In this document: piece after piece, positions 1-57,889 of the stretch
Layout of the letters: every line of letters starts with the position of its first letter
Numbering within the stretch: the stretch's first letter is position 1
Made by a program: the position numbers and the translations under genes
IMG/VR virus record: IMGVR_UViG_3300047551_001006
Location: 1 to 57,889 of that record
Reading direction: 5' to 3' (one strand)
DNA length: 57,889 bases
DNA from: a virus
Lineage: Duplodnaviria; Caudoviricetes
The notes under the pieces: generated by a model
Told to the model about the DNA's origin: nothing
Databases searched by the model: none
What the model saw: only the letters and a program-made list of their open reading frames with translations

Positions 1-10
1 AACTATAACA

Positions 11-18
11 TATTTATA
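11..18 (+). promoter_or_regulatory. Putative phage late-promoter motif TATTTATA (first of at least 9 exact intergenic copies)
   Basis: Same octamer recurs in short intergenic gaps about 10-50 nt upstream of start codons at 7719, 15198, 25119, 28077, 30574, 40234, 44370 and 49388. Confidence 0.6.
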
Positions 19-50
19 TTAGACAATTTACGTCAGGAGAGGTACAAATT

Positions 51-677
51 ATGGGATATCTAAACAAGTCAACAATCACAGTTGATGCGGTGTTAACGAA
101 AAAGGGTAGAGAACTTCTATCGAAGGGCAGAAGTGAATTCGAAATCACTCAGTTCGCAGTGGCTGATGACGAAGTAGATTACACATTATATACTACTTCT
201 CACCCACTCGGATCGGCATATTATGGTTCAATCATCGAATCGATGCCAGTACTCGAAGCCTCAAGTGATGAAACACAAGCAATGCGATATAAGCTGGTTT
301 CATTAGACAGAGGTACCAAGGAAATTCCAGTTATTTCTTTGGGTGTTTCTTCATATTCACTTAACTACAACGACTCAGTTGTGGTCAGTCCAACAACTAC
401 CGCAGAATTGGCAACCGCAGGTTACACAGCAATTCTTTATGATGGTAATGTAGCAACTTTGACTACAACACAACCACTTGCAGCAGGAACTACCGTTCCA
501 TTCTTTAATGTAAATCAACCAACATCTGCAAACGCAGTCGTTGTACAAGGCTTCAGTTTCAACTTAACAGCTAAGGAATTAACTGTTGACCGTACAACAC
601 AATTAACAATTGTAAACAATCTTACTGGCGCAACCAAGACGGTCACCGTTTCTGTGGCTGCTAAGCCAACAGTATAA
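51..677 (+). CDS. Putative virion structural protein (baseplate/tail-collar-like)
   Basis: 208 aa; SD AGGAG upstream; N-terminus LTKKGRELL..FEITQFAVADD resembles tail-collar/baseplate N-termini; beta-rich C-terminus. Confidence 0.45.
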   Translation: MGYLNKSTITVDAVLTKKGRELLSKGRSEFEITQFAVADDEVDYTLYTTSHPLGSAYYGSIIESMPVLEASSDETQAMRYKLVSLDRGTKEIPVISLGVSSYSLNYNDSVVVSPTTTAELATAGYTAILYDGNVATLTTTQPLAAGTTVPFFNVNQPTSANAVVVQGFSFNLTAKELTVDRTTQLTIVNNLTGATKTVTVSVAAKPTV

Positions 678-691
678 TAGGGGTTTAACAT

Positions 692-1816
692 ATGGCAATT
701 AGAACTTTCGTCCCATTCAACATCGATGAAGATGTGGTACCAGCAAACCAAACCACAGTTACAACTGGTTTGTGGTCTGGTGACACAGGTAGTTTAACTA
801 CCCTCTTCACATCAGCCACGCAGATTTCTGCAAGTGGTGAATATTACTTTGATGCATATGATAAGAACCCAGCAACCGACACAACAGCAGAAGTACAATT
901 CGCTGTAGCATACGGTCATATTTCTGGTGGCGGTTCACCAACACTTGACCAAGATGATTTGGCAGTATTGGCAACTAAAGCAACATATCTACAATATAAG
1001 AATATTTTATTAGATCCAGCAGATGACTTATTCACATTCGGAACTAACAGTCCAGACCACATTTATGTCATCAACGTTCAACGTGCAAGACTAAAGGAAC
1101 AACTTGACCCAGGTAACTGGCTCTTGACACTATCTGGTTCACAAGGTAAATTTACATTTATCGACGATAGTGGTCAAACATTAAGTGCAAAGTCAAAAAC
1201 CAGTAAGTCTGGTCGCGTATTTAACGTAGCATCAGGATCACTAACAGGTATTAGTGGAAGTACAGTATTAACAAGTCAATCTGCAGCAGGTAAGGGATTT
1301 GGTTTAGTATATCCAGATTTGGGTATCATCGTATTGAACCCAGATGCAATCATTCCAACAGTTGGATTCGAATCAGCATCCGCTGGATTTGGTTGTGGTA
1401 CATTCCAAGATTTCACTTACGATACAACAAATACTGCAATCCCATTTGGTCCATTTACTGGTTCATTAACATCAAATGGTGGTGAAGGTCGTGAACAACG
1501 TAACCACGATGGATTGTTACGTTCAATTAAGTTGGGTGGTGACTTCCAAGCACGTTCGGCAGAAACGATTTCTTCAACACATTATTTCGTCCGTTTGAGA
1601 AATAAGGACTTTAATTATACCAATAATCCAACGTTCTATAATAATACTAATGGTCAAATCTTAAACGATGATTTCGTACAAGACCCACGTGTATATCCAA
1701 CATCAATTGGATTATATAATAGTAAAAATGAATTATTGGCAGTTGCAAAACTCAGCCGTCCATTAGAAAAGTCATTCGATAAGGAAGCATTAATTCGCGT
1801 TCGTCTTGACTTCTAA
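692..1816 (+). CDS. Putative baseplate/tail structural protein
   Basis: 374 aa, Thr/Ser/Gly-rich; C-terminal IGLYNSKNELLAVAKLSRP motif typical of phage tail/baseplate proteins. Confidence 0.5.
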   Translation: MAIRTFVPFNIDEDVVPANQTTVTTGLWSGDTGSLTTLFTSATQISASGEYYFDAYDKNPATDTTAEVQFAVAYGHISGGGSPTLDQDDLAVLATKATYLQYKNILLDPADDLFTFGTNSPDHIYVINVQRARLKEQLDPGNWLLTLSGSQGKFTFIDDSGQTLSAKSKTSKSGRVFNVASGSLTGISGSTVLTSQSAAGKGFGLVYPDLGIIVLNPDAIIPTVGFESASAGFGCGTFQDFTYDTTNTAIPFGPFTGSLTSNGGEGREQRNHDGLLRSIKLGGDFQARSAETISSTHYFVRLRNKDFNYTNNPTFYNNTNGQILNDDFVQDPRVYPTSIGLYNSKNELLAVAKLSRPLEKSFDKEALIRVRLDF

Positions 1817-1834
1817 TGAACAAAGGGAGGTTCT

Positions 1835-2770
1835 ATGAGAGCAGTAAAACCTCTCGACAGTGATGGGTACACCAAAAATGATTACGTAGCGTATGTGTCC
1901 CAGAGTTATACAATTACCTCTGGGTCACTTACGAATACAGAATATGTCACAATAGATTTCGCAGACCAACCTTCTGATGATTGGAAGTATCAACAAACCA
2001 GTGATGTTGATTTGGGATATCTAAATTCAAGTAGTGGTATATATTCGTATCCGTTGTTTAGTCTAATAAATCGTGCATTTTATTCTTCACAATCAATTGT
2101 AGAATATGGTACGTCATCGATAGCAGTAACAAAGTTTACACCAAGTGAATCGTTGTATGTGTTTAATATTGCAAACGCAGCAGTTGGTGAAGGAGTAGGA
2201 CCAGGCAGTTTTAGTATTAGAGTTTCTGGTTCATCTCCGATATTAGATGATGGTTATGGTAGACTGTACGTAAATAATACAGGTAGTGTAGTGGGTAATA
2301 TTTTCTACAAGCATGGGTTTGCAGTAGTAAAAAATAACAAAACCGCACCATCACAGTCTATATCAACAAATGGTATTAAGTTATCACCGTTTTTATCAAC
2401 GGATGTGGCATTTAGTTCTTCGTTTACGATTACAGAACATACTGTAGTTTGTAAATTAAGACCAACAGAATTTGATATTTCTTTGTTAAATCACACAATA
2501 GGTTATTACACTTCGGTTACAGGGTCATATGTATCTGGATCTACAACAGTCACATATACTAATTACATACCAAAAGTATCATCGTCGGCTGTAGCACTTT
2601 CGGGACAATCAATCTCTGGACTATTTGATTCTGGAAGTTTAACACCATACGTAACAAAAATTGGATTGTATAATAAAAATTTTGAGTTATTAGCAATAGC
2701 AACATTAGCAAATCCAGTACCAAGAGCAAAGAACGTAGACCAAACTTTTATAGTAAAGTTTGATACCTAA
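1835..2770 (+). CDS. Putative baseplate/tail structural protein, paralogous C-terminus to 692..1816
   Basis: 311 aa; SD GGAGG; C-terminal IGLYNKNFELLAIATLANP. Confidence 0.5.
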   Translation: MRAVKPLDSDGYTKNDYVAYVSQSYTITSGSLTNTEYVTIDFADQPSDDWKYQQTSDVDLGYLNSSSGIYSYPLFSLINRAFYSSQSIVEYGTSSIAVTKFTPSESLYVFNIANAAVGEGVGPGSFSIRVSGSSPILDDGYGRLYVNNTGSVVGNIFYKHGFAVVKNNKTAPSQSISTNGIKLSPFLSTDVAFSSSFTITEHTVVCKLRPTEFDISLLNHTIGYYTSVTGSYVSGSTTVTYTNYIPKVSSSAVALSGQSISGLFDSGSLTPYVTKIGLYNKNFELLAIATLANPVPRAKNVDQTFIVKFDT

Positions 2771-2783
2771 TGTGGAGAATCAC

Positions 2784-3209
2784 ATGTCAAAGTTGTTAAA
2801 TTTATTTAATGGTTCACAATATTCACGTTTGAACACTATTCCAGGTGGTTCGAAGAACTTTAGTGTTAGAAAACAATCGAACACAGAACAAACTGTCCGT
2901 CAAGAAAATGCGGTGGATTTTTTTCCAAATACGTATCAAGATGGATTCGATGTAAATAAACCATCATTAAGTGTGCAAGGATTTGCAAAATCTCCAACAA
3001 CTCAAAATTCGGACTTTACCGGAAATCCAGTTGGTGCCGCAACAATAGAAAACAACGCGTTTGATTCATATAATCGATTTGCTAACGATGCATTTCGTAA
3101 CACATACAATTCAAAATTGGTGCATCGTTATTTAGCAACCGACTCAACAAAACAATATAAGACAGAACAACAAACAGCATTAGGATTAGTATTAACATAT
3201 AACGTCTAA
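2784..3209 (+). CDS. Hypothetical protein (start moved to ATG 2784)
   Basis: GGAG at 2774-2777 precedes ATG 2784; the track start at 2760 overlaps the previous gene. Confidence 0.6.
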   Translation: MSKLLNLFNGSQYSRLNTIPGGSKNFSVRKQSNTEQTVRQENAVDFFPNTYQDGFDVNKPSLSVQGFAKSPTTQNSDFTGNPVGAATIENNAFDSYNRFANDAFRNTYNSKLVHRYLATDSTKQYKTEQQTALGLVLTYNV

Positions 3210-3225
3210 TATAGACGAGGTTACG

Positions 3226-3576
3226 ATGAAGGCAAGAAGTGCAAAAAATAAAGGTAAGCGGTTGCAAAATGCAATCCGTGACTTAATACTCGAACACTTT
3301 CCACAGCTTGAACCTGATGACGTAGTATCTACGTTGATGGGTGATAGTGGGACCGACATTAAACTGTCCCCAGCTGCTCGGAAAGTGTTTCCGTATTCTC
3401 CTGAATGTAAGAACCAAGAAAAGGTGAATATCTGGTCCGCCCTACAACAAGCAGAAACCAATACCAAAGAAAATACCCATCCAGTAGTGTTCTTTAAACG
3501 GAACAATACAAAAACATATGCTATTATAGAAGCAGACCATTTCTTTGAATTGACCAAACCAAAAAATACAAATTAA
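3226..3576 (+). CDS. Holliday junction resolvase-like PD-(D/E)XK nuclease
   Basis: 116 aa; KNKGKRLQ..G.DI..ECKNQE pattern of phage PD-(D/E)XK resolvases. Confidence 0.7.
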   Translation: MKARSAKNKGKRLQNAIRDLILEHFPQLEPDDVVSTLMGDSGTDIKLSPAARKVFPYSPECKNQEKVNIWSALQQAETNTKENTHPVVFFKRNNTKTYAIIEADHFFELTKPKNTN

Positions 3577-3587
3577 TAAATCAACAC

Positions 3588-3616
3588 TTGATTTTTTGAT
3601 AAAGAGATGTTAGTTT
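3588..3616 (+). promoter_or_regulatory. Putative sigma70-type promoter for the primase/Mre11-Rad50 genes
   Basis: TTGATT (3588-3593), 17-nt spacer, TGn-extended TAGTTT (3611-3616); ATG at 3624 has no SD, so the mRNA may be nearly leaderless. Confidence 0.45.
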
Positions 3617-3623
3617 TCAACAT

Positions 3624-4535
3624 ATGAATCTAATATCTCTTTTATCGCAAATACTCGGTGATTACAAGGAAATGGGCAAGGGGGAACATTATTTCTCCTG
3701 TCCGTTTTGCCATCATCACAAGAAGAAGTTTGCGGTTAATGTTCTAAAGAATAAGTGGAAGTGTTGGGTATGTGGTTCACGTGGTAATCATCTAATTGGA
3801 CTATTCAAGAAGTTAGATGTCTCTCCAGCACAGATAAAAGAACTGAAGAAGTGTTTGAATGACGATGATATTAAGAGTTACGTAGATACAAGTGATGAAG
3901 TAGTTGAGTTACATCTTCCATACGAGTTCAAACCACTTTGGAAACCTGTTGATAGTTTTGAATATAAGCACGCAATCAATTATTTGAAGAAGCGTGGCAT
4001 CTCTGGATATGACATCATCCGTTATCGTATGGGATATTGTGAGTCGGGTCAATATGGTGGTCGTATTATCGTTCCCTCATATGGGGTAGATGGGAAGTTG
4101 AATTACTTTGTCGCACGAGCATATCACGACACAAATATGAAATACAAGAACCCACCTGTATCAAAGAATGTGGTGGTATTTGAAGAACAGATTAATTGGA
4201 ACGAACCGATTGTACTAGTGGAAGGAGTATTCGATGCAATCTCAGTTCGACGAAATGCAATCCCGATGTTGGGAAAATTCCTACCAAAAAAATTAGAAGT
4301 CAAACTACTTGAAAATCAAGTCAAGACTGTGTATATTCTTCTTGACGATGATGCACGAACCGAAGCACTCCAACTGGAACAGAAGTTGAAGTCGTTCGGG
4401 ATGAATGTATCCCAAGTCTCTGTGAGTGGTGGTGATGCCGGAGAACTTGGGTTCCAAAAGACTTGGGAGTTTATTAACAACGCCAAGCAATCGACATTTA
4501 AGGACTTTATACAAAGTAGGTTACAGAATACATGA
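3624..4535 (+). CDS. dnaG: DNA primase (zinc-binding domain + TOPRIM)
   Basis: CPFC..HH..CWVC zinc finger; VEGVFDAI and LDDDA TOPRIM acidic motifs. Confidence 0.9.
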   Translation: MNLISLLSQILGDYKEMGKGEHYFSCPFCHHHKKKFAVNVLKNKWKCWVCGSRGNHLIGLFKKLDVSPAQIKELKKCLNDDDIKSYVDTSDEVVELHLPYEFKPLWKPVDSFEYKHAINYLKKRGISGYDIIRYRMGYCESGQYGGRIIVPSYGVDGKLNYFVARAYHDTNMKYKNPPVSKNVVVFEEQINWNEPIVLVEGVFDAISVRRNAIPMLGKFLPKKLEVKLLENQVKTVYILLDDDARTEALQLEQKLKSFGMNVSQVSVSGGDAGELGFQKTWEFINNAKQSTFKDFIQSRLQNT

Positions 4536-7500
4536 AACATACAATTATCGATGTCCCATTCAGTAAGTTACGACGAATAGTTCACCTAGCAGATATTCAT
4601 ATTCGATTATTCAAGCGACACGATGAATATCGTGAATGTTTCGAAACCCTTTATAACCAGTTGCGTCAAGAAGATTTGACCGACTCGGTTATTGTCGTTG
4701 CTGGTGATATTCTCCACGCAAAGACGGATATGAGTCCTGAGATGGTGGTGATGGCAACGGAGTTCCTAAAGTCGTTAGCAGATATCGCACCGACGATTAT
4801 TATCGCAGGTAATCACGACCTCAACCTTTCCAATATGAATAGATTGGATAGTTTGACTCCGTTGGTTACAAGTATCAATCATCCTAATCTGTATTATCTT
4901 AAAAACTCTGGTATCTATACATTTGGTGACACCGACTTCGCAGTATATTCCATCCTCGACGATAAGGAATCATGGCCAACCTATAAGGACTGCACCTCTC
5001 GTCGTAAGGTTGCTCTCTACCACGGACCTGTCCACGGTGCACAAACAGATGCACGATATGTGATTACCAATCGGCATGTTGAGGTGTCTACGTTCAACGG
5101 TTTTGATATGGTATTGTTGGGTGACATCCATCGTTATCAAATCCTCCAAGAGAAGAGTGATGGAAAACCAATTGTAGTATACTCCTCGTCACTCATCCAA
5201 CAGAACCACGGAGAAAGTGTAGATAATCACGGATGGTGTTTGTGGGATATGCAAACCCTTACGCATCAGTTTAGACCACTCCCAAACAACTTTGGATATT
5301 ATACGTTGGAAGTCAAGAACGGAAAGGTACCTGTACTAACAGACGTACCAAAGAATGTTCGTATGCGTATCTTTACGGGTACCTTAGATACTACGGGTGT
5401 CAAGAAGTTAGTGTCGGTATTGAGAAAGCAACACAACATTATTGAATTGAGTATCAATAAGTCCAGACACGATAACACGGAACGAGAGAAGTTAAAGAGT
5501 GGATTGGAAGTAATGGATGTTCAGAATGTCAATCTCCAGAATACTCTTATCCAAGATTGGTTAGAACGGACCTACGATAATACCATCAGTCCAAATTTGA
5601 TGAAGCAAGTGTTGGAGGTCAATAAGAACCTCAATAATGCCATCAATCACGAGGACCATTCTCGTAATGTGAATTGGCGTCCTATCCAACTGAAGTTCTC
5701 CAATATGTTCTCCTATGGTGAGGACAATATCATTAACTTCGGGAAGATGAAGGGAATATACGGAGTGTTCGCACCGAACGCTACGGGTAAGAGTTCATCT
5801 ATGGACGCACTTATTTTCTGTCTCTACGATAAGACCCCACGTGCATTCCGTGGTGACCACATTATGAATAATCGTAAGGACGAATTCACATGCCAATTAA
5901 AGTTTGAAATCAACGATGAAATCTTCTACATTCGTAGAACGGGAACTCGTAAGAAGAATGGTGATGTCAAGGTTGATGTGTCTTTTTGGAAGGAAAATGA
6001 GGACGGAACACACACCTCCTTGAATGGTGAGGACCGTAGAGATACGAACGCCAATATCCGTAATTATGTTGGTAGTTATGAGGACTTCGTATTGACCGCA
6101 TTGAGTGGTCAAACGAGTAATGCTCTCTTCATCGACAAATCACATAGTGAAAGAAAAGACCTTCTTATTCAGTTTATGGGATTAAGTATCTTCGATAAGT
6201 TATGCGACACAGCAAATGACGAGATGAAGGAAATCTCCGGAGCACTTCGTAAGTTTAAGAAGATAGACTTTACCCAGACACTATCTGATACACAGACGAA
6301 GTTGGAAGCTACCCGTGAGGAACATGAACGGGTAGAAGGTATTTTTGGAAGGGTCAAACAGGAACAGGAAACCCTCTACGAAAACTTACGGGAACTCCAA
6401 GGTAAAAAGAAACCTGTTCCAGATATTGAATTAGATATGGATACACTCTTATCGACCAGAGATAAGACCATAGAACTTGCGACATCGTATGAAGAAGGTA
6501 AGCAGGAAGCTGAGAAACGATTAGAAAAACTTAATCAGTATATCACAGAACAAACAAAAGAGTTGTTAGATGCAAACCTTCCAGAATTACGACAAGCGGT
6601 AAGTGAATACGATAGACTATCTGGACTATTTAACAAAGGGTCATCTGCACTTAAATTGACCACTTCCAAGATTGGGGAAAAGGAAAAGTTTAAGACCAAG
6701 TTGGAAAGCTACAAGTATAATCCAAACTGTGATGTCTGTGTAGAAAACAATAAGTCGGTAATTGATGACGCAGAACAAGTCACTCATGAACTAATTGAGT
6801 TGTATGCTCTTCAATCCAACCAAGAAGAAGCTATCGAACAAATCAAGACCCAGATGGAACCCTTGGTCGAAAAGGTTAATCTATGTAGGAACTATGAGAA
6901 ACTACAAACGGATATCCAACAATTCCAGAAGAAGGCAGATGGGGTGGAATTGGAAATCCAGAAGTTAATTACGAATATTGAGAAGTGTGACCGCAAACGA
7001 GAGCAAGTGGAAAACGATATCGAACTTCATCGGTCAAACAAAGAAAATATTGAACACAATTTAGATATTGATAAACAAATCTCGTTCGTCGAACACGACA
7101 TCACGGCAGCTAAGAAAAAGTCAGACCATATGGAAAAGGTCATCCGTGAACTCCACGGTGAGGTCAAGGTATTAGAAGCATCAAAGACCGATATTATGAA
7201 CCAGATTAAGGAAGCTGAAGAGTTGGAGAATACTTACGAAGCGTACAAGTATTATATGGAAGCAGTCGGTCGTGATGGTATCCCATACGAATTGATGAGT
7301 AAGGCAATCCCTAATATCGAAGCTGAAATAAATAATATTTTAACACAGATTGTGGACTTTACTATTTCCCTCGAAGTAGATGGAAAGAACATCGTTGGTA
7401 AGTTAAACTACGACTATGACCGCATTTGGCCGCTGGAAAACTCATCAGGTATGGAACGGTTCATTAGTAGTTTGGCAATCCGTGTAGCATTAATGAACGC

Positions 7501-7714
7501 ATCCAACCTCCCAAAGTCTAACTTCTTGATTATTGATGAAGGCTTGGGGACATTAGACGCGGAAAACTTGAGTTCGATGCACACTCTATTCGGTATCCTA
7601 AAGGCCCAGTTCGACTTCCTTATTGTCATCAGTCATTTGGATGCGGTCAGAGATATGGTAGACAATTTAATTGAGATAAAAAGAGAGGACGGATTCTCCT
7701 ATATCCAATCGTGA
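4532..7714 (+). CDS. Fused Mre11/SbcD phosphoesterase and Rad50/SbcC ABC-ATPase (T4 gp47+gp46-like)
   Basis: N-terminal LADIH, AGDILH, AGNHD, LGDIH; Walker A APNATGKSS; coiled coil with CDVC zinc hook; SSGMERF signature; Walker B FLIIDEG; VISH. Confidence 0.92.
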   Translation: MKHTIIDVPFSKLRRIVHLADIHIRLFKRHDEYRECFETLYNQLRQEDLTDSVIVVAGDILHAKTDMSPEMVVMATEFLKSLADIAPTIIIAGNHDLNLSNMNRLDSLTPLVTSINHPNLYYLKNSGIYTFGDTDFAVYSILDDKESWPTYKDCTSRRKVALYHGPVHGAQTDARYVITNRHVEVSTFNGFDMVLLGDIHRYQILQEKSDGKPIVVYSSSLIQQNHGESVDNHGWCLWDMQTLTHQFRPLPNNFGYYTLEVKNGKVPVLTDVPKNVRMRIFTGTLDTTGVKKLVSVLRKQHNIIELSINKSRHDNTEREKLKSGLEVMDVQNVNLQNTLIQDWLERTYDNTISPNLMKQVLEVNKNLNNAINHEDHSRNVNWRPIQLKFSNMFSYGEDNIINFGKMKGIYGVFAPNATGKSSSMDALIFCLYDKTPRAFRGDHIMNNRKDEFTCQLKFEINDEIFYIRRTGTRKKNGDVKVDVSFWKENEDGTHTSLNGEDRRDTNANIRNYVGSYEDFVLTALSGQTSNALFIDKSHSERKDLLIQFMGLSIFDKLCDTANDEMKEISGALRKFKKIDFTQTLSDTQTKLEATREEHERVEGIFGRVKQEQETLYENLRELQGKKKPVPDIELDMDTLLSTRDKTIELATSYEEGKQEAEKRLEKLNQYITEQTKELLDANLPELRQAVSEYDRLSGLFNKGSSALKLTTSKIGEKEKFKTKLESYKYNPNCDVCVENNKSVIDDAEQVTHELIELYALQSNQEEAIEQIKTQMEPLVEKVNLCRNYEKLQTDIQQFQKKADGVELEIQKLITNIEKCDRKREQVENDIELHRSNKENIEHNLDIDKQISFVEHDITAAKKKSDHMEKVIRELHGEVKVLEASKTDIMNQIKEAEELENTYEAYKYYMEAVGRDGIPYELMSKAIPNIEAEINNILTQIVDFTISLEVDGKNIVGKLNYDYDRIWPLENSSGMERFISSLAIRVALMNASNLPKSNFLIIDEGLGTLDAENLSSMHTLFGILKAQFDFLIVISHLDAVRDMVDNLIEIKREDGFSYIQS

Positions 7715-7752
7715 TAACTATTTATATTGAGTAGTATTCACGTTGAGAGACT

Positions 7753-9573
7753 ATGCCACGAATTAGAAGATCATTATTTAAACAAGGATTAAATGCGGTT
7801 CCTGTCTTAATACAAGACACGAGCCAAGAATCCGTTTATTTTAATATAAAAAAATTAAATAGCTATTTCACAGGAGGTCGTAATGCCTTCCTTATCACAG
7901 GAACAGGATTACTCCAACCCAACACAGATATTTTTATTGAAATATTAGATGTTGATGGTAATCCAATTTATGTTGAAGCTATTAAAAACTTCTCAGAAGC
8001 AGGTTCAAGAGTTGTTGTAGTTGAAATATACGAAAATACCCCACGGGGTGCTGCAACGTTAACGATATTAGGTACAGCAAGACAATTAGCAAATGGTAGT
8101 CCAATTCCTAACGAGTGGGTAGGACAAAGAAATCTTCGTTGGCAAAAGAAATTGGTTATAGAACCCAAAGCAAGAAACGAAACAAGTATTAGAATAAAAA
8201 GACAACCTGAGATAATACTAAATGAACTGTTGTTGACGGGTTCTTTATTATCTCAGTCTATTGTTAATGTACCTCTATCAAACATTACACTAAAACCAAA
8301 AGAAGTATTAAACAAACCACGTGGATATATCGTGTTAACTAATGATGGTGAAGCGGTGAGATTTAGATCATTTCATCTATCACCAAAGATAACAGGAAGT
8401 ATTACACTACAACAAAGAAAATACACAGGTACCATACCAGCAACAACAGAATCTATTGAAGTATTACAATCACATACCGCATCTTTGGATTTAACACTAA
8501 CACTTCAAAACGCATCTAGATCGTTTACTGATAACAATATTACAAGTTCAGTAGATGGAACCATTTTAAACATTACCCCTTTAAAAAATGGTGCGTATGA
8601 AATCGGTGAAACGATATATACAGCATCAGCAACAACATATGTACGTACAGCAAAATCCATAACAGGTTCTATAAATTATTCTTATATTAGTGAAAGTTCT
8701 ACGTTGGTCACAAGTAGTATATTATCGTTTGCAAAACTTCGTATTGTAAATCTTGATACAATTAGTGGTGAAATTTTTAGAATTAAAACATCAAACAAAA
8801 AAGCAGGTTCACAAACGGACTTTGGTTTCATTTCAGACACACCGACTATCGTTGGAGAATTACTAGTCACTGCTTCTGTAGGACAAACTGGTATAGAACA
8901 ACCAATTGGTACATTTAATACGCAAGCAATATTAACGGCTAGTTGGTACGCACACGACACCACAGGTTCCAGTACACCAGATGCATCATATGGAGATGAT
9001 ACATTAAACGCATCTACTCATATAAGCTTAAGTCGAGATGATAATTATATATTAGATGCTGCATATGCCGTGACACCAACAAGTAGTTATTTTATTGGGA
9101 CTAGAGAAGAGTTTGCGTTATTCCCTACATCGGAATACACATTAAAGTTTGATAGTTATGTGTATACGACATCGGCATCATACGCATTCACAGCAAGTCA
9201 ATACGCAGTGGATGTATATTTATCAGGATCTGCAATAGCGGGTAATAATCTTTTTGGACAGAAAATTGGGTCGATAACTACGAATGGAAAAGTAGGATAT
9301 TTCCCAAACAAAACATTCAATTTCTCTGTTCCATTAAGTGGTAGTGCTGGATTACGATTTGTGGTCAATAATGGTTTTTGGCAATTTGCAAATGTTTCAT
9401 TAAAGGTTGCGGAAGAGTACGCATTTAGTCCTGACGAAGTTATTATTACAATACCAAACACAACACAGATAAGTTCTAGTGTTGTGTTTAAAACTGACTT
9501 TTTCGACATCAATAATAACGCACTAGATTTAAACGTACAATCAATACCAACCTTTTTCTCTGGTTCAAGATAA
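7753..9573 (+). CDS. Putative virion structural protein
   Basis: 606 aa, Thr/Ser-rich and beta-like; preceded by TATTTATA at 7719-7726. Confidence 0.45.
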   Translation: MPRIRRSLFKQGLNAVPVLIQDTSQESVYFNIKKLNSYFTGGRNAFLITGTGLLQPNTDIFIEILDVDGNPIYVEAIKNFSEAGSRVVVVEIYENTPRGAATLTILGTARQLANGSPIPNEWVGQRNLRWQKKLVIEPKARNETSIRIKRQPEIILNELLLTGSLLSQSIVNVPLSNITLKPKEVLNKPRGYIVLTNDGEAVRFRSFHLSPKITGSITLQQRKYTGTIPATTESIEVLQSHTASLDLTLTLQNASRSFTDNNITSSVDGTILNITPLKNGAYEIGETIYTASATTYVRTAKSITGSINYSYISESSTLVTSSILSFAKLRIVNLDTISGEIFRIKTSNKKAGSQTDFGFISDTPTIVGELLVTASVGQTGIEQPIGTFNTQAILTASWYAHDTTGSSTPDASYGDDTLNASTHISLSRDDNYILDAAYAVTPTSSYFIGTREEFALFPTSEYTLKFDSYVYTTSASYAFTASQYAVDVYLSGSAIAGNNLFGQKIGSITTNGKVGYFPNKTFNFSVPLSGSAGLRFVVNNGFWQFANVSLKVAEEYAFSPDEVIITIPNTTQISSSVVFKTDFFDINNNALDLNVQSIPTFFSGSR

Positions 9574-12374
9574 TGGACATAAACAAACTTTTTGAACGAG
9601 TATTAGTACTAGACGATTATGTAGAACAACATAATTTTCTTGTAGCAAAGCTTGCCCCTTCGTTAGTAAATGAATTAACTATTACAAATACCGATACGTT
9701 GGATGAAGCTACCAAGAAGAGAAAGAAGGCTAAGAAGAAAATTAAGGGATACGGATTTTTCTATCCATTATATCCTCGTGTAATAAAAACTGGTGAGCAA
9801 CCAAAAGAAGAACCAACAACCCCACCACCAACAGACAGCGGTGACACGGGTGGTGCAGACGCAGGTGCAGGTGAAGGTGGTAGTGCAGATGAAGCAGGAA
9901 TGGTTTATCCCTATTCACTTGGTCCGGAGCACGATGATGAATTCATACAGAAAGAAGCGTTGTCTAGCACGGAACGGATGCGGAGATACAATAAGCGTCA
10001 TCCCGAAAAAGTTCGAAAGTACCTTAAAAAGACTCAGGATGACCGCGTTGCCCGTAACCGCGACCGCAAGAAGGCAATCAAGAAGTACGGCAAGTCAAAG
10101 ATGAAAAACCACGATGTGCATCATCCAAATGGTGCACAAAATGGTAAATGGAAATTAGCTCGTAAAGACCACGGACGAGATAAGAAAAACGAAAATATAG
10201 AATATGTCTATCTTTCGGAATTGTATGAAGGACTTGTCCCAAATGGTCCGTGGAGATTGATAGTAGAAGGTGGTGCTGCGGGACATTTGGCACATCCATA
10301 CGAAGATGATAGTTTAACATTCGCAGACATCAAGGAAATGATTAAGCGCGGGTTGGTCGGTAGTTTAGACCAAGAAGCACCCGTGACCGAAAAACTTGAT
10401 GGACAAAACTTGACCTTTAGTGTTCGTGATGGTCGAGTAGTATTTGCTCGTAATAAAGGTCAAATCAAGGGGTTTGGTAAGAATGCGCTTGATGTTGCGG
10501 GTATTCGTAGTATGTTCGCAGGTCGTGGGGCAATCGAAAAATCATTTACCAGTGCGGCGGAAGATTTACAAGCAGCGGTGGATGCACTTCCATCAGAACA
10601 AAGAGAACAGATGTTTGGTGAAGGTCGTAAGTTTATGAACTTGGAAGTTATCTTTCCAGATACCAAAAATGTTATTCCATACGATAAACCTGTATTAGTA
10701 TTTCACGGAACTATCGAATACGACGAAAATGGTGAAGAAGTTGGTCGTAATATTGATGATGGTAAAGTATTTGATCAACAATTACAAGCAGTGAATGCAC
10801 AAAAACAAAAGACCTTCGGCTTATCAGGTCCACAATCTATTTCATTTAGTGATGCAGATACGGCACGAAATATGGAAAAGATGAAAGAATATGGGGCAAC
10901 CTTGGCACGATTACAACAAGAATTTGACCTTGATGATAAGAGTACCTTGGAAGATTACAAGAAGGCTTGGTGGAGAAGAGAAATTGATAAGATGGGGGTC
11001 AATCTTACCGATGAACAAAAAGAAAAGTTAGTACTCCGTTGGGCAACTGGTGATAAAAAAGCAATCGGGGTCAAGGATTTTGAAGATCCTGAAACCAAAA
11101 AATGGTTTAGACAATTCGAAGGAGAACAACTTGCTGATATGCAAAAGGCTTGTGTTCGTCCAGTAGAAAAGGTATTTTTACAGGTCGGGGTAGATACATT
11201 ACGACGAGTCACCAACTTATTAGCGGCTAATAATCCAGAAGCTGCGGCAATGTTAAAACAAGAATTAATAGATGCAATCAAGGCGGTTAAAGAAACTGGT
11301 GATAGAAACCAACTCGCTATCTTACAAAAACAAATCGAACGATTGGATGATTTGGGAATAGAAAACATAGTACCAAGTGAAGGTATTGTGTTTATGTACA
11401 AGGGTAAACCATACAAATTTACAGGCACCTTTGCTCCCGTCAATCAAATCCTCGGTATGATGAAGTTTAGTCGTGGAAAGGCAAAGGAAGTGGAAGAACC
11501 AGAAGAAAAACCAGCAGAAGAACCAAAGGTAGCCACTCAAACTACCACAACACCAACTGGTGAAAAACGAACGGTGGCAATCTTTACTGGTCGGTTCCAA
11601 CCATTCCACGCAGGACATTTTAGTATTTATCAAGCACTGGTCAAGAAATTTGGTAAAGATAATGTGTATATCGCAACAAGTGATAAGACAGACCCAACCA
11701 AATCACCATTTGGTTTTAAAGAAAAGCAACAAATTATTACTCGTATGTTTGATATTCCAGAAGATAGAATTGTACAAGTTAAAAACCCATATTCACCAAA
11801 AGAAATATTGGGACAACTACCACCAGATACTACTTACGTAACTGCGGTCAGTCAAAAGGACTCTGAACGATTGACGGGTGGAAAATATTTCAAAAATTAT
11901 GATGAAGTTCCTGATGCAGAACGAAAGGGATATGGTGAGCAAGGATACTACATCATCGCACCAGAAATGCAACTTCAACTCCAAGGTAAGAATATTAGTG
12001 GAACCCAAGTACGAGCAATATTTGGCAATCCAAAAATTACAGATAGAGCAAAGCAAGAAATTTTTACGATGATATATGGAAAATTTGACCCAGACATCTT
12101 TAAGAAAATTGTTAAAGTCACTACCGACTCCGAAGAAGCATTAAAGTTGACACAACAACACGGTGGTGAAAAGGCTGCAAAGGCTAAGATAAAGGATAAG
12201 GAACCAGCAGCAAAGAAACAACCAAAAACAAAACCAACACCAAAAGACCCATCATTCTACAAACCTGGGGAAACCTGGGAAACAGAGGGTGGAAACTTTG
12301 GTGGTAAAAATAAAAAGAACCAAGTACGATATTTCGGTACACAAGAAAGAGCAAAGAGATTTGCACAAACCTAA
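9573..12374 (+). CDS. Multidomain protein: degenerate HNH-like segment, ligase-like KxDG domain, HxGH cytidyltransferase-like domain
   Basis: 933 aa; NHDVHH in a basic segment; EGGAAGHLAHP..VTEKLDGQN; FTGRFQPFHAGH..ISGTQVR. Confidence 0.65.
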   Translation: MDINKLFERVLVLDDYVEQHNFLVAKLAPSLVNELTITNTDTLDEATKKRKKAKKKIKGYGFFYPLYPRVIKTGEQPKEEPTTPPPTDSGDTGGADAGAGEGGSADEAGMVYPYSLGPEHDDEFIQKEALSSTERMRRYNKRHPEKVRKYLKKTQDDRVARNRDRKKAIKKYGKSKMKNHDVHHPNGAQNGKWKLARKDHGRDKKNENIEYVYLSELYEGLVPNGPWRLIVEGGAAGHLAHPYEDDSLTFADIKEMIKRGLVGSLDQEAPVTEKLDGQNLTFSVRDGRVVFARNKGQIKGFGKNALDVAGIRSMFAGRGAIEKSFTSAAEDLQAAVDALPSEQREQMFGEGRKFMNLEVIFPDTKNVIPYDKPVLVFHGTIEYDENGEEVGRNIDDGKVFDQQLQAVNAQKQKTFGLSGPQSISFSDADTARNMEKMKEYGATLARLQQEFDLDDKSTLEDYKKAWWRREIDKMGVNLTDEQKEKLVLRWATGDKKAIGVKDFEDPETKKWFRQFEGEQLADMQKACVRPVEKVFLQVGVDTLRRVTNLLAANNPEAAAMLKQELIDAIKAVKETGDRNQLAILQKQIERLDDLGIENIVPSEGIVFMYKGKPYKFTGTFAPVNQILGMMKFSRGKAKEVEEPEEKPAEEPKVATQTTTTPTGEKRTVAIFTGRFQPFHAGHFSIYQALVKKFGKDNVYIATSDKTDPTKSPFGFKEKQQIITRMFDIPEDRIVQVKNPYSPKEILGQLPPDTTYVTAVSQKDSERLTGGKYFKNYDEVPDAERKGYGEQGYYIIAPEMQLQLQGKNISGTQVRAIFGNPKITDRAKQEIFTMIYGKFDPDIFKKIVKVTTDSEEALKLTQQHGGEKAAKAKIKDKEPAAKKQPKTKPTPKDPSFYKPGETWETEGGNFGGKNKKNQVRYFGTQERAKRFAQT

Positions 12375-12383
12375 GAGGTTATT

Positions 12384-12998
12384 ATGGCACGAATGGATGA
12401 AAAAGCATTAGGTGATGTAAGAAGAAAAATTGGCGAGGTAATGAAAAAAGGTGATACCAAACTTACCTTTGGATGGACACCTCAACAAGTAGAACGAAAA
12501 GAAGGTGAGGTATGGGAAGATGTGGACGGAAAGAAATGGACCAGAAAGAATGGTGTCATTCAATCCGTCACGAAATTAGATGGTTTCAAAACTCCGTGGT
12601 GGTGTCCAAAGTGTGGAACACCATTAAATGGTATTCATCTAAAGGCATACAAGAAAGCAGGTCACTGCCACGAATGTATGTTAAAAGAAGAAATGGAATT
12701 AAAAAAGTCTGGTAAGTGGCACGATGTAGTTGTTGAAAAAGGTCGCCAAAATCATATTGCAATAATCAAGGACAAAATACAAGAATTACAAAGTTATCAC
12801 GATAATCTCTCGCAACCAGAATTTATCCACGCCGATAACGAAAAAATTTTGATGATTGAAAAGTGGGATATGGATATCGATACTGTTAGAAAAGATTTAG
12901 CAGAAGAAATAACCAAACTACAAAAACATTTGGATATGGTTGAGTCTGGTATGAGTGAAGAAGAAATCAGACAATACTATGAAACACAGGAGCAATAA
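12384..12998 (+). CDS. Hypothetical zinc-ribbon protein
   Basis: 204 aa; CPKC..CHEC; SD GAGG. Confidence 0.6.
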   Translation: MARMDEKALGDVRRKIGEVMKKGDTKLTFGWTPQQVERKEGEVWEDVDGKKWTRKNGVIQSVTKLDGFKTPWWCPKCGTPLNGIHLKAYKKAGHCHECMLKEEMELKKSGKWHDVVVEKGRQNHIAIIKDKIQELQSYHDNLSQPEFIHADNEKILMIEKWDMDIDTVRKDLAEEITKLQKHLDMVESGMSEEEIRQYYETQEQ

Positions 12999-12999
12999 T

Positions 13000-13596
13000 A
13001 TGAAGGTTAAACTATTAGGATTACTACTAGTATTTGCCGGTGCGTTGTATTGGCAAGACAGTACAAGTGATGATGCGATGGACAAGTATATTGAAGAATA
13101 TAAACAATTTCAAGCAAAGGCAGATTCAGTCACAGAATTAGCAGATAGTTTGAAGGCAGAAATCGTCATCGCGGATAACGAATCCAGAGCAGCAGAAAGT
13201 CGAGCAAAGATACTCGGTCGCCAAGTTAACTCATTAAAAAATGAAACGTTGAGTATGGAAGAACGAGCAGAGGTGATGAAAGAAACACTTCTTGACACAT
13301 TAGAACTAGCTCGTCAAGTCTTACCACTCAAAGACTCTATTATCGCAAAACAAAAAGAAACCATCGCAGCACAAGATGGACAAGTCACAGAACTCCAAAG
13401 TGCATTACAAAGTAAGGATAATGCATTACGGATGGCACTGATACGTGGTGATAGTCTCCAAGCAGTCATTAATTTAATTCCACCAGCACCAAAGAACCCT
13501 AACCGTATGTTCGGATTTAAGTTACCAAGTCGTAAGGCATCATTCTTAGTTGGTGTCGCTATGGGTGTTGGAACTTCAATATTGGTGGTCAAGTAA
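13000..13596 (+). CDS. Membrane-anchored coiled-coil protein (possibly spanin-like)
   Basis: Start moved to ATG 13000 after AGGAG; N-terminal hydrophobic helix, long coiled coil, C-terminal hydrophobic helix. Confidence 0.5.
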   Translation: MKVKLLGLLLVFAGALYWQDSTSDDAMDKYIEEYKQFQAKADSVTELADSLKAEIVIADNESRAAESRAKILGRQVNSLKNETLSMEERAEVMKETLLDTLELARQVLPLKDSIIAKQKETIAAQDGQVTELQSALQSKDNALRMALIRGDSLQAVINLIPPAPKNPNRMFGFKLPSRKASFLVGVAMGVGTSILVVK

Positions 13597-13605
13597 GAGG
13601 TTTTT

Positions 13606-15192
13606 ATGAACGCAACTGCACAGCAGTTAAGAGAACGAATTAAAGAAGAATATAAGAAGTGTGCGGTTGATCCTGCATACTTCTTATCAAAGTATTCGTA
13701 CATTCAACATCCCGTTCGTGGTCGAATGTTGTTTGATTTATACCACTATCAGAAAAAGTCATTACACGATTTTATGAACTTTGATTATAACATCGTGTTA
13801 AAAGGCCGTCAGATTGGTATTTCAACATTAGTGGCTGGATACGCACTCTGGATGTTATTGTTCCACAAAGATAAAAATATCCTTGTTATCGCAACCAAAC
13901 AAGAAACTGCAAAGAACTTGGTGACCAAAGTTCGGTTCATGCATCAAAACCTTCCAGTTTGGCTTCGTGGTGAAATTGTCACGGATAATAAACTATCATT
14001 ACAATTTACCAACGGGTCACAAATCAAGGCGGTAGCAAGTAGTAAAGACGCCGGACGTTCGGAAGCATTGTCTCTTCTTATTCTGGACGAAGCGGCGTTT
14101 ATTGATGACGCGGATATAATCTGGACCGCAGCATCCAGTACCTTATCAACGGGTGGTCAAGCTATCTTATTATCTACTCCGAATGGTGTGGGTAATTTCT
14201 TCCATAAAATGTGGATGCAAGCAGAAACAAAGGAAAATAATTTCAATCCTATTTTGTTGGATTGGAGAGTACACCCAGAACGTGACCAAGCATGGCGTGA
14301 CCGTCAAACGGAACTGATGGGAGAACTCCAAGCGTCCCAAGAACATGACGCATCTTTCATCTTCTCAGGTAATACAGTCATCCCACCAGAAATCATAGAA
14401 TTTTATAAATCAACATTTGTCCAAGAACCAATTACCAAAGGTGGATTTGATGGAAACCTTTGGGTATGGGAATATGCACAACCTGGAAAATCCTATATAG
14501 TATCTGCCGACATTGCTCGTGGAGATGGTGAGGACTATTCCAGTTTCCACGTGATTGATGTGGAAACCTCAACCCAAGTAGCAGAATACAAGGGGAAGGT
14601 AGAAACCAAACAGTTCGGGAATATGTTAGTGTCTATCGCAACGGAATATAATGACGCACTTCTTATTCCAGAAAATAGTAGTATAGGATGGAATGCTATT
14701 CAGCAGGTCATAGATAGAGGATATAGAAATCTCTTTTATATGTCCAAAGACTTACAATACGTGGACGTAGAACATCAAATGACAGGTCGATATTATCGTG
14801 AAGAACGAAATATGGTACCTGGATTCACTACATCTCAACGCACCCGTCCGTTAGTTATCGCACGATTAAAAGAATATATGTTAGAAAATAGTTTTACTAT
14901 TCGGTCATCTCGTATGTGTGCTGAATTAGAAACTTTTATTTGGAAGAATGGTAGACCAGAGGCATTATCTGGTTATAATGATGACTTGACGATGGCACTT
15001 TGTATCGGTCTGTGGGTTCGTGATACCGCCCTCCGTTTGCGTCAGGAAGGTATAGAATTGACGAAGTTGGCGATAGACAAGACAAAGTACAACGTCATCG
15101 GTCATGTCTATACAAGCAACAATATGACGCACAATCCATACGAAATGGATATTGGTGGTAAAAAGGAAAATATATCGTGGTTACTAGGATAA
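13606..15192 (+). CDS. terL: Terminase large subunit (T4 gp17-like)
   Basis: 528 aa; KGRQIGIS Walker A, LLILDEAAF Walker B, LSTPNG motif III, RNase H-like SADIARG and NDDLTMA. Confidence 0.95.
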   Translation: MNATAQQLRERIKEEYKKCAVDPAYFLSKYSYIQHPVRGRMLFDLYHYQKKSLHDFMNFDYNIVLKGRQIGISTLVAGYALWMLLFHKDKNILVIATKQETAKNLVTKVRFMHQNLPVWLRGEIVTDNKLSLQFTNGSQIKAVASSKDAGRSEALSLLILDEAAFIDDADIIWTAASSTLSTGGQAILLSTPNGVGNFFHKMWMQAETKENNFNPILLDWRVHPERDQAWRDRQTELMGELQASQEHDASFIFSGNTVIPPEIIEFYKSTFVQEPITKGGFDGNLWVWEYAQPGKSYIVSADIARGDGEDYSSFHVIDVETSTQVAEYKGKVETKQFGNMLVSIATEYNDALLIPENSSIGWNAIQQVIDRGYRNLFYMSKDLQYVDVEHQMTGRYYREERNMVPGFTTSQRTRPLVIARLKEYMLENSFTIRSSRMCAELETFIWKNGRPEALSGYNDDLTMALCIGLWVRDTALRLRQEGIELTKLAIDKTKYNVIGHVYTSNNMTHNPYEMDIGGKKENISWLLG

Positions 15193-15231
15193 TACACTAT
15201 TTATAATGTAGTGTTTTTATTGGATTTAACT

Positions 15232-15390
15232 ATGATTAAATTAGTTGATATTTTATTGACCGAAAAATGGACAAAGAAGTACAAAAAGTCTATAAATTGC
15301 AGTAATCCAAAGGGTTTCAGCCAAAAAGCACATTGCGCAGGACGTAGAAAGCGCAAACGCGGTGGTGTCACAAAATCTAAACCGGTATAA
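15232..15390 (+). CDS. Small basic protein missed by the ORF track (52 aa, MIKLVDILLTEKWTKKYKKSINCSNPKGFSQKAHCAGRRKRKRGGVTKSKPV)
   Basis: Hand translation; follows TATTTATA at 15198 and shares the MIKLxDxLxE N-terminus of neighbouring genes. Confidence 0.75.
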   Translation: MIKLVDILLTEKWTKKYKKSINCSNPKGFSQKAHCAGRRKRKRGGVTKSKPV

Positions 15391-15393
15391 GAT

Positions 15394-15954
15394 ATGACCA
15401 AAGATGAACTTTTAGAAATTATCCGTGAAGAATTAGATAATATCATGGCAGAATGGGATACGAAAAACCCAGATGATGATCCATCACCACGATGGAATAA
15501 GGCTGACCAGGATGCCGTGGATAAGCAAAGAGCAAATTTGTTTAAGAAGCAAATGGCAAAACAATCTATGATGTCACAAAAGGTCAAGTACAAGAACCCA
15601 GATGGAACCGAAGGTGAAGCTACCGTCAAGACATTATTGGGATACGATAAGGATCATCCAGGTCGTAAAGCTGCGGCAAGAATGTATGCGCAGTATATGG
15701 CTAAGAATAAAGAAGAAAATACCATTTCAGAACATAGTGCTGAATTAGATGAACGCACCGTGGCAAGTCGGGAACCACCACGTAAGATGTCGAAGGACCA
15801 AGTAACCAAACGTGATGGTATCGGTAAGAAGTTGATGAAGAATAAGCGTGCACTTCGTTATTTCAAGGATAAGTTCGGTGATGATTGGAAATCATATCTC
15901 TGGGCAGCATCAACCAATAAAGCAATCGACGGTAAGAAAAAAGGTAAAAAGTAA
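15394..15954 (+). CDS. Hypothetical charged protein (candidate capsid-internal protein)
   Basis: 186 aa; N-terminal LLEIIREEL; KNPxG..VKTLLGY..P.RKAA module also found in 24132..24815. Confidence 0.6.
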   Translation: MTKDELLEIIREELDNIMAEWDTKNPDDDPSPRWNKADQDAVDKQRANLFKKQMAKQSMMSQKVKYKNPDGTEGEATVKTLLGYDKDHPGRKAAARMYAQYMAKNKEENTISEHSAELDERTVASREPPRKMSKDQVTKRDGIGKKLMKNKRALRYFKDKFGDDWKSYLWAASTNKAIDGKKKGKK

Positions 15955-16439
15955 TGGAATACAGAGAATATTATTCATATATTTTTGAGGATTGTGATTG
16001 TCTCCACGAAGCAGATTGTGGATGCGGTCAAGAAGAAGGATATCCTTGGGGTGGATACAAGGAAACTGAAAGTGATTTCGCAGACCCACGACTTCAAAAG
16101 ATGGAAGAAATATCAGCAATATTAGAAAAGAATATTCCAACCAGTCCTGATAAATGGGCACGAGCAAAGGCGGCAGCTCGTTCAAAGTTCAAGGTCTATC
16201 CATCCGCATACGCAAATCTATGGGCAGCAAAGAAATACAAGAGTATGGGTGGTGGTTGGAAGAAGGGAAAGAAGGAAGAATATCATATTCCACACAAGCG
16301 CCGTGACCCTATGGGTCAAGAGGATGCGGACATCAATAACGATGGAAAGGTGGATTTAACAGATAAGATGTTGAAGGCAAAGAGAGATTTATATAAACGA
16401 TATTTAGTAGCAAAAGAAAAAGGTCAGAAAAGTATTTAA
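15954..16439 (+). CDS. Hypothetical protein with EF-hand-like DINNDGKVD loop
   Basis: 161 aa; KFKVYPSAYAN..YKSMGGGWK module; overlaps the upstream stop (TAATG). Confidence 0.6.
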   Translation: MEYREYYSYIFEDCDCLHEADCGCGQEEGYPWGGYKETESDFADPRLQKMEEISAILEKNIPTSPDKWARAKAAARSKFKVYPSAYANLWAAKKYKSMGGGWKKGKKEEYHIPHKRRDPMGQEDADINNDGKVDLTDKMLKAKRDLYKRYLVAKEKGQKSI

Positions 16440-16456
16440 CATTTTGGAGAGTTCCG

Positions 16457-17107
16457 ATGATTAGATTAATGGGATTAATACCTGGTATCAAAGCAATTGG
16501 TGAAAAACCAGTTGGTTCGATGAACGAAGAAGAAAAATGGATACAAAAGGCAATCAAGAAGCCAGGTGCATTAAAGAAGCAACTTGGAGTTGCAGCAGAT
16601 GAACCAATTCCAGCAGGTAAGTTAAAGGCAGCTGCTGAAAAGGGTGGTAAATTAGGTCAACGTGCACGTTTGGCTATGACTTTAAAAAAGTTAAAAGAAG
16701 AAACAGAACTCTCCGAAGAACAATCTGTAAAGCTTGATGAACTTATTGCACAATTAGAAGCAATGGACCCAGTTGGTCAAGAAGATGGTGATATCGATAA
16801 TGACGGTGATAAGGACTCTTCTGACAAGTATTTACAAGCTCGCCGTGATGCAATCGGTAAGGCAATGAAGAAAGAAGGTGCAGAAGGTGAAGATCACGAA
16901 GTATCTATGGCACATAATGCATTAGATGACATCATCAAGAATGCAACCGAATTAAAGAGTAAGATGGGTGAAGGTGAAAAGGACATTCCAGCATGGATTC
17001 AAGACCACGTTTCACAAGCACAAAACTTCATCAGCCAAGCAAATACTAACTATCATGAATACGGTGATAAGGGTATGGATATGAACCCACCGATGGAAGC
17101 TAAGTAA
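16457..17107 (+). CDS. Hypothetical modular protein (WIQKAIKKPGAL module + DIDNDGDKD loop)
   Basis: 216 aa; SD GGAG. Confidence 0.6.
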   Translation: MIRLMGLIPGIKAIGEKPVGSMNEEEKWIQKAIKKPGALKKQLGVAADEPIPAGKLKAAAEKGGKLGQRARLAMTLKKLKEETELSEEQSVKLDELIAQLEAMDPVGQEDGDIDNDGDKDSSDKYLQARRDAIGKAMKKEGAEGEDHEVSMAHNALDDIIKNATELKSKMGEGEKDIPAWIQDHVSQAQNFISQANTNYHEYGDKGMDMNPPMEAK

Positions 17108-17469
17108 TGGAAACCGTTGCAAAGTTTTTGTCCACACTATTCAATAGTCGTGACCAAGCACATATCTTCCATTTACAAACTTCATCATATGCTGCTCACA
17201 AGGCATTAAATTCGTATTATGAAGATATTGTAGATTTGATAGATAGTTACGCAGAAAATTTTCAAGGTCGTTATGGCATCATTCGTGGTTATACTCCACA
17301 AAAGCAATACTTTGAAGGTGATGAAGTAGTCAAGTATTTTACTGGATTATCAACCTATATTGATAGTGTTCGTAAAGGATTACCACAAGATAGTGACCTT
17401 AATAATATCGTAGATGAAATGTCATCACTAGTCAATTCTACGATTTACAAGTTGAAGTTCTTAAAGTAA
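17107..17469 (+). CDS. Ferritin/Dps-like four-helix protein
   Basis: 120 aa; H.FHLQT.SYAAHKAL..YY....DLID.YAE pattern of Dps-like ferroxidase helices. Confidence 0.65.
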   Translation: METVAKFLSTLFNSRDQAHIFHLQTSSYAAHKALNSYYEDIVDLIDSYAENFQGRYGIIRGYTPQKQYFEGDEVVKYFTGLSTYIDSVRKGLPQDSDLNNIVDEMSSLVNSTIYKLKFLK

Positions 17470-17795
17470 TGAAATTACAAGATATTTTAGTTGAACTTAC
17501 CGAAGATATTTTGGATGAGAAGTATAAACCAAAAGGTGAATTGGGTAAGTGGTTGAAGCAAAAATGGGTGGATATTTCCAGAAAAGATAAAAAAACTGGA
17601 AAGCATCCACCGTGTGGTGCTTCGGCTGGTAAAAAAGAACGTAAAGGTGGTTCGGCCAAATATCCAAAGTGTAGACCAGCACGTTCCGCAGCAGCAATGA
17701 CTAAGGGTGAAAAGCGGTCAGCTGTAGTAAGAAAGAGAAAAGCAGGAAATCCAGGTGGAAAACCAACGATGGTTTCTACCTTTAAAAAGAAATAA
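17469..17795 (+). CDS. Hypothetical basic protein
   Basis: 108 aa; MKLQDILVE N-terminus; KWVDIS..PCG..YPKCRP. Confidence 0.65.
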   Translation: MKLQDILVELTEDILDEKYKPKGELGKWLKQKWVDISRKDKKTGKHPPCGASAGKKERKGGSAKYPKCRPARSAAAMTKGEKRSAVVRKRKAGNPGGKPTMVSTFKKK

Positions 17796-17818
17796 AACTC
17801 TTGACTTTGAGAGCAAAT

Positions 17819-18373
17819 ATGATTAGATTGGCTGATATTCTATGTGAAGCTTGTTGGGATGGATACAAGCAAGTTGGAATGAAGGAACTAAATGGTAAGA
17901 TGGTTCCTAACTGTGTTCCAGTAGAAGAACTATATCATCGTCCCGAAAGTGAAGTCACATCGGATAGCGACTTCAAACCAGACCAAGATAATGAACGTGA
18001 CCAATTTGGTTCGGAAGGAATGGATGAAATACACGAAGGTGAATTCTGTAATGAATGTTTAATAGAAGTTCTTGAAGGATTACACGAAGATCAACTTGGT
18101 GAAGCAGAATATCGTGGTCGTAAGGTTCCTCTTGGAAAGATTATGAGAGGAGATACCAAGAAGTTTAAGGTATATGTTCGTGACCCAAAGAGTGGCAATA
18201 TTAAGAAGGTTAGTTTTGGTCACGGTGGTTCATCCGCTCGTAAGCGTGGTGAAAAGACGATGAAAATTAAAAAAAATATTCCTTCTCGTCGTAAAGCATT
18301 CCGTGCAAGACACAACTGTGATAATCCAGGTCCAAGAACAAAAGCTCGTTATTGGGCATGTAGGACTTGGTAA
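17819..18373 (+). CDS. Hypothetical protein with basic C-terminal domain (FRARHNC..ARYWAC)
   Basis: Start moved to ATG 17819 (MIRLADILCE). Confidence 0.65.
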   Translation: MIRLADILCEACWDGYKQVGMKELNGKMVPNCVPVEELYHRPESEVTSDSDFKPDQDNERDQFGSEGMDEIHEGEFCNECLIEVLEGLHEDQLGEAEYRGRKVPLGKIMRGDTKKFKVYVRDPKSGNIKKVSFGHGGSSARKRGEKTMKIKKNIPSRRKAFRARHNCDNPGPRTKARYWACRTW

Positions 18374-18374
18374 T

Positions 18375-18698
18375 ATGAAAAAGAAGATTTCACGAGAAAC
18401 TTCCGATACAATATTAACCAAAATGGGTTACAACTTCAGCCCAACAGAATTCTTTTTGGGAATGAATACAGAGTTAGAACATCAAGATGTGACCCACGGT
18501 AATGTGGTCAAGACTGCAAAAATCGCAGCTGCACATTTAAGAGAAAACCCAAAGTATTATTCGTTATTAATGAAGCATGTAGAAAAAAAGAAAGCAGAAC
18601 AACTCGTAGGACCTGGTGGGGCAATAAATGCAGCACCTAAACCACAAGATGTTAAGAAAATGCGAACAGCATTGGATAGGGAGAAAAAGAATGATTAA
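18375..18698 (+). CDS. Hypothetical protein (GMNTELEH..KIAAAHLRENPKYY family)
   Basis: Start moved to ATG 18375, directly after the previous stop. Confidence 0.65.
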   Translation: MKKKISRETSDTILTKMGYNFSPTEFFLGMNTELEHQDVTHGNVVKTAKIAAAHLRENPKYYSLLMKHVEKKKAEQLVGPGGAINAAPKPQDVKKMRTALDREKKND

Positions 18699-19041
18699 GC
18701 TCACAGATTTAATCACAGAAGCAGGTAAGCAAAACCGCATCAATTCAATGCGTTTAGTCGCATTACTTGAAAAGTTGGTTCCAACTTTGAAAGAAGCACA
18801 AGAAGATAAAGTAATGAAGATGGCAGCAGAATTGTTGGCAGGTATTACCAAGGTGAATGAAATGCCATATAATTACAACACGATGTCTGAATGGCATATG
18901 ACCGAATTAGCAACCGTGGTCATGCCAGCTCGTGATTTACGTGAAACATTAAATAGTCTATTGCAAAAACCAACGAAGGGTTTAGATACAACAGTTCTCG
19001 AAATGGTTATCAAGTCAATAGACGAATTGTATATCTACTAA
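18691..19041 (+). CDS. Hypothetical helical protein
   Basis: Start moved to ATG 18691 after GGGAG; MIKLTDLITE N-terminus. Confidence 0.6.
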   Translation: MIKLTDLITEAGKQNRINSMRLVALLEKLVPTLKEAQEDKVMKMAAELLAGITKVNEMPYNYNTMSEWHMTELATVVMPARDLRETLNSLLQKPTKGLDTTVLEMVIKSIDELYIY

Positions 19042-19054
19042 AAGTTGAGGGGTT

Positions 19055-20974
19055 ATGGCTGATAACAGCATATTTGGCAGACTAAAGAAACTTTTTTCTA
19101 CTAACACAGTAGTTCGTAATGTTGGTGGAAAAAGACTTAAAGTAGCCGACACAGACAATATTCAATCGTTTATCAACAGACGCGGTATTGATAGATACCA
19201 CCGCGTCTATTCGTCTATGACGGGTGGATATGGTTCTTCACACGGACGATATGAAGCTGCGGCCGCATTCCAAGGCTCACGACTTCAATTGTTCCGTGAT
19301 TATGACATGATGGATAATGACCCAATTATCTCGTCAGTAATGGATATCTACTCAGATGAATCAACCGTTAAAGACGAATTCGGTAATATTCTAACTATCC
19401 ATTCAAAAAATACGCAAATCCAAGAAATTCTTCATAACTTGTTCTATGATGTATTGAATATTGAATTCAATCTCTGGCCATGGGTCAGAAACATGGTAAA
19501 GTATGGAGATTTCTTTTTATATCTTGACATCGACCCAGAATATGGTATCGTGAACGTATTACCACTTTCTGTTTATGAAACCATTCGTATCGAAGGTCAA
19601 GACCCAGGTAATCCGTTCTCAGTCAAGTTTAAGATTGAAAATGACTTTCTTGCTTTGGGTAAGACAGAATTTGATAATTACGAAATAGCACATTTCCGTA
19701 TGTTAGCAGACACCAACTTCCTTCCATATGGTAAGAGTATGGTTGAAGGTGGTCGCCGTGTGTGGAAGCAACTTCAATTGATGGAAGATGCGATGTTAAT
19801 TCATCGTATTATGAGAGCACCAGATAAGCGTAAGATTTTGGTCGATATTGGAAATATTCCACCAGCAGAAATCGATACGTTTATGAACCGTATCATCGAC
19901 CGTATGAAGAAAACACCATTAGTTGACCCACAAACGGGTGATTACAATCTTCGATACAATATGCAAAATATTACCGAAGATTTCTACATGCCAGTTCGTG
20001 GTAAAGACTCTGGAACAGATATCCAAAATCTTCCAGGTCTACAATTCAACGCAATTGAAGATATCGAATACCTCCGTAATAAATTAATGGCAGCATTCAA
20101 AGTACCGAAGTCATTTATTGGATACGAAGAAGATATTAATGGTAAGGCAACCTTGGCGGCGCAAGACGTTCGTTTCGCACGTACTATTGAACGTGTACAA
20201 CGAGTAATGGTGTCGGAATTGACTAAGATTGCAATCATTCATTTGTATGTCCAAGGATTTACTGATGAAGATTTAATTGACTTTGAATTATCACTTACCA
20301 ATCCATCAGTTGTTTACGAACAAGAAAAATTAAACTTGTGGAAGGAAAAGGTTGGTGTGGCAACACAAATTATGGATAGTAAGATGTTGTCGCATGAATG
20401 GATTTACCATAATATTCTTGAATTGTCTGATGATGAAATTGCAGAAGAACAAAAGAAAATTCAAGAAGATGTAAAGAGAATGGCAGGATTAGAAGCAGCC
20501 GCACAACCACAACAACCAGGAGCATCGGGTGGTCCTGACGCTGGTGGAGCAGCACCAACAGAAGAACCAGCGGACGATACGCCAACACCACCAACAGAGG
20601 AAGAAGAGCAACAAATTGATGACGTAGATACAATTTTAGCTTCGTTAGAACCTTCTGAAGAAGAAAGTGAATTAGAGGAAGTTCCAGAAGAAGAATTGGA
20701 AGAAGCTAAGATGGGTCGTCCAAAAGTGGGTATGAAGTTTGGTCAAGATAGTCATCCACGTGGTCGTGACCCACTTGGTCATAAAGAAAATATGGGTTCG
20801 TTGACTGTTAAAAAACAAAGAAACGACAAGCGTAAGTCACCACTTGCACTAACAAAGGAAATCCAAGCATTAATTAGTCAAGTTAAGAAACCATCGAAGA
20901 AAGTTTTGATGGAAGATATAGAACCAACGGGTTCTTTGTTAGATGAAAGTAATATTTTAGATCTGGAAAATTAA
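19055..20974 (+). CDS. Portal protein (T4 gp20-like) with acidic C-terminal extension
   Basis: 639 aa; YGDFFL, LMEDAMLIHRIMRAP, VDIGN, EDFYMPVRG, LPG, DIEYLRNKL, DVRFARTI motifs. Confidence 0.93.
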   Translation: MADNSIFGRLKKLFSTNTVVRNVGGKRLKVADTDNIQSFINRRGIDRYHRVYSSMTGGYGSSHGRYEAAAAFQGSRLQLFRDYDMMDNDPIISSVMDIYSDESTVKDEFGNILTIHSKNTQIQEILHNLFYDVLNIEFNLWPWVRNMVKYGDFFLYLDIDPEYGIVNVLPLSVYETIRIEGQDPGNPFSVKFKIENDFLALGKTEFDNYEIAHFRMLADTNFLPYGKSMVEGGRRVWKQLQLMEDAMLIHRIMRAPDKRKILVDIGNIPPAEIDTFMNRIIDRMKKTPLVDPQTGDYNLRYNMQNITEDFYMPVRGKDSGTDIQNLPGLQFNAIEDIEYLRNKLMAAFKVPKSFIGYEEDINGKATLAAQDVRFARTIERVQRVMVSELTKIAIIHLYVQGFTDEDLIDFELSLTNPSVVYEQEKLNLWKEKVGVATQIMDSKMLSHEWIYHNILELSDDEIAEEQKKIQEDVKRMAGLEAAAQPQQPGASGGPDAGGAAPTEEPADDTPTPPTEEEEQQIDDVDTILASLEPSEEESELEEVPEEELEEAKMGRPKVGMKFGQDSHPRGRDPLGHKENMGSLTVKKQRNDKRKSPLALTKEIQALISQVKKPSKKVLMEDIEPTGSLLDESNILDLEN

Positions 20975-21032
20975 AGTCTTATTAATATTCGTTATATTTA
21001 ATATATGACGGTATACTGTCACCAAAAATGGG

Positions 21033-21917
21033 ATGTTTATGAAAGCAAACGTCAAGCATAACAAAATACGGAATACGGGCATACTATTTGAATTATTAGT
21101 CCGTAAAATTACCTCAGACGCATTGGAAAATCGTAGTGGAGAAACTGCGGTTAAGCTAATGAAAGAGTATTTCAATTCTAAAACCGAACTTGGTAAAGAA
21201 TTGATACTCTATCGTTCGTTTTTCAATGCTCAACAACTTAGTGAAACCAAGGCATTTGAACTTCTTAATGTATTAATCGCACAACGTAAAAAGTTAAACG
21301 AAACAGCATTAAATACACAAAAATATAAGTTAATTCGTGAAATTAAAAATAACTACGATTTAAAAGAATTTTTAAATGCCCGTATTCCGTCTTACAAAGT
21401 TTATGCTTCTGTATATAAGGTGTTCGATGGTGCAGTGAATGAAATCCAAGACTTCAACGAAATTGAAGGAATGGTTGAAGCAAAATTTACCATCGTAGAA
21501 CATTTGAGTGGTAAAATCATCAGTAAGGAAATCAAGAATGATACCGCATTGTTCGAAGCAATGAAAGGTCAAGAAGAAGATTTACGTTTATTGACCTATA
21601 AGATTTTGATGGAAAAGTTCAATCAAAAGTATGTAGAACTTGATGACCGTCAAAAGAATCTTCTTCGTGAATACATCTACAACGTATCTAATTCCACAGC
21701 ACTTCGTAATTATGCGGTCACTGCAGCAGTAGAATTAGTTGCAGAAATCAAGTCAAAGCTGCAAAAAGTAGACAATAAGATTACCAAGATTAAACTATCT
21801 GAAGTAATCACCCAATTAGAAAAAATTAAAACAGCACAAGTCATTAAGGAAAATCATATGACTGCGTTGTTAATTGCCTTGGAAATTACCAAGACATTAG
21901 ACACCTTAAAGAGTTAA
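21033..21917 (+). CDS. Conserved hypothetical head-module protein
   Basis: 294 aa, helical; KHNKIRNTGILFELL N-terminus; lies between portal and protease. Confidence 0.6.
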   Translation: MFMKANVKHNKIRNTGILFELLVRKITSDALENRSGETAVKLMKEYFNSKTELGKELILYRSFFNAQQLSETKAFELLNVLIAQRKKLNETALNTQKYKLIREIKNNYDLKEFLNARIPSYKVYASVYKVFDGAVNEIQDFNEIEGMVEAKFTIVEHLSGKIISKEIKNDTALFEAMKGQEEDLRLLTYKILMEKFNQKYVELDDRQKNLLREYIYNVSNSTALRNYAVTAAVELVAEIKSKLQKVDNKITKIKLSEVITQLEKIKTAQVIKENHMTALLIALEITKTLDTLKS

Positions 21918-21920
21918 TCT

Positions 21921-22418
21921 ATGGATAACGTACAAAAACTTCGTGAGCTTATCCGTGAGCTTATCAAGAAAGAACTTGATGAAGCAACCACAACGGCAAG
22001 TGTTCCTGGGTACTTAACTCCATATTCTTTCCGTGGTAATAAGGAAAAGAGTATTGCTCGTTCTAAGCATATCGCAACAGCAACCACAGGATTTAAGTTA
22101 ACTCCTAAAGGTGAAGAAGAAGCAAATAGACCAGCAGACAAGATGGAAATAGTCAAGAAAGAATTAAGTGAAAACAAGTACTACGAATATAAGAACGACA
22201 CCACAAAGACACCACACAGAAAGATTGCGGAAGCTATCTCGCAATTAAACAGAAATTTACAAGAAATTGAACGTGTTATCAAAATGAACGCACGTTTAAA
22301 GAATGAATCAGGTATCGCAAGTGAACAACTATGGAAGCGTACGCAACAAGGATTATTGAAGTTAGAAGCAAAACTCCTTGGTGTTGCAACACGCATCCGT
22401 GAAATCCGTGGACAATAA
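21921..22418 (+). CDS. Hypothetical protein (candidate prohead core/internal protein)
   Basis: 165 aa; LRELIRELIKKELDEA N-terminus; coiled-coil C-terminus. Confidence 0.6.
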   Translation: MDNVQKLRELIRELIKKELDEATTTASVPGYLTPYSFRGNKEKSIARSKHIATATTGFKLTPKGEEEANRPADKMEIVKKELSENKYYEYKNDTTKTPHRKIAEAISQLNRNLQEIERVIKMNARLKNESGIASEQLWKRTQQGLLKLEAKLLGVATRIREIRGQ

Positions 22419-22419
22419 T

Positions 22420-23007
22420 ATGCAAGCACTATTAGTCGAATATAACGTCATTTCATATGACAGAGCATTATTAAGTGAAGCAGCAGACGTTTCAAAACCA
22501 CTTGTTTTGAAAGACGTATTATTACAACGTGCTGACTTCAAAAACCAAAATGGTCGTGTATATCCAAAAGAAATCTTGGCTCGTGAAGCAATTGCATACA
22601 AGAACAATTTCGTCACACAACGTCGAGCACTGGGTGAATTAGATCACCCAGAAAGTCCAGTAGTTAATTTAAAAAACGTATGTTGCAACGTCACCGAACT
22701 TTGGTTTGAGGGTGAAGATGTAAAGGGCAACATAGAAATCTTATCAACACCATCTGGCAATATTGTTCGTGAATTAATTAAGAATAATATTCGTTTAGGG
22801 GTTTCTTCACGTGGTATGGGTTCGGTCAAGCAAATTGGTGAAAACGCTGTAGAAGTACAGGATGATTTTAACCTTATTTGTTTTGATATCGTCAGTAATC
22901 CAAGTACCCACGGTGCATTTATTAACGAAAACACGGGTGGTCAAATCATCACCCCCTATAGTCGTATTGATACATTAATTTACGACTTCTTAGGTGAACT
23001 AAAGTAA
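22420..23007 (+). CDS. Prohead protease (T4 gp21-like)
   Basis: NQNGRVYP, GELDHP (catalytic His), GVSSRGMGS (catalytic Ser), FDIVSNPS; start moved to ATG 22420. Confidence 0.93.
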   Translation: MQALLVEYNVISYDRALLSEAADVSKPLVLKDVLLQRADFKNQNGRVYPKEILAREAIAYKNNFVTQRRALGELDHPESPVVNLKNVCCNVTELWFEGEDVKGNIEILSTPSGNIVRELIKNNIRLGVSSRGMGSVKQIGENAVEVQDDFNLICFDIVSNPSTHGAFINENTGGQIITPYSRIDTLIYDFLGELK

Positions 23008-23018
23008 AAGGAGTTTTT

Positions 23019-23267
23019 ATGACAACGTTTTTAGTATTAGTATTAGGTTTGGCAGTTGCAATCTATTTCATCAATCGTAAGATGATGCAAGCACCAGCAC
23101 CATTATTAAAGGCAACCAAGAAGGTTGAAGAAACTGTCGTAAAGGCGGTTGATGTGAATGGTGATGGTAAGGTTGATTTGGCAGACGCAGTTGCAGCAGT
23201 CAAGGCAGTTAAGACAACTGGTAAGAAAGTTGCAAAGAAAATCAACGGTAAGAAAAAGACCAAGTAA
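23019..23267 (+). CDS. Small membrane protein with DVNGDGKVDLAD Ca-binding-like loop
   Basis: 82 aa; SD AGGAG; N-terminal TM helix; basic tail. Confidence 0.65.
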   Translation: MTTFLVLVLGLAVAIYFINRKMMQAPAPLLKATKKVEETVVKAVDVNGDGKVDLADAVAAVKAVKTTGKKVAKKINGKKKTK

Positions 23268-23268
23268 T

Positions 23269-23646
23269 ATGGCGCATATGCGACTCAAAGCTTTACTAAA
23301 TGAAAATATTACAGATGAATTTGTAAAGTTTGTCGCTAAAGAGCTACAACTTAAATCACTACCTGCGAGTATTAAATTTGTTGGTAGTGATTATTCTAAA
23401 GAAAATTTGACATTTGGAACTTACAGACCCGATACGGATGAAATCGTAATTGTCAAAGGTAATAGACATATCGCTGATGTCTTACGAACGTTAGCACATG
23501 AAATGGTGCATCACAAACAACGTATAAGTGGCCAAGAATTAAATGGTGAAGATGGATCAAACACCGAAAATGAAGCAAACGCAGTGGCAGGTGAATTGAT
23601 GCGTAAGTTTCGTTATGTAAGACCAGAATTATATTTGGAGAGATAG
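23269..23646 (+). CDS. Zinc metallopeptidase-like protein (HEXXH)
   Basis: LAHEMVHHKQ with downstream ENEANA; start moved to ATG 23269. Confidence 0.75.
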   Translation: MAHMRLKALLNENITDEFVKFVAKELQLKSLPASIKFVGSDYSKENLTFGTYRPDTDEIVIVKGNRHIADVLRTLAHEMVHHKQRISGQELNGEDGSNTENEANAVAGELMRKFRYVRPELYLER

Positions 23647-23647
23647 G

Positions 23648-24130
23648 ATGCCAGCAGTCAGCAAAGCACAACAAAAACTAATGGGAATTGTTCATGCTAT
23701 CCAAACTGGACGAGCAAAGGCAACAGATTTTAGTCCAACTGCACAAAAGTTGGCAAAAACTATGTCTAAGGGTGATGTAACAAAATATGCATCAACTCCA
23801 ATCTCTAAATTACCAAAGAAAAAGGACGAGGTTGCAGGAGCAGTTCCTGTATCTGATTTTCCTGTTGCATCGGACGATACTACACCAACGGTGTCTAATG
23901 ACCCACATTTGGTCACTACCGACGAAAACTATAGTGAAAAACAAAATAAGATTTTGAGTATTGTTAAAGATAAACACCCAGCAGAAATAGATGGTACATT
24001 AGTTGATGTATACACTGCAGCATTACTTACAAAAGTTTTACATAAGTTGGCACCAGAAAATCGTAAGAAGATGTTAGCACTTCCATTAGAAAAAATGGTG
24101 GCAACTGCGTATAAGTTAGTAACTAGATAG
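23648..24130 (+). CDS. Hypothetical protein
   Basis: 160 aa; MPAVSKAQQKLMG N-terminal module; SD GGAG. Confidence 0.6.
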   Translation: MPAVSKAQQKLMGIVHAIQTGRAKATDFSPTAQKLAKTMSKGDVTKYASTPISKLPKKKDEVAGAVPVSDFPVASDDTTPTVSNDPHLVTTDENYSEKQNKILSIVKDKHPAEIDGTLVDVYTAALLTKVLHKLAPENRKKMLALPLEKMVATAYKLVTR

Positions 24131-24131
24131 T

Positions 24132-24815
24132 ATGGGTAAAACTGCATACATAACAGATTTTGATGACACCCTTGTACATACTGATGCACGGGTTGCTGTT
24201 ATTGATAAGGACGGCAAACGTAGAGAAATTAGTCCAGCAGACTACGCATCATATGAAAAACAACCGGGTGATACATTCGATTATTCGGAATTTGAACAAT
24301 TAAAAAATCCCCGTCCGATTAAAAAATATGTAAATCTATTAAAGAAAGTTATCGACCAGAAAAAAGCAAATAAGGTCGTAGTATTGACCGCACGTGGTCA
24401 TACCAAACCAATTGCAAAATTTCTTCAATCACAAGGAATTACTTCTGGTGTTACAATTGCTGCATTGGGGGATAGTGACCCAATGGAAAAGGCAAAGTAT
24501 ATTGAAAAACATATTAAAGACGGATATAACCGTATCGCATTCGTGGACGATGCTCCCAAAAATGTGAAAGCGGTTAAAACTTTGATGGATAAGTATCCTG
24601 AAACAAAATTGGTGGTACAACAAGCACAAGAAAAAGACACAAAACAAACTGGTGCAACTCCAACCAAACAAACTCGTTTGAAGGACTTACTAACACATCG
24701 TATCAAAAATCCACAGACAGGTCGAGAAATTCTCGTAAAAAGTGCATTAGGATATAGCACAGATTCACCGGTAAGAAAAGCAGCGATGAATTATATAACA
24801 AAAAATATAAAGTAA
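24132..24815 (+). CDS. HAD-superfamily phosphatase
   Basis: Motif I DFDDTL, motif II LTARG, K, motif IV FVDD. Confidence 0.8.
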   Translation: MGKTAYITDFDDTLVHTDARVAVIDKDGKRREISPADYASYEKQPGDTFDYSEFEQLKNPRPIKKYVNLLKKVIDQKKANKVVVLTARGHTKPIAKFLQSQGITSGVTIAALGDSDPMEKAKYIEKHIKDGYNRIAFVDDAPKNVKAVKTLMDKYPETKLVVQQAQEKDTKQTGATPTKQTRLKDLLTHRIKNPQTGREILVKSALGYSTDSPVRKAAMNYITKNIK

Positions 24816-24825
24816 AGGAGGTTGT

Positions 24826-25044
24826 ATGTACGTTGAAGTACGAGGAGAAAGTTTAGGTGATTTAGATAGAGCACTTAGACAATTCTCTAAAATGGTTAAG
24901 AAGGCAGAAATTGTTAATGAAGTCAAACGCCGTGAGTTTTATGTTAAGCGGTCGAAGAAAAAGATACTAAAACGACAAGAAGCACTTCGTCGTAGAATTA
25001 GAGAAGAAAAGAAGGTAGAAAAGAAAAAGAACGCTGATTGGTAA
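24826..25044 (+). CDS. rpsU: Phage-encoded 30S ribosomal protein bS21
   Basis: 72 aa; V.V..E.....LDRALRQFSK.V.K..I..EVKRREFY.K.S..K..KR..A.RR matches bS21; strong SD AAGGAGG. Confidence 0.85.
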   Translation: MYVEVRGESLGDLDRALRQFSKMVKKAEIVNEVKRREFYVKRSKKKILKRQEALRRRIREEKKVEKKKNADW

Positions 25045-25082
25045 AAAATGGTGTTTTTTGTAAAACAACTAATATATATTAT

Positions 25083-25117
25083 ATAGATTACACCTCTTTT
25101 GGGGTGTCTATGCTTTT
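25083..25117 (+). terminator. Possible hairpin/terminator between bS21 and scaffold genes
   Basis: atag(att)acacctc-tttt-ggggtgt-ctat bulged stem followed by gctttt. Confidence 0.35.
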
Positions 25118-25175
25118 GTATTTATAACCGTATAATAGTTCAGAATAACTATTGAAACACAACGAGAGGCATTAT

Positions 25176-26405
25176 ATGGCAGAAATCAAGAACGAACTTT
25201 TAAAGCAAGCTATCGCAGACGCAGAAGCTGTTCGCCAAACAGCAATTGCAAATGCAAAGATTGCATTAGAAGAAACATTCACACCCCAAATCAAGTCCAT
25301 GTTAGCAAAGCGCCTACGCGCTGAAGCAATGGAAACCGCAGAAGGTGCAGAAAAGGCAAAGGAAGAACCATTCCAAGATGCAGATCCAGTTGGTTCATCA
25401 GAAATGCCAGCCGATTCATCAACAATCGGAACAGGTGACAATAAGGAACCATCACCAGCAGCATTTGATTCAGCAGAAGATGATATGAGTGGTGAAGGTG
25501 AAACCGATTCATCAACCGATTGGTATGATGATTGGTCAGAATCAGACTTTGACCTTGACGAAGTAATCAAGGAATTAGAAGAAGATGTAAAGGCACTTTC
25601 AGAAGCTGAAGAAGAGGAAGAAGAAGAACTCGACGAAGCTAAGCATGAAGGTGAAGAAGAAAAGGAAGAAATGAAGGAAGGTATGGAACACGGTGAAGAA
25701 GAAAAGGAAGAAGAAAAGGCAGACGAAGCATACCCAGATGAAAATCCAGAAGGTGGTGCACATAAGCCAGAAATTCCAGCTAAGTCAGCACATGATGACA
25801 AGCCAACCGCTCCAGCAATGAATCCTATGGGCAAGTCAGAAGATGCAACAGATGCATCAGACCCACATAAGTTCGCAATGAACCCAGCAGAACCAAAGAT
25901 GGAAATGGGTTATTCAGAAGGTGAAGGCGAAGAAGAACTCGACCTTGAAGCTATCATCCGTGAATTAGAAGCCCAAGATGCTAAGGACGCAGAACAAAAG
26001 CATCACATGGCTACTAAGATGGCAGATCTTCAAAAGGAACTTGCAGAATATCGTAAGGTAGTAGAAGTCCTACGAGGCAAGCTTAACGAAGTAAATCTTC
26101 TAAACGCAAAACTCCTTTATACCAACAAGATTTTCCGTAAGGAAGGTTTAACCAACGAACAAAAGATTAGTATTCTTGAATCATTTGATCGTGCAGTCAA
26201 CGTTCGTGAAGTTAAGATGGTATACGCAACATTAGCAGAAGCAATGACTGTAACTGCTAAGACAGCAAAGGGACGCACCTCATCAAGTAAGGTTGTAACT
26301 GAAGGTTTGGCATCAAAGCCAACTGTAAGTACAGCTCCAAAGAAGGAAATTTTAGAAGAAAATACAGTCGCAAAGCGTCTACAACAACTCGCAGGCATTC
26401 TATAA
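25176..26405 (+). CDS. Prohead scaffold/core protein
   Basis: Very acidic; AIADA..V..TAIANAK.ALEE N-terminus and LNEVNLLNAKLLY C-terminal coil; directly upstream of the capsid gene; start moved to ATG 25176. Confidence 0.8.
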   Translation: MAEIKNELLKQAIADAEAVRQTAIANAKIALEETFTPQIKSMLAKRLRAEAMETAEGAEKAKEEPFQDADPVGSSEMPADSSTIGTGDNKEPSPAAFDSAEDDMSGEGETDSSTDWYDDWSESDFDLDEVIKELEEDVKALSEAEEEEEEELDEAKHEGEEEKEEMKEGMEHGEEEKEEEKADEAYPDENPEGGAHKPEIPAKSAHDDKPTAPAMNPMGKSEDATDASDPHKFAMNPAEPKMEMGYSEGEGEEELDLEAIIRELEAQDAKDAEQKHHMATKMADLQKELAEYRKVVEVLRGKLNEVNLLNAKLLYTNKIFRKEGLTNEQKISILESFDRAVNVREVKMVYATLAEAMTVTAKTAKGRTSSSKVVTEGLASKPTVSTAPKKEILEENTVAKRLQQLAGIL

Positions 26406-26425
26406 CATTTTAGGAGATAAATCAT

Positions 26426-27997
26426 ATGTCAGGTGTATCAGAATTTATCAACGAAGCCGGTTCAGCACACCGCGTAGTAGTTGAACAAACCCGCCAATTG
26501 GCAGGTAAGTGGGAAAAGTCAGGCCTTCTCGAAGGTTTAACTGGCCATGAAAAGCAAGGTATGGCAGTAATGCTTGAAAACCAAGCAACACAACTTCTTT
26601 CAGAAGCAACAACCACAAATCCAGGTGGTTCAGGCACAGCTGGTGAAAACTGGGCAGGTGTCGCACTTCCATTAGTACGTAAGGTCTTTGGTTCAATCGC
26701 ATCAAAGAATTTCGTATCAGTCCAACCAATGAACTTACCAGCAGGTTTGGTATTCTTCATGGACTTCAAGTATGCAAACACAGTAAACGGTAAGACAGCA
26801 GGTGGTTCACTTTATGGTACAACCTCTGGTTCAGGAACTCTCCCACGTGGTGGTTTCTACGGCGCTGGTGAATACGCATACTCAGTAAACGATGCAACAT
26901 TAACACTTGCACCAACAATCGCATCATCATCAGTAACTTCATATGGTGATGTAAACTATAATGATACATATTCTTCATCATTTGCATCATTCTTCAAGTT
27001 CGTTGTTCCAGCAGTAAGTTTCTCAAATGCAGATTTCAACGCAGTTCGTTCATTCCGCATCACAGACACCGTAACTGGTGACTTACTTCCAGAATTCACC
27101 AAGTATGATGGTACAAACGTAACCTTCATCGTAAGTGGTGCAGCACTTGGTAACGCTGTAATTTCAGCAGTCGAATACAGTAAGCAACCAACCGACACAA
27201 CCCGTGGTGACTTCGAAGATCGTGATAACTCAGTAACAAACTTGAACATTCCACAAATTGATTTGGAACTTCGTTCAGAAACAATCGTAGCAAAGACCCG
27301 TAAGTTGAAGGCAGTCTGGTCACCAGAACTTGCACAAGACTTGAACGCATACCACAGTGTTGATGCAGAAGCAGAATTAACAGCAATGTTAAGTGATTAC
27401 ATCTCAACAGAAATCGACCTCGAAATCCTTGATATGTTAATTGCAAACGCAACAACCACCGAATTCTGGCACGCAGAAGTAGGTAAGGTATGGAACGGTA
27501 CCGCATTCGTACCAAGTGCAACACTAAGTGGCCAAGCTTGGACAAACATGACCTGGTATCAAACACTCGGTCAAAAGATGCAAAAGGTATCAAACAAGAT
27601 TCATCAATTGACAATGAGAGGTGGTGCAAACTTCGCAGTAGTATCACCAACCGTTGCAACAATCATCGAAACAATCCCAGGATTTATGGCAGCAACAGAC
27701 GGTGATAAGATGGAATTCGCAGGTGGCGTAACAAAGGTTGGTTCATTCCAAAACCGTTACACAATCTATAAGAACCCATACATGACAGAAAACGTAATGT
27801 TAATGGGCTTCCGCGGTTCTAACTTCTTAGAAACCGGCGCAGTATACGCACCATATATCCCACTTATCATGACTCCTTTGGTATACGATCCAAACAACTT
27901 CACACCACGTAGAGGCGTAATGACCCGCTACGCTAAGAAGATCGTACGTCCAGAATTCTTCGGTAAGATCTTCATCGACGGATTGGCAACAGTCTAA
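26426..27997 (+). CDS. Major capsid protein (T4 gp23-like)
   Basis: 523 aa; VQPMNLPAGLVF, KTRKLKAVWSPELAQDLNAYH, YAPYIPL, PRRGVMTRY. Confidence 0.96.
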   Translation: MSGVSEFINEAGSAHRVVVEQTRQLAGKWEKSGLLEGLTGHEKQGMAVMLENQATQLLSEATTTNPGGSGTAGENWAGVALPLVRKVFGSIASKNFVSVQPMNLPAGLVFFMDFKYANTVNGKTAGGSLYGTTSGSGTLPRGGFYGAGEYAYSVNDATLTLAPTIASSSVTSYGDVNYNDTYSSSFASFFKFVVPAVSFSNADFNAVRSFRITDTVTGDLLPEFTKYDGTNVTFIVSGAALGNAVISAVEYSKQPTDTTRGDFEDRDNSVTNLNIPQIDLELRSETIVAKTRKLKAVWSPELAQDLNAYHSVDAEAELTAMLSDYISTEIDLEILDMLIANATTTEFWHAEVGKVWNGTAFVPSATLSGQAWTNMTWYQTLGQKMQKVSNKIHQLTMRGGANFAVVSPTVATIIETIPGFMAATDGDKMEFAGGVTKVGSFQNRYTIYKNPYMTENVMLMGFRGSNFLETGAVYAPYIPLIMTPLVYDPNNFTPRRGVMTRYAKKIVRPEFFGKIFIDGLATV

Positions 27998-28027
27998 TTG
28001 ATGTAGAAGGGTAGTACATTAGAAATT

Positions 28028-28060
28028 GGGGTGGCCGAAAGGTCACCCCTTTTTCTTTTT
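28028..28060 (+). terminator. Rho-independent terminator after the major capsid gene
   Basis: ggggtggcc-gaaa-ggtcacccc followed by tttttcttttt. Confidence 0.9.
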
Positions 28061-28115
28061 ATATAAAGTAAACTACTATTTATATTAAGAGTTTTTCTAT
28101 CCATGAGATTTTAAT

Positions 28116-29282
28116 ATGGCAATATTAAGTGATGAACCAATAGTTTATGATGGTGACCCAGAAAACCCATACGGATTGACTCCATTTGGATTATTTGATG
28201 ATGATGCAATATTTCAGTCGGATGCTCCGAAAGTAGCTGATTATGTAGCTAATAGATTAGGATATCCTGTATTGGATGTTGAATTAGTAGATAAAATGAT
28301 TTATACTTGCTTTGAAGAAGCGGTAATGACGTATGGTTCACAAGTAAATCAGTTTCAAGCTCGTGAACATATGCTCACTCTTCAGGGATTAACAACAGGT
28401 AGTACATTAACTCAAAAAAATATAATTGGAACACCATTACAACAATTAGTACGTATCGCGTCTGATTATGGTACAGAAGCACAATCTGGTGGTGATGTAC
28501 AAGTTAAGCAGGGATACATTTCCGCATCAGCATACACCCAATCATATGATTTAAAAAGATTGTGGTCGGATGTACACGAAAGTGGAAAAGCAATTGAAAT
28601 TCGTCGTGTGTATCATTACATGCCACCCGCAGTTGCTCGTTACTACGACCCATTTGCAACCACGGGTCTTGGTTTAACAAACTTGATGAGTGAATTTGGA
28701 TTTGACGGATTTTCACCACCAGTGACATTCGTGATGATGCCTGCATACGAAGATTTACTCCGTATTCAAGCAATTGAAATCAACGATATGATACGTAAGA
28801 GTCAATATTCGTTTGAAATCTCGGATAACGTTATTCGTTTTTCACCAATCTTTAAGAAAGAAGCAACCGTATGGTTCGATTATATGGTGGTGGATGATAA
28901 GAGTGGTGCAAACAAAACATTTAATACAGGAAGTAATATCATAGCAGATTATTCAAATATACCGTATAGTCATATTCCTTATTATACAATCAATTCTATA
29001 GGTAAAAACTGGATTTTTAGATACACATTAGCATTAGCAAAAGATACACTAGGTAATGTCCGTGGTAAATACGATAATGTACCTATCCCAGATCAAATAA
29101 TTAAATTAGATGGTGATATTCTTCGTCGTGAAGGTAAAGAAGAAAAAGATTTACTCATCAAAGAAATTCGTGATACATTAGAACAAACTGGCTTACAAGC
29201 ACAAATGAAAAAGCAAGCAGAAAATGCAAAGATGATGCAAGAAATGTTTGCAAAAGTTCCCACATTAATTTATATCGGATAA
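28116..29282 (+). CDS. Neck/head-completion protein (T4 gp13-like)
   Basis: RLGYPVLDVEL N-terminal motif and W..RY.LAL.K..LG..RGKY C-terminal motif; position after the capsid gene. Confidence 0.75.
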   Translation: MAILSDEPIVYDGDPENPYGLTPFGLFDDDAIFQSDAPKVADYVANRLGYPVLDVELVDKMIYTCFEEAVMTYGSQVNQFQAREHMLTLQGLTTGSTLTQKNIIGTPLQQLVRIASDYGTEAQSGGDVQVKQGYISASAYTQSYDLKRLWSDVHESGKAIEIRRVYHYMPPAVARYYDPFATTGLGLTNLMSEFGFDGFSPPVTFVMMPAYEDLLRIQAIEINDMIRKSQYSFEISDNVIRFSPIFKKEATVWFDYMVVDDKSGANKTFNTGSNIIADYSNIPYSHIPYYTINSIGKNWIFRYTLALAKDTLGNVRGKYDNVPIPDQIIKLDGDILRREGKEEKDLLIKEIRDTLEQTGLQAQMKKQAENAKMMQEMFAKVPTLIYIG

Positions 29283-29283
29283 T

Positions 29284-29754
29284 ATGCCACGTTTCGTATC
29301 TCAAAAAGATTTTAATTTTTTTCAACACATCAATCGTGAATTATTATTTGATGTGGTGGATGTGGACGTTATTTTATACAAAATTGCTTTAGAAACAACC
29401 GCTATCAATTTGTACGGTGAAGCAACTGAAAAAGCACGCTATACTGGTGTGGAATTAAAAGCACTGGTCAAATATCCAAAAGTACAACCAGAAACAAAAG
29501 ATGGATTTGGTGTTGACGTTACACAAAATGTTGAATTTAGATTTGCTCGTAAAATGTTACAAGAAGTAAACACATATCCAGAACCAGGTGATATTGTAGG
29601 ATATAATGGATTGTTCTATGAAATAGATATGACCCAGGATTCACAACTTGTGGCAGGACAACCAGAGTATTCTACTTCATTATTATGTATCGCACATCTA
29701 ACTCGTCGTAGTGGTATTCAAATTGAGGAGGCTGGAATGTATGGCGGAATATAG
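29284..29754 (+). CDS. Head closure/neck protein (T4 gp14-like)
   Basis: NLYGE..K and P.PGD.V..N...YEI motifs; synteny. Confidence 0.65.
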   Translation: MPRFVSQKDFNFFQHINRELLFDVVDVDVILYKIALETTAINLYGEATEKARYTGVELKALVKYPKVQPETKDGFGVDVTQNVEFRFARKMLQEVNTYPEPGDIVGYNGLFYEIDMTQDSQLVAGQPEYSTSLLCIAHLTRRSGIQIEEAGMYGGI

Positions 29755-30547
29755 TAATAGAAAAGCAACAGACCATATCAGAAAAGCTACAGATTTACAA
29801 GTTCCAACCGAACGTGAAAATCGTGGGAATGATACAAAAAGTGATAAAGAAAGTACACCGATAACTGTTACTTTATTAACCATAGATGAAACACTAATAA
29901 AGTATTTATCTGAGAAAATAGAACCAATTGTAACACAAGACGGTAAATCGGTCAAGGTACCTATTATTTACGGTAATCCCGAACGATGGAAGAGTGTTCA
30001 AAAAGACGGTGTTTTACGCGACAAGTTTAACAAAATACAACTACCAATTATTATGTTGCGTAGAACCAGTATGAAAAAGAGTAAGCAAAACTCACCAGTA
30101 AACAAGTATCTCGGATATGAATTTGAAACTGGGTGGAACAAATACAATCCATACGATAGATTCGCAGCCGTAAACGGTATAAAACCAGTAAAGAAGTATG
30201 TAACGACATTCAAACCAGATTATTTTGATTTAACATACGAATGTATGATTTGGACAGAATATATGGAACAAATGAATAGACTTGTAGAACAAGTTTCATT
30301 TGAAGATGATGAATATTGGGGTAATAGAGCACAGTATAAATTCTTGACCAGTATAAATGAATATAAGACCGATACTGTACTTCCAAATATTCAAGATAGA
30401 CTAGTTAGAACGTCATTTAATTTGAATGTATCGGCATACCTACTTCCAGAGAAAATGGTAGGTAAAACTGGTCAAACTATACAAACATCACAAGAACGAT
30501 ATTCGGTCAAAAAAATTGTTACTTTTAGTGAAATAGAAGAGGGTTAA
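29741..30547 (+). CDS. Tail terminator/sheath stabiliser (T4 gp15-like)
   Basis: KVPIIYG.PERW, LP.I.L.R, YFDLTYE..IWT..MEQMN.LVEQ; start moved to ATG 29741 after GAGGAGG. Confidence 0.7.
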   Translation: MAEYSNRKATDHIRKATDLQVPTERENRGNDTKSDKESTPITVTLLTIDETLIKYLSEKIEPIVTQDGKSVKVPIIYGNPERWKSVQKDGVLRDKFNKIQLPIIMLRRTSMKKSKQNSPVNKYLGYEFETGWNKYNPYDRFAAVNGIKPVKKYVTTFKPDYFDLTYECMIWTEYMEQMNRLVEQVSFEDDEYWGNRAQYKFLTSINEYKTDTVLPNIQDRLVRTSFNLNVSAYLLPEKMVGKTGQTIQTSQERYSVKKIVTFSEIEEG

Positions 30548-30612
30548 AAGTAATCTTTGACGAAAATAATCTATATTTATAATACGAGTACAAATATATT
30601 AAAGGAGGTTAT

Positions 30613-30888
30613 ATGAGTGAAGTACAAAAGTTAACAGATGAAGAATTATCATCTGTTAAAAGTTTGCGTGAAGAAATTATCGGTGCAATTTCCACAGTCG
30701 GTCAGTTAAAATTAACACATGATTTGATGGAAGAAGATTTGGCATCTGTAAAATCAAAACTTACTGAGCATGTTGTAAAATACAAAGAATTGCTCACTAA
30801 GGAAAAGGAATTAATCGACGTATTTATGAAAAAATATGGAATAGGTTCTTTAGATATCGAAACTGGTGTATTTACCCCTGAGCAATAA
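30613..30888 (+). CDS. Small coiled-coil protein
   Basis: 91 aa; SD AAGGAGG; KYG.GSLDIETG.F C-terminus. Confidence 0.65.
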   Translation: MSEVQKLTDEELSSVKSLREEIIGAISTVGQLKLTHDLMEEDLASVKSKLTEHVVKYKELLTKEKELIDVFMKKYGIGSLDIETGVFTPEQ

Positions 30889-30907
30889 GTAATATTGGAG
30901 ATTCCGT

Positions 30908-33265
30908 ATGGCAGAACGCATTGTTAGTCCTGGCGTTTTCACACAAGAACGTGACCTTAGTTTCCTAGAACAAGGGGTCGGTGAAATTGCTGGTGCATTT
31001 ATTGGTCCAACACCAAAAGGACCAGCATTTATTCCAACTGTTGTCACAAGTCAACAAGACTTTGAAAACAAGTTTGGTACACCTGATGGAAAGTCATTCC
31101 TCGGTAATACAGTAAAAAATTATCTCCGTGAATCAGGACGAGCAACAGTTGTTCGTATTCTTGGTTTGGACGGATATAGTAACACCGACCACACACCAGC
31201 ATTATTATTTGCAACTGGTTCAAGTGGTTCGTTTTTATACGCCGTACTTCATCCAACTGTTTCTGGTAGTAAGATTGAAGCAGTTAGTGCAAGTGGAGCA
31301 CCAAGTAATTTTGCATTAACTATATCATCTTCGGTAATAACTGATATAGTAGAATCTGGATTATCAACAACAACCGCTGCGGGTGGTTTTATTGGAAATG
31401 CTCTTTCCTTCGGACCAACAGGAACAAAGAACGGATATGTATACAACATCTTCCCAGAAGCAGTAACATTAGCAGGTGCAGCAGTAACAATGTCAGCTGT
31501 AACAAGTTCTGATGCACTGATGTTAACTGGTAGTATATACGGTATATATAAATTTGCATCTACTCCTTGGGTGCAATCACAAACAATTGGTGCTGGAAAA
31601 TTGAATCTTTTCAAGGTACATACGTTAACCGATGGTAACGCAGCAAATAAGGCTGTCAAAATTTCTATCGTAGGACCAAAGAAAGGAACAATTACTGGTG
31701 ACTATGGTACTTTTACTCTTCAAGTTCGTGATTTTAATGATACAGATGCACAACCAACTGTATTAGAACAATGGGACAATTTAACTCTTGATACAACCGA
31801 TTCAAATTTTATAGCTCGTCGTATCGGAAATAGTGAACCAGTAACAGATGCAAATACTGGTGAAAGATATTTTCAAGGTGATTATATAAATAATTCTGCA
31901 TATATTCGTGTTGAAATGGCACCTGGTATTGATGACATCTCAACAGATGCATTACCATTCGGATTTGATAAATTACAAACACCAGTAGGAACCTCAATCA
32001 GTAATGTTGTAATTCCATCATATGTTTCATCTTCTTGGAAAACAACAAGTGGTATTAGAGGATATAGTACAACATCTTCATATTCAACATCCGATTATTA
32101 CGGATACGCATATTCATCAACACCAAATACCAACATATCATATTTGGCACCAATTCCAAGTGGTGCAGCACAAGTTGGTGCAGCATTTAATATCGAAAAT
32201 CTTGGAAATTCTGAAATCCAAGATTCATCAGGAAACTTCATTTTAGCAACTGATTTCTTAACAAATACAGATGCTACTGCAAAATTAAAGTTTACAGTAC
32301 CATTCCAAGGTGGGTTCGATGGTTCTAATCCAGCTCGTGAAATTAAAATGTATGATACAATCACATCCGCAAATACACAAGGATTTGATTTAACAAATGC
32401 AACAAGTGCTGGTTCACGTGCATATAAGAAAGCACTGGATGCAATCAGTAATCCAGACTCATTTGACATTAATTTGTTAGTATTACCTGGTGTTGTTTAT
32501 GAACTTCATTCATATGTTGCAAACTACGCATTAACTGTTTGTGAAACACGTGGTGATTGTTTCTATATTATGGATTTAACACAAGCAAGTTCAACAGTAT
32601 CAACCGCAGTAAATCAAGCAGCGTTAATTGACAGTAATTACGCAGCAGCATATTATCCTTGGGTACGAATTCTAGACACAGATACAAACAAGTTTGCATT
32701 TGTTCCACCATCAGCAGTGCTTCCAGAAGTATACGCTTATAGTGATAACACTTCAGCAGAATGGTTTGCACCAGCAGGTTTAAATCGCGGTGGAATTCCA
32801 GGAGCATCTGGTGTTAAGGTTCGTTTGGCACAAGCACAACGTGACCAATTATACGAAGGTAAGGTTAATCCAATCGCACAATTCCCAGGACAAGGTATCT
32901 GTGTATGGGGGCAAAAGACATTACAACGTAGATCATCAGCACTTGACCGTGTAAATGTTCGTCGTTTACTAATTACCGTCAAGAAGTTTATCGCAAGTTC
33001 AGCACGATTCCTCGTATTCGAACAAAATGTTGAAGCAACCCGTCGTCGCTTCCTCAACATCGTAAATCCATTCTTGGCAAATGTACAAGAACGTTCAGGT
33101 CTTTACGCATTCCGTGTTATTATGGACGAAACAAATAACACACCAGACGTAATTGACCGTAATATCTTGGTTGGTCAATTGTATCTCCAACCAACAAAGA
33201 CTGCTGAATTCATTAAGTTAGAATTCAACATTCTCCCAACTGGTGCAACATTCCCAGGGGCATAA
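30908..33265 (+). CDS. Tail sheath protein (T4 gp18-like)
   Basis: SPGVFTQERD, GPAF.PT, WFAPAGLNRG, WGQKTL, LDRVNVRRL, PTKTAEFI. Confidence 0.95.
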   Translation: MAERIVSPGVFTQERDLSFLEQGVGEIAGAFIGPTPKGPAFIPTVVTSQQDFENKFGTPDGKSFLGNTVKNYLRESGRATVVRILGLDGYSNTDHTPALLFATGSSGSFLYAVLHPTVSGSKIEAVSASGAPSNFALTISSSVITDIVESGLSTTTAAGGFIGNALSFGPTGTKNGYVYNIFPEAVTLAGAAVTMSAVTSSDALMLTGSIYGIYKFASTPWVQSQTIGAGKLNLFKVHTLTDGNAANKAVKISIVGPKKGTITGDYGTFTLQVRDFNDTDAQPTVLEQWDNLTLDTTDSNFIARRIGNSEPVTDANTGERYFQGDYINNSAYIRVEMAPGIDDISTDALPFGFDKLQTPVGTSISNVVIPSYVSSSWKTTSGIRGYSTTSSYSTSDYYGYAYSSTPNTNISYLAPIPSGAAQVGAAFNIENLGNSEIQDSSGNFILATDFLTNTDATAKLKFTVPFQGGFDGSNPAREIKMYDTITSANTQGFDLTNATSAGSRAYKKALDAISNPDSFDINLLVLPGVVYELHSYVANYALTVCETRGDCFYIMDLTQASSTVSTAVNQAALIDSNYAAAYYPWVRILDTDTNKFAFVPPSAVLPEVYAYSDNTSAEWFAPAGLNRGGIPGASGVKVRLAQAQRDQLYEGKVNPIAQFPGQGICVWGQKTLQRRSSALDRVNVRRLLITVKKFIASSARFLVFEQNVEATRRRFLNIVNPFLANVQERSGLYAFRVIMDETNNTPDVIDRNILVGQLYLQPTKTAEFIKLEFNILPTGATFPGA

Positions 33266-33321
33266 TCGGTTATATTTTTGGATTATAGACTATTTATTTA
33301 AGAATCTGTTAGGAGATACAA

Positions 33322-33816
33322 ATGGCAAATAATATCGTAGCCGAAAATGAAATTTTCTTTACGGCGTTCGAACCAAAGGTCAAAAATCGTTTTCTAATGT
33401 TAATTGAAGGTGTTCCAGCCTACATCGTTAGAAAGGTGAGTCGCCCTGAAATTCGTCAAGACACAATCAAGGTTCCACACATCAACACAGTCCGTTTCAT
33501 TAAGGGTGTGTCTGTATGGCAACCAATCACCATGACTTTGTACGATCCTGTAGTACCATCTGGTGCACAAGCAGTAATGGAATGGGTTCGTTTACATCAC
33601 GAATCAGTCACAGGTCGTGATGGATACGCAGAATTCTACAAGAAGGATTTAACCCTTCAAGTTCTCGGTCCAGTAGGTGATAAGGTTGAAGAATGGATTA
33701 TCAAGGGTGCACAAATCACACGTGCAACATTTGGTGATTTGGAATGGTCAGATACAAGTGATAACGTAGCAATTGAATTAGAAATCCAACCAGATTACTG
33801 CGTATTGAACTACTAA
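33322..33816 (+). CDS. Tail tube protein (T4 gp19-like)
   Basis: 164 aa after the sheath; EPK.KNRF, W.PITMTLYD, YKKD.TL..LGP.GD.VEEW. Confidence 0.88.
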   Translation: MANNIVAENEIFFTAFEPKVKNRFLMLIEGVPAYIVRKVSRPEIRQDTIKVPHINTVRFIKGVSVWQPITMTLYDPVVPSGAQAVMEWVRLHHESVTGRDGYAEFYKKDLTLQVLGPVGDKVEEWIIKGAQITRATFGDLEWSDTSDNVAIELEIQPDYCVLNY

Positions 33817-33839
33817 TAATTGATAAAAACAGAAGGTGT

Positions 33840-33889
33840 GTCCCACTGCTTGATACTTATATAGAGTATAATTGGGCAGTGGGACTTTT
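33840..33889 (+). terminator. Long hairpin plus T-tract after the tail tube gene, enclosing a TACTTATA late-promoter-like motif
   Basis: gtcccactgc (33840-33849) / gcagtgggac (33876-33885) perfect 10-bp inverted repeat, then tttt. Confidence 0.65.
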
Positions 33890-33903
33890 ATTAGAGCTAT
33901 GAT

Positions 33904-34251
33904 ATGGCAATGCTTACTGAACTAAATGTTGGTCAAGGTGAAACATTTAGAATACTGGTAACGGTATCGGATTCTGGTACCGACACTCCATTAAATTTAG
34001 AAAACTATAACATAACTGGTCAGGTTAGAGAAAATTACACTACCGATGAAATTGCAGCGACATTTTCAACAATAAAAATGTCTCCTAATTCATCGGGAAG
34101 TTTTATACTTGCCCTAACACAAGATCAAACTATACAATTAAATCAGCGTAAATATGTTTACGATGTATTATTATCAAGTGGTTCCGTCACGCCAACCACA
34201 CGTAGAATTTTAGAAGGACCATTTACAGTTCGACCAGCTGTTACGAGATAA
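33904..34251 (+). CDS. Small Ig-like baseplate/fibre adaptor protein
   Basis: 115 aa; QGETF..., YVYDV, R.LEG.F.V.P.VT pattern of phage fibre-attachment domains. Confidence 0.55.
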   Translation: MAMLTELNVGQGETFRILVTVSDSGTDTPLNLENYNITGQVRENYTTDEIAATFSTIKMSPNSSGSFILALTQDQTIQLNQRKYVYDVLLSSGSVTPTTRRILEGPFTVRPAVTR

Positions 34252-34254
34252 TAA

Positions 34255-37200
34255 ATGACAGATATTAAACTTGATATACCGGATATTACAGTTTTAGTAA
34301 ATAAACCAGACGTAGTAGTTCGTAGTCGTTTGAATGGAACTGGGTCATATATTAATGTTGCCGATTCTGCCATATCTTCATCATATGCATTAACTGCGAG
34401 TTATGCATTAAATGCAAGTAGTGGTAGTGGTGGTGGTGCAACTGGTGCAACTGGCCCAGTAGGTGCGACTGGTCCACGTGGTGCAACGGGTGTTCAAGGT
34501 ATTCCAGGTACACCAGGTGGTGCAACAGGACCAACAGGACCAACAGGTAGTGCAGGTGCAACGGGTGTACAAGGTGCAACAGGTATACAAGGATCAACAG
34601 GACCAACCGGTGTTGTAGGACCAACAGGTGCAACGGGTGTTACTGGTAATCAGGGTCCACAAGGCCCACAAGGTCCAATAGGTGCTACGGGTCCAGTAGG
34701 TAGTACTGGACCACAAGGTGAAATAGGTATTACAGGTCCAACAGGTGCAACAGGTATTCAAGGGCCAACCGGTAGTACAGGTCCTATAGGTCCACAAGGT
34801 GTAACTGGATCAACGGGTCCAACTGGTATCCAAGGACCAACAGGTAGTACTGGTCCACAAGGTGAAATTGGCATCACAGGCCCAACAGGTGCAACGGGTA
34901 TTCAAGGACCAACAGGTAGTACAGGACCAATAGGTTTACAAGGTGTAACTGGTTCTACAGGTCCAACTGGTATCCAAGGACCAACAGGTAGTACCGGTCC
35001 ACAAGGTGCAACAGGTATTATTGGTATTACAGGTCCAACAGGTGCAACTGGTATTCAAGGTCCAACGGGTGCAACTGGTGTTGCTGGTGCAGATGGTGAT
35101 AGATACCACACTACTTCGACTAGTTCATTCGCAATATCTAGTAGTGGTCAAGTCACTGTATTCACAACAGACTTAAATCTTGATTACAGTATTGCTCAAA
35201 CCATCATTTTAGCATACGATTTAAATAATCACCAACACGGTGAAGTAGTAAGTTACAATCCATCTACTGGTGAATTAATATTTAATAGAACCACATCCGA
35301 AGGTTCAGGGACATATAGTAGTTGGTCAATCAATTTGGACGGTGCGGTTGGTATTCAAGGTGCAACAGGTCCAACTGGTATCCAAGGACCAACAGGTGCA
35401 GTGGGACCAACAGGTAGTACAGGTCCAACAGGTCCAATCGGCATTACAGGACCAACTGGCATCCAAGGGCCAACGGGTGTACAAGGTGTAACAGGCAGTA
35501 CAGGTCCAACTGGTATACAAGGACCAACAGGTAGCACAGGTCCAATAGGACCACAGGGTGTTACTGGTAGTACAGGTCCAACAGGTCCACAAGGTGTTAC
35601 TGGTAGTACTGGTCCGCAAGGTTTAACAGGACCAACAGGACCAACAGGACCAACAGGTCCACAAGGTGTAACAGGTTCAACAGGACCAATAGGATTACAA
35701 GGTGTCACGGGTTCTACAGGTCCAACTGGTGCAGAGGGTCCAACTGGTGTACAAGGCGTTACAGGCAGTACAGGTCCACAAGGTCCATTAGGCCCAATAG
35801 GGCCAACAGGTCCAACAGGTTCTACTGGACCGATTGGTACCACCGGTCCAACAGGCGTTACAGGTCCAACCGGTATTCAGGGTCCAACAGGACCAACCGG
35901 TAGTACAGGTCCAACAGGCCCACAAGGTACTACAGGACCAACTGGTGCATCGGGTGATAGATACAGTACTACAAGTAGTACATCACTCACTATAGGAACT
36001 GGTACACAAACACTTACCGTTGGTACAGGACTTTCATACAGTATTGGTCAATCAGTAATTATCGCATTTGATAATAGCAATAAAATGGAAGGTAGTGTTA
36101 CTTCTTACAATAGTGGAACAGGTCAATTAGTTGTCAACGTAACATCAACTACTGGTTCGGGAACACAAGCATCATGGCAAGTTAGTTTGGCGGGTGCACC
36201 AGGACCAGCAGGTGCAACCGGTCCAACAGGTCCTGCAGGTCCAAATATTCCTGGATTACTAAGTAGTTCTGCACAAATTAATGCTCTAACTGGTGTTACG
36301 GCATCATACGCAAGTGCAGTAAGTGGTGGAACTGCAGATTATCTTCCATTATGGACTACAGAAGATACATTAGGTAAAAGTATATTGTATCAAACTGGTT
36401 CAAGTATCATCTTCAACGGAACAACATTCTTTGATGAAACCGCACCAGATATTTTTGGATTATATGGTGGTATAACAGATTCATTTAATTTAATTACCGC
36501 ACACGCAACAATTGACAATTACCTACAAATTAATGTTCGTAATTTAAGTACAGGTTCACAAGCGTCATCTGATATAGTAGCAGTCAAAGCATTAGGTACT
36601 GAAGATGTTGGATATATCAATATGGGTATCAACAACGACACGTATGTTGGTAGTCGTATATTTGATACTGCTGGTGATGGATATCTTTATACCACAGGTA
36701 GTAATTTAATTATCGGTACAGCAACATCTGGTAGTACACTTACACTATTCGCTGGTGGAGAAACCTACGGTGATGGTAAATTACGATTACGAGCAAATAA
36801 TCAACACGAATTAACAGGTAGTATAACAGCATCACAAGGATTTGTTGGTTCATTAACAGGAACCGCATCAGTTGCAACAGCAGTTAGTGGCGGAACAGCA
36901 AATTATATTCCATTTTTCAATACAGCAAATACATTATCTAGAAGTAGATTATATCAAACTGGTTCAAGTATCATATTTGGTAGTACAACCTTTTTTGATA
37001 CCAGTGCACCTGATGTACTTGGTATTTATGCGGGTGTTGTCAATTCATTTAATTTAATATCTGCACACGCAACCGTAGATAATTATTTACAAATTAATGT
37101 ACGTAATTTCAGTACAGGTTCAAACGCATCATCCGACATCGTAGCTACATCCGATACTGGTACTGAAGAAACTGGTTACATTAATATGGGTATCAACGGA

Positions 37201-40200
37201 ACCAGTTTTGTAGGTGATGCAATACATGACTTACCTGGTGATGGATACATCTTCACTACAGGAAGTAATTTAGTAATTGGTACAGCGACAGCAAATAGTA
37301 CACTTACATTATTCGCTGGTGGTGAAAACTATAGTAATGGTAAGTTAAGATTACGAGCAAATAATCAGCACGAACTTACTGGTTCATTAACCATTTCAGG
37401 ATCAAATACGCTAACCAATATTGGTGCAGCTGTATTTAGTGGTTCATTAAATGTAACACAAGGAGTTACAGGTTCGTTATTTGGAACCGCAAGTGTGGCA
37501 CAAAGTGCACTAACCGCATCATATGCAGCAAATGTTCCAGCAACGGCATCATTTGCAACATCCGCATCATTTGCATTAACCGCAAGTTATGTACCTGGTG
37601 CAGCAAGTGATTGGGATTCTGTAGCAAATAAACCAGCAAATATTGTTTCATCATCTACACAAGTCAAAGCATTCCTACCAGATGGTACGGTAAGTGCGTC
37701 AGCACAAGTTGATATCACAGCAACTACAGGTTATAGTACCTTTAGCTCGTCACTATCAGCGATAGATGCTGCACAAAATGCTCGTATAGATAATTTATCA
37801 AGTGTAACAAGTTCATACGCATTACAATCGCAACTCGCTGGCGTAGCATCAAGTTCAGCACAAGTTAAAACATATTTACCAGATGGTACCGTATCATCTT
37901 CTGGTCAAGTTCAATTGAGTGGTATTACGGGTACAACATTTGCAACAGCAGATTTCACATTCCCACAAAACCTAACTGTTACCGGATTACTTACAGCAAC
38001 ATCACAATCAGTACAATATGTAAGTTCATCACAACTAAATGTATCAACTAATAAAATTATAGTTAACACAGATAGTTCATTACGATTTGGTGGATTGACT
38101 GTTATTGACTCTGGTTCTGTTGGTGCATCAGGTTCATTATTCTGGGATAGTTTAAATGACCGCTGGTTGTACGAAGATGTTGCTGGTGGTGTGTATACTA
38201 GTGCAATATTAATTGCAGGACCAAAAAATACTGGTGCAACTGGTGGTGAACGTGGATTAGTATCGGGTCGTGTTCCTGTAGCAAGTGGTGATGACCACAT
38301 CGATACAGCACCAGAATCAAGTTCTATTCGTGTAGATTTCCCATCACGATTAACACATATTGAAGCAGGACTGTACGTAACAGGACAAGTATTTGCAACA
38401 GGATATACAGGTTCATTACTTGGTACATCAAGTTGGGCAATTAACGCATTAACAGCAAGTTATGTACCTGGTGCAGCAAGTGATTGGGGTACGTTGGCAA
38501 ACAAACCAGCAGATTTGGTCAGTAGTTCTACACAAGTTAAGGCATTCCTACCAGATGGTACAGTATCAAGTTCAGCACAATATCCAGGATGGGTAACTGC
38601 TTCATCACAAATTGACTACAATAACATCCAAAACAAGTTAAGTGGTGTTATTAGTAGTTCAACACAATTTAACGCACTATCTGGTACATCTGCGTCATTT
38701 GCATTAACGGCAAGTTATGTACCAGGAGCAGCAAGTGATTGGGATTCCGTAGCAAACAAACCAGCGGACATCGTTTCAAGTTCTACACAAGTCAAAGCAT
38801 TTTTACCTGGCGGTACATTATCAAGTTCAGCACAATATCCTGGTTGGGTCACCAGTTCAGCACAAATTGTTTGGTCATCGGTAAACTATAATAGTGGTAT
38901 AGTATCGTCATCAGCTCAAGTTAAAACACTATTACCAACAGATACAGTATCTTCATCCGCACAAGTCAAGGCATTCCTCCCAGGTGGTACAGTAAGTGCA
39001 TCGGCACAATATGCAGGATGGGTAACCGCATCTTCACAAATCGTAGTACAAAATACCACAGGTATCGGTGCATTAGCAACAACTGGTTCAAATACATTTA
39101 TTGGTAATCAAGTAATTAGTGGTTCATTAACCACAACCGCAGATACGATGACCTTTAACGGGTCGATGGCAGTATCGGGTACACTTTCCGTAACTGGTAG
39201 TTTAAATACCTTAAATGGTGGTCTTACAGGTTCATTACTTGGAACCAGTAGTTGGGCAAGTAACGCGGTATCTGCTTCACACGCAGTAACCGCTAGCTAC
39301 GCACTTAATGCACAATCTGGTGGAACGGGAGCAGGATTCCCATTCAGTGGTTCTGCAGTAATTACAGGATCGTTGGAAGTAGTCAATACAGGTAGTGTTG
39401 GTGGAATTACTGGTTCATTCAAGGGTGATGGTTCACAACTTACCAACTTACCAGTAGCAACAATTCTCAGTAGTTCCGTTGCAATCGACACATATACATT
39501 CTCTGGTGATGGGTCAGTCAAGAATTATGTATTATCACAGAGTTATGATATTGACTCATTAATGGTGTCGTTGGATGGTTTAACACAAGTAAAAACCACA
39601 GACTATACGTTATCTACTAATACACTAACATTTGTAGACACACCACCGTCAGCATCAAATATTCTCGTTAGAGCATTCTTAAATGTAACCCAAAATATGA
39701 CGGGTTCATTTAGTGGTTCGTTCTTGGGAATTGTATCAACCGCATCATTCGCAAGTGCAATCAATAGACAAATTAGTGGAAATGTAGGAATTACAGGATC
39801 GTTGGATGTTACAGGACCAGTAAGTTTAAGTGGTGATTTGTTTGTCGGTGGATACTTAACAGCAGATAGATTATTGGTATCGTCATCGGTCATCTACGAA
39901 TCTGGTTCTACTAAGTTCGGTGACTCACCAGATGATACACATCAATTTACTGGGTCTGTGTCCTTTACCCAAGTACCAAATATTAGATTACAAGCAGATA
40001 ATCACTTGTTTATAGGTGATGGTACAACAACAATCTATACATTATCATCATCATATGACCCATCAATTCTAACAGTCTCGGTGGATGGTATGTTGAACGC
40101 ATTAACCTCGGATTATTCAGTCTCAACAAACCAATTAACGTTCGTTTCTGCACCACCAAGTGAATCAAACGTCTTTGTCAAGGGACTCAGAATAACATTA

Positions 40201-40206
40201 TCGTAA
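34255..40206 (+). CDS. Giant tail fibre-like protein with collagen-like tracts and internal duplications
   Basis: 1983 aa; two long GPT/GAT/GST tracts; duplicated ~185-aa domain; SSS(A/T)Q repeats; two C-terminal GDG..Y.LS.SYD..L.VS.DG domains. Confidence 0.75.
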
Positions 40207-40269
40207 AAGTTATAGGGATGAGAAAATGGTTTATATTTATATTTAACACCTATAGTGTGAGATTTACAG

Positions 40270-43200
40270 ATGGCAACAACTAGACTTACGGGTACATTAA
40301 TTAAAAGTGGCAGTATTCCGGTCACCGCATTAGGTGGGGGAGTAGTAACTAGTTCTGCCCAGATAGCAGGACTAATACCAGCAGGAACGGTATCGTCCTC
40401 GGGACAAGTAGATATTACCGCAACTACAAATTATAGTACATTTAGTTCATCCCTATCTACTGTTGATGCACGACAACAAGTATCACTTGACGCGTTAAAC
40501 TCAGCAACCAGTTCATACGCAATCAACGCAACAATTCAATCACAACTTGCTGGGGTTGCTTCAAGTAGTAATCAAGTAAAAGAATATTTGCCATTAGGAA
40601 CAATATCTGCGTCAAATCAAATTGATATAACTACAACAACTAACTACCCAACATTTAGTTCTTCTATTGCAACGAAGAATGATACACAAGACATATCAAT
40701 TAGTGCATTAAACGCAGCAACAAGTTCATACGCATTACAAACTCAATTGGCTGGTGTTGCATCAAGTTCTACACAAGTTAAAACGTATTTACCAGTAGAT
40801 ACAGTATCGTCATCAACACAAGTTGTTGCATTTTTACCAACAGGTACAGTATCATCATCAGCACAGTATCCTGGTTGGGTAACTAGTTCTACACAAATTA
40901 CACAAGCTTTACCTACTGGAACAGTATCAAGTTCGGCACAATACCCTGGTTGGGTCACTGCTTCATCACAAATTGACTATAACTCAATTCAAAATAAGTT
41001 GAGTGGAGTTCTATCAAGTAGTGAACAAGTTAAACCATTATTACCAGCAAACACAGTATCAAGTTCTACCCAAGTAATTAATAACATACAAAATCAAATA
41101 ATATCACCAACCACAGTATATGCAGTTACAATTGATGCAACCACAATTTCTGGTTCTACCGTTAGTGGTTCATTTGTTGGTGATGGTAGTGGATTAACAA
41201 ATATCGGTGCAGCAGGTTTACCTGGTGGAGTTGTATCAGCATCTTCTCAATACCCAGGATGGGTGACCGCATCAAGTCAAATTGACTATAACTCAATTCA
41301 AAATAAATTGAGTGGAGTAGTTTCTTCATCTACACAAGTTCAACCACTACTTCCTGGTGGTACCGTATCATCATCTGGTCAAGTAGATATTACAGCAACC
41401 ACAGGATACTCAACATTTAGTTCTTCATTATCAACAGTAGACACTAATCAACAAACAGAAATTAACGCGTTAAAAGCAGTAACAAGTTCATACGCAATTA
41501 ATTCTACAATACAATCGCAACTTGCTAATGTAGTTTCATCATCTGCACAAATTAAACCACTACTTCCTGACGGAACAGTTTCATCATCTGTTCTCGCATC
41601 ACCATCACAAGGTACAGTTCGTTTAACTATTAACGGTGCTGTTACAGATGTTGATACTGGATTACAAGTTGGTGATACTCCATTATTTACTGGTTTAGAT
41701 TCTAGTGGTAGTATTAATTTGGCATCAAATGGTCAAATTCGTGTATTAAATGATGCAGAAAGTACATTATTTGGATTCTATAATGGTAGTAGTATTTTAG
41801 GTGCATACTATCAAATGTGGGGTAATAACCACGCATCACCAAGTCAACGTGGTACCGCAGAATTCGTATTTGATACCAGAAATAGTGGTGGTGCATTCCA
41901 TATCGCAGGATTTGATGGAGCTACTTGGACAAGAAGATTAACAGTAGACAGAACTGGTCTTACAAGTATCACAGGATCACTTGAAGTAGTTGGTCCTTTG
42001 GTTGCATCACTTACTGGTTCAATCCTATCACCAGGTGTAGTATCAAGTTCTACACAAGTGGTACAATCACTTCCTGGTGGAACTGTAAGTGCATCAGGTC
42101 AAGTCAGTATTACAGCAACCACAGGATATTCAACATTTAGTTCATCAATAGCAACTAAAAACGACACCCAAGATATTTCAATCAACGCATTAAACGCAGC
42201 GACCAGTTCATACGCAATCAACGCAACAATACAATCACAACTGGCTGGTGTCGCTTCAAGTAGTGCACAAGTCAAAGCATATCTCCCAGATGGTACAGTA
42301 TCAAGTTCTGGTCAAGTAGATATTACAACCACAACAGGATATTCAACATTTAGTTCATCGCTTGCAACAGTAGATGCTGGACAAACTACACGTATTGATA
42401 ACTTAGCAAGCGCAACCAGTTCATACGCAATAAATTCTACTATTCAATCACAACTTGCAGGAGTTGCATCATCCTCAGCACAAGTTAAGGCATATCTTCC
42501 AGATGGTACAGTATCTTCGTCTGGTCAAGTAGATTATAATTCTATTACCAATAAGTTAAGTGGTGTTGTATCAAGTAGTGCACAAGTTCAACCACTATTA
42601 CCAGCAGGTACACTTAGTAGTTCAACACAAGTTAATGCAATTCTTGATGCAGACGGAGTATTTAGTAGTTCAGCACAAGTTGTGGTACAAAATACCACAG
42701 GTATTGGTGCAATAGCAACTACTGGTTCAAATACGTTCCAAGGTAATCAAACTATCACAGGTTCGTTATTCGTCAGTCAAAACCTAACAGTCCTTGGTTC
42801 ATCGTCTATCACGTACTTATCACAAAGTACATTAAACGTAGAAACAAACTTAATTACAGTTAATGCACAAAATCCATCAGCAAGATTTGGTGGACTTGCA
42901 ATTATTGACTCAGGATCATCTCCATTACGTAGTGGTTCAATCTTATTTGATTCCGTCAAGGATGAACCTGTATTCGTCCATCAAGCAGCTGGTCAAACTT
43001 CATCGGTATTCATATTAGGACCAGAAACATATGGTGATTTGGGCAATGAAACATATTTGAGTGCAAACGTAGTACCAAAATCACAAGGTAATGAACATTT
43101 ATTAGATTCACAAATAAGTGATAATGGTATAACAGTCTCTATTACTAAGGGATTATCGGTTGGCACAAACCTAACAGCATCCAGTGCTACAATTAGTGGT

Positions 43201-44292
43201 TTGACTGCAAACCAAGCAGTATTTACAGATGCAAACGACACATTAGTATCAGTTGCAACCACTGGTACTGGTGATGTAGTACGAGCAGGATCACCAACCA
43301 TTACAGGTACACTAAGTGCAACAAATATTACCGCAACTGGTACGATGTTGTTGGCAGGTATCTACTCATCATCAACACAAGTAGATTATAATAGTATTCA
43401 AAACAAGTTATCTGGTGTGGTTTCCGCATCTGGTCAAGTTCAACCATTACTTCCTGGTGGAACCGTAAGTAGTTCAGCACAATATCCTGGATGGGTCACT
43501 GCATCATCACAAATTGATTATAATTCAATCACCAACAAGTTAAGTGGTGTGGTATCCAGTTCTACACAAGTACAACCATTATTACCTGGTGGTACTGTAT
43601 CAAGTTCTGGTCAAGTGGATATTACCGCAACAACTAATTATGCAACATTTAGTTCGTCCATCGCAACTAAAAATAATTTACAAGATGTTTCTATTAACGC
43701 ATTAAATGCAGCAACCAGTTCATACGCAATCAATTCTACAATACAATCACAACTTGCTGGTGTAATATCATCTTCCGCACAAACTGTAGCATCGATTGCA
43801 AATCAAACTATCGCACCAACAACAGTCAACGCAACAACCATAAATGCAAGTGTTGTTACCGCATCGGCATTAACTGCAAACCAAGCAGTATTTACAAACG
43901 CATCGGACGGTTTAGTATCTAATGCAATCACGGGTACTGGTAATGTGGTGATGAGTGCAAGTCCAACACTCACAGGTACAATTACCGCAGCAAGTATCAC
44001 CGCAACGGGAACGATGTTGTTGGCTGGTATCGTATCACAATCATCACAAATTGACTATAATTCAATTACTAACAAATTAAGTGGTGTATATAGTAGTTCG
44101 GCGTTCTCGGCACCAAGTCAAGGTACCGCACGTCTTACATTTAACGGTGTAGCACTTACTGATGTGGATTTGGGGCTACAAGCAGATGATAGACCATTAT
44201 TCTCTGGTTCACAATTTTCTGGTATAGTCTCAGGTAGTGGAACACAGTACAGATTGGTTGTTCCTGTAGGAACCAACTTCTACGCAACCTAA
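40270..44292 (+). CDS. Large Ser/Thr-rich tail fibre-like protein
   Basis: 1340 aa; many [23 protein letters not shown](Q/T)NKLSGV repeats; C-terminus QYRLVVPVGTNFYAT. Confidence 0.7.
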   Translation: MATTRLTGTLIKSGSIPVTALGGGVVTSSAQIAGLIPAGTVSSSGQVDITATTNYSTFSSSLSTVDARQQVSLDALNSATSSYAINATIQSQLAGVASSSNQVKEYLPLGTISASNQIDITTTTNYPTFSSSIATKNDTQDISISALNAATSSYALQTQLAGVASSSTQVKTYLPVDTVSSSTQVVAFLPTGTVSSSAQYPGWVTSSTQITQALPTGTVSSSAQYPGWVTASSQIDYNSIQNKLSGVLSSSEQVKPLLPANTVSSSTQVINNIQNQIISPTTVYAVTIDATTISGSTVSGSFVGDGSGLTNIGAAGLPGGVVSASSQYPGWVTASSQIDYNSIQNKLSGVVSSSTQVQPLLPGGTVSSSGQVDITATTGYSTFSSSLSTVDTNQQTEINALKAVTSSYAINSTIQSQLANVVSSSAQIKPLLPDGTVSSSVLASPSQGTVRLTINGAVTDVDTGLQVGDTPLFTGLDSSGSINLASNGQIRVLNDAESTLFGFYNGSSILGAYYQMWGNNHASPSQRGTAEFVFDTRNSGGAFHIAGFDGATWTRRLTVDRTGLTSITGSLEVVGPLVASLTGSILSPGVVSSSTQVVQSLPGGTVSASGQVSITATTGYSTFSSSIATKNDTQDISINALNAATSSYAINATIQSQLAGVASSSAQVKAYLPDGTVSSSGQVDITTTTGYSTFSSSLATVDAGQTTRIDNLASATSSYAINSTIQSQLAGVASSSAQVKAYLPDGTVSSSGQVDYNSITNKLSGVVSSSAQVQPLLPAGTLSSSTQVNAILDADGVFSSSAQVVVQNTTGIGAIATTGSNTFQGNQTITGSLFVSQNLTVLGSSSITYLSQSTLNVETNLITVNAQNPSARFGGLAIIDSGSSPLRSGSILFDSVKDEPVFVHQAAGQTSSVFILGPETYGDLGNETYLSANVVPKSQGNEHLLDSQISDNGITVSITKGLSVGTNLTASSATISGLTANQAVFTDANDTLVSVATTGTGDVVRAGSPTITGTLSATNITATGTMLLAGIYSSSTQVDYNSIQNKLSGVVSASGQVQPLLPGGTVSSSAQYPGWVTASSQIDYNSITNKLSGVVSSSTQVQPLLPGGTVSSSGQVDITATTNYATFSSSIATKNNLQDVSINALNAATSSYAINSTIQSQLAGVISSSAQTVASIANQTIAPTTVNATTINASVVTASALTANQAVFTNASDGLVSNAITGTGNVVMSASPTLTGTITAASITATGTMLLAGIVSQSSQIDYNSITNKLSGVYSSSAFSAPSQGTARLTFNGVALTDVDLGLQADDRPLFSGSQFSGIVSGSGTQYRLVVPVGTNFYAT

Positions 44293-44316
44293 TAATTGAC
44301 AAATAGTTAATATTAT

Positions 44317-44347
44317 AAAAAAGGCACCCCGAAAGGGTGTCTTTTTT
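44317..44347 (+). terminator. Rho-independent (possibly bidirectional) terminator
   Basis: aaaaaa-ggcaccc-cgaaa-gggtgtc-tttttt. Confidence 0.85.
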
Positions 44348-44409
44348 AGCTTCTTTGTATATAAAATGATATTTATACGGGGGTGTATACATTCTAGTTT
44401 GAGTCAAAT

Positions 44410-47400
44410 ATGAGTTTATTAAAAGTAAATAATATAAGTACCGCAAGTTCAGCAACAGATAATCTTACGTTTACTGGAAACGTAACATTTGATAAAGCGG
44501 TCACAATCTCTTCAGGATCTATTACCGCAAGTTTCGCTATTGCGAACGCGTCTATTGAAAAAGAAAAACTAACGAATGACGCAAGAGATTTCGTAAATAT
44601 CTTAAATAAACCAGCAGGTCTTATTAGTAGTTCTGGACAATTCGTTTCAGCTATTTCGGGATCTTCTTTAGAATTAGGTGGTATTCTTGCAACAGGTAGT
44701 GTAAGAACGACATCGGTATTTAGTGGTAGTGGTGCACAACTATTTGGTATTCCAAACGCAGCACTTAATAATAGTCAAATTACTATCAACGGAACCGCCG
44801 TATCACTTGGTGGAACCCGAACCCTCAGTACATCGGATATTGCAGAAGGTACTAACCAATATTATACAGACGCACGAGTTAAAGCAAAACTAGATGCAGA
44901 AACCGTGGTCAGTTCATCCAGTCAAATAAATTATCAAGCAGTTCAAGGACAACCAACAGTAAATTCATTAGGTGGTGATGGTAATAAATCATTTACTATT
45001 ACAACTGGTATTTTCGTTACGGCATCCGGTGGTGCCGATGGTATCATAGTTACAAATGATACTGCAAATTATACATTACGTTTTAGAACAGTGGGTGGAA
45101 CAGTATCATCATCCGCACAAGTAGTTTCAAGTTTACCTGCAGGAACTATCTCGTCATCTACACAAGTACAAGCAGGATTACCTGGTGGAACGTTATCCTC
45201 ATCAGTACAAATTCCAGCAGTATTACCCGCAGGTACTGTTTCAAGTTCAACTCAATTTAGAACATTAACAGACCCATTTAGTGGTTCGTTTTCTGGGTCA
45301 TTTAATGGAAGATTTACTGGTTCAATATTATCCGCGGGTGTAGTGTCAGCATCTTCGCAGTATCCTGGTTGGGTAACTGCTTCATCACAAATTGATTATA
45401 ACTCAATTACTAATAAATTATCTGGTGTAGTATCTGCATCAGGACAAGTACAACCACTACTTCCTGGTGGTACAGTCAGTAGTTCAGCACAGTATCCTGG
45501 TTGGGTAACTGCATCTTCGCAAGTTGATGTTCGTAACACTATTGGTATCGCAACTATAGCAACTACTGGTTCTAATACATTCGTTGGTAATCAAACTGTA
45601 TCAGGTTCATTTACACTTACTGGTAACTTAAATGTATTAGGTTCATCATCGGTCCTTTACACTACCGCATCTGAACTTGTTGTTGGTGATAATAAAATCG
45701 TAGTCAATTCAACCGATGCATTTAGATTTGCTGGTTTACAAATTATTGACTCTGGTTCAGCTTCACCAACCACAGCATCATTCTATTGGGATAGTCTAAA
45801 TCACAAGTTTATATATGAAAATTTAAGTGGGTCTGATTACAATAGTGCAATATTCTTGGCAGGTCCAAAGAATACCGGAACACTTGGTAATGAACCAGTA
45901 TTAACCACAGGTCGTATTCCTGTTGCAACTGGTGGGGACCATTTGGATAATAGAGTAGAATCAAGTTCTATTCGTGTAGATTTTACAACCAGAAGAACAG
46001 ATATTGAAGCAGGATTATTTATTACTGGTTCAACTACCGCATCGGGACATATCGTACCAGCAGTAACAGATACGTTTGACCTTGGTTCACCAACATTAAA
46101 GTTTAGAGATTTATACCTTTCTGGTTCAACATTATATCTTGGTTCATTAGCAATCAGAGATAATGGTGGTTCATTATCTGTAGGACCATCTGGGTCAGCA
46201 ATAGGAACAAACTCACCTGTATCTGGTGCATTTACAGGTTCATTCCAAGGTAACGGTAGTCAACTAACAAATATCTCAAATGCCGCATTACCTGGTGGTG
46301 TAGTTTCTTCATCAACACAATTACCAGCAGGTACTGTAAGTAGTTCAGCACAATATCCAGGTTGGGTAACCGCATCAAGTCAAATTGATTATAATAGTAT
46401 AACAAATAAGTTATCAGGCGTATACAGTAGTTCTACACAAATTGCAAATAATCTTCCAGCAGGAACTGTATCAAGTTCAGGTCAAATCAACGCCGGTGCA
46501 ACTGCAAACTTCGCAACCGCAGTAGCAGCACAACTTGGTACGGTACACTCTGGAAGCTTTATGAGTACTGCAACAACCAATAATCTTCCAGAAGGTGTCA
46601 CCAATCTTTACTATACTGACGCACGTGTTAAGGCTAAGTTGAGTAATGATGTAGTACACTCTGGTAGTTTCTTGGGCACTGCAACAACCGATAATTTAAC
46701 ACAAGGGTCAACAAATAGATACTACGCAAATTCTCTTGTATTGAGTTATATTGATTCATTATCAGTAGTCAGTAGTTCACAACAAATTAAAAATAATTTA
46801 CCAGCAGGAACAGTAAGTAGTTCCACACAAATTGCAGCAGTTCAAGTTACAAGTGCAAGTTACGCATTAACGGCAAGTTTGGCAATTGGTGTGTCTGGTT
46901 CACTCGCGGTCAGTACTGATGGATTGAACGAAGGTACAATAAATCTTTATTATACCGATGCACGTGTTAAGACCAAGCTAAATGCAGAAAATGTACACTC
47001 CGCAAGTTTCCTTGGTACAGCAACTACGACAAACTTAACAGAAGGTATTAATCTTTACTTTACTAATCAACGTGTAAAGGATGCACTTCCAGGTGTAGTA
47101 TCATCTTCAACACAACTTCCGGTATTATTACCTGGTGGTGTTGTTTCTTCATCGGCACAATATCCTGGTTGGGTAACAGCATCAAGTCAAATTGATTACA
47201 ATTCAATTCAAAATAAGTTGTCTGGTGTAGTATCATCATCTACACAAGTTAAACCATTACTTCCTGATGGAACTGTAACATCATCGGCACAATATCCTGG
47301 ATGGGTAACGGCATCATCACAAATTGATTACAATTCAATTACTAACAAGTTAAGCGGTGTTGTTTCCGCATCCGGTCAAGTACAATCATTACTTCCTGGT

Positions 47401-47808
47401 GGAACAGTTAGTAGTTCGGCACAATACCCAGGATGGGTGACCGCATCAAGTCAAATTGACTACAACTCAATTACTAATAAGTTAAGTGGTGTTGTATCTT
47501 CATCGGCACAAACAGTTGCATTAATAGCATCACAAGACATTTCACCAGCATCGGTCAACGCAACATACGTTACCGCATCATCGTTAACTATAAATCAAGC
47601 AGTCTTTACAAATGGTAGTGATGGATTAGTATCCAACGCAATCACGGGTACTGGTAATGTGGTAATGAGTGCAAGTCCAACCCTTACGGGTACAATCACA
47701 GCAAATAATATAGTAATGTCCGGTTCACAATTTGCAGGTATAGTCTCTGGTAGTGGAACCCAATATAGATTGGTGGTTCCAGTAGGAACTAATTTATACG
47801 CAATTTAA
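44410..47808 (+). CDS. Large Ser/Thr-rich tail fibre-like protein, paralog of 40270..44292
   Basis: 1132 aa; same [16 protein letters not shown] repeats; EGT.N.YYTDARV repeats; C-terminus QYRLVVPVGTNLYAI. Confidence 0.7.
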   Translation: MSLLKVNNISTASSATDNLTFTGNVTFDKAVTISSGSITASFAIANASIEKEKLTNDARDFVNILNKPAGLISSSGQFVSAISGSSLELGGILATGSVRTTSVFSGSGAQLFGIPNAALNNSQITINGTAVSLGGTRTLSTSDIAEGTNQYYTDARVKAKLDAETVVSSSSQINYQAVQGQPTVNSLGGDGNKSFTITTGIFVTASGGADGIIVTNDTANYTLRFRTVGGTVSSSAQVVSSLPAGTISSSTQVQAGLPGGTLSSSVQIPAVLPAGTVSSSTQFRTLTDPFSGSFSGSFNGRFTGSILSAGVVSASSQYPGWVTASSQIDYNSITNKLSGVVSASGQVQPLLPGGTVSSSAQYPGWVTASSQVDVRNTIGIATIATTGSNTFVGNQTVSGSFTLTGNLNVLGSSSVLYTTASELVVGDNKIVVNSTDAFRFAGLQIIDSGSASPTTASFYWDSLNHKFIYENLSGSDYNSAIFLAGPKNTGTLGNEPVLTTGRIPVATGGDHLDNRVESSSIRVDFTTRRTDIEAGLFITGSTTASGHIVPAVTDTFDLGSPTLKFRDLYLSGSTLYLGSLAIRDNGGSLSVGPSGSAIGTNSPVSGAFTGSFQGNGSQLTNISNAALPGGVVSSSTQLPAGTVSSSAQYPGWVTASSQIDYNSITNKLSGVYSSSTQIANNLPAGTVSSSGQINAGATANFATAVAAQLGTVHSGSFMSTATTNNLPEGVTNLYYTDARVKAKLSNDVVHSGSFLGTATTDNLTQGSTNRYYANSLVLSYIDSLSVVSSSQQIKNNLPAGTVSSSTQIAAVQVTSASYALTASLAIGVSGSLAVSTDGLNEGTINLYYTDARVKTKLNAENVHSASFLGTATTTNLTEGINLYFTNQRVKDALPGVVSSSTQLPVLLPGGVVSSSAQYPGWVTASSQIDYNSIQNKLSGVVSSSTQVKPLLPDGTVTSSAQYPGWVTASSQIDYNSITNKLSGVVSASGQVQSLLPGGTVSSSAQYPGWVTASSQIDYNSITNKLSGVVSSSAQTVALIASQDISPASVNATYVTASSLTINQAVFTNGSDGLVSNAITGTGNVVMSASPTLTGTITANNIVMSGSQFAGIVSGSGTQYRLVVPVGTNLYAI

Positions 47809-47826
47809 TAAGAGGTTATAATAGAT

Positions 47827-48684
47827 ATGGGTCTTAATGAGCAAATTCTCGCAGGTGCAACCGCACTAAAGCGTGAAGTATTAACCATTCCAATAGAAAG
47901 TGCACAAACACAATATTCAGGATCTATAGAATTAGGTCGTGCATTAACTATTACTGCGATTCAAGCGAGTAAACGTTGTCGTATTCGTTTTTATGGAAAT
48001 TCAGCAAGTATATATGACGGAACAGAAAAAGCACGACCATTTATATCACAAAGTATTACAGCAACGAATATTGGATTAATAGCTGATATTAATTTAAATA
48101 CCGAAGCATTATTTAATTTGGCTCCACCTCTTTTTGGTGTAAACCTTGACAATCCGGTATCGTCTAATATATATTACACAATTGATTCCAGTTCTGGATA
48201 TAATTTGGATGCAGGAGACAGAATCACGGTTACACGATTTTTGATGGAAGATCCTACAGTTACTAATTTACCTGGGGTCAGTACAAGAACTACTATGATA
48301 ATAAGTGCATCAGCACTAGCATCTGGTAGTCATAGAACGGGAAGTATTAGTTCACCAAAAACATATCTACTCTATGCAGTAGAACCCACCGTAGCACCAA
48401 TCAGACTCAGACTATACACAAGTCAAAGTTATAGAGATAGCGTTACGGAAATTTCCCGTTCATTTGGAACAGAACCATCATCTGGTAGTGGAATCATAGC
48501 AGATATTTATATGGAAGATGTATCACAAACACCACTAATACCAATATTAGTTGGTCGTAATGATAATGATTTATTAAATCCGTCATTATTAGACGCATCA
48601 CCAGAAACATATTATACGATTACAAATGGGTCAGGAACGGGAACGTTTTCTGCATCCGCTTATTTATTTTCATTAGAGGACTAA
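47827..48684 (+). CDS. Hypothetical protein with two tandem homologous halves
   Basis: RIRFY..E.ARPF..GLIADI..YYTI repeated as RLRLY..E.SRSF..GIIADI..YYTI. Confidence 0.6.
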   Translation: MGLNEQILAGATALKREVLTIPIESAQTQYSGSIELGRALTITAIQASKRCRIRFYGNSASIYDGTEKARPFISQSITATNIGLIADINLNTEALFNLAPPLFGVNLDNPVSSNIYYTIDSSSGYNLDAGDRITVTRFLMEDPTVTNLPGVSTRTTMIISASALASGSHRTGSISSPKTYLLYAVEPTVAPIRLRLYTSQSYRDSVTEISRSFGTEPSSGSGIIADIYMEDVSQTPLIPILVGRNDNDLLNPSLLDASPETYYTITNGSGTGTFSASAYLFSLED

Positions 48685-48694
48685 CGAGGTCATT

Positions 48695-49360
48695 ATGAGT
48701 GTGCAAATGTTTCGTGAATTACAAGAATTGATTGACACAGCAGAAAATATTGTTATAGCAGTAATACTTGCAGAAGGATGTGAAAATTACAAGGGTAAGT
48801 TTCTAACAGATTTTGAGCAACAAATTAACTCACAATCTAATCCGGTACACTTACACATCATTTGCTATCGTGAAGAACCTATTATGTTCCCACGACCGAT
48901 GACACAAGCAGTGTATTATTTCGCACCAAAGAATTATACACCACTTTTTTATCGTCAAGGTCAAAGAGCGATGGATGCACCAACTGATATTGTTACGGCA
49001 ATAAAAATGGTACAAGGTATGTCTTATTCCGAAGCAGCCTATGGAGCAGACAAAAAAGAAAGTTATGAACGTACCGAACAATTAGTAAAAAATGAAGATA
49101 CATCAAAGTTTCCTTCGTTGTTTCAACAAGCTCGTAATTTTGCAAAAGAAATGTGGCACGCAGGAAAAAACGCAGCAGTTGGGCTACCAGTATTGGTTGA
49201 TGCAGAAACAGCGTTTAATAGATTCCAAACGTGCCAAGGTTGTGAGTTTTTAACACAAGATAGTTTCCGTTGTGAAAAATGTGGATGTTTTATGAAAACA
49301 AAAACACAAATCGCAACTTCTTCGTGTCCGATTGGAAAATGGCACGCTGTAACACAGTAA
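48695..49360 (+). CDS. Hypothetical protein with C-terminal Cys cluster (CxxC..CxxCGC..CP)
   Basis: 221 aa; CQGC..CEKCGC..SCPIGKW. Confidence 0.65.
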   Translation: MSVQMFRELQELIDTAENIVIAVILAEGCENYKGKFLTDFEQQINSQSNPVHLHIICYREEPIMFPRPMTQAVYYFAPKNYTPLFYRQGQRAMDAPTDIVTAIKMVQGMSYSEAAYGADKKESYERTEQLVKNEDTSKFPSLFQQARNFAKEMWHAGKNAAVGLPVLVDAETAFNRFQTCQGCEFLTQDSFRCEKCGCFMKTKTQIATSSCPIGKWHAVTQ

Positions 49361-49405
49361 AAACAAAGTACCAAGTTTAGTTTTTGATATTTATATAAGA
49401 GCACT

Positions 49406-50137
49406 ATGTTAAGACACTTTCCACTTAGAACATTTACATCATCATTCGCATTTACGGGATCGTCAGCAGCAACGGCATCTTTCGTATTGACGGGTATGAC
49501 CGCATCGTATTCTGTTACGGGTGGTGGACCAACCGGAGCAACGGGGGCAACTTCTGTAGTACAAGGGGTTACGGGTGTTACTGGTGCAACGGGTATAGGA
49601 CCAACAGGACCAATAGGAACCACAGGTCCAACAGGTCCACGGTCAGCAACAGGACCAACTGGACCAACAGGTATCACGGGGCCAACGGGTGCAACTGGTG
49701 CAACGGGGGCGGCATCTACTGGTCCAACCGGTGTAATCGGTGTTTCGGGTAGTACTGGACCAACGGGTGCAACAGGGGCAACAGGTATTATTGGTATCAC
49801 AGGTGCAACAGGTCCAACAGGTGCAAGTGGTCCAACTGGTGTAACAGGTATTCAAGGTATCGCAGGACCACAAGGTGTTACGGGAGCAACTGGACCAACT
49901 GGACCAACTGGTGTAGCTGTATCTGGTATCCAAGGACCAACGGGTGTTACAGGTCCAAGTGGTCCTCGTGGTGCATCGGGTCCGCAAGGAACAATCGGAA
50001 CTACAGGTCCAACAGGACCAACAGGTGCACAAGGTACGGCATTTACAGGACCAACTGGTGCAACCGGTGCAACAGGAGCAACGGGACCAACAGGTGCACA
50101 AGGTTCCACAGGTCCAACTGGTGCTAACACACCATAA
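49406..50137 (+). CDS. Collagen-like protein A
   Basis: 243 aa; FPL..TSSF..TASY N-terminus; ~200-aa Gly-X-Thr tract. Confidence 0.8.
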
Positions 50138-50152
50138 TAGAGAGTAATAGTT

Positions 50153-51274
50153 ATGACGTTTAAGTTTTTCCCATTTGGGGCACCAACCACGAGTTCGTTC
50201 GCTATTTCGGTTGTCGGTACTACGGCAACCGCATCGACGGCTATCAATAGTGGTTCGGGATTCTTAACGGCGTCATTTGCATTAGGCGGATTTTCAGGAC
50301 CAACAGGTGTATCGGGACCAACTGGTGCAACGGGAGCAACAGGCCCAACTGGACCAACTGGTGTTTCTGGGTCAACTGGTGTATTGGGTGTATCGGGTTC
50401 TACTGGACCACAAACATCAGGATCAACAGGTCCAACAGGTCCAAGTGGTCCAAGTGGTATATCGGGGCCAACGGGTCCAACAGGTCCTACTGGAGCAACT
50501 GGTGTAATCGGTATTACTGGACCATCTGGTATTCGTGGTGCAACTGGTGCAACGGGAGCAACAGGTCCAACAGGTCCAACAGGTAGTATAAGTACGACCG
50601 CGGGCGCAATCGGTGTATCGGGTGTTACAGGACCAACAGGATCTTCGGGTCCGACTGGAGTACAAGGGTCCACAGGTCCAACTGGTGTCGGTCCAACGGG
50701 TGCAACAGGACCAACGGGGCCATCGGGTTCTACAGGTCCAACAGGTCCAGTAGGTCCAACGGGTGCAACTGGAGCAACAGGACCACAAGGTGCAACAGGA
50801 CCAAATACGTTCGGTATTTCAGGTCCAACAGGAGCAACGGGTGCAACTGGTGTCGTAGGAGCAACAGGTATACAAGGTGCACCAGGTCGTGCAGTATTTT
50901 TCGTAACAGGTTCATGTAACCAAACACATTCTGACGTTACGGTTCCGCATAGTGATATTGCACAAAGTCATACTAATATTACGGCCGCGCATACAGACAA
51001 TACCACCAATCCATCACACTCGGATATTGTCAGTACTACACCAGCATCACATACGGACAATTATACACCACACACCAATACTACAATCAACGCATCACAT
51101 AGTAATATTACAATAAACGCGTCACATTCTGATATTTCACATTCTAATATTACAATTAACGCAAGTCATACTGATAATACAACAAACTTCCACACAGACA
51201 ATTACACACCACACGGTAATAGTTATACCACCAATAATCATGGAAATTCATACGGCGGAGGTAATCCGTTCTAA
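50153..51274 (+). CDS. Collagen-like protein B with C-terminal H-x-(D/N) repeat domain (P1)
   Basis: 373 aa; ~200-aa Gly-X-Y tract, one Cys, then 14 HxD/HxN motifs (from nt 50927). Confidence 0.8.
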
Positions 51275-51286
51275 TCGGATATAGTT

Positions 51287-51949
51287 ATGGCTCATTCTAA
51301 TTTTTATATAGCCGCATCGCACACCAACGCAGCAGGGTCGCATACCAATAGTACCGCTGCGCACACGGATAATACTACTCCTGCGGCGCATACTAATATT
51401 GCACATCAAAATGCAACTATTCCTGCAGCACATACCGACAACACCACTTCGTTTAGTAACATAGCATTCAGCAACATAGCATTTTCCAATAGTTACACTC
51501 CACACACTAATATCGCACACAGTAACATCGCACATAGTGATGGTGGATTTACAAATACTACAATACCATTTAGTAATATCGCAAAAGCACATACAAATAT
51601 AGCGCATACCGATACACCGAAGTCACATACTGATATTGATTTTAGTAACATAGCATTCGCAAATAATTACACAAGTAATAATCACACAGATAATACTACA
51701 AATCCAGCACATACTGATATCGCACACACCAACAATAGCTCGGCACATACTGATAGTACAATTAACAATTCACACGCAGATAATACAACACTACATTCGA
51801 ATATTGCACATGCAGATTCACCGCATGTCGATTCTTACACTCCGGCACAGTGCTCACAGTGTCCTGGTGGTAATGCAGCAGAATGTGACGAATTCTGCGC
51901 TTGTTATCCAAACTGTGGATGTCAAGATAATATATGTGTAGGTACATAA
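51287..51949 (+). CDS. [H/F]-x-[D/N] repeat protein with C-terminal 8-Cys domain (P2)
   Basis: 220 aa; 28 motifs, then CSQC..C..CAC..CGC..C. Confidence 0.8.
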   Translation: MAHSNFYIAASHTNAAGSHTNSTAAHTDNTTPAAHTNIAHQNATIPAAHTDNTTSFSNIAFSNIAFSNSYTPHTNIAHSNIAHSDGGFTNTTIPFSNIAKAHTNIAHTDTPKSHTDIDFSNIAFANNYTSNNHTDNTTNPAHTDIAHTNNSSAHTDSTINNSHADNTTLHSNIAHADSPHVDSYTPAQCSQCPGGNAAECDEFCACYPNCGCQDNICVGT

Positions 51950-51976
51950 TAAAATGTTTATAATAGGGAATAACTA

Positions 51977-52741
51977 ATGCCAGGTCCTACTCATACAAAC
52001 ATAGCACATAGTGATATAGGATTTAGTAACGTTTCTGCCGCGCATACTGACGTTACTATTAATTCTTCACATACGGATAATACACTTCCGCATGGTAATA
52101 TTGCATTTACTAATAGCACTATTCCCGCAGCACACACAGACAATACAACATTTACAGCACATACCAACACACCACACAGTAATATATCATTTGTTAACAG
52201 TACCACACCATTTAGTAATATTTCTTTTTCAAATAGTTACACACCACATAGTAATATTGGAGCATCGCATACAAATATTGCACACAGTAATACAGCATTT
52301 AGTAACGTAGGATTTAGTAATATCGCACAAGGACACACCAATATATCACATAGTAATATCAGTCATAGCAACATTTCTGCCGCACATACGGACAATACTA
52401 CTAACCTATCACATAATGATACGGGACATGTAGATTCTACAATCAACGCAAGTCACACGGACAATTATACAGGTCCATCGCATAGTGATAATACGACACC
52501 AGCATCGCATAGTGATATCGCATTCTCAAATATCACCATTAATGCATCACATGATGATATTACAATAAATGCAAGTCATACAGATATAGCAAAAGCACAT
52601 ACAGATACAACCATTAACGCATCACACACTAATATCGTCAGCACCACACCAGCGGCACATACAGATAACACTACATCATTTAGTAATAGTTATACTCCAC
52701 ACTCAAATGTTGCGGCAGCCCATAGTAACGCATTCCTATAA
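51977..52741 (+). CDS. [H/F]-x-[D/N] repeat protein (P3)
   Basis: 254 aa; 36 motifs making up almost the whole protein. Confidence 0.8.
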   Translation: MPGPTHTNIAHSDIGFSNVSAAHTDVTINSSHTDNTLPHGNIAFTNSTIPAAHTDNTTFTAHTNTPHSNISFVNSTTPFSNISFSNSYTPHSNIGASHTNIAHSNTAFSNVGFSNIAQGHTNISHSNISHSNISAAHTDNTTNLSHNDTGHVDSTINASHTDNYTGPSHSDNTTPASHSDIAFSNITINASHDDITINASHTDIAKAHTDTTINASHTNIVSTTPAAHTDNTTSFSNSYTPHSNVAAAHSNAFL

Positions 52742-52750
52742 TACGAGAAT

Positions 52751-53614
52751 ATGACGCAATTTTTTCCACTTGGTACACCAACCACATCAAGCTTCTCACT
52801 CACCAGTAGTTTAGCGTTTGTCGCAACGTATGCGGTGAATGTAAATGTGTTAACCGCATCTTACGGACCAGGACCAACAGGACCAACAGGTGTTCGTGGA
52901 CCATCAGGACCAACAGGACCACAAGGACAAGCTGGTTCAGGTTCTACAGGTCCAACAGGTGCAACAGGACCAACAGGATTAACAAGTTCAGGTCCAACAG
53001 GACCAACTGGACCTGCGGGGACAATAGGTATAACAGGTATTACTGGTGCAACGGGTGTAACAGGTAGTACAGGTCCAACAGGACCAACTGGTATCACGGG
53101 TGTAATTGGTATTACGGGTATTAGTGGTGTAACAGGCATCGCATCATTCGCATCGGGTTCTACAGGACCAACTGGAGCAACTGGAGCTACTGGTGCAACG
53201 GGTGTGGTGGGTATTACTGGTGCAACAGGGGTAATCGGTATTACAGGACCAACAGGATTAACAAATCTTGTTGGTATTACAGGCCCAACAGGACCAGTAG
53301 GATTACCCACCACAGGTTCCACAGGTCCGTCAGGTCCACAAGGTGCAACGGGTGTAATAGGTGTTACTGGTATATCCGCAGCAGCTGCATCGGCAGGAAC
53401 GGGTGGAGTGGGAGGTACTACAGGAGTCCAAGGACCAACAGGACCACAGGGTTCTCGTGGAGTTGATGCAGAATGTCCGGCTGGGTTTGTTACCTGTACT
53501 GAAGGATCCCCTTCATCTGGGTCAAATTTCTATACTAATCCAAATAGTAGTATATATTCTGTGGTTTGTGCAGCAAGACCTGTAGGTTGTTTAGGAACAT
53601 TTACTTGTGTCTAA
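52751..53614 (+). CDS. Collagen-like protein C with C-terminal Cys-containing domain
   Basis: 287 aa; FFPLG.PTTSSF N-terminus; ~200-aa Gly-X-Y tract; 5 Cys in the last 50 aa. Confidence 0.8.
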
Positions 53615-53687
53615 CGTCATTTTCTTGATTGTAGGTGTAAAAAATACTACTTATATGAAGGTAGACGTTATGTGGAGATTTTAATAT

Positions 53688-54899
53688 ATGCCAAAGGCAC
53701 CTGGTAGTATTTGGGTTGATGGAGAAACCTTTAGATTTATTGATGCAACAGGAAACGAGTACTATTATACAGGTACTGCGGGTTCCAGTCCTGCGGGAGC
53801 AAAGGCGGGTTCAATCTGGGTAGACGGAAATGATTTCCATTATATTTCCGCTACCGGTGTTGACCGCACTATTGCATCAAGTGATTTGGGAGCGGCATCA
53901 GGAGCAAAGGTTGGATCGGCATGGGTGCAAACCACATTTTGGAATTGGATTTCTACCGCTGGTAATGTTCGTCGTGGTCATACAGACGTAACCGCAGCAC
54001 ATACGGACAATACCACCCCAGCATCCCACACAGATATCGCGTTCGTCAATACCACGATTAACGCAGCACATACAGACAACACGACGATAGCAGCACATAC
54101 AAACAACTATACTCCGCATACAAACACCACGATTAACGCAGCACATACTGATAATACCACCAACGCAAGTCACACAGATATCGCACACACCAACACCACG
54201 ATTAACGCAGCACATACCGATACCACAATCAACGCATCACATACCAACAACTATACTCCACACACTAACACAACGATTAACGCAGCGCATACAGACAACA
54301 CCACACCAGCTGCACATACCGATAATACGACTCCATTTAGTAATATAGCATTTAGTAATTCATACACACCAAATAGTCATACTAACAGCTATACTCCACA
54401 TAGTAATATCGGTCACACCAATATCGGTGCAGCACATACCGATAACACTACACCATTTAGTAATACAGCATTCGTCAATAGTTATACCGGAAATAATCAT
54501 ACCAACAATTACACGCCGCATAGTAATATCGGACATAGTAACATAGGATTTAGTAATATTGGATTCAGTAATATCGGATTCAGCAATATCGCAAAGGCAC
54601 ATACAGATAATACTACTAACGCAAGTCATACCAATATCGCACACAGTAATGTCGGGTTCAGTAACAGTTATACTGGATTTACCAATAGTTATACTCCATT
54701 TAGTAATGTTGGATTTAGTAATATTGGTGTAAGTCATACTAATATTGGACATAGTAATGTAGCACATAGTAATGTCGGTGCAAGTCATACCAATATTGGA
54801 CACAGTAATGTTGGGTTTAGTAATAGTTATACACCATTTGCTAATAGTTACACACCAAATAATCACGGTAACAGTTACCAAGGTGGTCCTTCGTTCTAA
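53688..54899 (+). CDS. Protein with N-terminal 3x GS(I/A)WV domain and 44 [H/F]-x-[D/N] motifs (PA)
   Basis: 403 aa; 97-aa head, then repeats from nt 53979; SD GGAG; TACTTATA at 53648. Confidence 0.82.
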   Translation: MPKAPGSIWVDGETFRFIDATGNEYYYTGTAGSSPAGAKAGSIWVDGNDFHYISATGVDRTIASSDLGAASGAKVGSAWVQTTFWNWISTAGNVRRGHTDVTAAHTDNTTPASHTDIAFVNTTINAAHTDNTTIAAHTNNYTPHTNTTINAAHTDNTTNASHTDIAHTNTTINAAHTDTTINASHTNNYTPHTNTTINAAHTDNTTPAAHTDNTTPFSNIAFSNSYTPNSHTNSYTPHSNIGHTNIGAAHTDNTTPFSNTAFVNSYTGNNHTNNYTPHSNIGHSNIGFSNIGFSNIGFSNIAKAHTDNTTNASHTNIAHSNVGFSNSYTGFTNSYTPFSNVGFSNIGVSHTNIGHSNVAHSNVGASHTNIGHSNVGFSNSYTPFANSYTPNNHGNSYQGGPSF

Positions 54900-54921
54900 T
54901 TATGTTTAACGGATAAATAAT

Positions 54922-55845
54922 ATGTCGCATTCAAATTTTTACAATGCTGCATCACATACTAATGTGGCTACAAGTCATACTAATATTGGATTCAGTAATG
55001 TTGGATTCAGTAACAGCTATACTCCGTTTAGTAATGTCGGATTTAGTAATGTTGGATTCAGTAATAGTTACACCCCACATAGTAATGTAGCACATAGTAA
55101 TGTTGGGGCAAATCATACAAATATTGGTGCAAATCACACGAATATCGGATTTAGTAATGTCGGATTCAGTAATTCATACACACCAAATAGTCATACTAAC
55201 AACTATACCCCACATAGTAATATCGGTCACAGTAATATTGGGCATAGTAACATCGGATTTAGTAATATAGCATTTAGTAATATTGCAAAGGCACATACAG
55301 ATAACACCACAAATGCAAGTCACACCAATATCGCACATACTAATATTGGTGCAGCACATACAGATAGTACTACACCATTCAGTAATATAGCATTTAGTAA
55401 TATTGCAAAGGCGCATACTGATACCACTATCAACGCAAGTCATACAAATATTGCGCATAGTAATATTGGTGCGGCACACACGGATAATACTACCAATCCA
55501 TCACATACTGATAATACTACCAACGCATCACACACCGATATTGCAAAGGCACACACCGATACCACGATTAACGCTTCACATACTGACAATACCACCAACG
55601 CAAGTCATACAGATATTGCGTTCGTCAATACCACCATTAACGCCGCACATACGGATAATACCACTATCGCATCACACACCGATATTGCGAAGGCACATAC
55701 AGACAACACCACACCAGCCGCCCACACAGATAACACCACCCCAGCATCACATACCGACATCGCACATACTAACACTACGATTAACGCAGCCCATACGGAC
55801 AACACCACACCACATAGTGACCAACCAGTATTCGTTGGTCCATAA
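54922..55845 (+). CDS. [H/F]-x-[D/N] repeat protein with 44 motifs (PB), mirror partner of PA
   Basis: 307 aa = MS + 295 aa of repeats + HSDQPVFVGP. Confidence 0.82.
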   Translation: MSHSNFYNAASHTNVATSHTNIGFSNVGFSNSYTPFSNVGFSNVGFSNSYTPHSNVAHSNVGANHTNIGANHTNIGFSNVGFSNSYTPNSHTNNYTPHSNIGHSNIGHSNIGFSNIAFSNIAKAHTDNTTNASHTNIAHTNIGAAHTDSTTPFSNIAFSNIAKAHTDTTINASHTNIAHSNIGAAHTDNTTNPSHTDNTTNASHTDIAKAHTDTTINASHTDNTTNASHTDIAFVNTTINAAHTDNTTIASHTDIAKAHTDNTTPAAHTDNTTPASHTDIAHTNTTINAAHTDNTTPHSDQPVFVGP

Positions 55846-55852
55846 TTGGGGC

Positions 55853-55881
55853 TTGACAAGTGGTGAGCCGTTTGGTATATT
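55853..55881 (+). promoter_or_regulatory. Sigma70-type promoter for the radical SAM operon
   Basis: TTGACA (55853-55858), 17-nt spacer, TGn-extended TATATT (55876-55881). Confidence 0.75.
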
Positions 55882-55910
55882 ACAAAATGATTTATTAATC
55901 ACGAGGTTAT

Positions 55911-57224
55911 ATGACTATTGAATTAGAACCAGTTGGAGTAGTATGTAATTTAAGTTGCCCGTATTGCTACGAACATCCTATGCGCGATGCGGGAAATTTT
56001 CGTCATAAAACATACTCTGTAGAGAAAATGTTAGAAGGTCTTGCCAAAGAGGGACATAACTTTACCTTATTTGGTGGTGAACCATTATTAACTGATATTG
56101 ACGATTTAGAAACTATTTTTAAGTGGGGTTATGAACGTTATGGAATGAATGGCGTTCAAACAAATGGTGTTTTAATCACCGACCGCCACATCGAAATGTT
56201 TAAGAAGTATAACGTTCACGTTGGAGTGTCCCTTGACGGACCCGATGAAATGAACGATACTCGTTGGGCTGGGTCATTAGAAAAGACCAGAGAAGCCACC
56301 CGTAAATCATTTGAAGCTATTAAAAAGTGTTTAGCTAATAAACTATCACTTGGATTAATTATTACCATTCATACAAAGAATGGATTACCAAAACATCGTG
56401 AACGTTTCAAGAATTGGATTAAAGAACTCCAATCGTGGGGTGTTGATGGAGCAAGACTTCATCCATTAGAAATTGACCATAGTGCAGTCGGTGAAACATT
56501 AGCCCTAACACCAGAACAAAATATTGAATTCTTACTTGATATGTGGGAATTTGAACTTAAAGAATTGAACGTTCCTGGTAAAAAGTCATTCCACTTTGAT
56601 ATTTTCCGTGATGTGGAAGATATGTTAAAAGCACAAGATGATAACGCTACGTGTACGTTCTTATCGTGTGACCCATATACTACACACGCGGTGCAAGGTA
56701 TTGACTCGCAAGGTAACAAAGCAAATTGCGGTCGTGGAAATAAGGAAGGTATTAACTGGATTAAGGCCGATGTAGACGGATTCGAACGTCAGATGGCTTT
56801 ATATAATACTCCACAGGAGCATGGTGGTTGTCAGGGATGTCGTTTCTTTATTATGTGTAAGTCGCACTGTCCTGGTACAGGTATTGAGATGGACTGGAGA
56901 AATCGTACTGATACTTGCATGAATTGGAAAGTAGCGTTTGGTATCTACGAAAAGTTGATGGTGGAAAAAGGTGAGACACCATTATCATTAAGTCCAGAAT
57001 TAAAGAAATATGAAGATATTTTAATGTATGGTTATAGTCGCGGTGTAGAACTTAGATTAAAACATATTAAGCAATATCTTGAAGGAAACTTCAATATAGA
57101 AGCATTTATTGACAGTTACCTTAAAAACCAAGCATTTGGATCACAAATACCACATGCAGACCATACTGATGAAACTGGACGTTACGCTATTGAGTATAAA
57201 GAGAAGTACGGATATTTACCTTAA
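55911..57224 (+). CDS. Radical SAM/SPASM-domain enzyme (peptide/protein maturase-like)
   Basis: CNLSCPYC (CxxxCxxC), FGGEPLL, QTNG, VGVSLDG; SPASM-type Cys array CTFLSC..NC..CQGCRFFIMCKSHCP..C; SD GAGG. Confidence 0.92.
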   Translation: MTIELEPVGVVCNLSCPYCYEHPMRDAGNFRHKTYSVEKMLEGLAKEGHNFTLFGGEPLLTDIDDLETIFKWGYERYGMNGVQTNGVLITDRHIEMFKKYNVHVGVSLDGPDEMNDTRWAGSLEKTREATRKSFEAIKKCLANKLSLGLIITIHTKNGLPKHRERFKNWIKELQSWGVDGARLHPLEIDHSAVGETLALTPEQNIEFLLDMWEFELKELNVPGKKSFHFDIFRDVEDMLKAQDDNATCTFLSCDPYTTHAVQGIDSQGNKANCGRGNKEGINWIKADVDGFERQMALYNTPQEHGGCQGCRFFIMCKSHCPGTGIEMDWRNRTDTCMNWKVAFGIYEKLMVEKGETPLSLSPELKKYEDILMYGYSRGVELRLKHIKQYLEGNFNIEAFIDSYLKNQAFGSQIPHADHTDETGRYAIEYKEKYGYLP

Positions 57225-57244
57225 CATTAAAGAGGATATGTAAA

Positions 57245-57616
57245 ATGATTGACGGATTACACGCAGACCATATAGACACAACTGGTGCCTACGGTCAAAA
57301 ATTCGCAGTAGTACAAGAACTACTCGAAACAGGAGTACTAAAAGAAATTCCAGAGGAATTCCGTGAAAAGGGTGCAGAAAGTGTACCAGTAGTAACTACT
57401 TCACAAACAGTAATTGGTGATGAATTTGATATGACCAACGGACATGCTGATCACGTTGACGAAACTGGTCGCTATGCACGTGCATATGAAGAACGATTCG
57501 GTGCAGGATCACTTGGTGAATCATCAAACTCACAACAAGAAGAACAAGCTGGTAATTCATGGAAGTCTTTCTTACAAAAGATTATCGCTGAAGAAAAGAG
57601 TAAGTTGAAGGTTTAA
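57245..57616 (+). CDS. Small acidic protein with two HADHxDxTGxY motifs
   Basis: 123 aa; LHADHIDTTGAYG and GHADHVDETGRYA; the motif also ends the radical SAM enzyme. Confidence 0.75.
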   Translation: MIDGLHADHIDTTGAYGQKFAVVQELLETGVLKEIPEEFREKGAESVPVVTTSQTVIGDEFDMTNGHADHVDETGRYARAYEERFGAGSLGESSNSQQEEQAGNSWKSFLQKIIAEEKSKLKV

Positions 57617-57635
57617 TCTAAACAACGAAGGGGTT

Positions 57636-57889
57636 ATGCAAAGAATAAAGCACGTCCTGCCTGACTGGACTCGTGTGCAGTGGACTAGTATTGAAAATAG
57701 AAATAAGTACGAACCTATTATCAATTCTATTAATGCTGCATGGAAACAAATTGAACGTATGTCGGTGGTGCACGATATTAGACCATCCTCGTTGGATATC
57801 GTATCACCAAACGAACTCGTACAACTTACAGAAGAATATAAAAAGTACGGAGTACTTGTAGTTCCTCTTGCGAAAGAAGGTAAGTCATC
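57636..57889 (+). CDS. Hypothetical protein, truncated by the window end (MQRIKHVLPDWTRVQWTSIENRNKYEPIINSINAAWKQIERMSVVHDIRPSSLDIVSPNELVQL...)
   Basis: ATG 57636 after GAAGGGG; frame open to the end of the window; absent from the ORF track because no stop is reached. Confidence 0.75.
   Translation, partial: MQRIKHVLPDWTRVQWTSIENRNKYEPIINSINAAWKQIERMSVVHDIRPSSLDIVSPNELVQLTEEYKKYGVLVVPLAKEGKS

What the first reader, a model, noticed from the sequence alone, without database searches (positions are those of the whole stretch)
50927..52741. Three repeat proteins interlock by the same code into a predicted three-way (Y-shaped) junction
Seen: P2 (51287) intervals 27 back to 4 (5,5,7,9,7,5,9,9,5,5,7,5,7,7,5,5,5,7,5,5,7,9,5,9) equal P3 (51977) intervals 1-24 exactly, and all 14 Phe motifs in this arm face His motifs. 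The rest of P3 (intervals 26-35: 9,5,9,9,7,9,11,7,7,7) mirrors P1 (50153) intervals 10 back to 1 (9,5,9,9,7,11,9,7,7,7). The only difference is a swapped 9/11 pair of equal total length, and both 11-mers contain IVSTTPA. The last two P1 intervals (7,9) mirror the first two of P2 (9,7). Each chain has one left-over linker (8, 7 and 9 aa) at the branch point. Inference: P1, P2 and P3 assemble like a DNA three-way junction. One arm is tied to the collagen stalk of P1, the long arm ends in the 8-Cys domain of P2, and there is one short arm. This would be a genetically programmed branched fibre, a natural form of protein origami.
Basis: partly seen in the sequence, partly recalled or inferred. Interest (0 to 1): 0.95.

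Follow-up and report, generated by a model that had tools for sequence, protein, structure and literature searches.

The report
Three-chain mirror-coded branched phage fibre
Three neighbouring tail-fibre genes of an uncultured phage encode strands whose irregular bead spacing fits together in mirror image, so they very probably zip into one fibre with a short side arm, a way of building a fibre that I found described in no paper.

Summary
P2 intervals 27 to 4 equal P3 intervals 1-24 exactly (0 of 5000 shuffles reach it). P3 intervals 26-35 mirror P1 intervals 10 to 1 except for one 9/11 swap: 10 of 11 bead positions coincide (0 of 100000 random draws). No Phe bead faces a Phe bead.

Related phages support physical pairing:
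- A second phage (L010) has the same three-gene layout. Its long arm has different content (25 intervals) and is again mirrored exactly.
- Other phages carry the same fibre as two chains (P1 and P2 fused) or as one fold-back chain.
- One phage (L029) lost 36 residues from both strands of the P1:P3 arm.

The split between P1 and P2 carries a stop/start end-cap cassette homologous to the P5/P6 junction, whose caps lie at the end of a 43/43 mirrored duplex. So the two long arms are well supported. The short third arm is inferred by homology only.

Shape, copy number, and the role of the radical SAM/SPASM gene found next to the fibre genes in all 25 loci where it could be seen remain untested. Structure prediction gave nothing usable.

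This scan had already noted the two-chain form, and single-chain branched forms, on other DNA. My literature searches found no published description.

The parts
50153..51274 (+). P1: N-terminal segment, collagen G-x-y region (aa 46-247), then 14 [H]x[ND] motifs from aa 259
   Evidence: (PF01391, E 4.5e-25)
50927..51175 (+). P1 arm (motifs 1-11, 80 aa) that mirrors the C-terminal arm of P3
51167..51190 (+). P1 left-over 8-aa unit at the branch point
51191..51271 (+). P1 short-arm units (7, 9) and C-terminal end cap, homologous to the P5 C-terminus
51272..51286 (+). TAA stop plus 12 nt; P1 and P2 lie in the same reading frame
51287..51349 (+). P2 N-terminal end cap and short-arm units (9, 7), homologous to the P6 N-terminus
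51341..51361 (+). P2 left-over 7-aa unit at the branch point
51362..51832 (+). P2 long arm (motifs 4-28, 154 aa), exact mirror of P3 motifs 1-25
51833..51946 (+). P2 C-terminal domain with 8 Cys, the distal tip of the long arm
51992..52462 (+). P3 long arm (motifs 1-25, 154 aa) facing P2
52454..52480 (+). P3 left-over 9-aa unit spanning the branch point
52481..52738 (+). P3 C-terminal arm (motifs 26-36, 80 aa) facing P1
53688..54899 (+). P5: globular N-domain (aa 1-97) plus 44 motifs; outgoing strand of the reference two-chain fibre
54922..55845 (+). P6: 44 motifs, exact 43/43 mirror of P5; returning strand
55911..57224 (+). Radical SAM/SPASM enzyme (CX3CX2C and CX2CX5CX3C), present after the last fibre gene in 25 related loci

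Best explanation
P1, P2 and P3 are the strands of one tail-fibre shaft from a family in which an outgoing and a returning strand lie antiparallel and in register.

The pairing rules. Each strand is a string of [His/Phe]-x-[Asn/Asp] beads separated by 5, 7 or 9 residues. Two strands fit only if:
- their bead spacings are mirror images;
- a Phe bead meets a His bead;
- a 7-residue unit of the HTDNTTP kind meets one of the HTNIGAA kind.

The layout in this phage. The outgoing strand is cut into P1 (fixed to a collagen stalk) and P2 (ending in an 8-Cys tip domain). P3 is the returning strand that bridges both. Its N-terminal 154 residues pair with P2 and its C-terminal 80 residues pair with P1.

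The cut. It carries a stop/start end-cap cassette of the kind that closes the P5/P6 fibre. I therefore infer that the P1 end and the P2 start pair with each other as a short side arm (two or three rungs plus caps). That gives a three-way junction with one unpaired unit per chain.

Shown: the mirror code, its partner specificity and its covariation. Inferred: physical pairing, the side arm, the geometry, and maturation of the beads by the neighbouring radical SAM/SPASM enzyme.
For: Within the window:
1. Exact mirror of 24 intervals for P2:P3, and 10 of 11 anchored positions for P1:P3.
2. Partner specificity: non-partner and parallel comparisons give runs of 8 or fewer intervals in the window, against 24 and 43 for partners.

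Covariation in relatives:
3. L010 has the same three genes with a long arm of 25 intervals. Its middle differs from the window's and is mirrored exactly.
4. L029, L030 and L036 carry P1+P2 as one chain, mirrored 33/33 and 28/28 by a P3-like chain.
5. L029 lacks four units (36 aa) on both strands of the P1:P3 arm.
6. L013, L031, L016 and L058 carry the whole fibre as one self-mirrored fold-back chain.

Pooled over 23 partner pairs:
7. Rungs are His-Phe 450, His-His 271, Phe-Phe 9. Permutation mean for Phe-Phe is 78, and 0 of 5000 permutations reach 9 or fewer.
8. 7-residue units face each other as 7a/7b 260 times, 7a/7a 10 times and 7b/7b 10 times; 18 were unclear.

Other lines:
9. A reversed residue spacing cannot arise by any DNA rearrangement, and the region has no inverted DNA repeats.
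10. The P1-end/P2-start DNA is 77% identical to the P5-end/P6-start DNA, and that cap pair closes a 43/43 duplex.
11. The AlphaFold2 model of a one-chain relative, built with a 41-sequence alignment, is confident only for the N-domain (pLDDT 90-98) and for a C-terminal strand, residues 284-287 (pLDDT 91). All other strands of the model lie in residues 8-97, so the two chain ends meet.
Against: - The short arm alone is not significant (4669 of 5000 shuffles match it). It has the same intervals in both three-gene loci, so it gives no covariation.
- The three-gene layout was seen in only 2 loci (the window and L010) among the loci fetched.
- No structure model of the repeats exists: pLDDT is under 50 throughout them.
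- The mirror is not perfect everywhere. L009 and L024 have a 2-aa register shift and only 22 of 38 and 22 of 37 rigid coincidences. L011 and L028 have 38 motifs facing 44.
- Nine Phe-Phe rungs exist.
- Distant relatives with 4-5-residue spacing show no detectable mirror. In the wider family only 4 of the 47 proteins with 12 or more motifs in a run have at most 1 of 300 shuffles reaching their mirror count.
- The 23 pairs are related phages, so the pooled counts overstate independence.
- The copy number is unknown. Three collagen chains (P0, P1, P4) of about 201 aa could form a heterotrimer or three homotrimers.
Confidence: 0.6

Rival explanations
1. Nicked straight fibre. P1 and P2 sit end to end on P3 as in the two-chain relatives. 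The extra ends at the nick do not pair with each other. They are loose flaps, or they bind something else, for example the like-coded caps of P5/P6 or a host surface. There is then no true third arm.
For: The two-chain relatives show a continuous duplex across this site. The short-arm match is no better than chance by itself. The P1 cap resembles the P5 cap and the P2 cap resembles the P6 cap, so cross-pairing between fibres is conceivable.
Against: The same two cap types lie at the paired end of every complete two-chain P5/P6 fibre of the window's type examined. The short-arm 7-residue units follow the 7a-faces-7b rule in both three-gene loci. P3 carries an extra 9-aa unit exactly at the nick that the two-chain relatives lack.
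Confidence: 0.25
2. The repeats are chiefly substrates of the radical SAM/SPASM enzyme: very long RiPP-like precursors whose aromatic-x-Asn/Asp triplets are closed into three-residue cyclophanes. On this reading the spacing reflects enzyme processing and not strand pairing.
For: The motif fits the aromatic-X-X definition of triceptides (PMC11499958, text read). A radical SAM/SPASM gene follows the fibre genes in 25 loci. Its best NCBIfam matches include cyclophane-forming maturases.
Against: Enzyme processing does not explain why two different chains keep mirror-image spacings through matched changes. The genes lie in a tail-fibre module and one is fused to collagen. All NCBIfam scores are far below the family cut-offs (73 bits or less against 300 or more). 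The two readings are compatible: stapling could serve a paired fibre.
Confidence: 0.08
3. The mirror is a by-product of shared ancestry or chance among low-complexity repeats, and the three proteins form separate fibres.
For: All chains are built from the same few unit types. Parallel comparisons also give runs of up to 13.
Against: Runs of 24 and 43 were reached by 0 of 5000 shuffles. Reversed order cannot be inherited through DNA. The mirror is kept while the content changes in related phages.
Confidence: 0.03

Closest known systems
Needle domain of the phage T4 long tail fibre tip, gp37 (PDB 2XGF), as described in PMC12609058 (passages read)
   Same: The chain runs out to a head domain and doubles back, so outgoing and returning strands lie antiparallel in a thin shaft. 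Regularly placed His motifs line the core. A tip domain sits at the turn, and the chain end returns to the collar. One-chain relatives of the window's proteins show the same out-and-back order.
   Different: No HxH motif occurs in any of the five chains, and there is no Pfam gp37 match. The seven T4 HxH motifs are not mirror-spaced. Here the strands are up to 44 beads long in the window and 102 in a relative. Phe can replace His. The strands can be separate gene products, three of them in this fibre. A radical SAM gene is linked. Trimer state and metal binding are unknown here.
Triceptides and their three-residue cyclophane-forming radical SAM/SPASM enzymes (PMC11499958, text read)
   Same: An aromatic-X-X triplet with His or Phe first, repeated in the substrate, with a radical SAM/SPASM gene next door.
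   Different: The substrates here would be 220-400-aa virion fibre proteins with 14-44 motifs each, not short leader-bearing peptides. The enzyme reaches no curated family cut-off. No cross-link has been measured.
Two-chain and one-chain mirror-coded fibres noted earlier by this scan on other DNA (e1-5784384, e1-5784373, e1-5969647; branched one-chain forms e1-5913733, e1-5706943)
   Same: The same bead motif, mirror rule, covariation and radical SAM neighbour. I saw the same two-chain and one-chain forms in my own loci.
   Different: Here the outgoing strand is itself split by an end-cap cassette, so three separate proteins must meet at one point. The earlier branched cases were single chains.
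Collagen-like phage tail fibre proteins (Pfam PF01391)
   Same: P1 carries about 200 aa of G-x-y repeats with a significant Pfam match, in a tail-fibre module.
   Different: The collagen part is only the stalk. The finding concerns the non-collagen bead region.
DNA three-way junctions and designed coiled-coil protein origami (recalled, no call)
   Same: Three strands, each pairing with the other two over separate stretches, with unpaired residues at the branch.
   Different: This is an analogy of topology only. The pairing here is between protein strands through unit length and residue type.

Membership tests
T4 gp37-type needle (Pfam PF20744 gp37_trimer) | Sequence match to the family profile | tested here: not met
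   No Pfam hit to it at E <= 0.01 for P1, P2, P3, P5 or P6. No PDB sequence hit at E <= 10. The ESM Atlas first hit to a gp37_trimer cluster scored only 0.78, which is a lead and not evidence.
T4 gp37-type needle (Pfam PF20744 gp37_trimer) | His-x-His motifs that bind iron along the axis | tested here: not met
   0 HxH in all five chains. The motif is [HF]x[ND]. Metal binding is not testable here.
T4 gp37-type needle (Pfam PF20744 gp37_trimer) | Chain doubles back so that two antiparallel strands per subunit form the shaft | tested here: met
   At sequence level only. One-chain relatives are self-mirrored (39/39, 23/23 intervals; 56 and 102 motifs). The AlphaFold2 model brings the C-terminal strand to the N-domain.
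T4 gp37-type needle (Pfam PF20744 gp37_trimer) | Homotrimer giving a six-stranded barrel | not testable with these tools
   Limits on residues and on chains per job excluded a 3:3:3 job, and the monomer models are unreliable in the repeats.
Triceptide RiPPs | Aromatic-X-X motif as cross-link site | tested here: met
   78 [HF]x[ND] motifs in P1-P3. Phe is always followed by Asn at +2: 42 of 42 in the five chains.
Triceptide RiPPs | Dedicated radical SAM/SPASM maturase of a named cyclophane-synthase family | tested here: inconclusive
   CX3CX2C and CX2CX5CX3C are present. The N-terminal 150-170 aa match YhhB, AmcB, GrrM/OscB, FxsB and XyeB at 38-68 bits, against cut-offs of 310-450.
Triceptide RiPPs | Short precursor peptide with leader, released as a small product | tested here: not met
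   Proteins of 220-403 aa, one fused to collagen, in a tail-fibre module.
Triceptide RiPPs | Aromatic-to-C-beta carbon-carbon bond | not testable with these tools
   Needs mass spectrometry or NMR.
Pentapeptide repeat proteins | Pfam match above the gathering score | tested here: not met
   P2: Pentapeptide_4, 18.1 bits against 38. P5: Pentapeptide_2, 22 bits against 26.4. The 7- and 9-residue units break the five-residue period.
Collagen-like tail fibre | G-x-y triple-helix repeats | tested here: met
   P1: PF01391, E 4.5e-25, 87.6 bits against 27.2. The span is aa 46-247. This applies to the stalk only.

The most novel reading that the evidence does not exclude
The fibre family uses a real pairing code between protein strands (unit length, His/Phe choice, two complementary kinds of 7-residue unit). 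The code is specific enough that strands encoded by separate genes find their place. A portable stop/start end-cap cassette can cut a strand and create a branch with a second tip. Phages would then build branched fibres of programmed arm lengths by recombination among repeats, possibly stapled bead by bead by a virion-directed radical SAM enzyme.
Probability: 0.4. Interest if true: 0.92.

Novelty: categorically new. Interest (0 to 1): 0.86.

Why it matters
If the three chains assemble as read, this is a natural case where the geometry of a protein fibre is written in a simple, readable code. That geometry includes arm lengths, the point of branching and which chain meets which. The code also changes in step in separate genes.

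- It would give structural virology a new fibre scaffold beyond triple beta-helices, coiled coils, collagen and the gp37 needle.
- It would offer protein design a natural strand-pairing rule set.
- It would extend radical SAM peptide chemistry from small natural products to virion proteins, if the linked enzyme acts on the beads.
- It predicts a fibre with two different tips: the 8-Cys domain and the end-cap pair. That bears on how these uncultured aquatic phages recognise hosts.

Tried and rejected
Structure prediction
- AlphaFold2 on a one-chain relative (L016, 288 aa) without an alignment gave mean pLDDT 40.9 and was unusable. With a 41-sequence alignment only the N-domain and the last strand were confident; the repeats stayed under 50.
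- Complex prediction with P1(259-373)+P2+P3 gave no verdict (score 0.00 in both runs, partner fold uncertain, controls not run). It counts neither for nor against binding.

Fold and sequence searches
- Foldseek of the model against the PDB gave no match at E <= 0.001. Against BFVD it gave one unnamed relative.
- PDB sequence searches with P5 and the L016 protein gave 0 hits at E <= 10.
- The ESM Atlas first hit was a gp37_trimer cluster at 0.78, below the level that means anything.

Searches for relatives
- The search for homologous proteins with P3 found only 3 short proteins.
- The search for related loci with P3 returned 3 loci on contigs I already had. With P2 it returned none. With the alignment A4 it returned 10 loci, of which 2 were on new contigs; neither has the three-gene layout.
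- blastn against named phages matched only the collagen parts.

Ideas rejected
- A pentapeptide-repeat beta-helix: Pfam scores are under the cut-offs, and it does not explain the mirror.
- Origin by inverted DNA duplication: 0 inverted repeats.
- T4 gp37 as a mirror-spaced precedent: its seven HxH motifs lie at 883, 915, 929, 966, 980, 989 and 998 and are not mirrored.
- Collagen length covariation as a test of stoichiometry: the spans are about 201 aa in all 11 loci examined, so there is nothing to covary.

Limits of the mirror
- Distant relatives with HxD every 4-5 residues (L044, L045, L048) show no mirror above shuffles.
- Of the 150 listed library representatives, 47 had 12 or more motifs in a run. 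Only 4 of those had at most 1 of 300 shuffles reaching their mirror count.
- In one search, 28 of 55 non-duplicate best-partner rows had 90% or more of the shorter arm mirrored without gaps. The other 27 fall into five groups:
  - chains whose partner lies off the contig;
  - the two P1 arms, where only 11 of 14 motifs are expected to pair;
  - pairs with a small register shift (L009, L024, L037, L041, L042);
  - the L011 deletion;
  - the three distant loci.

Literature
- Full-text searches found no paper on this fibre or on a radical SAM enzyme acting on phage fibres.
- I read passages of PMC13434306, PMC12801897 and PMC7029224; they were not relevant to the code.
- Supplements were not opened.
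Full report
WHAT IS THERE

The window is a 57,889-base viral record, estimated about 30% complete. It carries a myovirus structural module: portal, major head protein, sheath, tube and tail-fibre-like proteins.

Genes from 49406 to 57616, all on the + strand:
- P0: a collagen-like chain.
- P1: collagen plus 14 beads.
- P2: 28 beads plus an 8-Cys end.
- P3: 36 beads.
- P4: collagen plus a Cys-rich end.
- P5: a globular N-domain plus 44 beads.
- P6: 44 beads.
- A radical SAM/SPASM enzyme.
- A small gene.

A 'bead' is the triplet [His/Phe]-x-[Asn/Asp]. Successive beads are 5, 7 or 9 residues apart, rarely 8 or 11.

THE OBSERVATION

Every number in the finding was reproduced.
- P2 read backwards from interval 27 to 4 equals P3 intervals 1-24, 154 residues on each side. 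No shuffle out of 5000 came near; the best run was 13.
- P3 intervals 26-35 and P1 intervals 10 to 1 both span 80 residues, and 10 of 11 bead positions coincide. The exception is the 9/11 swap around two 11-residue units that both contain IVSTTPA. With both ends anchored at the natural chain ends, 0 of 100000 random draws and 124 of 100000 shuffles of P1's own intervals do as well. Judged only by the longest exact run (5), this arm would not stand out.
- The 7,9 against 9,7 match of the P1 end and the P2 start is real but is what chance gives.
- The 14 Phe beads of the long arm all face His. On its own this has a chance of 0.066.
- The neighbouring pair P5/P6 shows the same thing on a larger scale: 43 of 43 intervals mirrored and 0 Phe-Phe facings among 44 rungs, chance 0.004.

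WHY THIS MEANS PAIRING

A reversed order of residue spacings cannot be produced by duplication or inversion of DNA. The region has direct repeats only and no inverted ones. The mirror must therefore be kept by selection on the proteins.

I fetched relatives from viral and metagenome contigs with P5-like, P3 and P2-like queries. I parsed every repeat-bearing open frame the same way.

Partner chains mirror each other although the interval strings differ from phage to phage:
- L009: 43/43.
- L010: 46/46.
- L026: 44/44.
- L029: 33/33 and 43/43.
- L030: 28/28 and 44 of 44-45.
- L013: 37 of 38.

Non-partner chains and parallel comparisons give short runs only.

In one search, 28 of 55 non-duplicate best-partner rows had at least 90% of the shorter arm mirrored without any gap. 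The remaining 27 fall into five groups:
- chains whose partner lies beyond the contig end;
- the two P1 arms, where only 11 of 14 beads are expected to pair;
- pairs with one small register shift;
- one deletion variant;
- three distant loci without a detectable mirror.

A SERIES OF ARCHITECTURES

The collagen-borne fibre exists in three forms.
- One chain. The outgoing and returning arms flank a Cys-rich tip domain (L013, L031, the L014 group), or they meet at a tight turn made of a single 11- or 12-residue unit (L016, L058).
- Two chains. P1 and P2 are fused, ending in the Cys domain, and a P3-like chain returns (L009, L024, L029, L030, L036).
- Three chains. This form occurs only in the window and in L010.

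The P5/P6 fibre likewise exists as one chain (L016, L037, L040, L041, L058) or as two.

The AlphaFold2 model of the one-chain L016 protein was built with 41 aligned relatives. It is confident only for the N-domain (pLDDT 90-98) and for a strand at residues 284-287 (pLDDT 91). All other strands of the model lie in residues 8-97, so that last strand can only be paired with the N-domain. The two ends of the chain therefore meet, as a fold-back requires.

THE THREE-GENE FORM

L010 is a different phage: its P5/P6 have 47 beads and its radical SAM protein is 93% identical. It has the same P1 (14 beads), P2 (29) and P3 (37).

Its long arm has 25 intervals. It shares the first 8 and the last 4 with the window, differs in between, and is mirrored exactly by its own P2. 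The arm that faces P1 is the same in both loci.

That P1:P3 arm does change in the two-chain phage L029. Four units (36 residues), including the 11-residue unit, are missing from both strands, and the pair is again an exact mirror. So both long arms of the proposed junction show matched change.

At the place where the fused chain of L009 or L029 runs on, the window has three things:
- the end of P1 (an 8-residue unit, then 7, 9 and a cap);
- a TAA and 12 bases;
- the start of P2 (a cap, then 9, 7 and a 7-residue unit).

P3 has one extra 9-residue unit opposite that point.

The DNA of this stop/start cassette is 77% identical to the P5-end/P6-start junction, and the peptides are plainly alike. 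In P5/P6 those caps are the last rungs of the duplex.

The simplest reading is that an end-cap cassette was recombined into a continuous strand, and that the two caps still pair. That makes a short side arm.

This step is inference. The short arm is identical in interval pattern in the only two loci that have it, so it cannot be tested by covariation. Its one 7-residue facing does follow the rule described next.

A SECOND LAYER OF CODE

Pooled over 23 partner pairs:
- Rungs are His-Phe 450, His-His 271 and Phe-Phe 9. Shuffling labels within chains gives 78 Phe-Phe on average, and 0 of 5000 permutations give 9 or fewer.
- 7-residue units come in two kinds, one like HTDNTTP or FSNSYTP and one like HTNIGAA or HTDIAKA. 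They face each other across kinds 260 times and within a kind 20 times (18 unclear).
- The pairs come from related phages, so these counts are not independent events. The bias is nevertheless large.

Phe is always followed by Asn: 42 of 42 in the window.

HOW IT MAY WORK

The nearest described structure is the needle of T4 gp37. [quoted passage not shown]

The window's proteins are not members of that family:
- they have no HxH;
- they have no profile match;
- the T4 motifs themselves are not mirror-spaced.

The bead also fits the aromatic-X-X site of triceptides (PMC11499958). A radical SAM/SPASM gene with both cysteine motifs follows the last fibre gene in all 25 loci where that position could be seen, at 45-93% identity. 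Its matches to named cyclophane synthases are far below their cut-offs.

Still open:
- whether the beads bind metal, are stapled, or both;
- whether each arm is a two-strand ribbon or three such ribbons round an axis.

The three collagen chains P0, P1 and P4 have spans of about 201 residues in all 11 loci examined. That allows a heterotrimer with one P1 per fibre, or three homotrimers.

NOVELTY

Five full-text searches found no paper on such a fibre.

This scan had already noted the two-chain mirror code, and single-chain branched forms, on other DNA. I reached my reading before seeing those notes and tested the two-chain and one-chain claims on my own loci.

What this finding adds is a junction made of three separate gene products, and the cassette that creates it.

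VERDICT

The partition of P3 between P2 and P1 is strongly supported. The third arm and the Y shape are plausible but unproven.

Noticed in passing
window 51272-51289: P1 and P2 are in the same reading frame, separated only by TAA and four sense codons before the ATG. L010 has the same 1134-nt start-to-start distance. Read-through of the stop would turn the short arm into a closed hairpin.
   Followed up: partly
L011:8001-9074 and L028:133-1188: The P5-like chain has 38 beads while its P6-like partner has 44. The missing block is one copy of a near-identical 40-aa tandem duplication present in L009. This could be a real bulged variant or a collapsed assembly.
   Followed up: partly
window 55911-57616: The radical SAM/SPASM protein ends in a His-x-Asp-rich tail, and similar stretches occur twice in the 123-aa protein encoded next. 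That small gene follows the enzyme in 22 related loci.
   Followed up: partly
window 47827-49360: Two genes upstream of the collagen genes (285 aa, and 221 aa with a Cys-rich DUF6171-like end) are conserved in the same place in 15 related loci. Function unknown.
   Followed up: no
L058:2680-5289: A single 869-aa chain with 102 beads whose 101 intervals form a palindrome around one 12-residue unit. This is the longest fold-back form seen.
   Followed up: partly
L043:548-1318: Here a Cys-rich domain (10 Cys) sits at the N-terminus of the returning chain instead of the C-terminus of the outgoing one. The tip domain can therefore belong to either strand.
   Followed up: no
window 53688-53985 (P5 N-domain): Three internal repeats of a Trp-Val-Asp-Gly hairpin motif form a domain that AlphaFold2 models with pLDDT 90-98 in a relative. 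Foldseek finds no solved fold for it at E <= 0.001.
   Followed up: partly
window 49406-53614 (P0, P1, P4): Three collagen-like chains have like N-termini and G-x-y spans of about 201 aa, invariant in all 11 loci examined. This is compatible with a heterotrimeric stalk but not tested.
   Followed up: partly
window 51230-51274 and 54860-54899; L010 equivalents: Within each phage the P1 cap resembles that phage's own P5 cap in its last residues more than it resembles the other phage's cap. This hints at exchange between the two junctions.
   Followed up: no

Follow-up and report, generated by a model that had tools for sequence, protein, structure and literature searches.

The radical SAM enzyme anSME works on whole proteins without a leader or a recognition domain; it oxidises a side chain, one Cys or Ser per protein, and is not known to make a cross-link. 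In triceptides, as described in the available text of PMC11499958, His rings are found on the motifs HAA, HNR and HTK, and a His-to-Phe swap has been documented. Three-residue cyclophanes joining His C2 to a beta carbon are known for HaaB, YhhB and HtkB, and HtkB accepts Phe instead of His (PMC11499958). In the HXS anti-phage system (HxsA-D), a protein of His-x-small-residue repeats is matured by radical SAM enzymes together with a small partner; in the accessible part of that report, an HxsC-HxsD complex was recovered by pull-down and the modification maps to a His-containing motif (PMC13128918). An "rSAM module" (Cumys_13/12/11) has been described in the Thermus phages Cumys and phiMa, and DNA modification was proposed as its function in the portions available (10.1101/2024.08.14.607894; also PMC11437467).

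The window analysed here, a 57,889-nucleotide stretch of viral DNA (Caudoviricetes; IMG/VR record IMGVR_UViG_3300047551_001006), carries a myovirus structural block with terminase, portal, major head protein, sheath and collagen-like tail fibres. In these surroundings, five genes for proteins rich in His/Phe-x-Asp/Asn triplets lie on the + strand (50153-55845) and a radical SAM/SPASM gene comes next. This arrangement of repeat proteins directly upstream of a CxxxCxxC and SPASM enzyme, which the original prediction had described, is confirmed by the coordinates, the Cys motifs and the fold, and all genes of the block were found on the + strand where they had been placed. In protein A (373 aa, 50153..51274), a collagen-like Gly-x-Thr stalk leads into a C-terminal array with 14 His-x-Asp/Asn triplets; the protein scores 87.6 bits against Pfam Collagen (cut-off 27.2) and matches PHROG tail fibre families with a best E of 5.8e-46. 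Protein D (287 aa, 52751..53614) is also collagen-like (83.5 bits against the same cut-off) and has a Cys-containing C-terminal end. Both A and D therefore pass the Pfam Collagen threshold for collagen-like tail fibres, with PHROG tail fibre matches as well, yet D has 0 triplets and, judged by motif, is no candidate substrate despite its place inside the block. Protein B (220 aa, 51287..51949) contains 28 H/F-x-D/N triplets and a C-terminal segment with 8 Cys, and has nothing above cut-off in Pfam or NCBIfam; protein C (254 aa, 51977..52741) contains 36 triplets. Protein E (403 aa, 53688..54899) begins with a domain of three ~30-residue repeats, which recurs in 22 ORFs of the fetched loci, and has 46 triplets, 44 of them in an array past residue 95. 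BLASTP (E 8e-22) identifies E as a homologue of Cumys_13, whose gene immediately precedes the radical SAM gene of Thermus phage Cumys. Protein F (307 aa, 54922..55845; 45 triplets) terminates in a short His-Ser-Asp-Gln-Pro-Val motif, with which the last repeat protein of related phages ends as well.

A 65-nt gap precedes the radical SAM/SPASM gene (55911..57224, 437 aa, + strand) and holds a promoter-like site (55853..55881, + strand; TTGACA, 17 nt, TG-extended TATATT) at which 11 of 12 consensus positions match. This site is a lead only, because the region has 28 such sites against a shuffle mean of 32.2, i.e., no excess. Downstream of the enzyme gene are protein G (123 aa, 57245..57616) and the first 84 codons of a putative DUF483-methyltransferase (57636..57889), whose gene is cut by the contig end. 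Protein G belongs to no known family (no match in Pfam, NCBIfam or PHROG); it holds two copies of the enzyme's tail motif, is 58% identical to enzyme residues 409-434, and has phmmer matches in 14 ORFs of the fetched loci. The 10 proteins scanned with Pfam and NCBIfam include neither a protease, exporter or leader-type gene, whose absence had been noted at the outset, nor a sulfatase.

Triplets were counted as overlapping [HF].[DN] matches per protein, which gives a total of 169, with 167 inside arrays. The original prediction of 166 motifs (14+28+36+44+44) is exact for A, B and C, and the recount raises E to 46 (44 in the array) and F to 45. When the residues of each protein were shuffled 500 times, the means for A, B, C, E and F were 2.0, 6.2, 7.6, 9.4 and 9.6 triplets and the maxima were 6, 13, 14, 18 and 19, so the triplets are enriched 4-7 times in the five proteins; the three large upstream fibre proteins (1983, 1340 and 1132 aa) stay at the chance level, with 9, 3 and 5 triplets. 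Within the arrays, counted with [HFYW].[DN], a triplet contains 124 of the 125 His, 45 of the 51 Phe and 63 of the 69 Asp residues. For His the inclusion is complete in A (14/14), B (21/21), C (27/27) and F (32/32), as it is for Phe in F (13/13). The pairings are H-D (60), H-N (64), F-N (44) and F-D (1), and triplets are spaced by 5, 7 or 9 residues in 157 of 167 cases. The DNA repeats encoding the arrays have diverged (mostly 65-93% matches), and therefore the arrays are not fresh duplications. The 5-residue units of the arrays agree with the pentapeptide-repeat consensus; the Pfam models for such repeats remain below cut-off, Pentapeptide_2 reaching 22 of the required 26.4 in E and Pentapeptide_4 reaching 18.1 of 38 in B.

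In four lineages, 94-98% of the array His residues are in H-x-D/N, and only the triplet is kept: its middle residue can be Thr, Ser, Gly, Ala, Val or Gln, among others, its flanks differ, and the spacing ranges from 3 to 9. In the same comparison, Phe, Tyr and Trp replace His in triplets. When protein C is compared with its L006 and L007 orthologues, the residue class is retained in 97% of cells at aromatic and D/N positions, and the remaining positions are 67% identical. The sole conservation of the triplet points to a site being read rather than to one fold, and the aromatic substitution at the His position fits an aromatic-specific enzyme, not metal binding.

The enzyme carries the Cys motifs C12-x3-C16-x2-C19 and C307-x2-C310-x5-C316-x3-C320, plus C248, C253, C273 and C336, all of which are invariant in 37 aligned relatives; the SPASM-type C-terminal motif Cx2Cx5Cx3C is present in 52/52 orthologues. 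Its score against Pfam Radical_SAM (PF04055; 58.5 bits, cut-off 29.5) assigns it to the radical SAM superfamily. The SPASM assignment is drawn from the Cys motif together with the similarity in fold to SPASM enzymes, because the Pfam SPASM model was absent among its matches at E <= 0.01. The cluster motif begins at residue 12, leaving no N-terminal recognition domain. The C-terminal tail has a His-Ala-Asp-His-Thr-Asp motif, a His-x-Asp tail being present in just 17/52 orthologues, and residues 409-426 fall below 50 in a structural model with pLDDT of 82.4, as a predicted disordered tail.

Among the best 25 of 56 NCBIfam matches, no curated family threshold is passed by the enzyme. The anSME model TIGR03942 gives 73.2 bits against a cut-off of 349.45 and PRK13745 gives 52.5 against 484, and the triceptide models (YhhB, 67.7/445; AmcB, 62.3/425; GrrM, 52.1/310; FxsB, 49/370; XyeB, 38.5/450) align to enzyme residues ~10-170 alone. 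By these thresholds the enzyme falls outside every triceptide family that has a name, including XyeB, GrrM and FxsB, which had been suggested for comparison. DynA is the second-best model, the HxsB and HxsC models are not among these best 25 of 56 matches, and 16/16 family members match the anSME, AmcB, DynA, YhhB, PapB and GrrM models. Searches against the PDB by sequence retrieved anSME (2.5e-19) and ChlB (1.4e-11), and the predicted fold retrieved, by Foldseek, anSME (E 1.1e-12), ChlB (E 5.5e-12), then CteB and SkfB; viperin-like and MoaA-type enzymes are lower-ranked relatives. By sequence and modelled fold, the nearest relatives are anSME and the triceptide synthase ChlB. A grouping with protein/peptide maturases, and not best with cofactor or nucleic-acid radical SAM enzymes, is supported.

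The N-terminal 84 codons of the truncated gene share 31% identity with phiLo_141 (E 2e-10), and the complete 493-aa partner gene in the relative L008 matches Pfam DUF483 (27 bits, cut-off 25) and, weakly, class I methyltransferase models. By this homology, the gene that runs off the end of the window encodes a DUF483-methyltransferase. In L008, the cassette is followed by an SNF2-type helicase gene, judged by its sequence alone. DUF483 is adjacent or fused at 27/30 bacterial orthologue loci (19/19 with full flanks), in 20/23 viral contigs and in 3/3 Thermus phage isolates, against 0/50 unrelated radical SAM control loci, and enzyme-DUF483 fusion proteins occur in L030, L033, L034, L036, L040 and L053. 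Many partners are without the methyltransferase domain, including the Cumys partner (312 aa) and many bacterial ones (~300 aa). The predicted enzyme-partner complex has an ipSAE of 0.85, with 0.00 for the best of 3 controls; the runs share at least 73% of contacts, and the pLDDT of the partner is at least 85. The ipSAE mark is reached by 58/80 solved complexes and 2/110 mismatched pairs, counts that are approximate because the analysis used its own alignments. The modelled interface includes the family-invariant enzyme residues R293, L297, D328, R330 and N331, and W16 and I250 of the partner. The DUF483 protein is thus predicted to bind the enzyme, and it counts as an obligatory partner, a third component of the system.

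A His-triplet gene lies beside the enzyme orthologue in 3/3 Thermus phage isolates and in 19/23 viral contigs (16/23 by a stricter His-only criterion in place of the aromatic-inclusive one); the four contigs missing it by the aromatic-inclusive criterion each have <3.5 kb of upstream sequence. Bacterial orthologue loci have a triplet gene in 14/30 cases, and in 11/19 with >4 kb on both sides, compared with 0/50 unrelated radical SAM/SPASM loci in the same scan (Fisher p 1e-7). The co-occurrence across genomes, proposed earlier as a check, is therefore borne out. A His-rich ORF is absent within the stored flanks of 16/30 bacterial loci; five of these 16 are short contigs, and 8/19 full-flank loci are without one, so the enzyme pair can exist without a nearby triplet gene. 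Candidate substrates of the bacterial versions are short or Tat-signal peptides, and therefore the earlier view of a structural rather than secreted product is valid for this phage and not for the system overall. These peptide versions and the DUF483-methyltransferase partner had both been overlooked. The recurrent neighbours in 26 bacterial loci are the enzyme, DUF483, one unnamed 272-aa family and nothing else, with no DNA-modification family recurring among them. The one cyanobacterial locus examined, L031, has housekeeping genes and no deazapurine cluster, its sole QueC-model match being weak and inside a tRNA methyltransferase.

The block is best explained as an expanded copy of a conserved three-part system. 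Its parts would be proteins of aromatic-x-Asp/Asn triplets (mostly His, with Phe in this phage and Tyr elsewhere), a dedicated radical SAM/SPASM enzyme of a family without a name, and a DUF483 partner, in this phage fused to a SAM methyltransferase, that would bind the SPASM domain of the enzyme. With motifs, synteny, fusions and fold class directly observed, the triplet proteins are probably the substrates of the enzyme, and we lean toward post-translational modification of the triplet arrays in these fibre-like proteins by the enzyme pair, irrespective of the bond formed. A virion location is somewhat favoured for the triplet proteins, as judged by gene position and collagen/tail-fibre similarity. 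Either ahead of fibre assembly or in the course of it, the pair would act as a protein maturase on every triplet of proteins A, B, C, E and F. The most likely chemistry would be H abstraction at the Asp/Asn beta carbon and then a bond to the aromatic ring two residues upstream, yielding a three-residue cyclophane as in triceptides; we hold this cyclophane chemistry tentatively, at rather less than an even chance. The inter-chain links, stiffer fibre and resistance to proteases of the original prediction would be conjectural additions to it. The His/Phe alternation of the arrays fits, by analogy, the documented acceptance of Phe for His. The DUF483 domain would provide the substrate grip missing from the enzyme, and the methyltransferase may add a second modification. 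Against the proposal, ~169 sites would require ~169 SAM per protein set without a leader peptide guiding the enzyme, beta-solenoid Asn and aromatic ladders could explain part of the pattern without modification, and the best single relative is anSME, with family thresholds unmet and the His-x-Asp tail disordered in the model.

The same enzyme and substrates could instead be engaged in another chemistry on the triplet, which is possible but doubtful: a His-nitrogen-to-carbon link, inter-chain or neighbouring-triplet links, anSME-type oxidation, epimerisation, or a radical step with subsequent methylation by the fused methyltransferase. This is favoured by anSME as the best named relative, by the second rank of the DynA model, dynobactin containing a His-N to Tyr-Cbeta link, and by the methyltransferase fused to the partner in the window's clade, a domain that is nevertheless missing from many partners. 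In the available text on HxsB/HxsC, the shift on the Ser-His-Arg-Ser-Ser motif is +8 Da, not -2 Da (PMC13128918). However, the constant positions, an aromatic and then a beta-CH2 residue two on, have the exact triceptide layout given in the accessible part of PMC11499958, and the middle residue is variable and therefore not the target.

An unlikely reading gives the arrays only a structural or metal-binding role, either as a beta-solenoid bearing Asn and aromatic ladders or as cation sites of His and Asp, and gives the enzyme pair another target, for instance the Cys-rich ends of proteins B and D, the enzyme's own tail or protein G. The weak pentapeptide-repeat matches, the odd-number spacings and the excess of Phe-Asn over Phe-Asp (44 vs 1), resembling a packing rule, the Cys-rich ends in B, D and the E-type proteins of L009 and L011, and the 16/30 bacterial loci without a triplet gene would all agree with this. 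Yet Cumys_13 and the short bacterial peptides have no Cys-rich ends, triplets are present whenever a neighbour was found, Phe is unable to bind metal, such arrays occur in 0/50 control loci, and the spacing of 3 to 9 between lineages argues against a single conserved fold. Less probable still is a pair that modifies phage DNA beside unrelated repeat proteins. The homologues that some cyanobacteria reportedly have beside deazapurine DNA-modification genes (10.1101/2024.08.14.607894, in the part available), the methyltransferase domain fused to DUF483 and the helicase gene of L008 would speak for it. They are opposed by the protein/peptide maturases among the enzyme's relatives, ahead of viperin-like and MoaA-type enzymes, by the neighbours in the 26 bacterial loci and L031, and by the accessible text of that same report, in which "histidine" has 0 occurrences and His repeats are unmentioned.

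These findings suggest that the phage may chemically modify its own particle proteins by chemistry known so far from peptide antibiotics. A more specific and rather unlikely version is that tailed phages have fibres made partly of "poly-cyclophane" proteins, in which a heterodimeric radical SAM-DUF483 maturase would install dozens of His/Phe-to-Asp/Asn C-C rings per chain, adding up to about 170 across the five proteins of this phage. If true, RiPP-type radical modification would be seen for the first time in a virus particle, and no protein would be known with denser enzymatic cross-linking; the short and Tat-signal bacterial versions would be peptide counterparts with the same chemistry.

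Compared with known systems, the enzyme is closest, among named relatives, to anSME in the HMM, PDB-sequence and fold comparisons, and differs from it in scoring 73.2 bits against a cut-off of 349 and in having no sulfatase among the 10 proteins scanned. With triceptide synthases (HaaB, HtkB, YhhB, ChlB, XyeB, GrrM/OscB, FxsB), it shares the SPASM radical SAM fold, ChlB being the second-best solved relative, and a proposed substrate motif of aromatic-x-x in which the beta carbon of the third residue is the bonding site. Candidate substrate genes with aromatic-x-x motifs are adjacent (169 triplets, five genes, conserved synteny). In place of short leader-core peptides, however, the phage has fibre-like candidate substrates of 220-403 aa with 14-46 sites and no common leader, an enzyme without its own recognition domain, an obligatory DUF483 partner, and a third triplet residue fixed as Asp or Asn, which is so by construction of the counted motif. 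Similar to HXS, a His-repeat protein is accompanied by a radical SAM enzyme and a partner protein; as far as the available text goes, HXS differs as a bacterial defence system, not a phage one, whose repeat protein has five His-x-Ser units and which uses two radical SAM enzymes as well as N-terminal cleavage and export (PMC13128918). The enzyme pair itself is already described in Thermus phages, where the accessible text leaves the His repeats unmentioned. The window and the Cumys/phiMa "rSAM module" have, in one block, an orthologous enzyme (44-45% identical, with 97% of the query covered; 44-53% across matches), an orthologous DUF483 partner and an orthologous upstream protein with a shared N-terminal domain and a His-x-Asp array, located after tail and baseplate genes. 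Relative to that module, the number of repeat proteins in the window rises from one to five, Asn and Phe are in wide use, one array sits on a collagen stalk, protein G is added, and a methyltransferase is fused to DUF483.

The triplet H/F-x-D/N, i.e., an aromatic residue followed two positions later by Asp or Asn, is densely repeated in five proteins of the window whose genes precede that of a radical SAM/SPASM enzyme (55911-57224, + strand). Overlapping matches number 14 in protein A (50153-51274), 28 in B (51287-51949), 36 in C (51977-52741), 46 in E (53688-54899; 44 in the array proper) and 45 in F (54922-55845), and there are none in the collagen-like protein D (52751-53614). The original prediction gave 14, 28, 36, 44 and 44. 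When the residues of each triplet protein were shuffled, mean counts were 2.0 to 9.6 and the observed counts were never attained. Almost every His of the arrays belongs to a triplet (124 of 125), as do 45 of 51 Phe and 63 of 69 Asp residues there; the partner of Phe is Asn in 44 triplets and Asp in one, and the spacing between triplets is 5, 7 or 9 residues in 157 of 167 cases. The DNA repeats beneath the arrays have diverged. Comparison with orthologues on related contigs shows the residue class retained in 87-97% of aligned cells at the aromatic and Asp/Asn positions, and 61-67% identity at other positions, figures that are soft evidence given the slippery alignment of repeats.

The order of triplet types (53979-55845) runs from His-x-Asp-rich to Phe/His-x-Asn-rich in E and in the opposite direction in F. 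An exact mirror image of the two arrays was considered and rejected, as a token alignment of E scored 16 against reversed F and -5 against forward F (shuffle mean 5.0, sd 3.8, max 16), which at the coding used is a gradient-like reversal at best. The reversed order is suggestive of antiparallel pairing. The N-terminal domain of E returned only scores of 0.83-0.84 in an ESM Atlas search, within the chance range. Cys-rich C-terminal ends were observed in B (8 Cys, 51820-51949) and D (5 Cys, 53480-53614), and two related contigs carry a similar end on an E-type protein instead (L009 5428-6639, L011 5988-7148); such ends could be tip domains, or else another substrate for the SPASM enzyme. Distant phages share a conserved His-(Ser/Ala)-Asp-Gln-Pro-Val/Glu motif at the C-terminus of whichever repeat protein comes last ahead of the enzyme (window 55816-55845, L002 ~9960-9992, L022 ~4520-4558); this motif may be a terminal recognition or capping element.

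The window spans a complete viral contig (57,889 bases; estimated completeness ~30%), and megablast against 50,697 phage records found no close DNA relatives. It holds a myovirus structural block with a large terminase (13606), a portal (19055), a major head protein (26426), a tail sheath (30908) and three very large fibre-like proteins, the first of which (34255, 1983 aa) is the only one to match collagen-type tail-fibre families. The collagen-like and triplet-repeat genes follow the three fibre-like genes, all on the + strand, and we infer that the triplet proteins are located in the virion. Just upstream of the collagen/repeat block, a 221-aa protein (48695-49360, +) combines a match to a function-unknown PHROG with a Cys-rich DUF6171 domain at its C-terminus (27.1 bits; cut-off 27). 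Antisense to the collagen-like genes lie long open frames (49123-49800, 49852-50673 and 52861-53322) that translate to Pro/Val/Gly repeats; rather than being genes, they most likely arise from the Gly-x-Thr codon repeats. Between F and the radical SAM gene, a 65-nt gap contains a near-consensus sigma-70-type promoter (55853-55881, +; TTGACA, 17 nt, TG-extended TATATT), a type of site whose count across the region does not exceed that of shuffles. In the close relative L008, the cassette of triplet proteins, enzyme and DUF483 partner is followed by a 630-aa SNF2-type-helicase-like protein (11448-13340) and, further on, a tape-measure-like protein, both judged from sequence only, and the cassette there thus lies at the border of structural and replication genes.

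The enzyme has 437 aa and lacks an N-terminal recognition domain. Its radical SAM motif (C12, C16, C19) and full set of SPASM Cys residues are invariant in 37 relatives. In the HMM placement proposed with the original prediction, the nearest NCBIfam model is anSME (73 bits), followed by DynA, YhhB, AmcB, GrrM and FxsB; all matches are far under their thresholds, aligning only the first ~170 residues. All 16 of the diverse family members compared show the same pattern. A sequence-profile search of the PDB returned anSME (2.5e-19), the triceptide synthase ChlB (1.4e-11), then SkfB and CteB, and Foldseek ranking with an AlphaFold model (pLDDT 82.4) agrees, placing viperin-like and MoaA-type enzymes lower. 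These placements together indicate that the enzyme belongs to a distinct, unnamed clade among protein/peptide maturases; the clustering with cofactor or nucleic-acid enzymes that would have counted against the original prediction was not seen. The enzyme ends in a His-Ala-Asp-His-Thr-Asp motif, and the adjacent protein G (57245-57616, +) carries two repeats of this segment. A His-x-Asp-type tail occurs in 17 of 52 orthologues and is disordered in the model; such tails might act as pseudo-substrate or docking tag, or be a site of self-modification.

A test of the co-occurrence of enzyme and triplet genes across genomes had been proposed with the original prediction, and it came out positive. 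Triplet-rich genes were found in 19 of 23 orthologue-bearing viral contigs by an aromatic-inclusive criterion (16 of 23 by a stricter His-only criterion), and in each of the four contigs lacking one by the former, the sequence upstream is shorter than 3.5 kb. Scanning bacterial and archaeal genomes yielded 80 retained loci, 30 with orthologues and 50 with unrelated radical SAM/SPASM genes as controls. Triplet-rich ORFs occur at 14 of the 30 orthologue loci (11 of 19 with full flanks) and at none of the 50 controls (P = 1e-7, Fisher's exact test). In bacteria, most candidate substrates are short Pro-His-x-Asp peptides (62-155 aa) encoded immediately before the enzyme. Two bacterial His-x-Asp proteins next to the enzyme pair (L038 10784-11206, L045 10219-10500) bear twin-arginine (Tat-type) signal peptides, judged by eye, and the bacterial products are therefore probably exported.

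Among phage records searched by tblastn, enzyme orthologues were found only in the Thermus phages phiLo, Cumys and phiMa (44-53% identity). The gene that immediately precedes the enzyme in Cumys and phiMa (Cumys_13) shares the N-terminal three-repeat domain of E, followed by 54 His-x-Asp/Asn triplets. In phiLo, three large proteins annotated as hypothetical (L001 15807-21165, - strand; 474, 782 and at least 509 aa) contain 75, 104 and 50 such triplets; their genes lie on the strand opposite to the enzyme, ~4 kb downstream of it. What the triplets of the four lineages compared have in common is limited to the aromatic residue and the Asp/Asn; flanks, spacing and middle residue vary, and Tyr or Phe replaces His at 8-19% of sites. 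The ORFs in this comparison were picked by triplet density, so it is not blind, but this selection does not dictate what fraction of His lies in triplets. Among the versions examined, the window carries the most expanded cassette, with five candidate substrate genes, of which one includes a fused collagen stalk, and heavy use of Phe and Asn.

At 57636 begins an ORF that runs off the end of the window; its product matches the N-terminal part of the protein encoded just after the enzyme in phiLo. The full gene in L008 encodes 493 aa, with a DUF483 domain above the Pfam threshold and a class I methyltransferase. Of the 30 bacterial orthologue loci, 27 have a DUF483 homologue next to or fused to the enzyme (all 19 of those with full flanks; the three without it lie at contig ends), compared with 0 of 50 controls; in six bacterial loci, enzyme and DUF483 form one fused protein. 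DUF483 was also found in 20 of 23 viral contigs and in 3 of 3 isolates. Apart from these two families, the recurrent neighbours in 26 bacterial loci are only antisense ORF artefacts and one unnamed 272-aa family (6 of 26 loci; L038 11596-12414 and homologues in five others), which has a P-loop-like Gly-His-Gly-Lys-Ser motif and no Pfam match.

Binding of the enzyme and its DUF483 partner is supported by a predicted complex with an ipSAE of 0.85 (best of three controls 0.00). This mark was attained in 58 of 80 solved complexes and in 2 of 110 mismatched pairs, counts that are a rough guide only since our own alignments were used. Contact agreement between runs was at least 73% and the partner pLDDT at least 85. 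The predicted interface involves the SPASM region of the enzyme, including the family-invariant R293, L297, D328, R330 and N331, and on the DUF483 side includes the invariant W16 and I250. The DUF483 fold model is confident (pLDDT 88.2), and Foldseek found no match at E <= 0.001 in PDB or BFVD. The best hits, from which no function is drawn, were the NleE cysteine methyltransferase in PDB (E 0.19, TM at most 0.39) and an uncharacterised phage protein in BFVD (E 8.4e-3); a profile search of PDB sequences gave nothing under E 0.64. The nearly invariant C139, C140 and C208 hint at a metal site. We read DUF483 as a substrate-holding or second catalytic subunit of a putative heterodimeric maturase.

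What the cassette would do to its triplets can be explained in several ways. The layout matches that of triceptides, with an aromatic residue, a variable residue and then a residue with an attackable beta carbon. For HAA, HNR and HTK motifs, rings that join His C2 to this carbon are established, with HtkB taking Phe as well (available text of PMC11499958). Because of this layout and these known rings, a three-residue cyclophane, the chemistry originally predicted, is tentatively ranked first, at clearly less than an even chance. Ranked second, and somewhat doubtful, is a different radical chemistry on the same triplets; the HXS system adds 8 Da to a His motif (available text of PMC13128918), so related systems need not give the -2 Da change.

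The arrays could also be purely structural or metal-binding, which is unlikely given the variable triplet spacing, the occurrence of Phe in place of His and the control loci, none of which carries such arrays. DNA modification by the enzyme, as guessed for the Thermus phages in the available text of 10.1101/2024.08.14.607894, is very improbable: the enzyme is related to protein maturases, none of the gene families recurring near the 26 bacterial loci is a DNA-modification family, and a deazapurine cluster is absent from the one cyanobacterial locus examined.

The gene trio was already published as an "rSAM module" of unknown function in Thermus phages, in what was the only relevant DUF483 paper found in our literature search (10.1101/2024.08.14.607894, available text). 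The same search found no published link of His-x-Asp repeats or DUF483 to radical SAM protein modification, and neither the His-x-Asp arrays, their likely-substrate role, the bacterial peptide versions nor the predicted enzyme-DUF483 complex was found in the literature searched. The system is widespread, with 1270 database homologues of the enzyme at E <= 1e-5 and >120 at E < 1e-123, and it occurs in cultivable Thermus phages, thus the question is directly testable. Speculatively, the cassette might explain the heat or protease resistance of some phage fibres. The known targets of radical SAM/SPASM maturases are short secreted peptides, along with a few single-site protein modifications. If the cassette acts as we read it, an unnamed SPASM clade and DUF483 would form a new enzyme-partner pair, and such chemistry would extend to large structural proteins of virus particles, at tens of sites per chain.

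What the first reader, a model, noticed from the sequence alone, without database searches (positions are those of the whole stretch)
53979..55845. Two adjacent proteins carry exact mirror-image repeat codes: a 'base-paired' antiparallel protein zipper
Seen: PA (53688..54899) and PB (54922..55845) each contain exactly 44 [H/F]-x-[D/N] motifs spaced 5, 7 or 9 residues apart, spanning 295 aa in both. PA intervals are 7,9,5,9,9,7,9,9,5,9,9,7,9,9,7,5,9,7,5,7,7,5,9,7,5,5,5,5,7,9,5,5,7,7,5,7,5,5,7,5,5,7,9. PB intervals are this list reversed, 43/43. Pairing motif i of PA with motif 45-i of PB, all 26 Phe motifs (14 in PA, 12 in PB) face a His motif and never another Phe. 17 of the 18 His/His pairs include an Asp. 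All 14 seven-residue units pair an (N/S)(Y/T)T(P/G) linker with an (I/V)-small-x-small linker. Both genes are on the + strand and each motif reads N to C, so a DNA inversion or duplication cannot produce this. Inference: the chains form a register-locked antiparallel heterodimer (a long two-stranded beta ribbon or needle, possibly metal-bridged through His/Asp) whose repeat expansions co-evolve under selection. The T4 gp37 HxH iron needle is a loose precedent for His-lined antiparallel fibres. I know of no described two-gene system with a complementary spacing code.
Basis: partly seen in the sequence, partly recalled or inferred. Interest (0 to 1): 0.97.

Follow-up and report, generated by a model that had tools for sequence, protein, structure and literature searches.

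The report
Split mirror-coded phage fibre hairpin
Two neighbouring phage tail-fibre genes encode the outgoing and the returning strand of one long thin fibre shaft, and the two strands appear to find each other through a spacing-and-residue code that can be read from the sequence and that changes in both genes together in related phages.

Summary
PA and PB each carry 44 [H/F]x[D/N] motifs over 295 residues. PA's 43 spacings equal PB's reversed, 43/43; the best of 200,000 shuffles was 29. Phe always faces His, 17/18 His/His pairs hold Asp, and all 14 seven-residue units are complementary.

In 14 distinct related gene pairs, the code of one gene differs from the reversed code of the other by 0-2 edits in 12 pairs. 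It differs by 6 in the other 2. Between phages the codes differ by 2-35 edits. Other relatives carry PA and PB fused in one chain, and its code is a palindrome around a central tip (0 mismatches in 101 spacings).

PA and PB are therefore most likely the two arms of an out-and-back fibre hairpin split at its tip. The closest known analogue is the stem of the T4 gp37 needle, but I found no sequence homology to it.

Stoichiometry, metal binding and the role of the always-adjacent radical SAM enzyme remain inferences; the fold predictions gave nothing usable.

This scan reached the same reading earlier on three other genomes. I found no published description.

The parts
53688..53978 (+). PA N-terminal domain (aa 1-97): three beta-hairpin repeats, the presumed anchor at the base of the fibre
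   Evidence: Conserved at 56-98% identity in 22 relatives. The AlphaFold2 model built on that alignment has pLDDT 91.9 and pTM 0.81 and is all-beta. Foldseek found no PDB fold match at E<=0.001. A profile of the domain finds 453 cluster representatives at E<=0.001.
53979..54896 (+). PA outgoing arm: 44 [H/F]x[D/N] motifs in units of 5, 7 or 9 residues, ending in the tip peptide
54897..54921 (+). Break at the hairpin tip: the TAA stop of PA plus a 22-nt spacer before the PB start codon, which lies in another frame
   Evidence: The same break recurs in related contigs. It is absent in the fused relatives.
54922..55812 (+). PB returning arm: 44 motifs whose spacings are PA's in reverse order
   Evidence: 43/43; register control.
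55813..55845 (+). PB C-terminal tail (HSDQPVFVGP plus stop). It ends every PB-like protein and every fused protein seen here
   Evidence: By a regex, 41 of 63 distant family members tested end in a similar H-x-D-x-P...VG tail.
55911..57224 (+). Radical SAM enzyme of the peptide-maturase (SPASM-type) kind, always directly downstream of the fibre gene(s)
   Evidence: Pfam Radical_SAM 1.2e-15. All NCBIfam matches are far below their cut-offs; the best are the anaerobic sulfatase maturase and several cyclophane-forming maturases. Present downstream in 13 of 13 loci that have downstream DNA.
57245..57616 (+). Small 123-aa protein with two HADHxDETGRYA-like stretches, syntenic with the radical SAM gene
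   Evidence: found in 12 loci after the radical SAM gene.
50153..52741 (+). Paralogous second system D1 (50153..51274, collagen plus outgoing arm), D2 (51287..51949, outgoing arm plus Cys-rich knob) and PC (51977..52741, returning arm), obeying the same mirror rule
   Evidence: D2 intervals 27 down to 4 equal PC intervals 1 to 24 (24/24). PC intervals 26-35 against D1 intervals 10 down to 1 agree in 8/10, with one 9/11 swap. Pfam Collagen on D1.

Best explanation
PA and PB are the two arms of one out-and-back fibre shaft that has been split into two genes at its distal tip.

**Proposed layout.** PA leaves its N-terminal beta-hairpin domain and runs outward for 44 rungs. PB starts next to PA's C-terminus at the tip and runs back antiparallel for 44 rungs. 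It ends with a conserved tail beside PA's N-terminal domain.

**What makes a rung.** Each rung is one unit from each chain, of equal length (5/5, 7/7 or 9/9 residues). Within a rung:
- a Phe motif sits opposite a His motif;
- two His motifs come with Asp;
- a bulky Thr/Pro-rich 7-residue linker sits opposite a small Ala/Gly one.

The irregular order of rung lengths fixes the register and makes PB specific for PA.

**What is shown and what is inferred.** The mirror code, its co-variation across phages and the fused palindromic forms are shown. The antiparallel in-register pairing is strongly inferred (about 0.85).

The following are inferred by analogy only:
- Three such hairpins wrap round a threefold axis, as in the T4 gp37 needle stem (about 0.5). 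The paralogous system starts from a collagen triple helix, which points the same way.
- His/Asp rungs bind metal on the axis (about 0.4).
- The adjacent radical SAM enzyme matures the fibre, for instance by ring cross-links on the aromatic-x-Asp/Asn motifs (about 0.35).

**Likely role.** A long thin host-recognition fibre, roughly 70-100 nm if the arms are extended. The tip is where knobs are inserted in relatives.
For: **In the window.**
- Mirror code 43/43 against a best of 29 in 200,000 shuffles.
- Residue complementarity.
- A second system in the same window obeys the rule: D2 against PC, 24/24.

**Co-variation in relatives.**
- Among 14 distinct split pairs, the edit distance between the outgoing code and the reversed returning code is 0 in 4, 1 in 4, 2 in 4 and 6 in 2. 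Shuffled means are 4.9-24. The codes of different loci differ by 2-35 edits.
- Tandem block duplications occur in mirrored order in L043. PA holds a 138-nt block (1.8 copies) followed by a 120-nt block (2.2 copies). PB holds a 120-nt block (2.5 copies) followed by a 138-nt block (2.0 copies).

**Fused forms.** Of 12 single-chain proteins, 8 are more palindromic than all 500 shuffles. Examples: L008 (869 aa) 0 edits over 101 intervals, L004 0/37, L009 (558 aa) 0/39, L048 2/58. The tip is a plain turn, a Cys-rich knob at the end of the outgoing chain, or a knob at the start of the returning chain.

**Register control in 10 pairs.** Phe/Phe is 5 of 426 at the mirror register, 19-22 at slide +-1 and 58-63 at slide +-3 or 4. 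His/His pairs with Asp number 150 of 172. F-x-D never occurs, 0 of 167.

**Context.** Tail sheath and tail-fibre genes lie upstream. The portal is T4-like.

**T4 analogue.**
- The gp37 stem is residues 882-931 out and 960-1009 back, with the tip 932-959 inserted at the turn. It is a trimer with seven iron sites and a Phe core (passages read in PMC6957217).
- HxH at 915/929 mirrors HxH at 966/980, and the returning arm has 9-residue units.
- H-x-H metal sites in intertwined trimeric shafts are described as a common fibre feature (passages of PMC6363177).
Against: **No physical or structural evidence.** AlphaFold2 on a fused relative without an alignment gave pLDDT 40.9.

**No homology to gp37.**
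- BLASTP best E = 4.1.
- Pfam Phage_fiber and Collar hit gp37 but none of these proteins.
- No match among PDB sequences at E<=10.

**Exceptions to the mirror rule.**
- 2 of 14 pairs (L002, L044) have a PA that lacks one six-unit block which PB keeps.
- 4 of 12 single-chain forms do not beat the shuffles under the strict motif parse (L009 288 aa, L054, L006, L056).
- L006 and its kin show a local shift of one 5-unit near the tip.

**Against a trimer.** The PA N-terminal domain folds confidently as a monomer with three internal repeats. This gives no support to a trimer, though it does not exclude one.

**A caveat on co-variation.** The two arms are adjacent DNA, so part of the co-variation is co-inheritance of one cassette. 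The window and L041 share a 98% identical N-terminal domain, yet their shaft codes differ by 20 edits.
Confidence: 0.82

Rival explanations
1. A plain 1:1 heterodimer. One PA and one PB form a single two-stranded ribbon with no threefold axis, stabilised by His/Asp contacts or by enzymatic cross-links.
For: The mirror code needs only two strands. The PA N-terminal domain is modelled confidently as a monomer with three internal repeats. The window has three different collagen paralogues, of which only one carries an arm. If these formed a heterotrimer, it would deliver only one arm.
Against: A two-stranded ribbon about 300 residues long has no known precedent as a stable fibre (my own knowledge). 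The collagen-type relatives carry the whole hairpin on a collagen chain (L004, L009, L048), and collagen is trimeric. The known analogue is a trimer.
Confidence: 0.2
2. Width-matched sheets rather than length-matched strands. Each unit runs across the fibre axis as a short strand plus turn. PA and PB each form a stack, and the two stacks pack face to face. The order of unit lengths must then mirror because the chains run in opposite directions.
For: It would also give a mirror code. Runs of 5-residue units give weak Pentapeptide repeat hits (22 bits against a 26.4-bit cut-off). Every unit length is odd, which a continuous flat strand would not tolerate without a bulge.
Against: Units of 5 residues are too short for a strand plus a turn (inference). 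The Pfam hits are below the gathering score. T4 gp37 has 9-residue units in an extended intertwined stem.
Confidence: 0.08
3. The motifs are above all substrate sites for the neighbouring radical SAM enzyme, which would make three-residue aromatic-to-C-beta ring cross-links as in triceptides. Structure follows from that modification rather than from metal binding.
For: Triceptide synthases act on aromatic-X-X motifs that include His and Phe, for example HTK, HAA, HNR and FTK (passages of PMC11499958). The radical SAM gene lies directly downstream in 13 of 13 loci with downstream DNA. All 13 loci with >=75% identical enzymes carry repeat proteins upstream. The best NCBIfam matches include cyclophane-forming maturases. 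Tyr replaces His in three distinct sequences.
Against: This reading alone does not explain the mirror, the Phe-opposite-His rule or the link between Asp and His/His pairs. Every NCBIfam score is far below its cut-off, for example 73 bits against 349. At some expected motif positions the residues are (A/G)(I/V)(S/T), which are not aromatic. It is compatible with the main explanation rather than an alternative to it.
Confidence: 0.35
4. No pairing. PA and PB are independent fibres, and the mirror is a by-product of low-complexity repeats or of chance.
For: The proteins are low-complexity. Short palindromic stretches arise easily in codes built from three letters: self-mirror runs of 8-14 occur in unrelated comparisons.
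Against: 43/43 against a best of 29 in 200,000 shuffles. The same rule holds in 12 of 14 pairs with different codes. The fused forms are palindromic. The residue rules peak at the mirror register. No DNA inverted repeat is present.
Confidence: 0.02

Closest known systems
[quoted passage not shown]
   Same: - Out-and-back arms of equal length (882-931 and 960-1009), with the tip domain inserted at the turn.
- The core is built of His motifs and Phe; it is a trimer with seven iron sites (passages of PMC6957217).
- HxH positions 915/929 mirror 966/980, and the returning arm has 9-residue units that start with H-x-H.
- It sits at the distal, receptor-binding end of a T4-type tail fibre.
   Different: - No detectable sequence similarity; Pfam Phage_fiber and Collar hit gp37 only.
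- The motif here is H/F-x-D/N, not H-x-H.
- Both arms carry a motif at every rung. In gp37, the positions 989 and 998 have no HxH at the mirrored place in the other arm.
- About 300 residues per arm instead of 50.
- An irregular 5/7/9 rung code with complementary linkers.
- The hairpin is split into two genes (or three, in the paralogous system).
- A radical SAM gene is always adjacent.
H-x-H metal sites in intertwined trimeric fibre shafts (R-type pyocin fibre, phage CTX)
   Same: A short His motif on a threefold axis in a thin intertwined shaft. The authors propose it as a common fibre feature (passages of PMC6363177).
   Different: There is a single site in a parallel shaft, with no out-and-back arms, no repeat code and no second gene.
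Triceptides and their radical SAM/SPASM synthases
   Same: Repeated aromatic-X-X motifs with His or Phe in first place, next to a radical SAM enzyme of the peptide-maturase kind.
   Different: Triceptide precursors are short peptides with a leader. These are 300-870-residue structural proteins in a tail-fibre module. The enzyme reaches no named family's cut-off. No cross-link has been shown.

Membership tests
T4 gp37-type needle / Pfam Phage_fiber repeat (PF03335) | Match to the Phage_fiber repeat profile or sequence similarity to gp37 | tested here: not met
   PF03335 and Collar hit the gp37 C-terminal 226 aa, but not PA, PB, L008, L009 or L004 at E<=10. BLASTP of PB against gp37 881-1026 gives a best E of 4.1.
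T4 gp37-type needle / Pfam Phage_fiber repeat (PF03335) | His-x-His motifs | tested here: not met
   Third position in 2,224 motifs of 70 repeat proteins: Asn 1,250 and Asp 974. The motif was defined by the pattern [HF].[DN], so His at the third position was not counted by this parse.
T4 gp37-type needle / Pfam Phage_fiber repeat (PF03335) | Out-and-back arms of equal length, with the tip at the turn | tested here: met
   By sequence logic only: 295 against 295 residues and 43/43 mirrored spacings; fused relatives are palindromic about a tip. gp37's arms are taken.
T4 gp37-type needle / Pfam Phage_fiber repeat (PF03335) | Homotrimer with metal ions on the axis | not testable with these tools
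   The fold jobs gave no usable model of the shaft. This needs expression, SEC-MALS, ICP-MS or cryo-EM.
Pentapeptide repeat proteins | Score at or above Pfam's gathering cut-off | tested here: not met
   Pentapeptide_2 scores 22 bits (PA) and 14.9 bits (PB) against a cut-off of 26.4. Pentapeptide_4 scores 18.1 bits on D2 against 38.
Triceptide (three-residue cyclophane) systems | Aromatic-X-X motifs in the substrate | tested here: met
   88 [H/F]x[D/N] motifs in PA plus PB. The definition of the motif is from passages of PMC11499958.
Triceptide (three-residue cyclophane) systems | The neighbouring enzyme belongs to a named cyclophane synthase family | tested here: not met
   YhhB 67.7 bits (cut-off 445), AmcB 62.3 (425), GrrM/OscB 52.1 (310), FxsB 49 (370), XyeB 38.5 (450). 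Only the N-terminal radical SAM core is matched.
Triceptide (three-residue cyclophane) systems | An aromatic-to-C-beta cross-link is present | not testable with these tools
   Needs mass spectrometry or NMR of protein co-expressed with the enzyme.

The most novel reading that the evidence does not exclude
This fibre family uses a sequence-readable pairing code between strands. The code has two layers: rung length (5, 7 or 9 residues) and residue complementarity (Phe opposite His, bulky linker opposite small linker, Asp where two His meet). It specifies partner and register much as base pairing does in nucleic acids. Separate polypeptides could thereby assemble into defined hairpins and even a three-way junction (D1/D2/PC), and evolve by compensated rung insertions. 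The finished shaft would be locked by a dedicated radical SAM enzyme.
Probability: 0.3. Interest if true: 0.95.

Novelty: new variant of a known kind. Interest (0 to 1): 0.8.

Why it matters
**For structural biology.** If the reading holds, the partner and register of a protein-protein interface about 300 residues long can be read from sequence alone. Natural variants then show how such an interface evolves: mirrored block duplications, fission at the tip, and knob insertion.

**For protein design.** This would give rules for long, thin, register-locked assemblies.

**For phage biology.** It defines a large unnamed fibre family. The N-terminal domain alone finds 453 cluster representatives, and none of the 7 I looked up has a functional name. 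The strict linkage to a radical SAM enzyme makes an enzymatic modification of virion fibres directly testable. Radical SAM cassettes beside tail-fibre genes of aquatic T4-like phages are mentioned without a stated function in the passages I read (PMC7029224).

Tried and rejected
**Complex prediction.** Three copies of PA 293-403 plus three copies of PB 1-107. The verdict was 'no answer' (score 0.00, partner pLDDT under 50). It is neither support nor evidence against.

**AlphaFold2 without an alignment.** On the fused 288-aa relative of L009: pLDDT 40.9, with no usable shaft model.

**Foldseek.** The N-terminal domain model against the PDB: no match at E<=0.001. The best hit was E 0.26, to choline-binding repeats.

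**Searches that found little.**
- phmmer of PB against PDB sequences: 0 hits at E<=10.
- The search for homologous proteins with PB: 1 hit only, because the 8,000-candidate limit was swamped by low-complexity words. This says nothing about rarity.
- blastn and tblastn against isolated phages found no shaft relative. Only the N-terminal domain matched, in two Thermus phages at 29-31% identity.
- ESM Atlas: the best cluster carries gp37_trimer at score 0.78, below the level the tool calls more than a lead.

**Ideas rejected.**
- DNA inversion.
- A retro-protein. This follows from the sequence: the motifs read H-x-D from N to C in both chains.
- Read-through or frameshift fusion of PA and PB. The genes are in different frames, stops lie between them, and the break is conserved in related contigs.

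**Distant family members.** Under my strict motif parse only 9 of 63 are more palindromic than 99% of shuffles. Their units are mostly 4-5 residues, so the test has little power. I do not claim the mirror rule for them.

**Literature.** Five searches found no description of this family or of a mirrored spacing code. The library lacks most subscription journals. Bartual et al. 2010 was not held, so gp37's anatomy is quoted from passages of PMC6957217. Supplements were not consulted.
Full report
**Setting.** The window is a 57,889-base virus record, estimated to be about 30% complete. It belongs to a T4-like myovirus. The portal is 55% identical to that of Microcystis phage Mel-JY01. A tail sheath gene lies at 30908..33265 and a 1,983-aa tail-fibre protein at 34255..40206. 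The finding lies at the end of this tail-fibre module. In order the module holds:
- collagen-like genes (49406, 50153 and 52751);
- three His/Phe-repeat genes, which I call D1, D2 and PC;
- PA (53688..54899) and PB (54922..55845);
- a radical SAM gene (55911..57224) and a small gene (57245..57616).

**The observation.**
- The pattern [HF].[DN] hits PA 46 times and PB 45 times. I dropped two PA hits in the N-terminal domain and one PB hit at residue 6. That leaves 44 motifs in each, spanning 295 residues in each.
- PA's 43 spacings equal PB's in reverse, 43 of 43. Read forward they agree in 15 of 43. The best of 200,000 shuffles gave 29.
- At the mirror register there are 26 Phe/His, 18 His/His and no Phe/Phe pairs (P = 0.0046).
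- 17 of 18 His/His pairs hold Asp, against 2 of 26 Phe/His pairs.
- All 14 seven-residue units pair a Thr/Tyr-Thr-Pro type linker with an Ile/Val-small type linker.
- No DNA inverted repeat of note exists.

**The same rule a second time in the window.** D2's spacings 27 down to 4 equal PC's spacings 1 to 24 (24 of 24). PC's last ten mirror D1's first ten in 8 of 10, with one swap of 9 and 11. D1 ends, and D2 begins, with peptides like those at the PA/PB break. The DNA around the two breaks aligns at 78% column identity.

**Relatives.** I fetched loci in two ways: through the radical SAM protein (23 viral contigs) and through PA's N-terminal domain (8 viral and 23 metagenome loci).
- All 13 loci whose radical SAM protein is at least 75% identical have repeat proteins upstream. 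Of the 10 more distant loci, 2 have one weak candidate and 8 have none within the DNA fetched.
- Among 14 distinct complete PA/PB-like pairs, the edit distance between the outgoing code and the reversed returning code is 0 in four, 1 in four, 2 in four and 6 in two. Shuffled returning codes give means of 4.9 to 24.
- Only the shortest pair (L011=L060, 12 spacings) is reached by a shuffle.
- The small non-zero values come from end effects of the motif parse. In L006 and its kin they come from a local shift of one 5-unit near the tip.
- The outgoing codes of different loci differ from each other by 2 to 35 edits. The code therefore changes freely between phages but stays mirrored within each.

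**How the code changes.** In L043 the tandem block duplications lie in mirrored order. PA has a 138-nt block (1.8 copies, 91% matches) followed by a 120-nt block (2.2 copies, 87%). PB has a 120-nt block (2.5 copies, 88%) followed by a 138-nt block (2.0 copies, 80%).

**Exceptions.** L002 and L044 are close kin of L043. Their PA lacks one copy of the 120-nt block (L002) or the 138-nt block (L044), while their PB keeps both copies. They may be real intermediates, recombinant variants or assembly faults. I could not decide which.

**Fused forms.** Other relatives carry PA's N-terminal domain and PB's C-terminal tail in one chain. Collagen-type relatives carry a whole hairpin on the collagen chain. 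Their codes are palindromes about a central irregular segment:
- L008 (869 aa): 0 edits over 101 spacings;
- L004: 0 over 37;
- L009 (558 aa): 0 over 39;
- L048: 2 over 58;
- L053: 4 over 73;
- L055 and L058: 4 over 50 each.

In all, 8 of 12 beat every one of 500 shuffles, 2 tie the best shuffle, and 2 (L006, L056) do not, under the strict parse. The centre may be a short turn, a 37-42-residue Cys-rich insert, a Cys-rich knob at the end of the outgoing chain, or a knob at the start of the returning chain.

On a tree of the short N-terminal domain, the split forms related to the window form one well-supported clade of 10. The fused forms lie outside it. The window's domain is 98% identical to L041's although their shaft codes differ by 20 edits. 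Whole shaft cassettes are evidently exchanged.

**Register control.** In 10 pairs, sliding the partner motif by motif gives Phe/Phe counts of 5 (of 426 pairs) at the mirror register. At one step the counts are 19-22, at two steps 48-49, and at three or four steps 58-63. At the mirror register His/His pairs with Asp are 150 of 172, and Phe/His pairs with Asp are 48 of 249. Phe motifs never carry Asp, 0 of 167. The complementarity of 7-residue linkers holds in nearly all pairs of the window-like loci. It is looser near the tips of L008 and L009.

**What it most likely is.** The only reading I can find that accounts for all of this is an out-and-back hairpin whose two arms run antiparallel in register, rung by rung. 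In this phage the chain is broken at the tip. The closest known structure is the stem of the T4 gp37 needle:
- arms 882-931 and 960-1009, with the tip inserted at the turn;
- a trimer with seven iron sites made by His and a Phe core;
- HxH at 915/929 mirrored by HxH at 966/980, and 9-residue units in the returning arm.

This is an analogy, not a shown homology. The collagen start of the paralogous system suggests a trimer. The monomer-like model of PA's N-terminal domain (pLDDT 91.9) neither supports nor excludes one.

**The neighbouring enzyme.** The radical SAM gene follows the fibre gene(s) directly in 13 of the 24 loci examined. The other 11 end before that point. The enzyme reaches no named family's cut-off. 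Its best partial matches are the anaerobic sulfatase maturase and several cyclophane-forming peptide maturases. Triceptide synthases act on aromatic-X-X motifs that include His and Phe (passages of PMC11499958). A ring cross-link on each motif is therefore a fair hypothesis, compatible with the hairpin and untested.

**Spread.** A profile of the N-terminal domain finds 453 cluster representatives at E<=0.001.
- Of the 150 listed, 69 carry at least six short spacings of the motif.
- Many end in a similar H-x-D-x-P...VG tail.
- The four I read are dense H-x-D shafts.
- Of the seven I looked up, the two that carry a name are called 'hypothetical protein' and the other five carry no name.
- Under my strict parse only 9 of 63 are clearly palindromic. 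The mirror rule is therefore shown only for the closer relatives.

**Earlier notes of this scan.** Follow-up agents reached the same reading on three other genomes. I reached mine from my own calls.

**Verdict.** The antiparallel, register-coded pairing is strongly supported by comparative evidence. Stoichiometry, metal and enzymatic maturation remain open.

Noticed in passing
window 50153-52741: D1, D2 and PC obey the same mirror rule and imply a three-way junction. D1's first 10 units pair with PC's last 10. D2's units 4-27 pair with PC's first 24. D1's last 3 units (8,7,9) roughly mirror D2's first 3 (9,7,7). In L002/L003/L041 the D1 and D2 parts are one chain, and in L004/L009/L048 the whole hairpin is one chain.
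   Followed up: partly
window 51175-51365 and 54800-55000: The D1/D2 gene break and the PA/PB gene break are paralogous at the DNA level (78% column identity), including the stop, the start and the flanking tip peptides. A tip cassette seems to have been copied into the other fibre gene, splitting it.
   Followed up: partly
window 55911-57616; L041-L061: The radical SAM gene and the small gene with HADHxDETGRYA-like stretches follow the fibre gene(s) directly in every locus that has downstream DNA (13 of 13). The enzyme's own C-terminus carries the same stretch.
   Followed up: partly
L002:7936-9935, L044:133-2114, L035:5001-6107: Close kin of L043 have a PA that lacks a 40-aa, 46-aa or 29-aa block of units. 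In L002 and L044, PB keeps the mirrored block. These may be natural unmatched variants or assembly faults.
   Followed up: partly
L041:6369-6761 (similar gaps in L004 and L048): Where PA ends in a Cys-rich knob, a 130-aa ORF without repeats lies between PA and PB. It may be a tip partner or an assembly helper.
   Followed up: no
window 53688-53978 versus L041:5001-5291: The N-terminal domains are 98% identical while the shaft codes differ by 20 edits and the tips differ (plain versus knob). Shaft cassettes are exchanged as units between conserved ends.
   Followed up: partly
P0002-P0151: The N-terminal domain defines a large unnamed family. Many members have very dense H-x-D shafts with 4-5-residue units, no Phe, and the same C-terminal tail. 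Some carry extra domains inserted in front of the domain or between its repeats.
   Followed up: partly
window 49406-50137, 50153-51274, 52751-53614: Three collagen-like paralogues with similar N-termini and different C-termini: none, an outgoing arm, or a Cys-rich domain.
   Followed up: no
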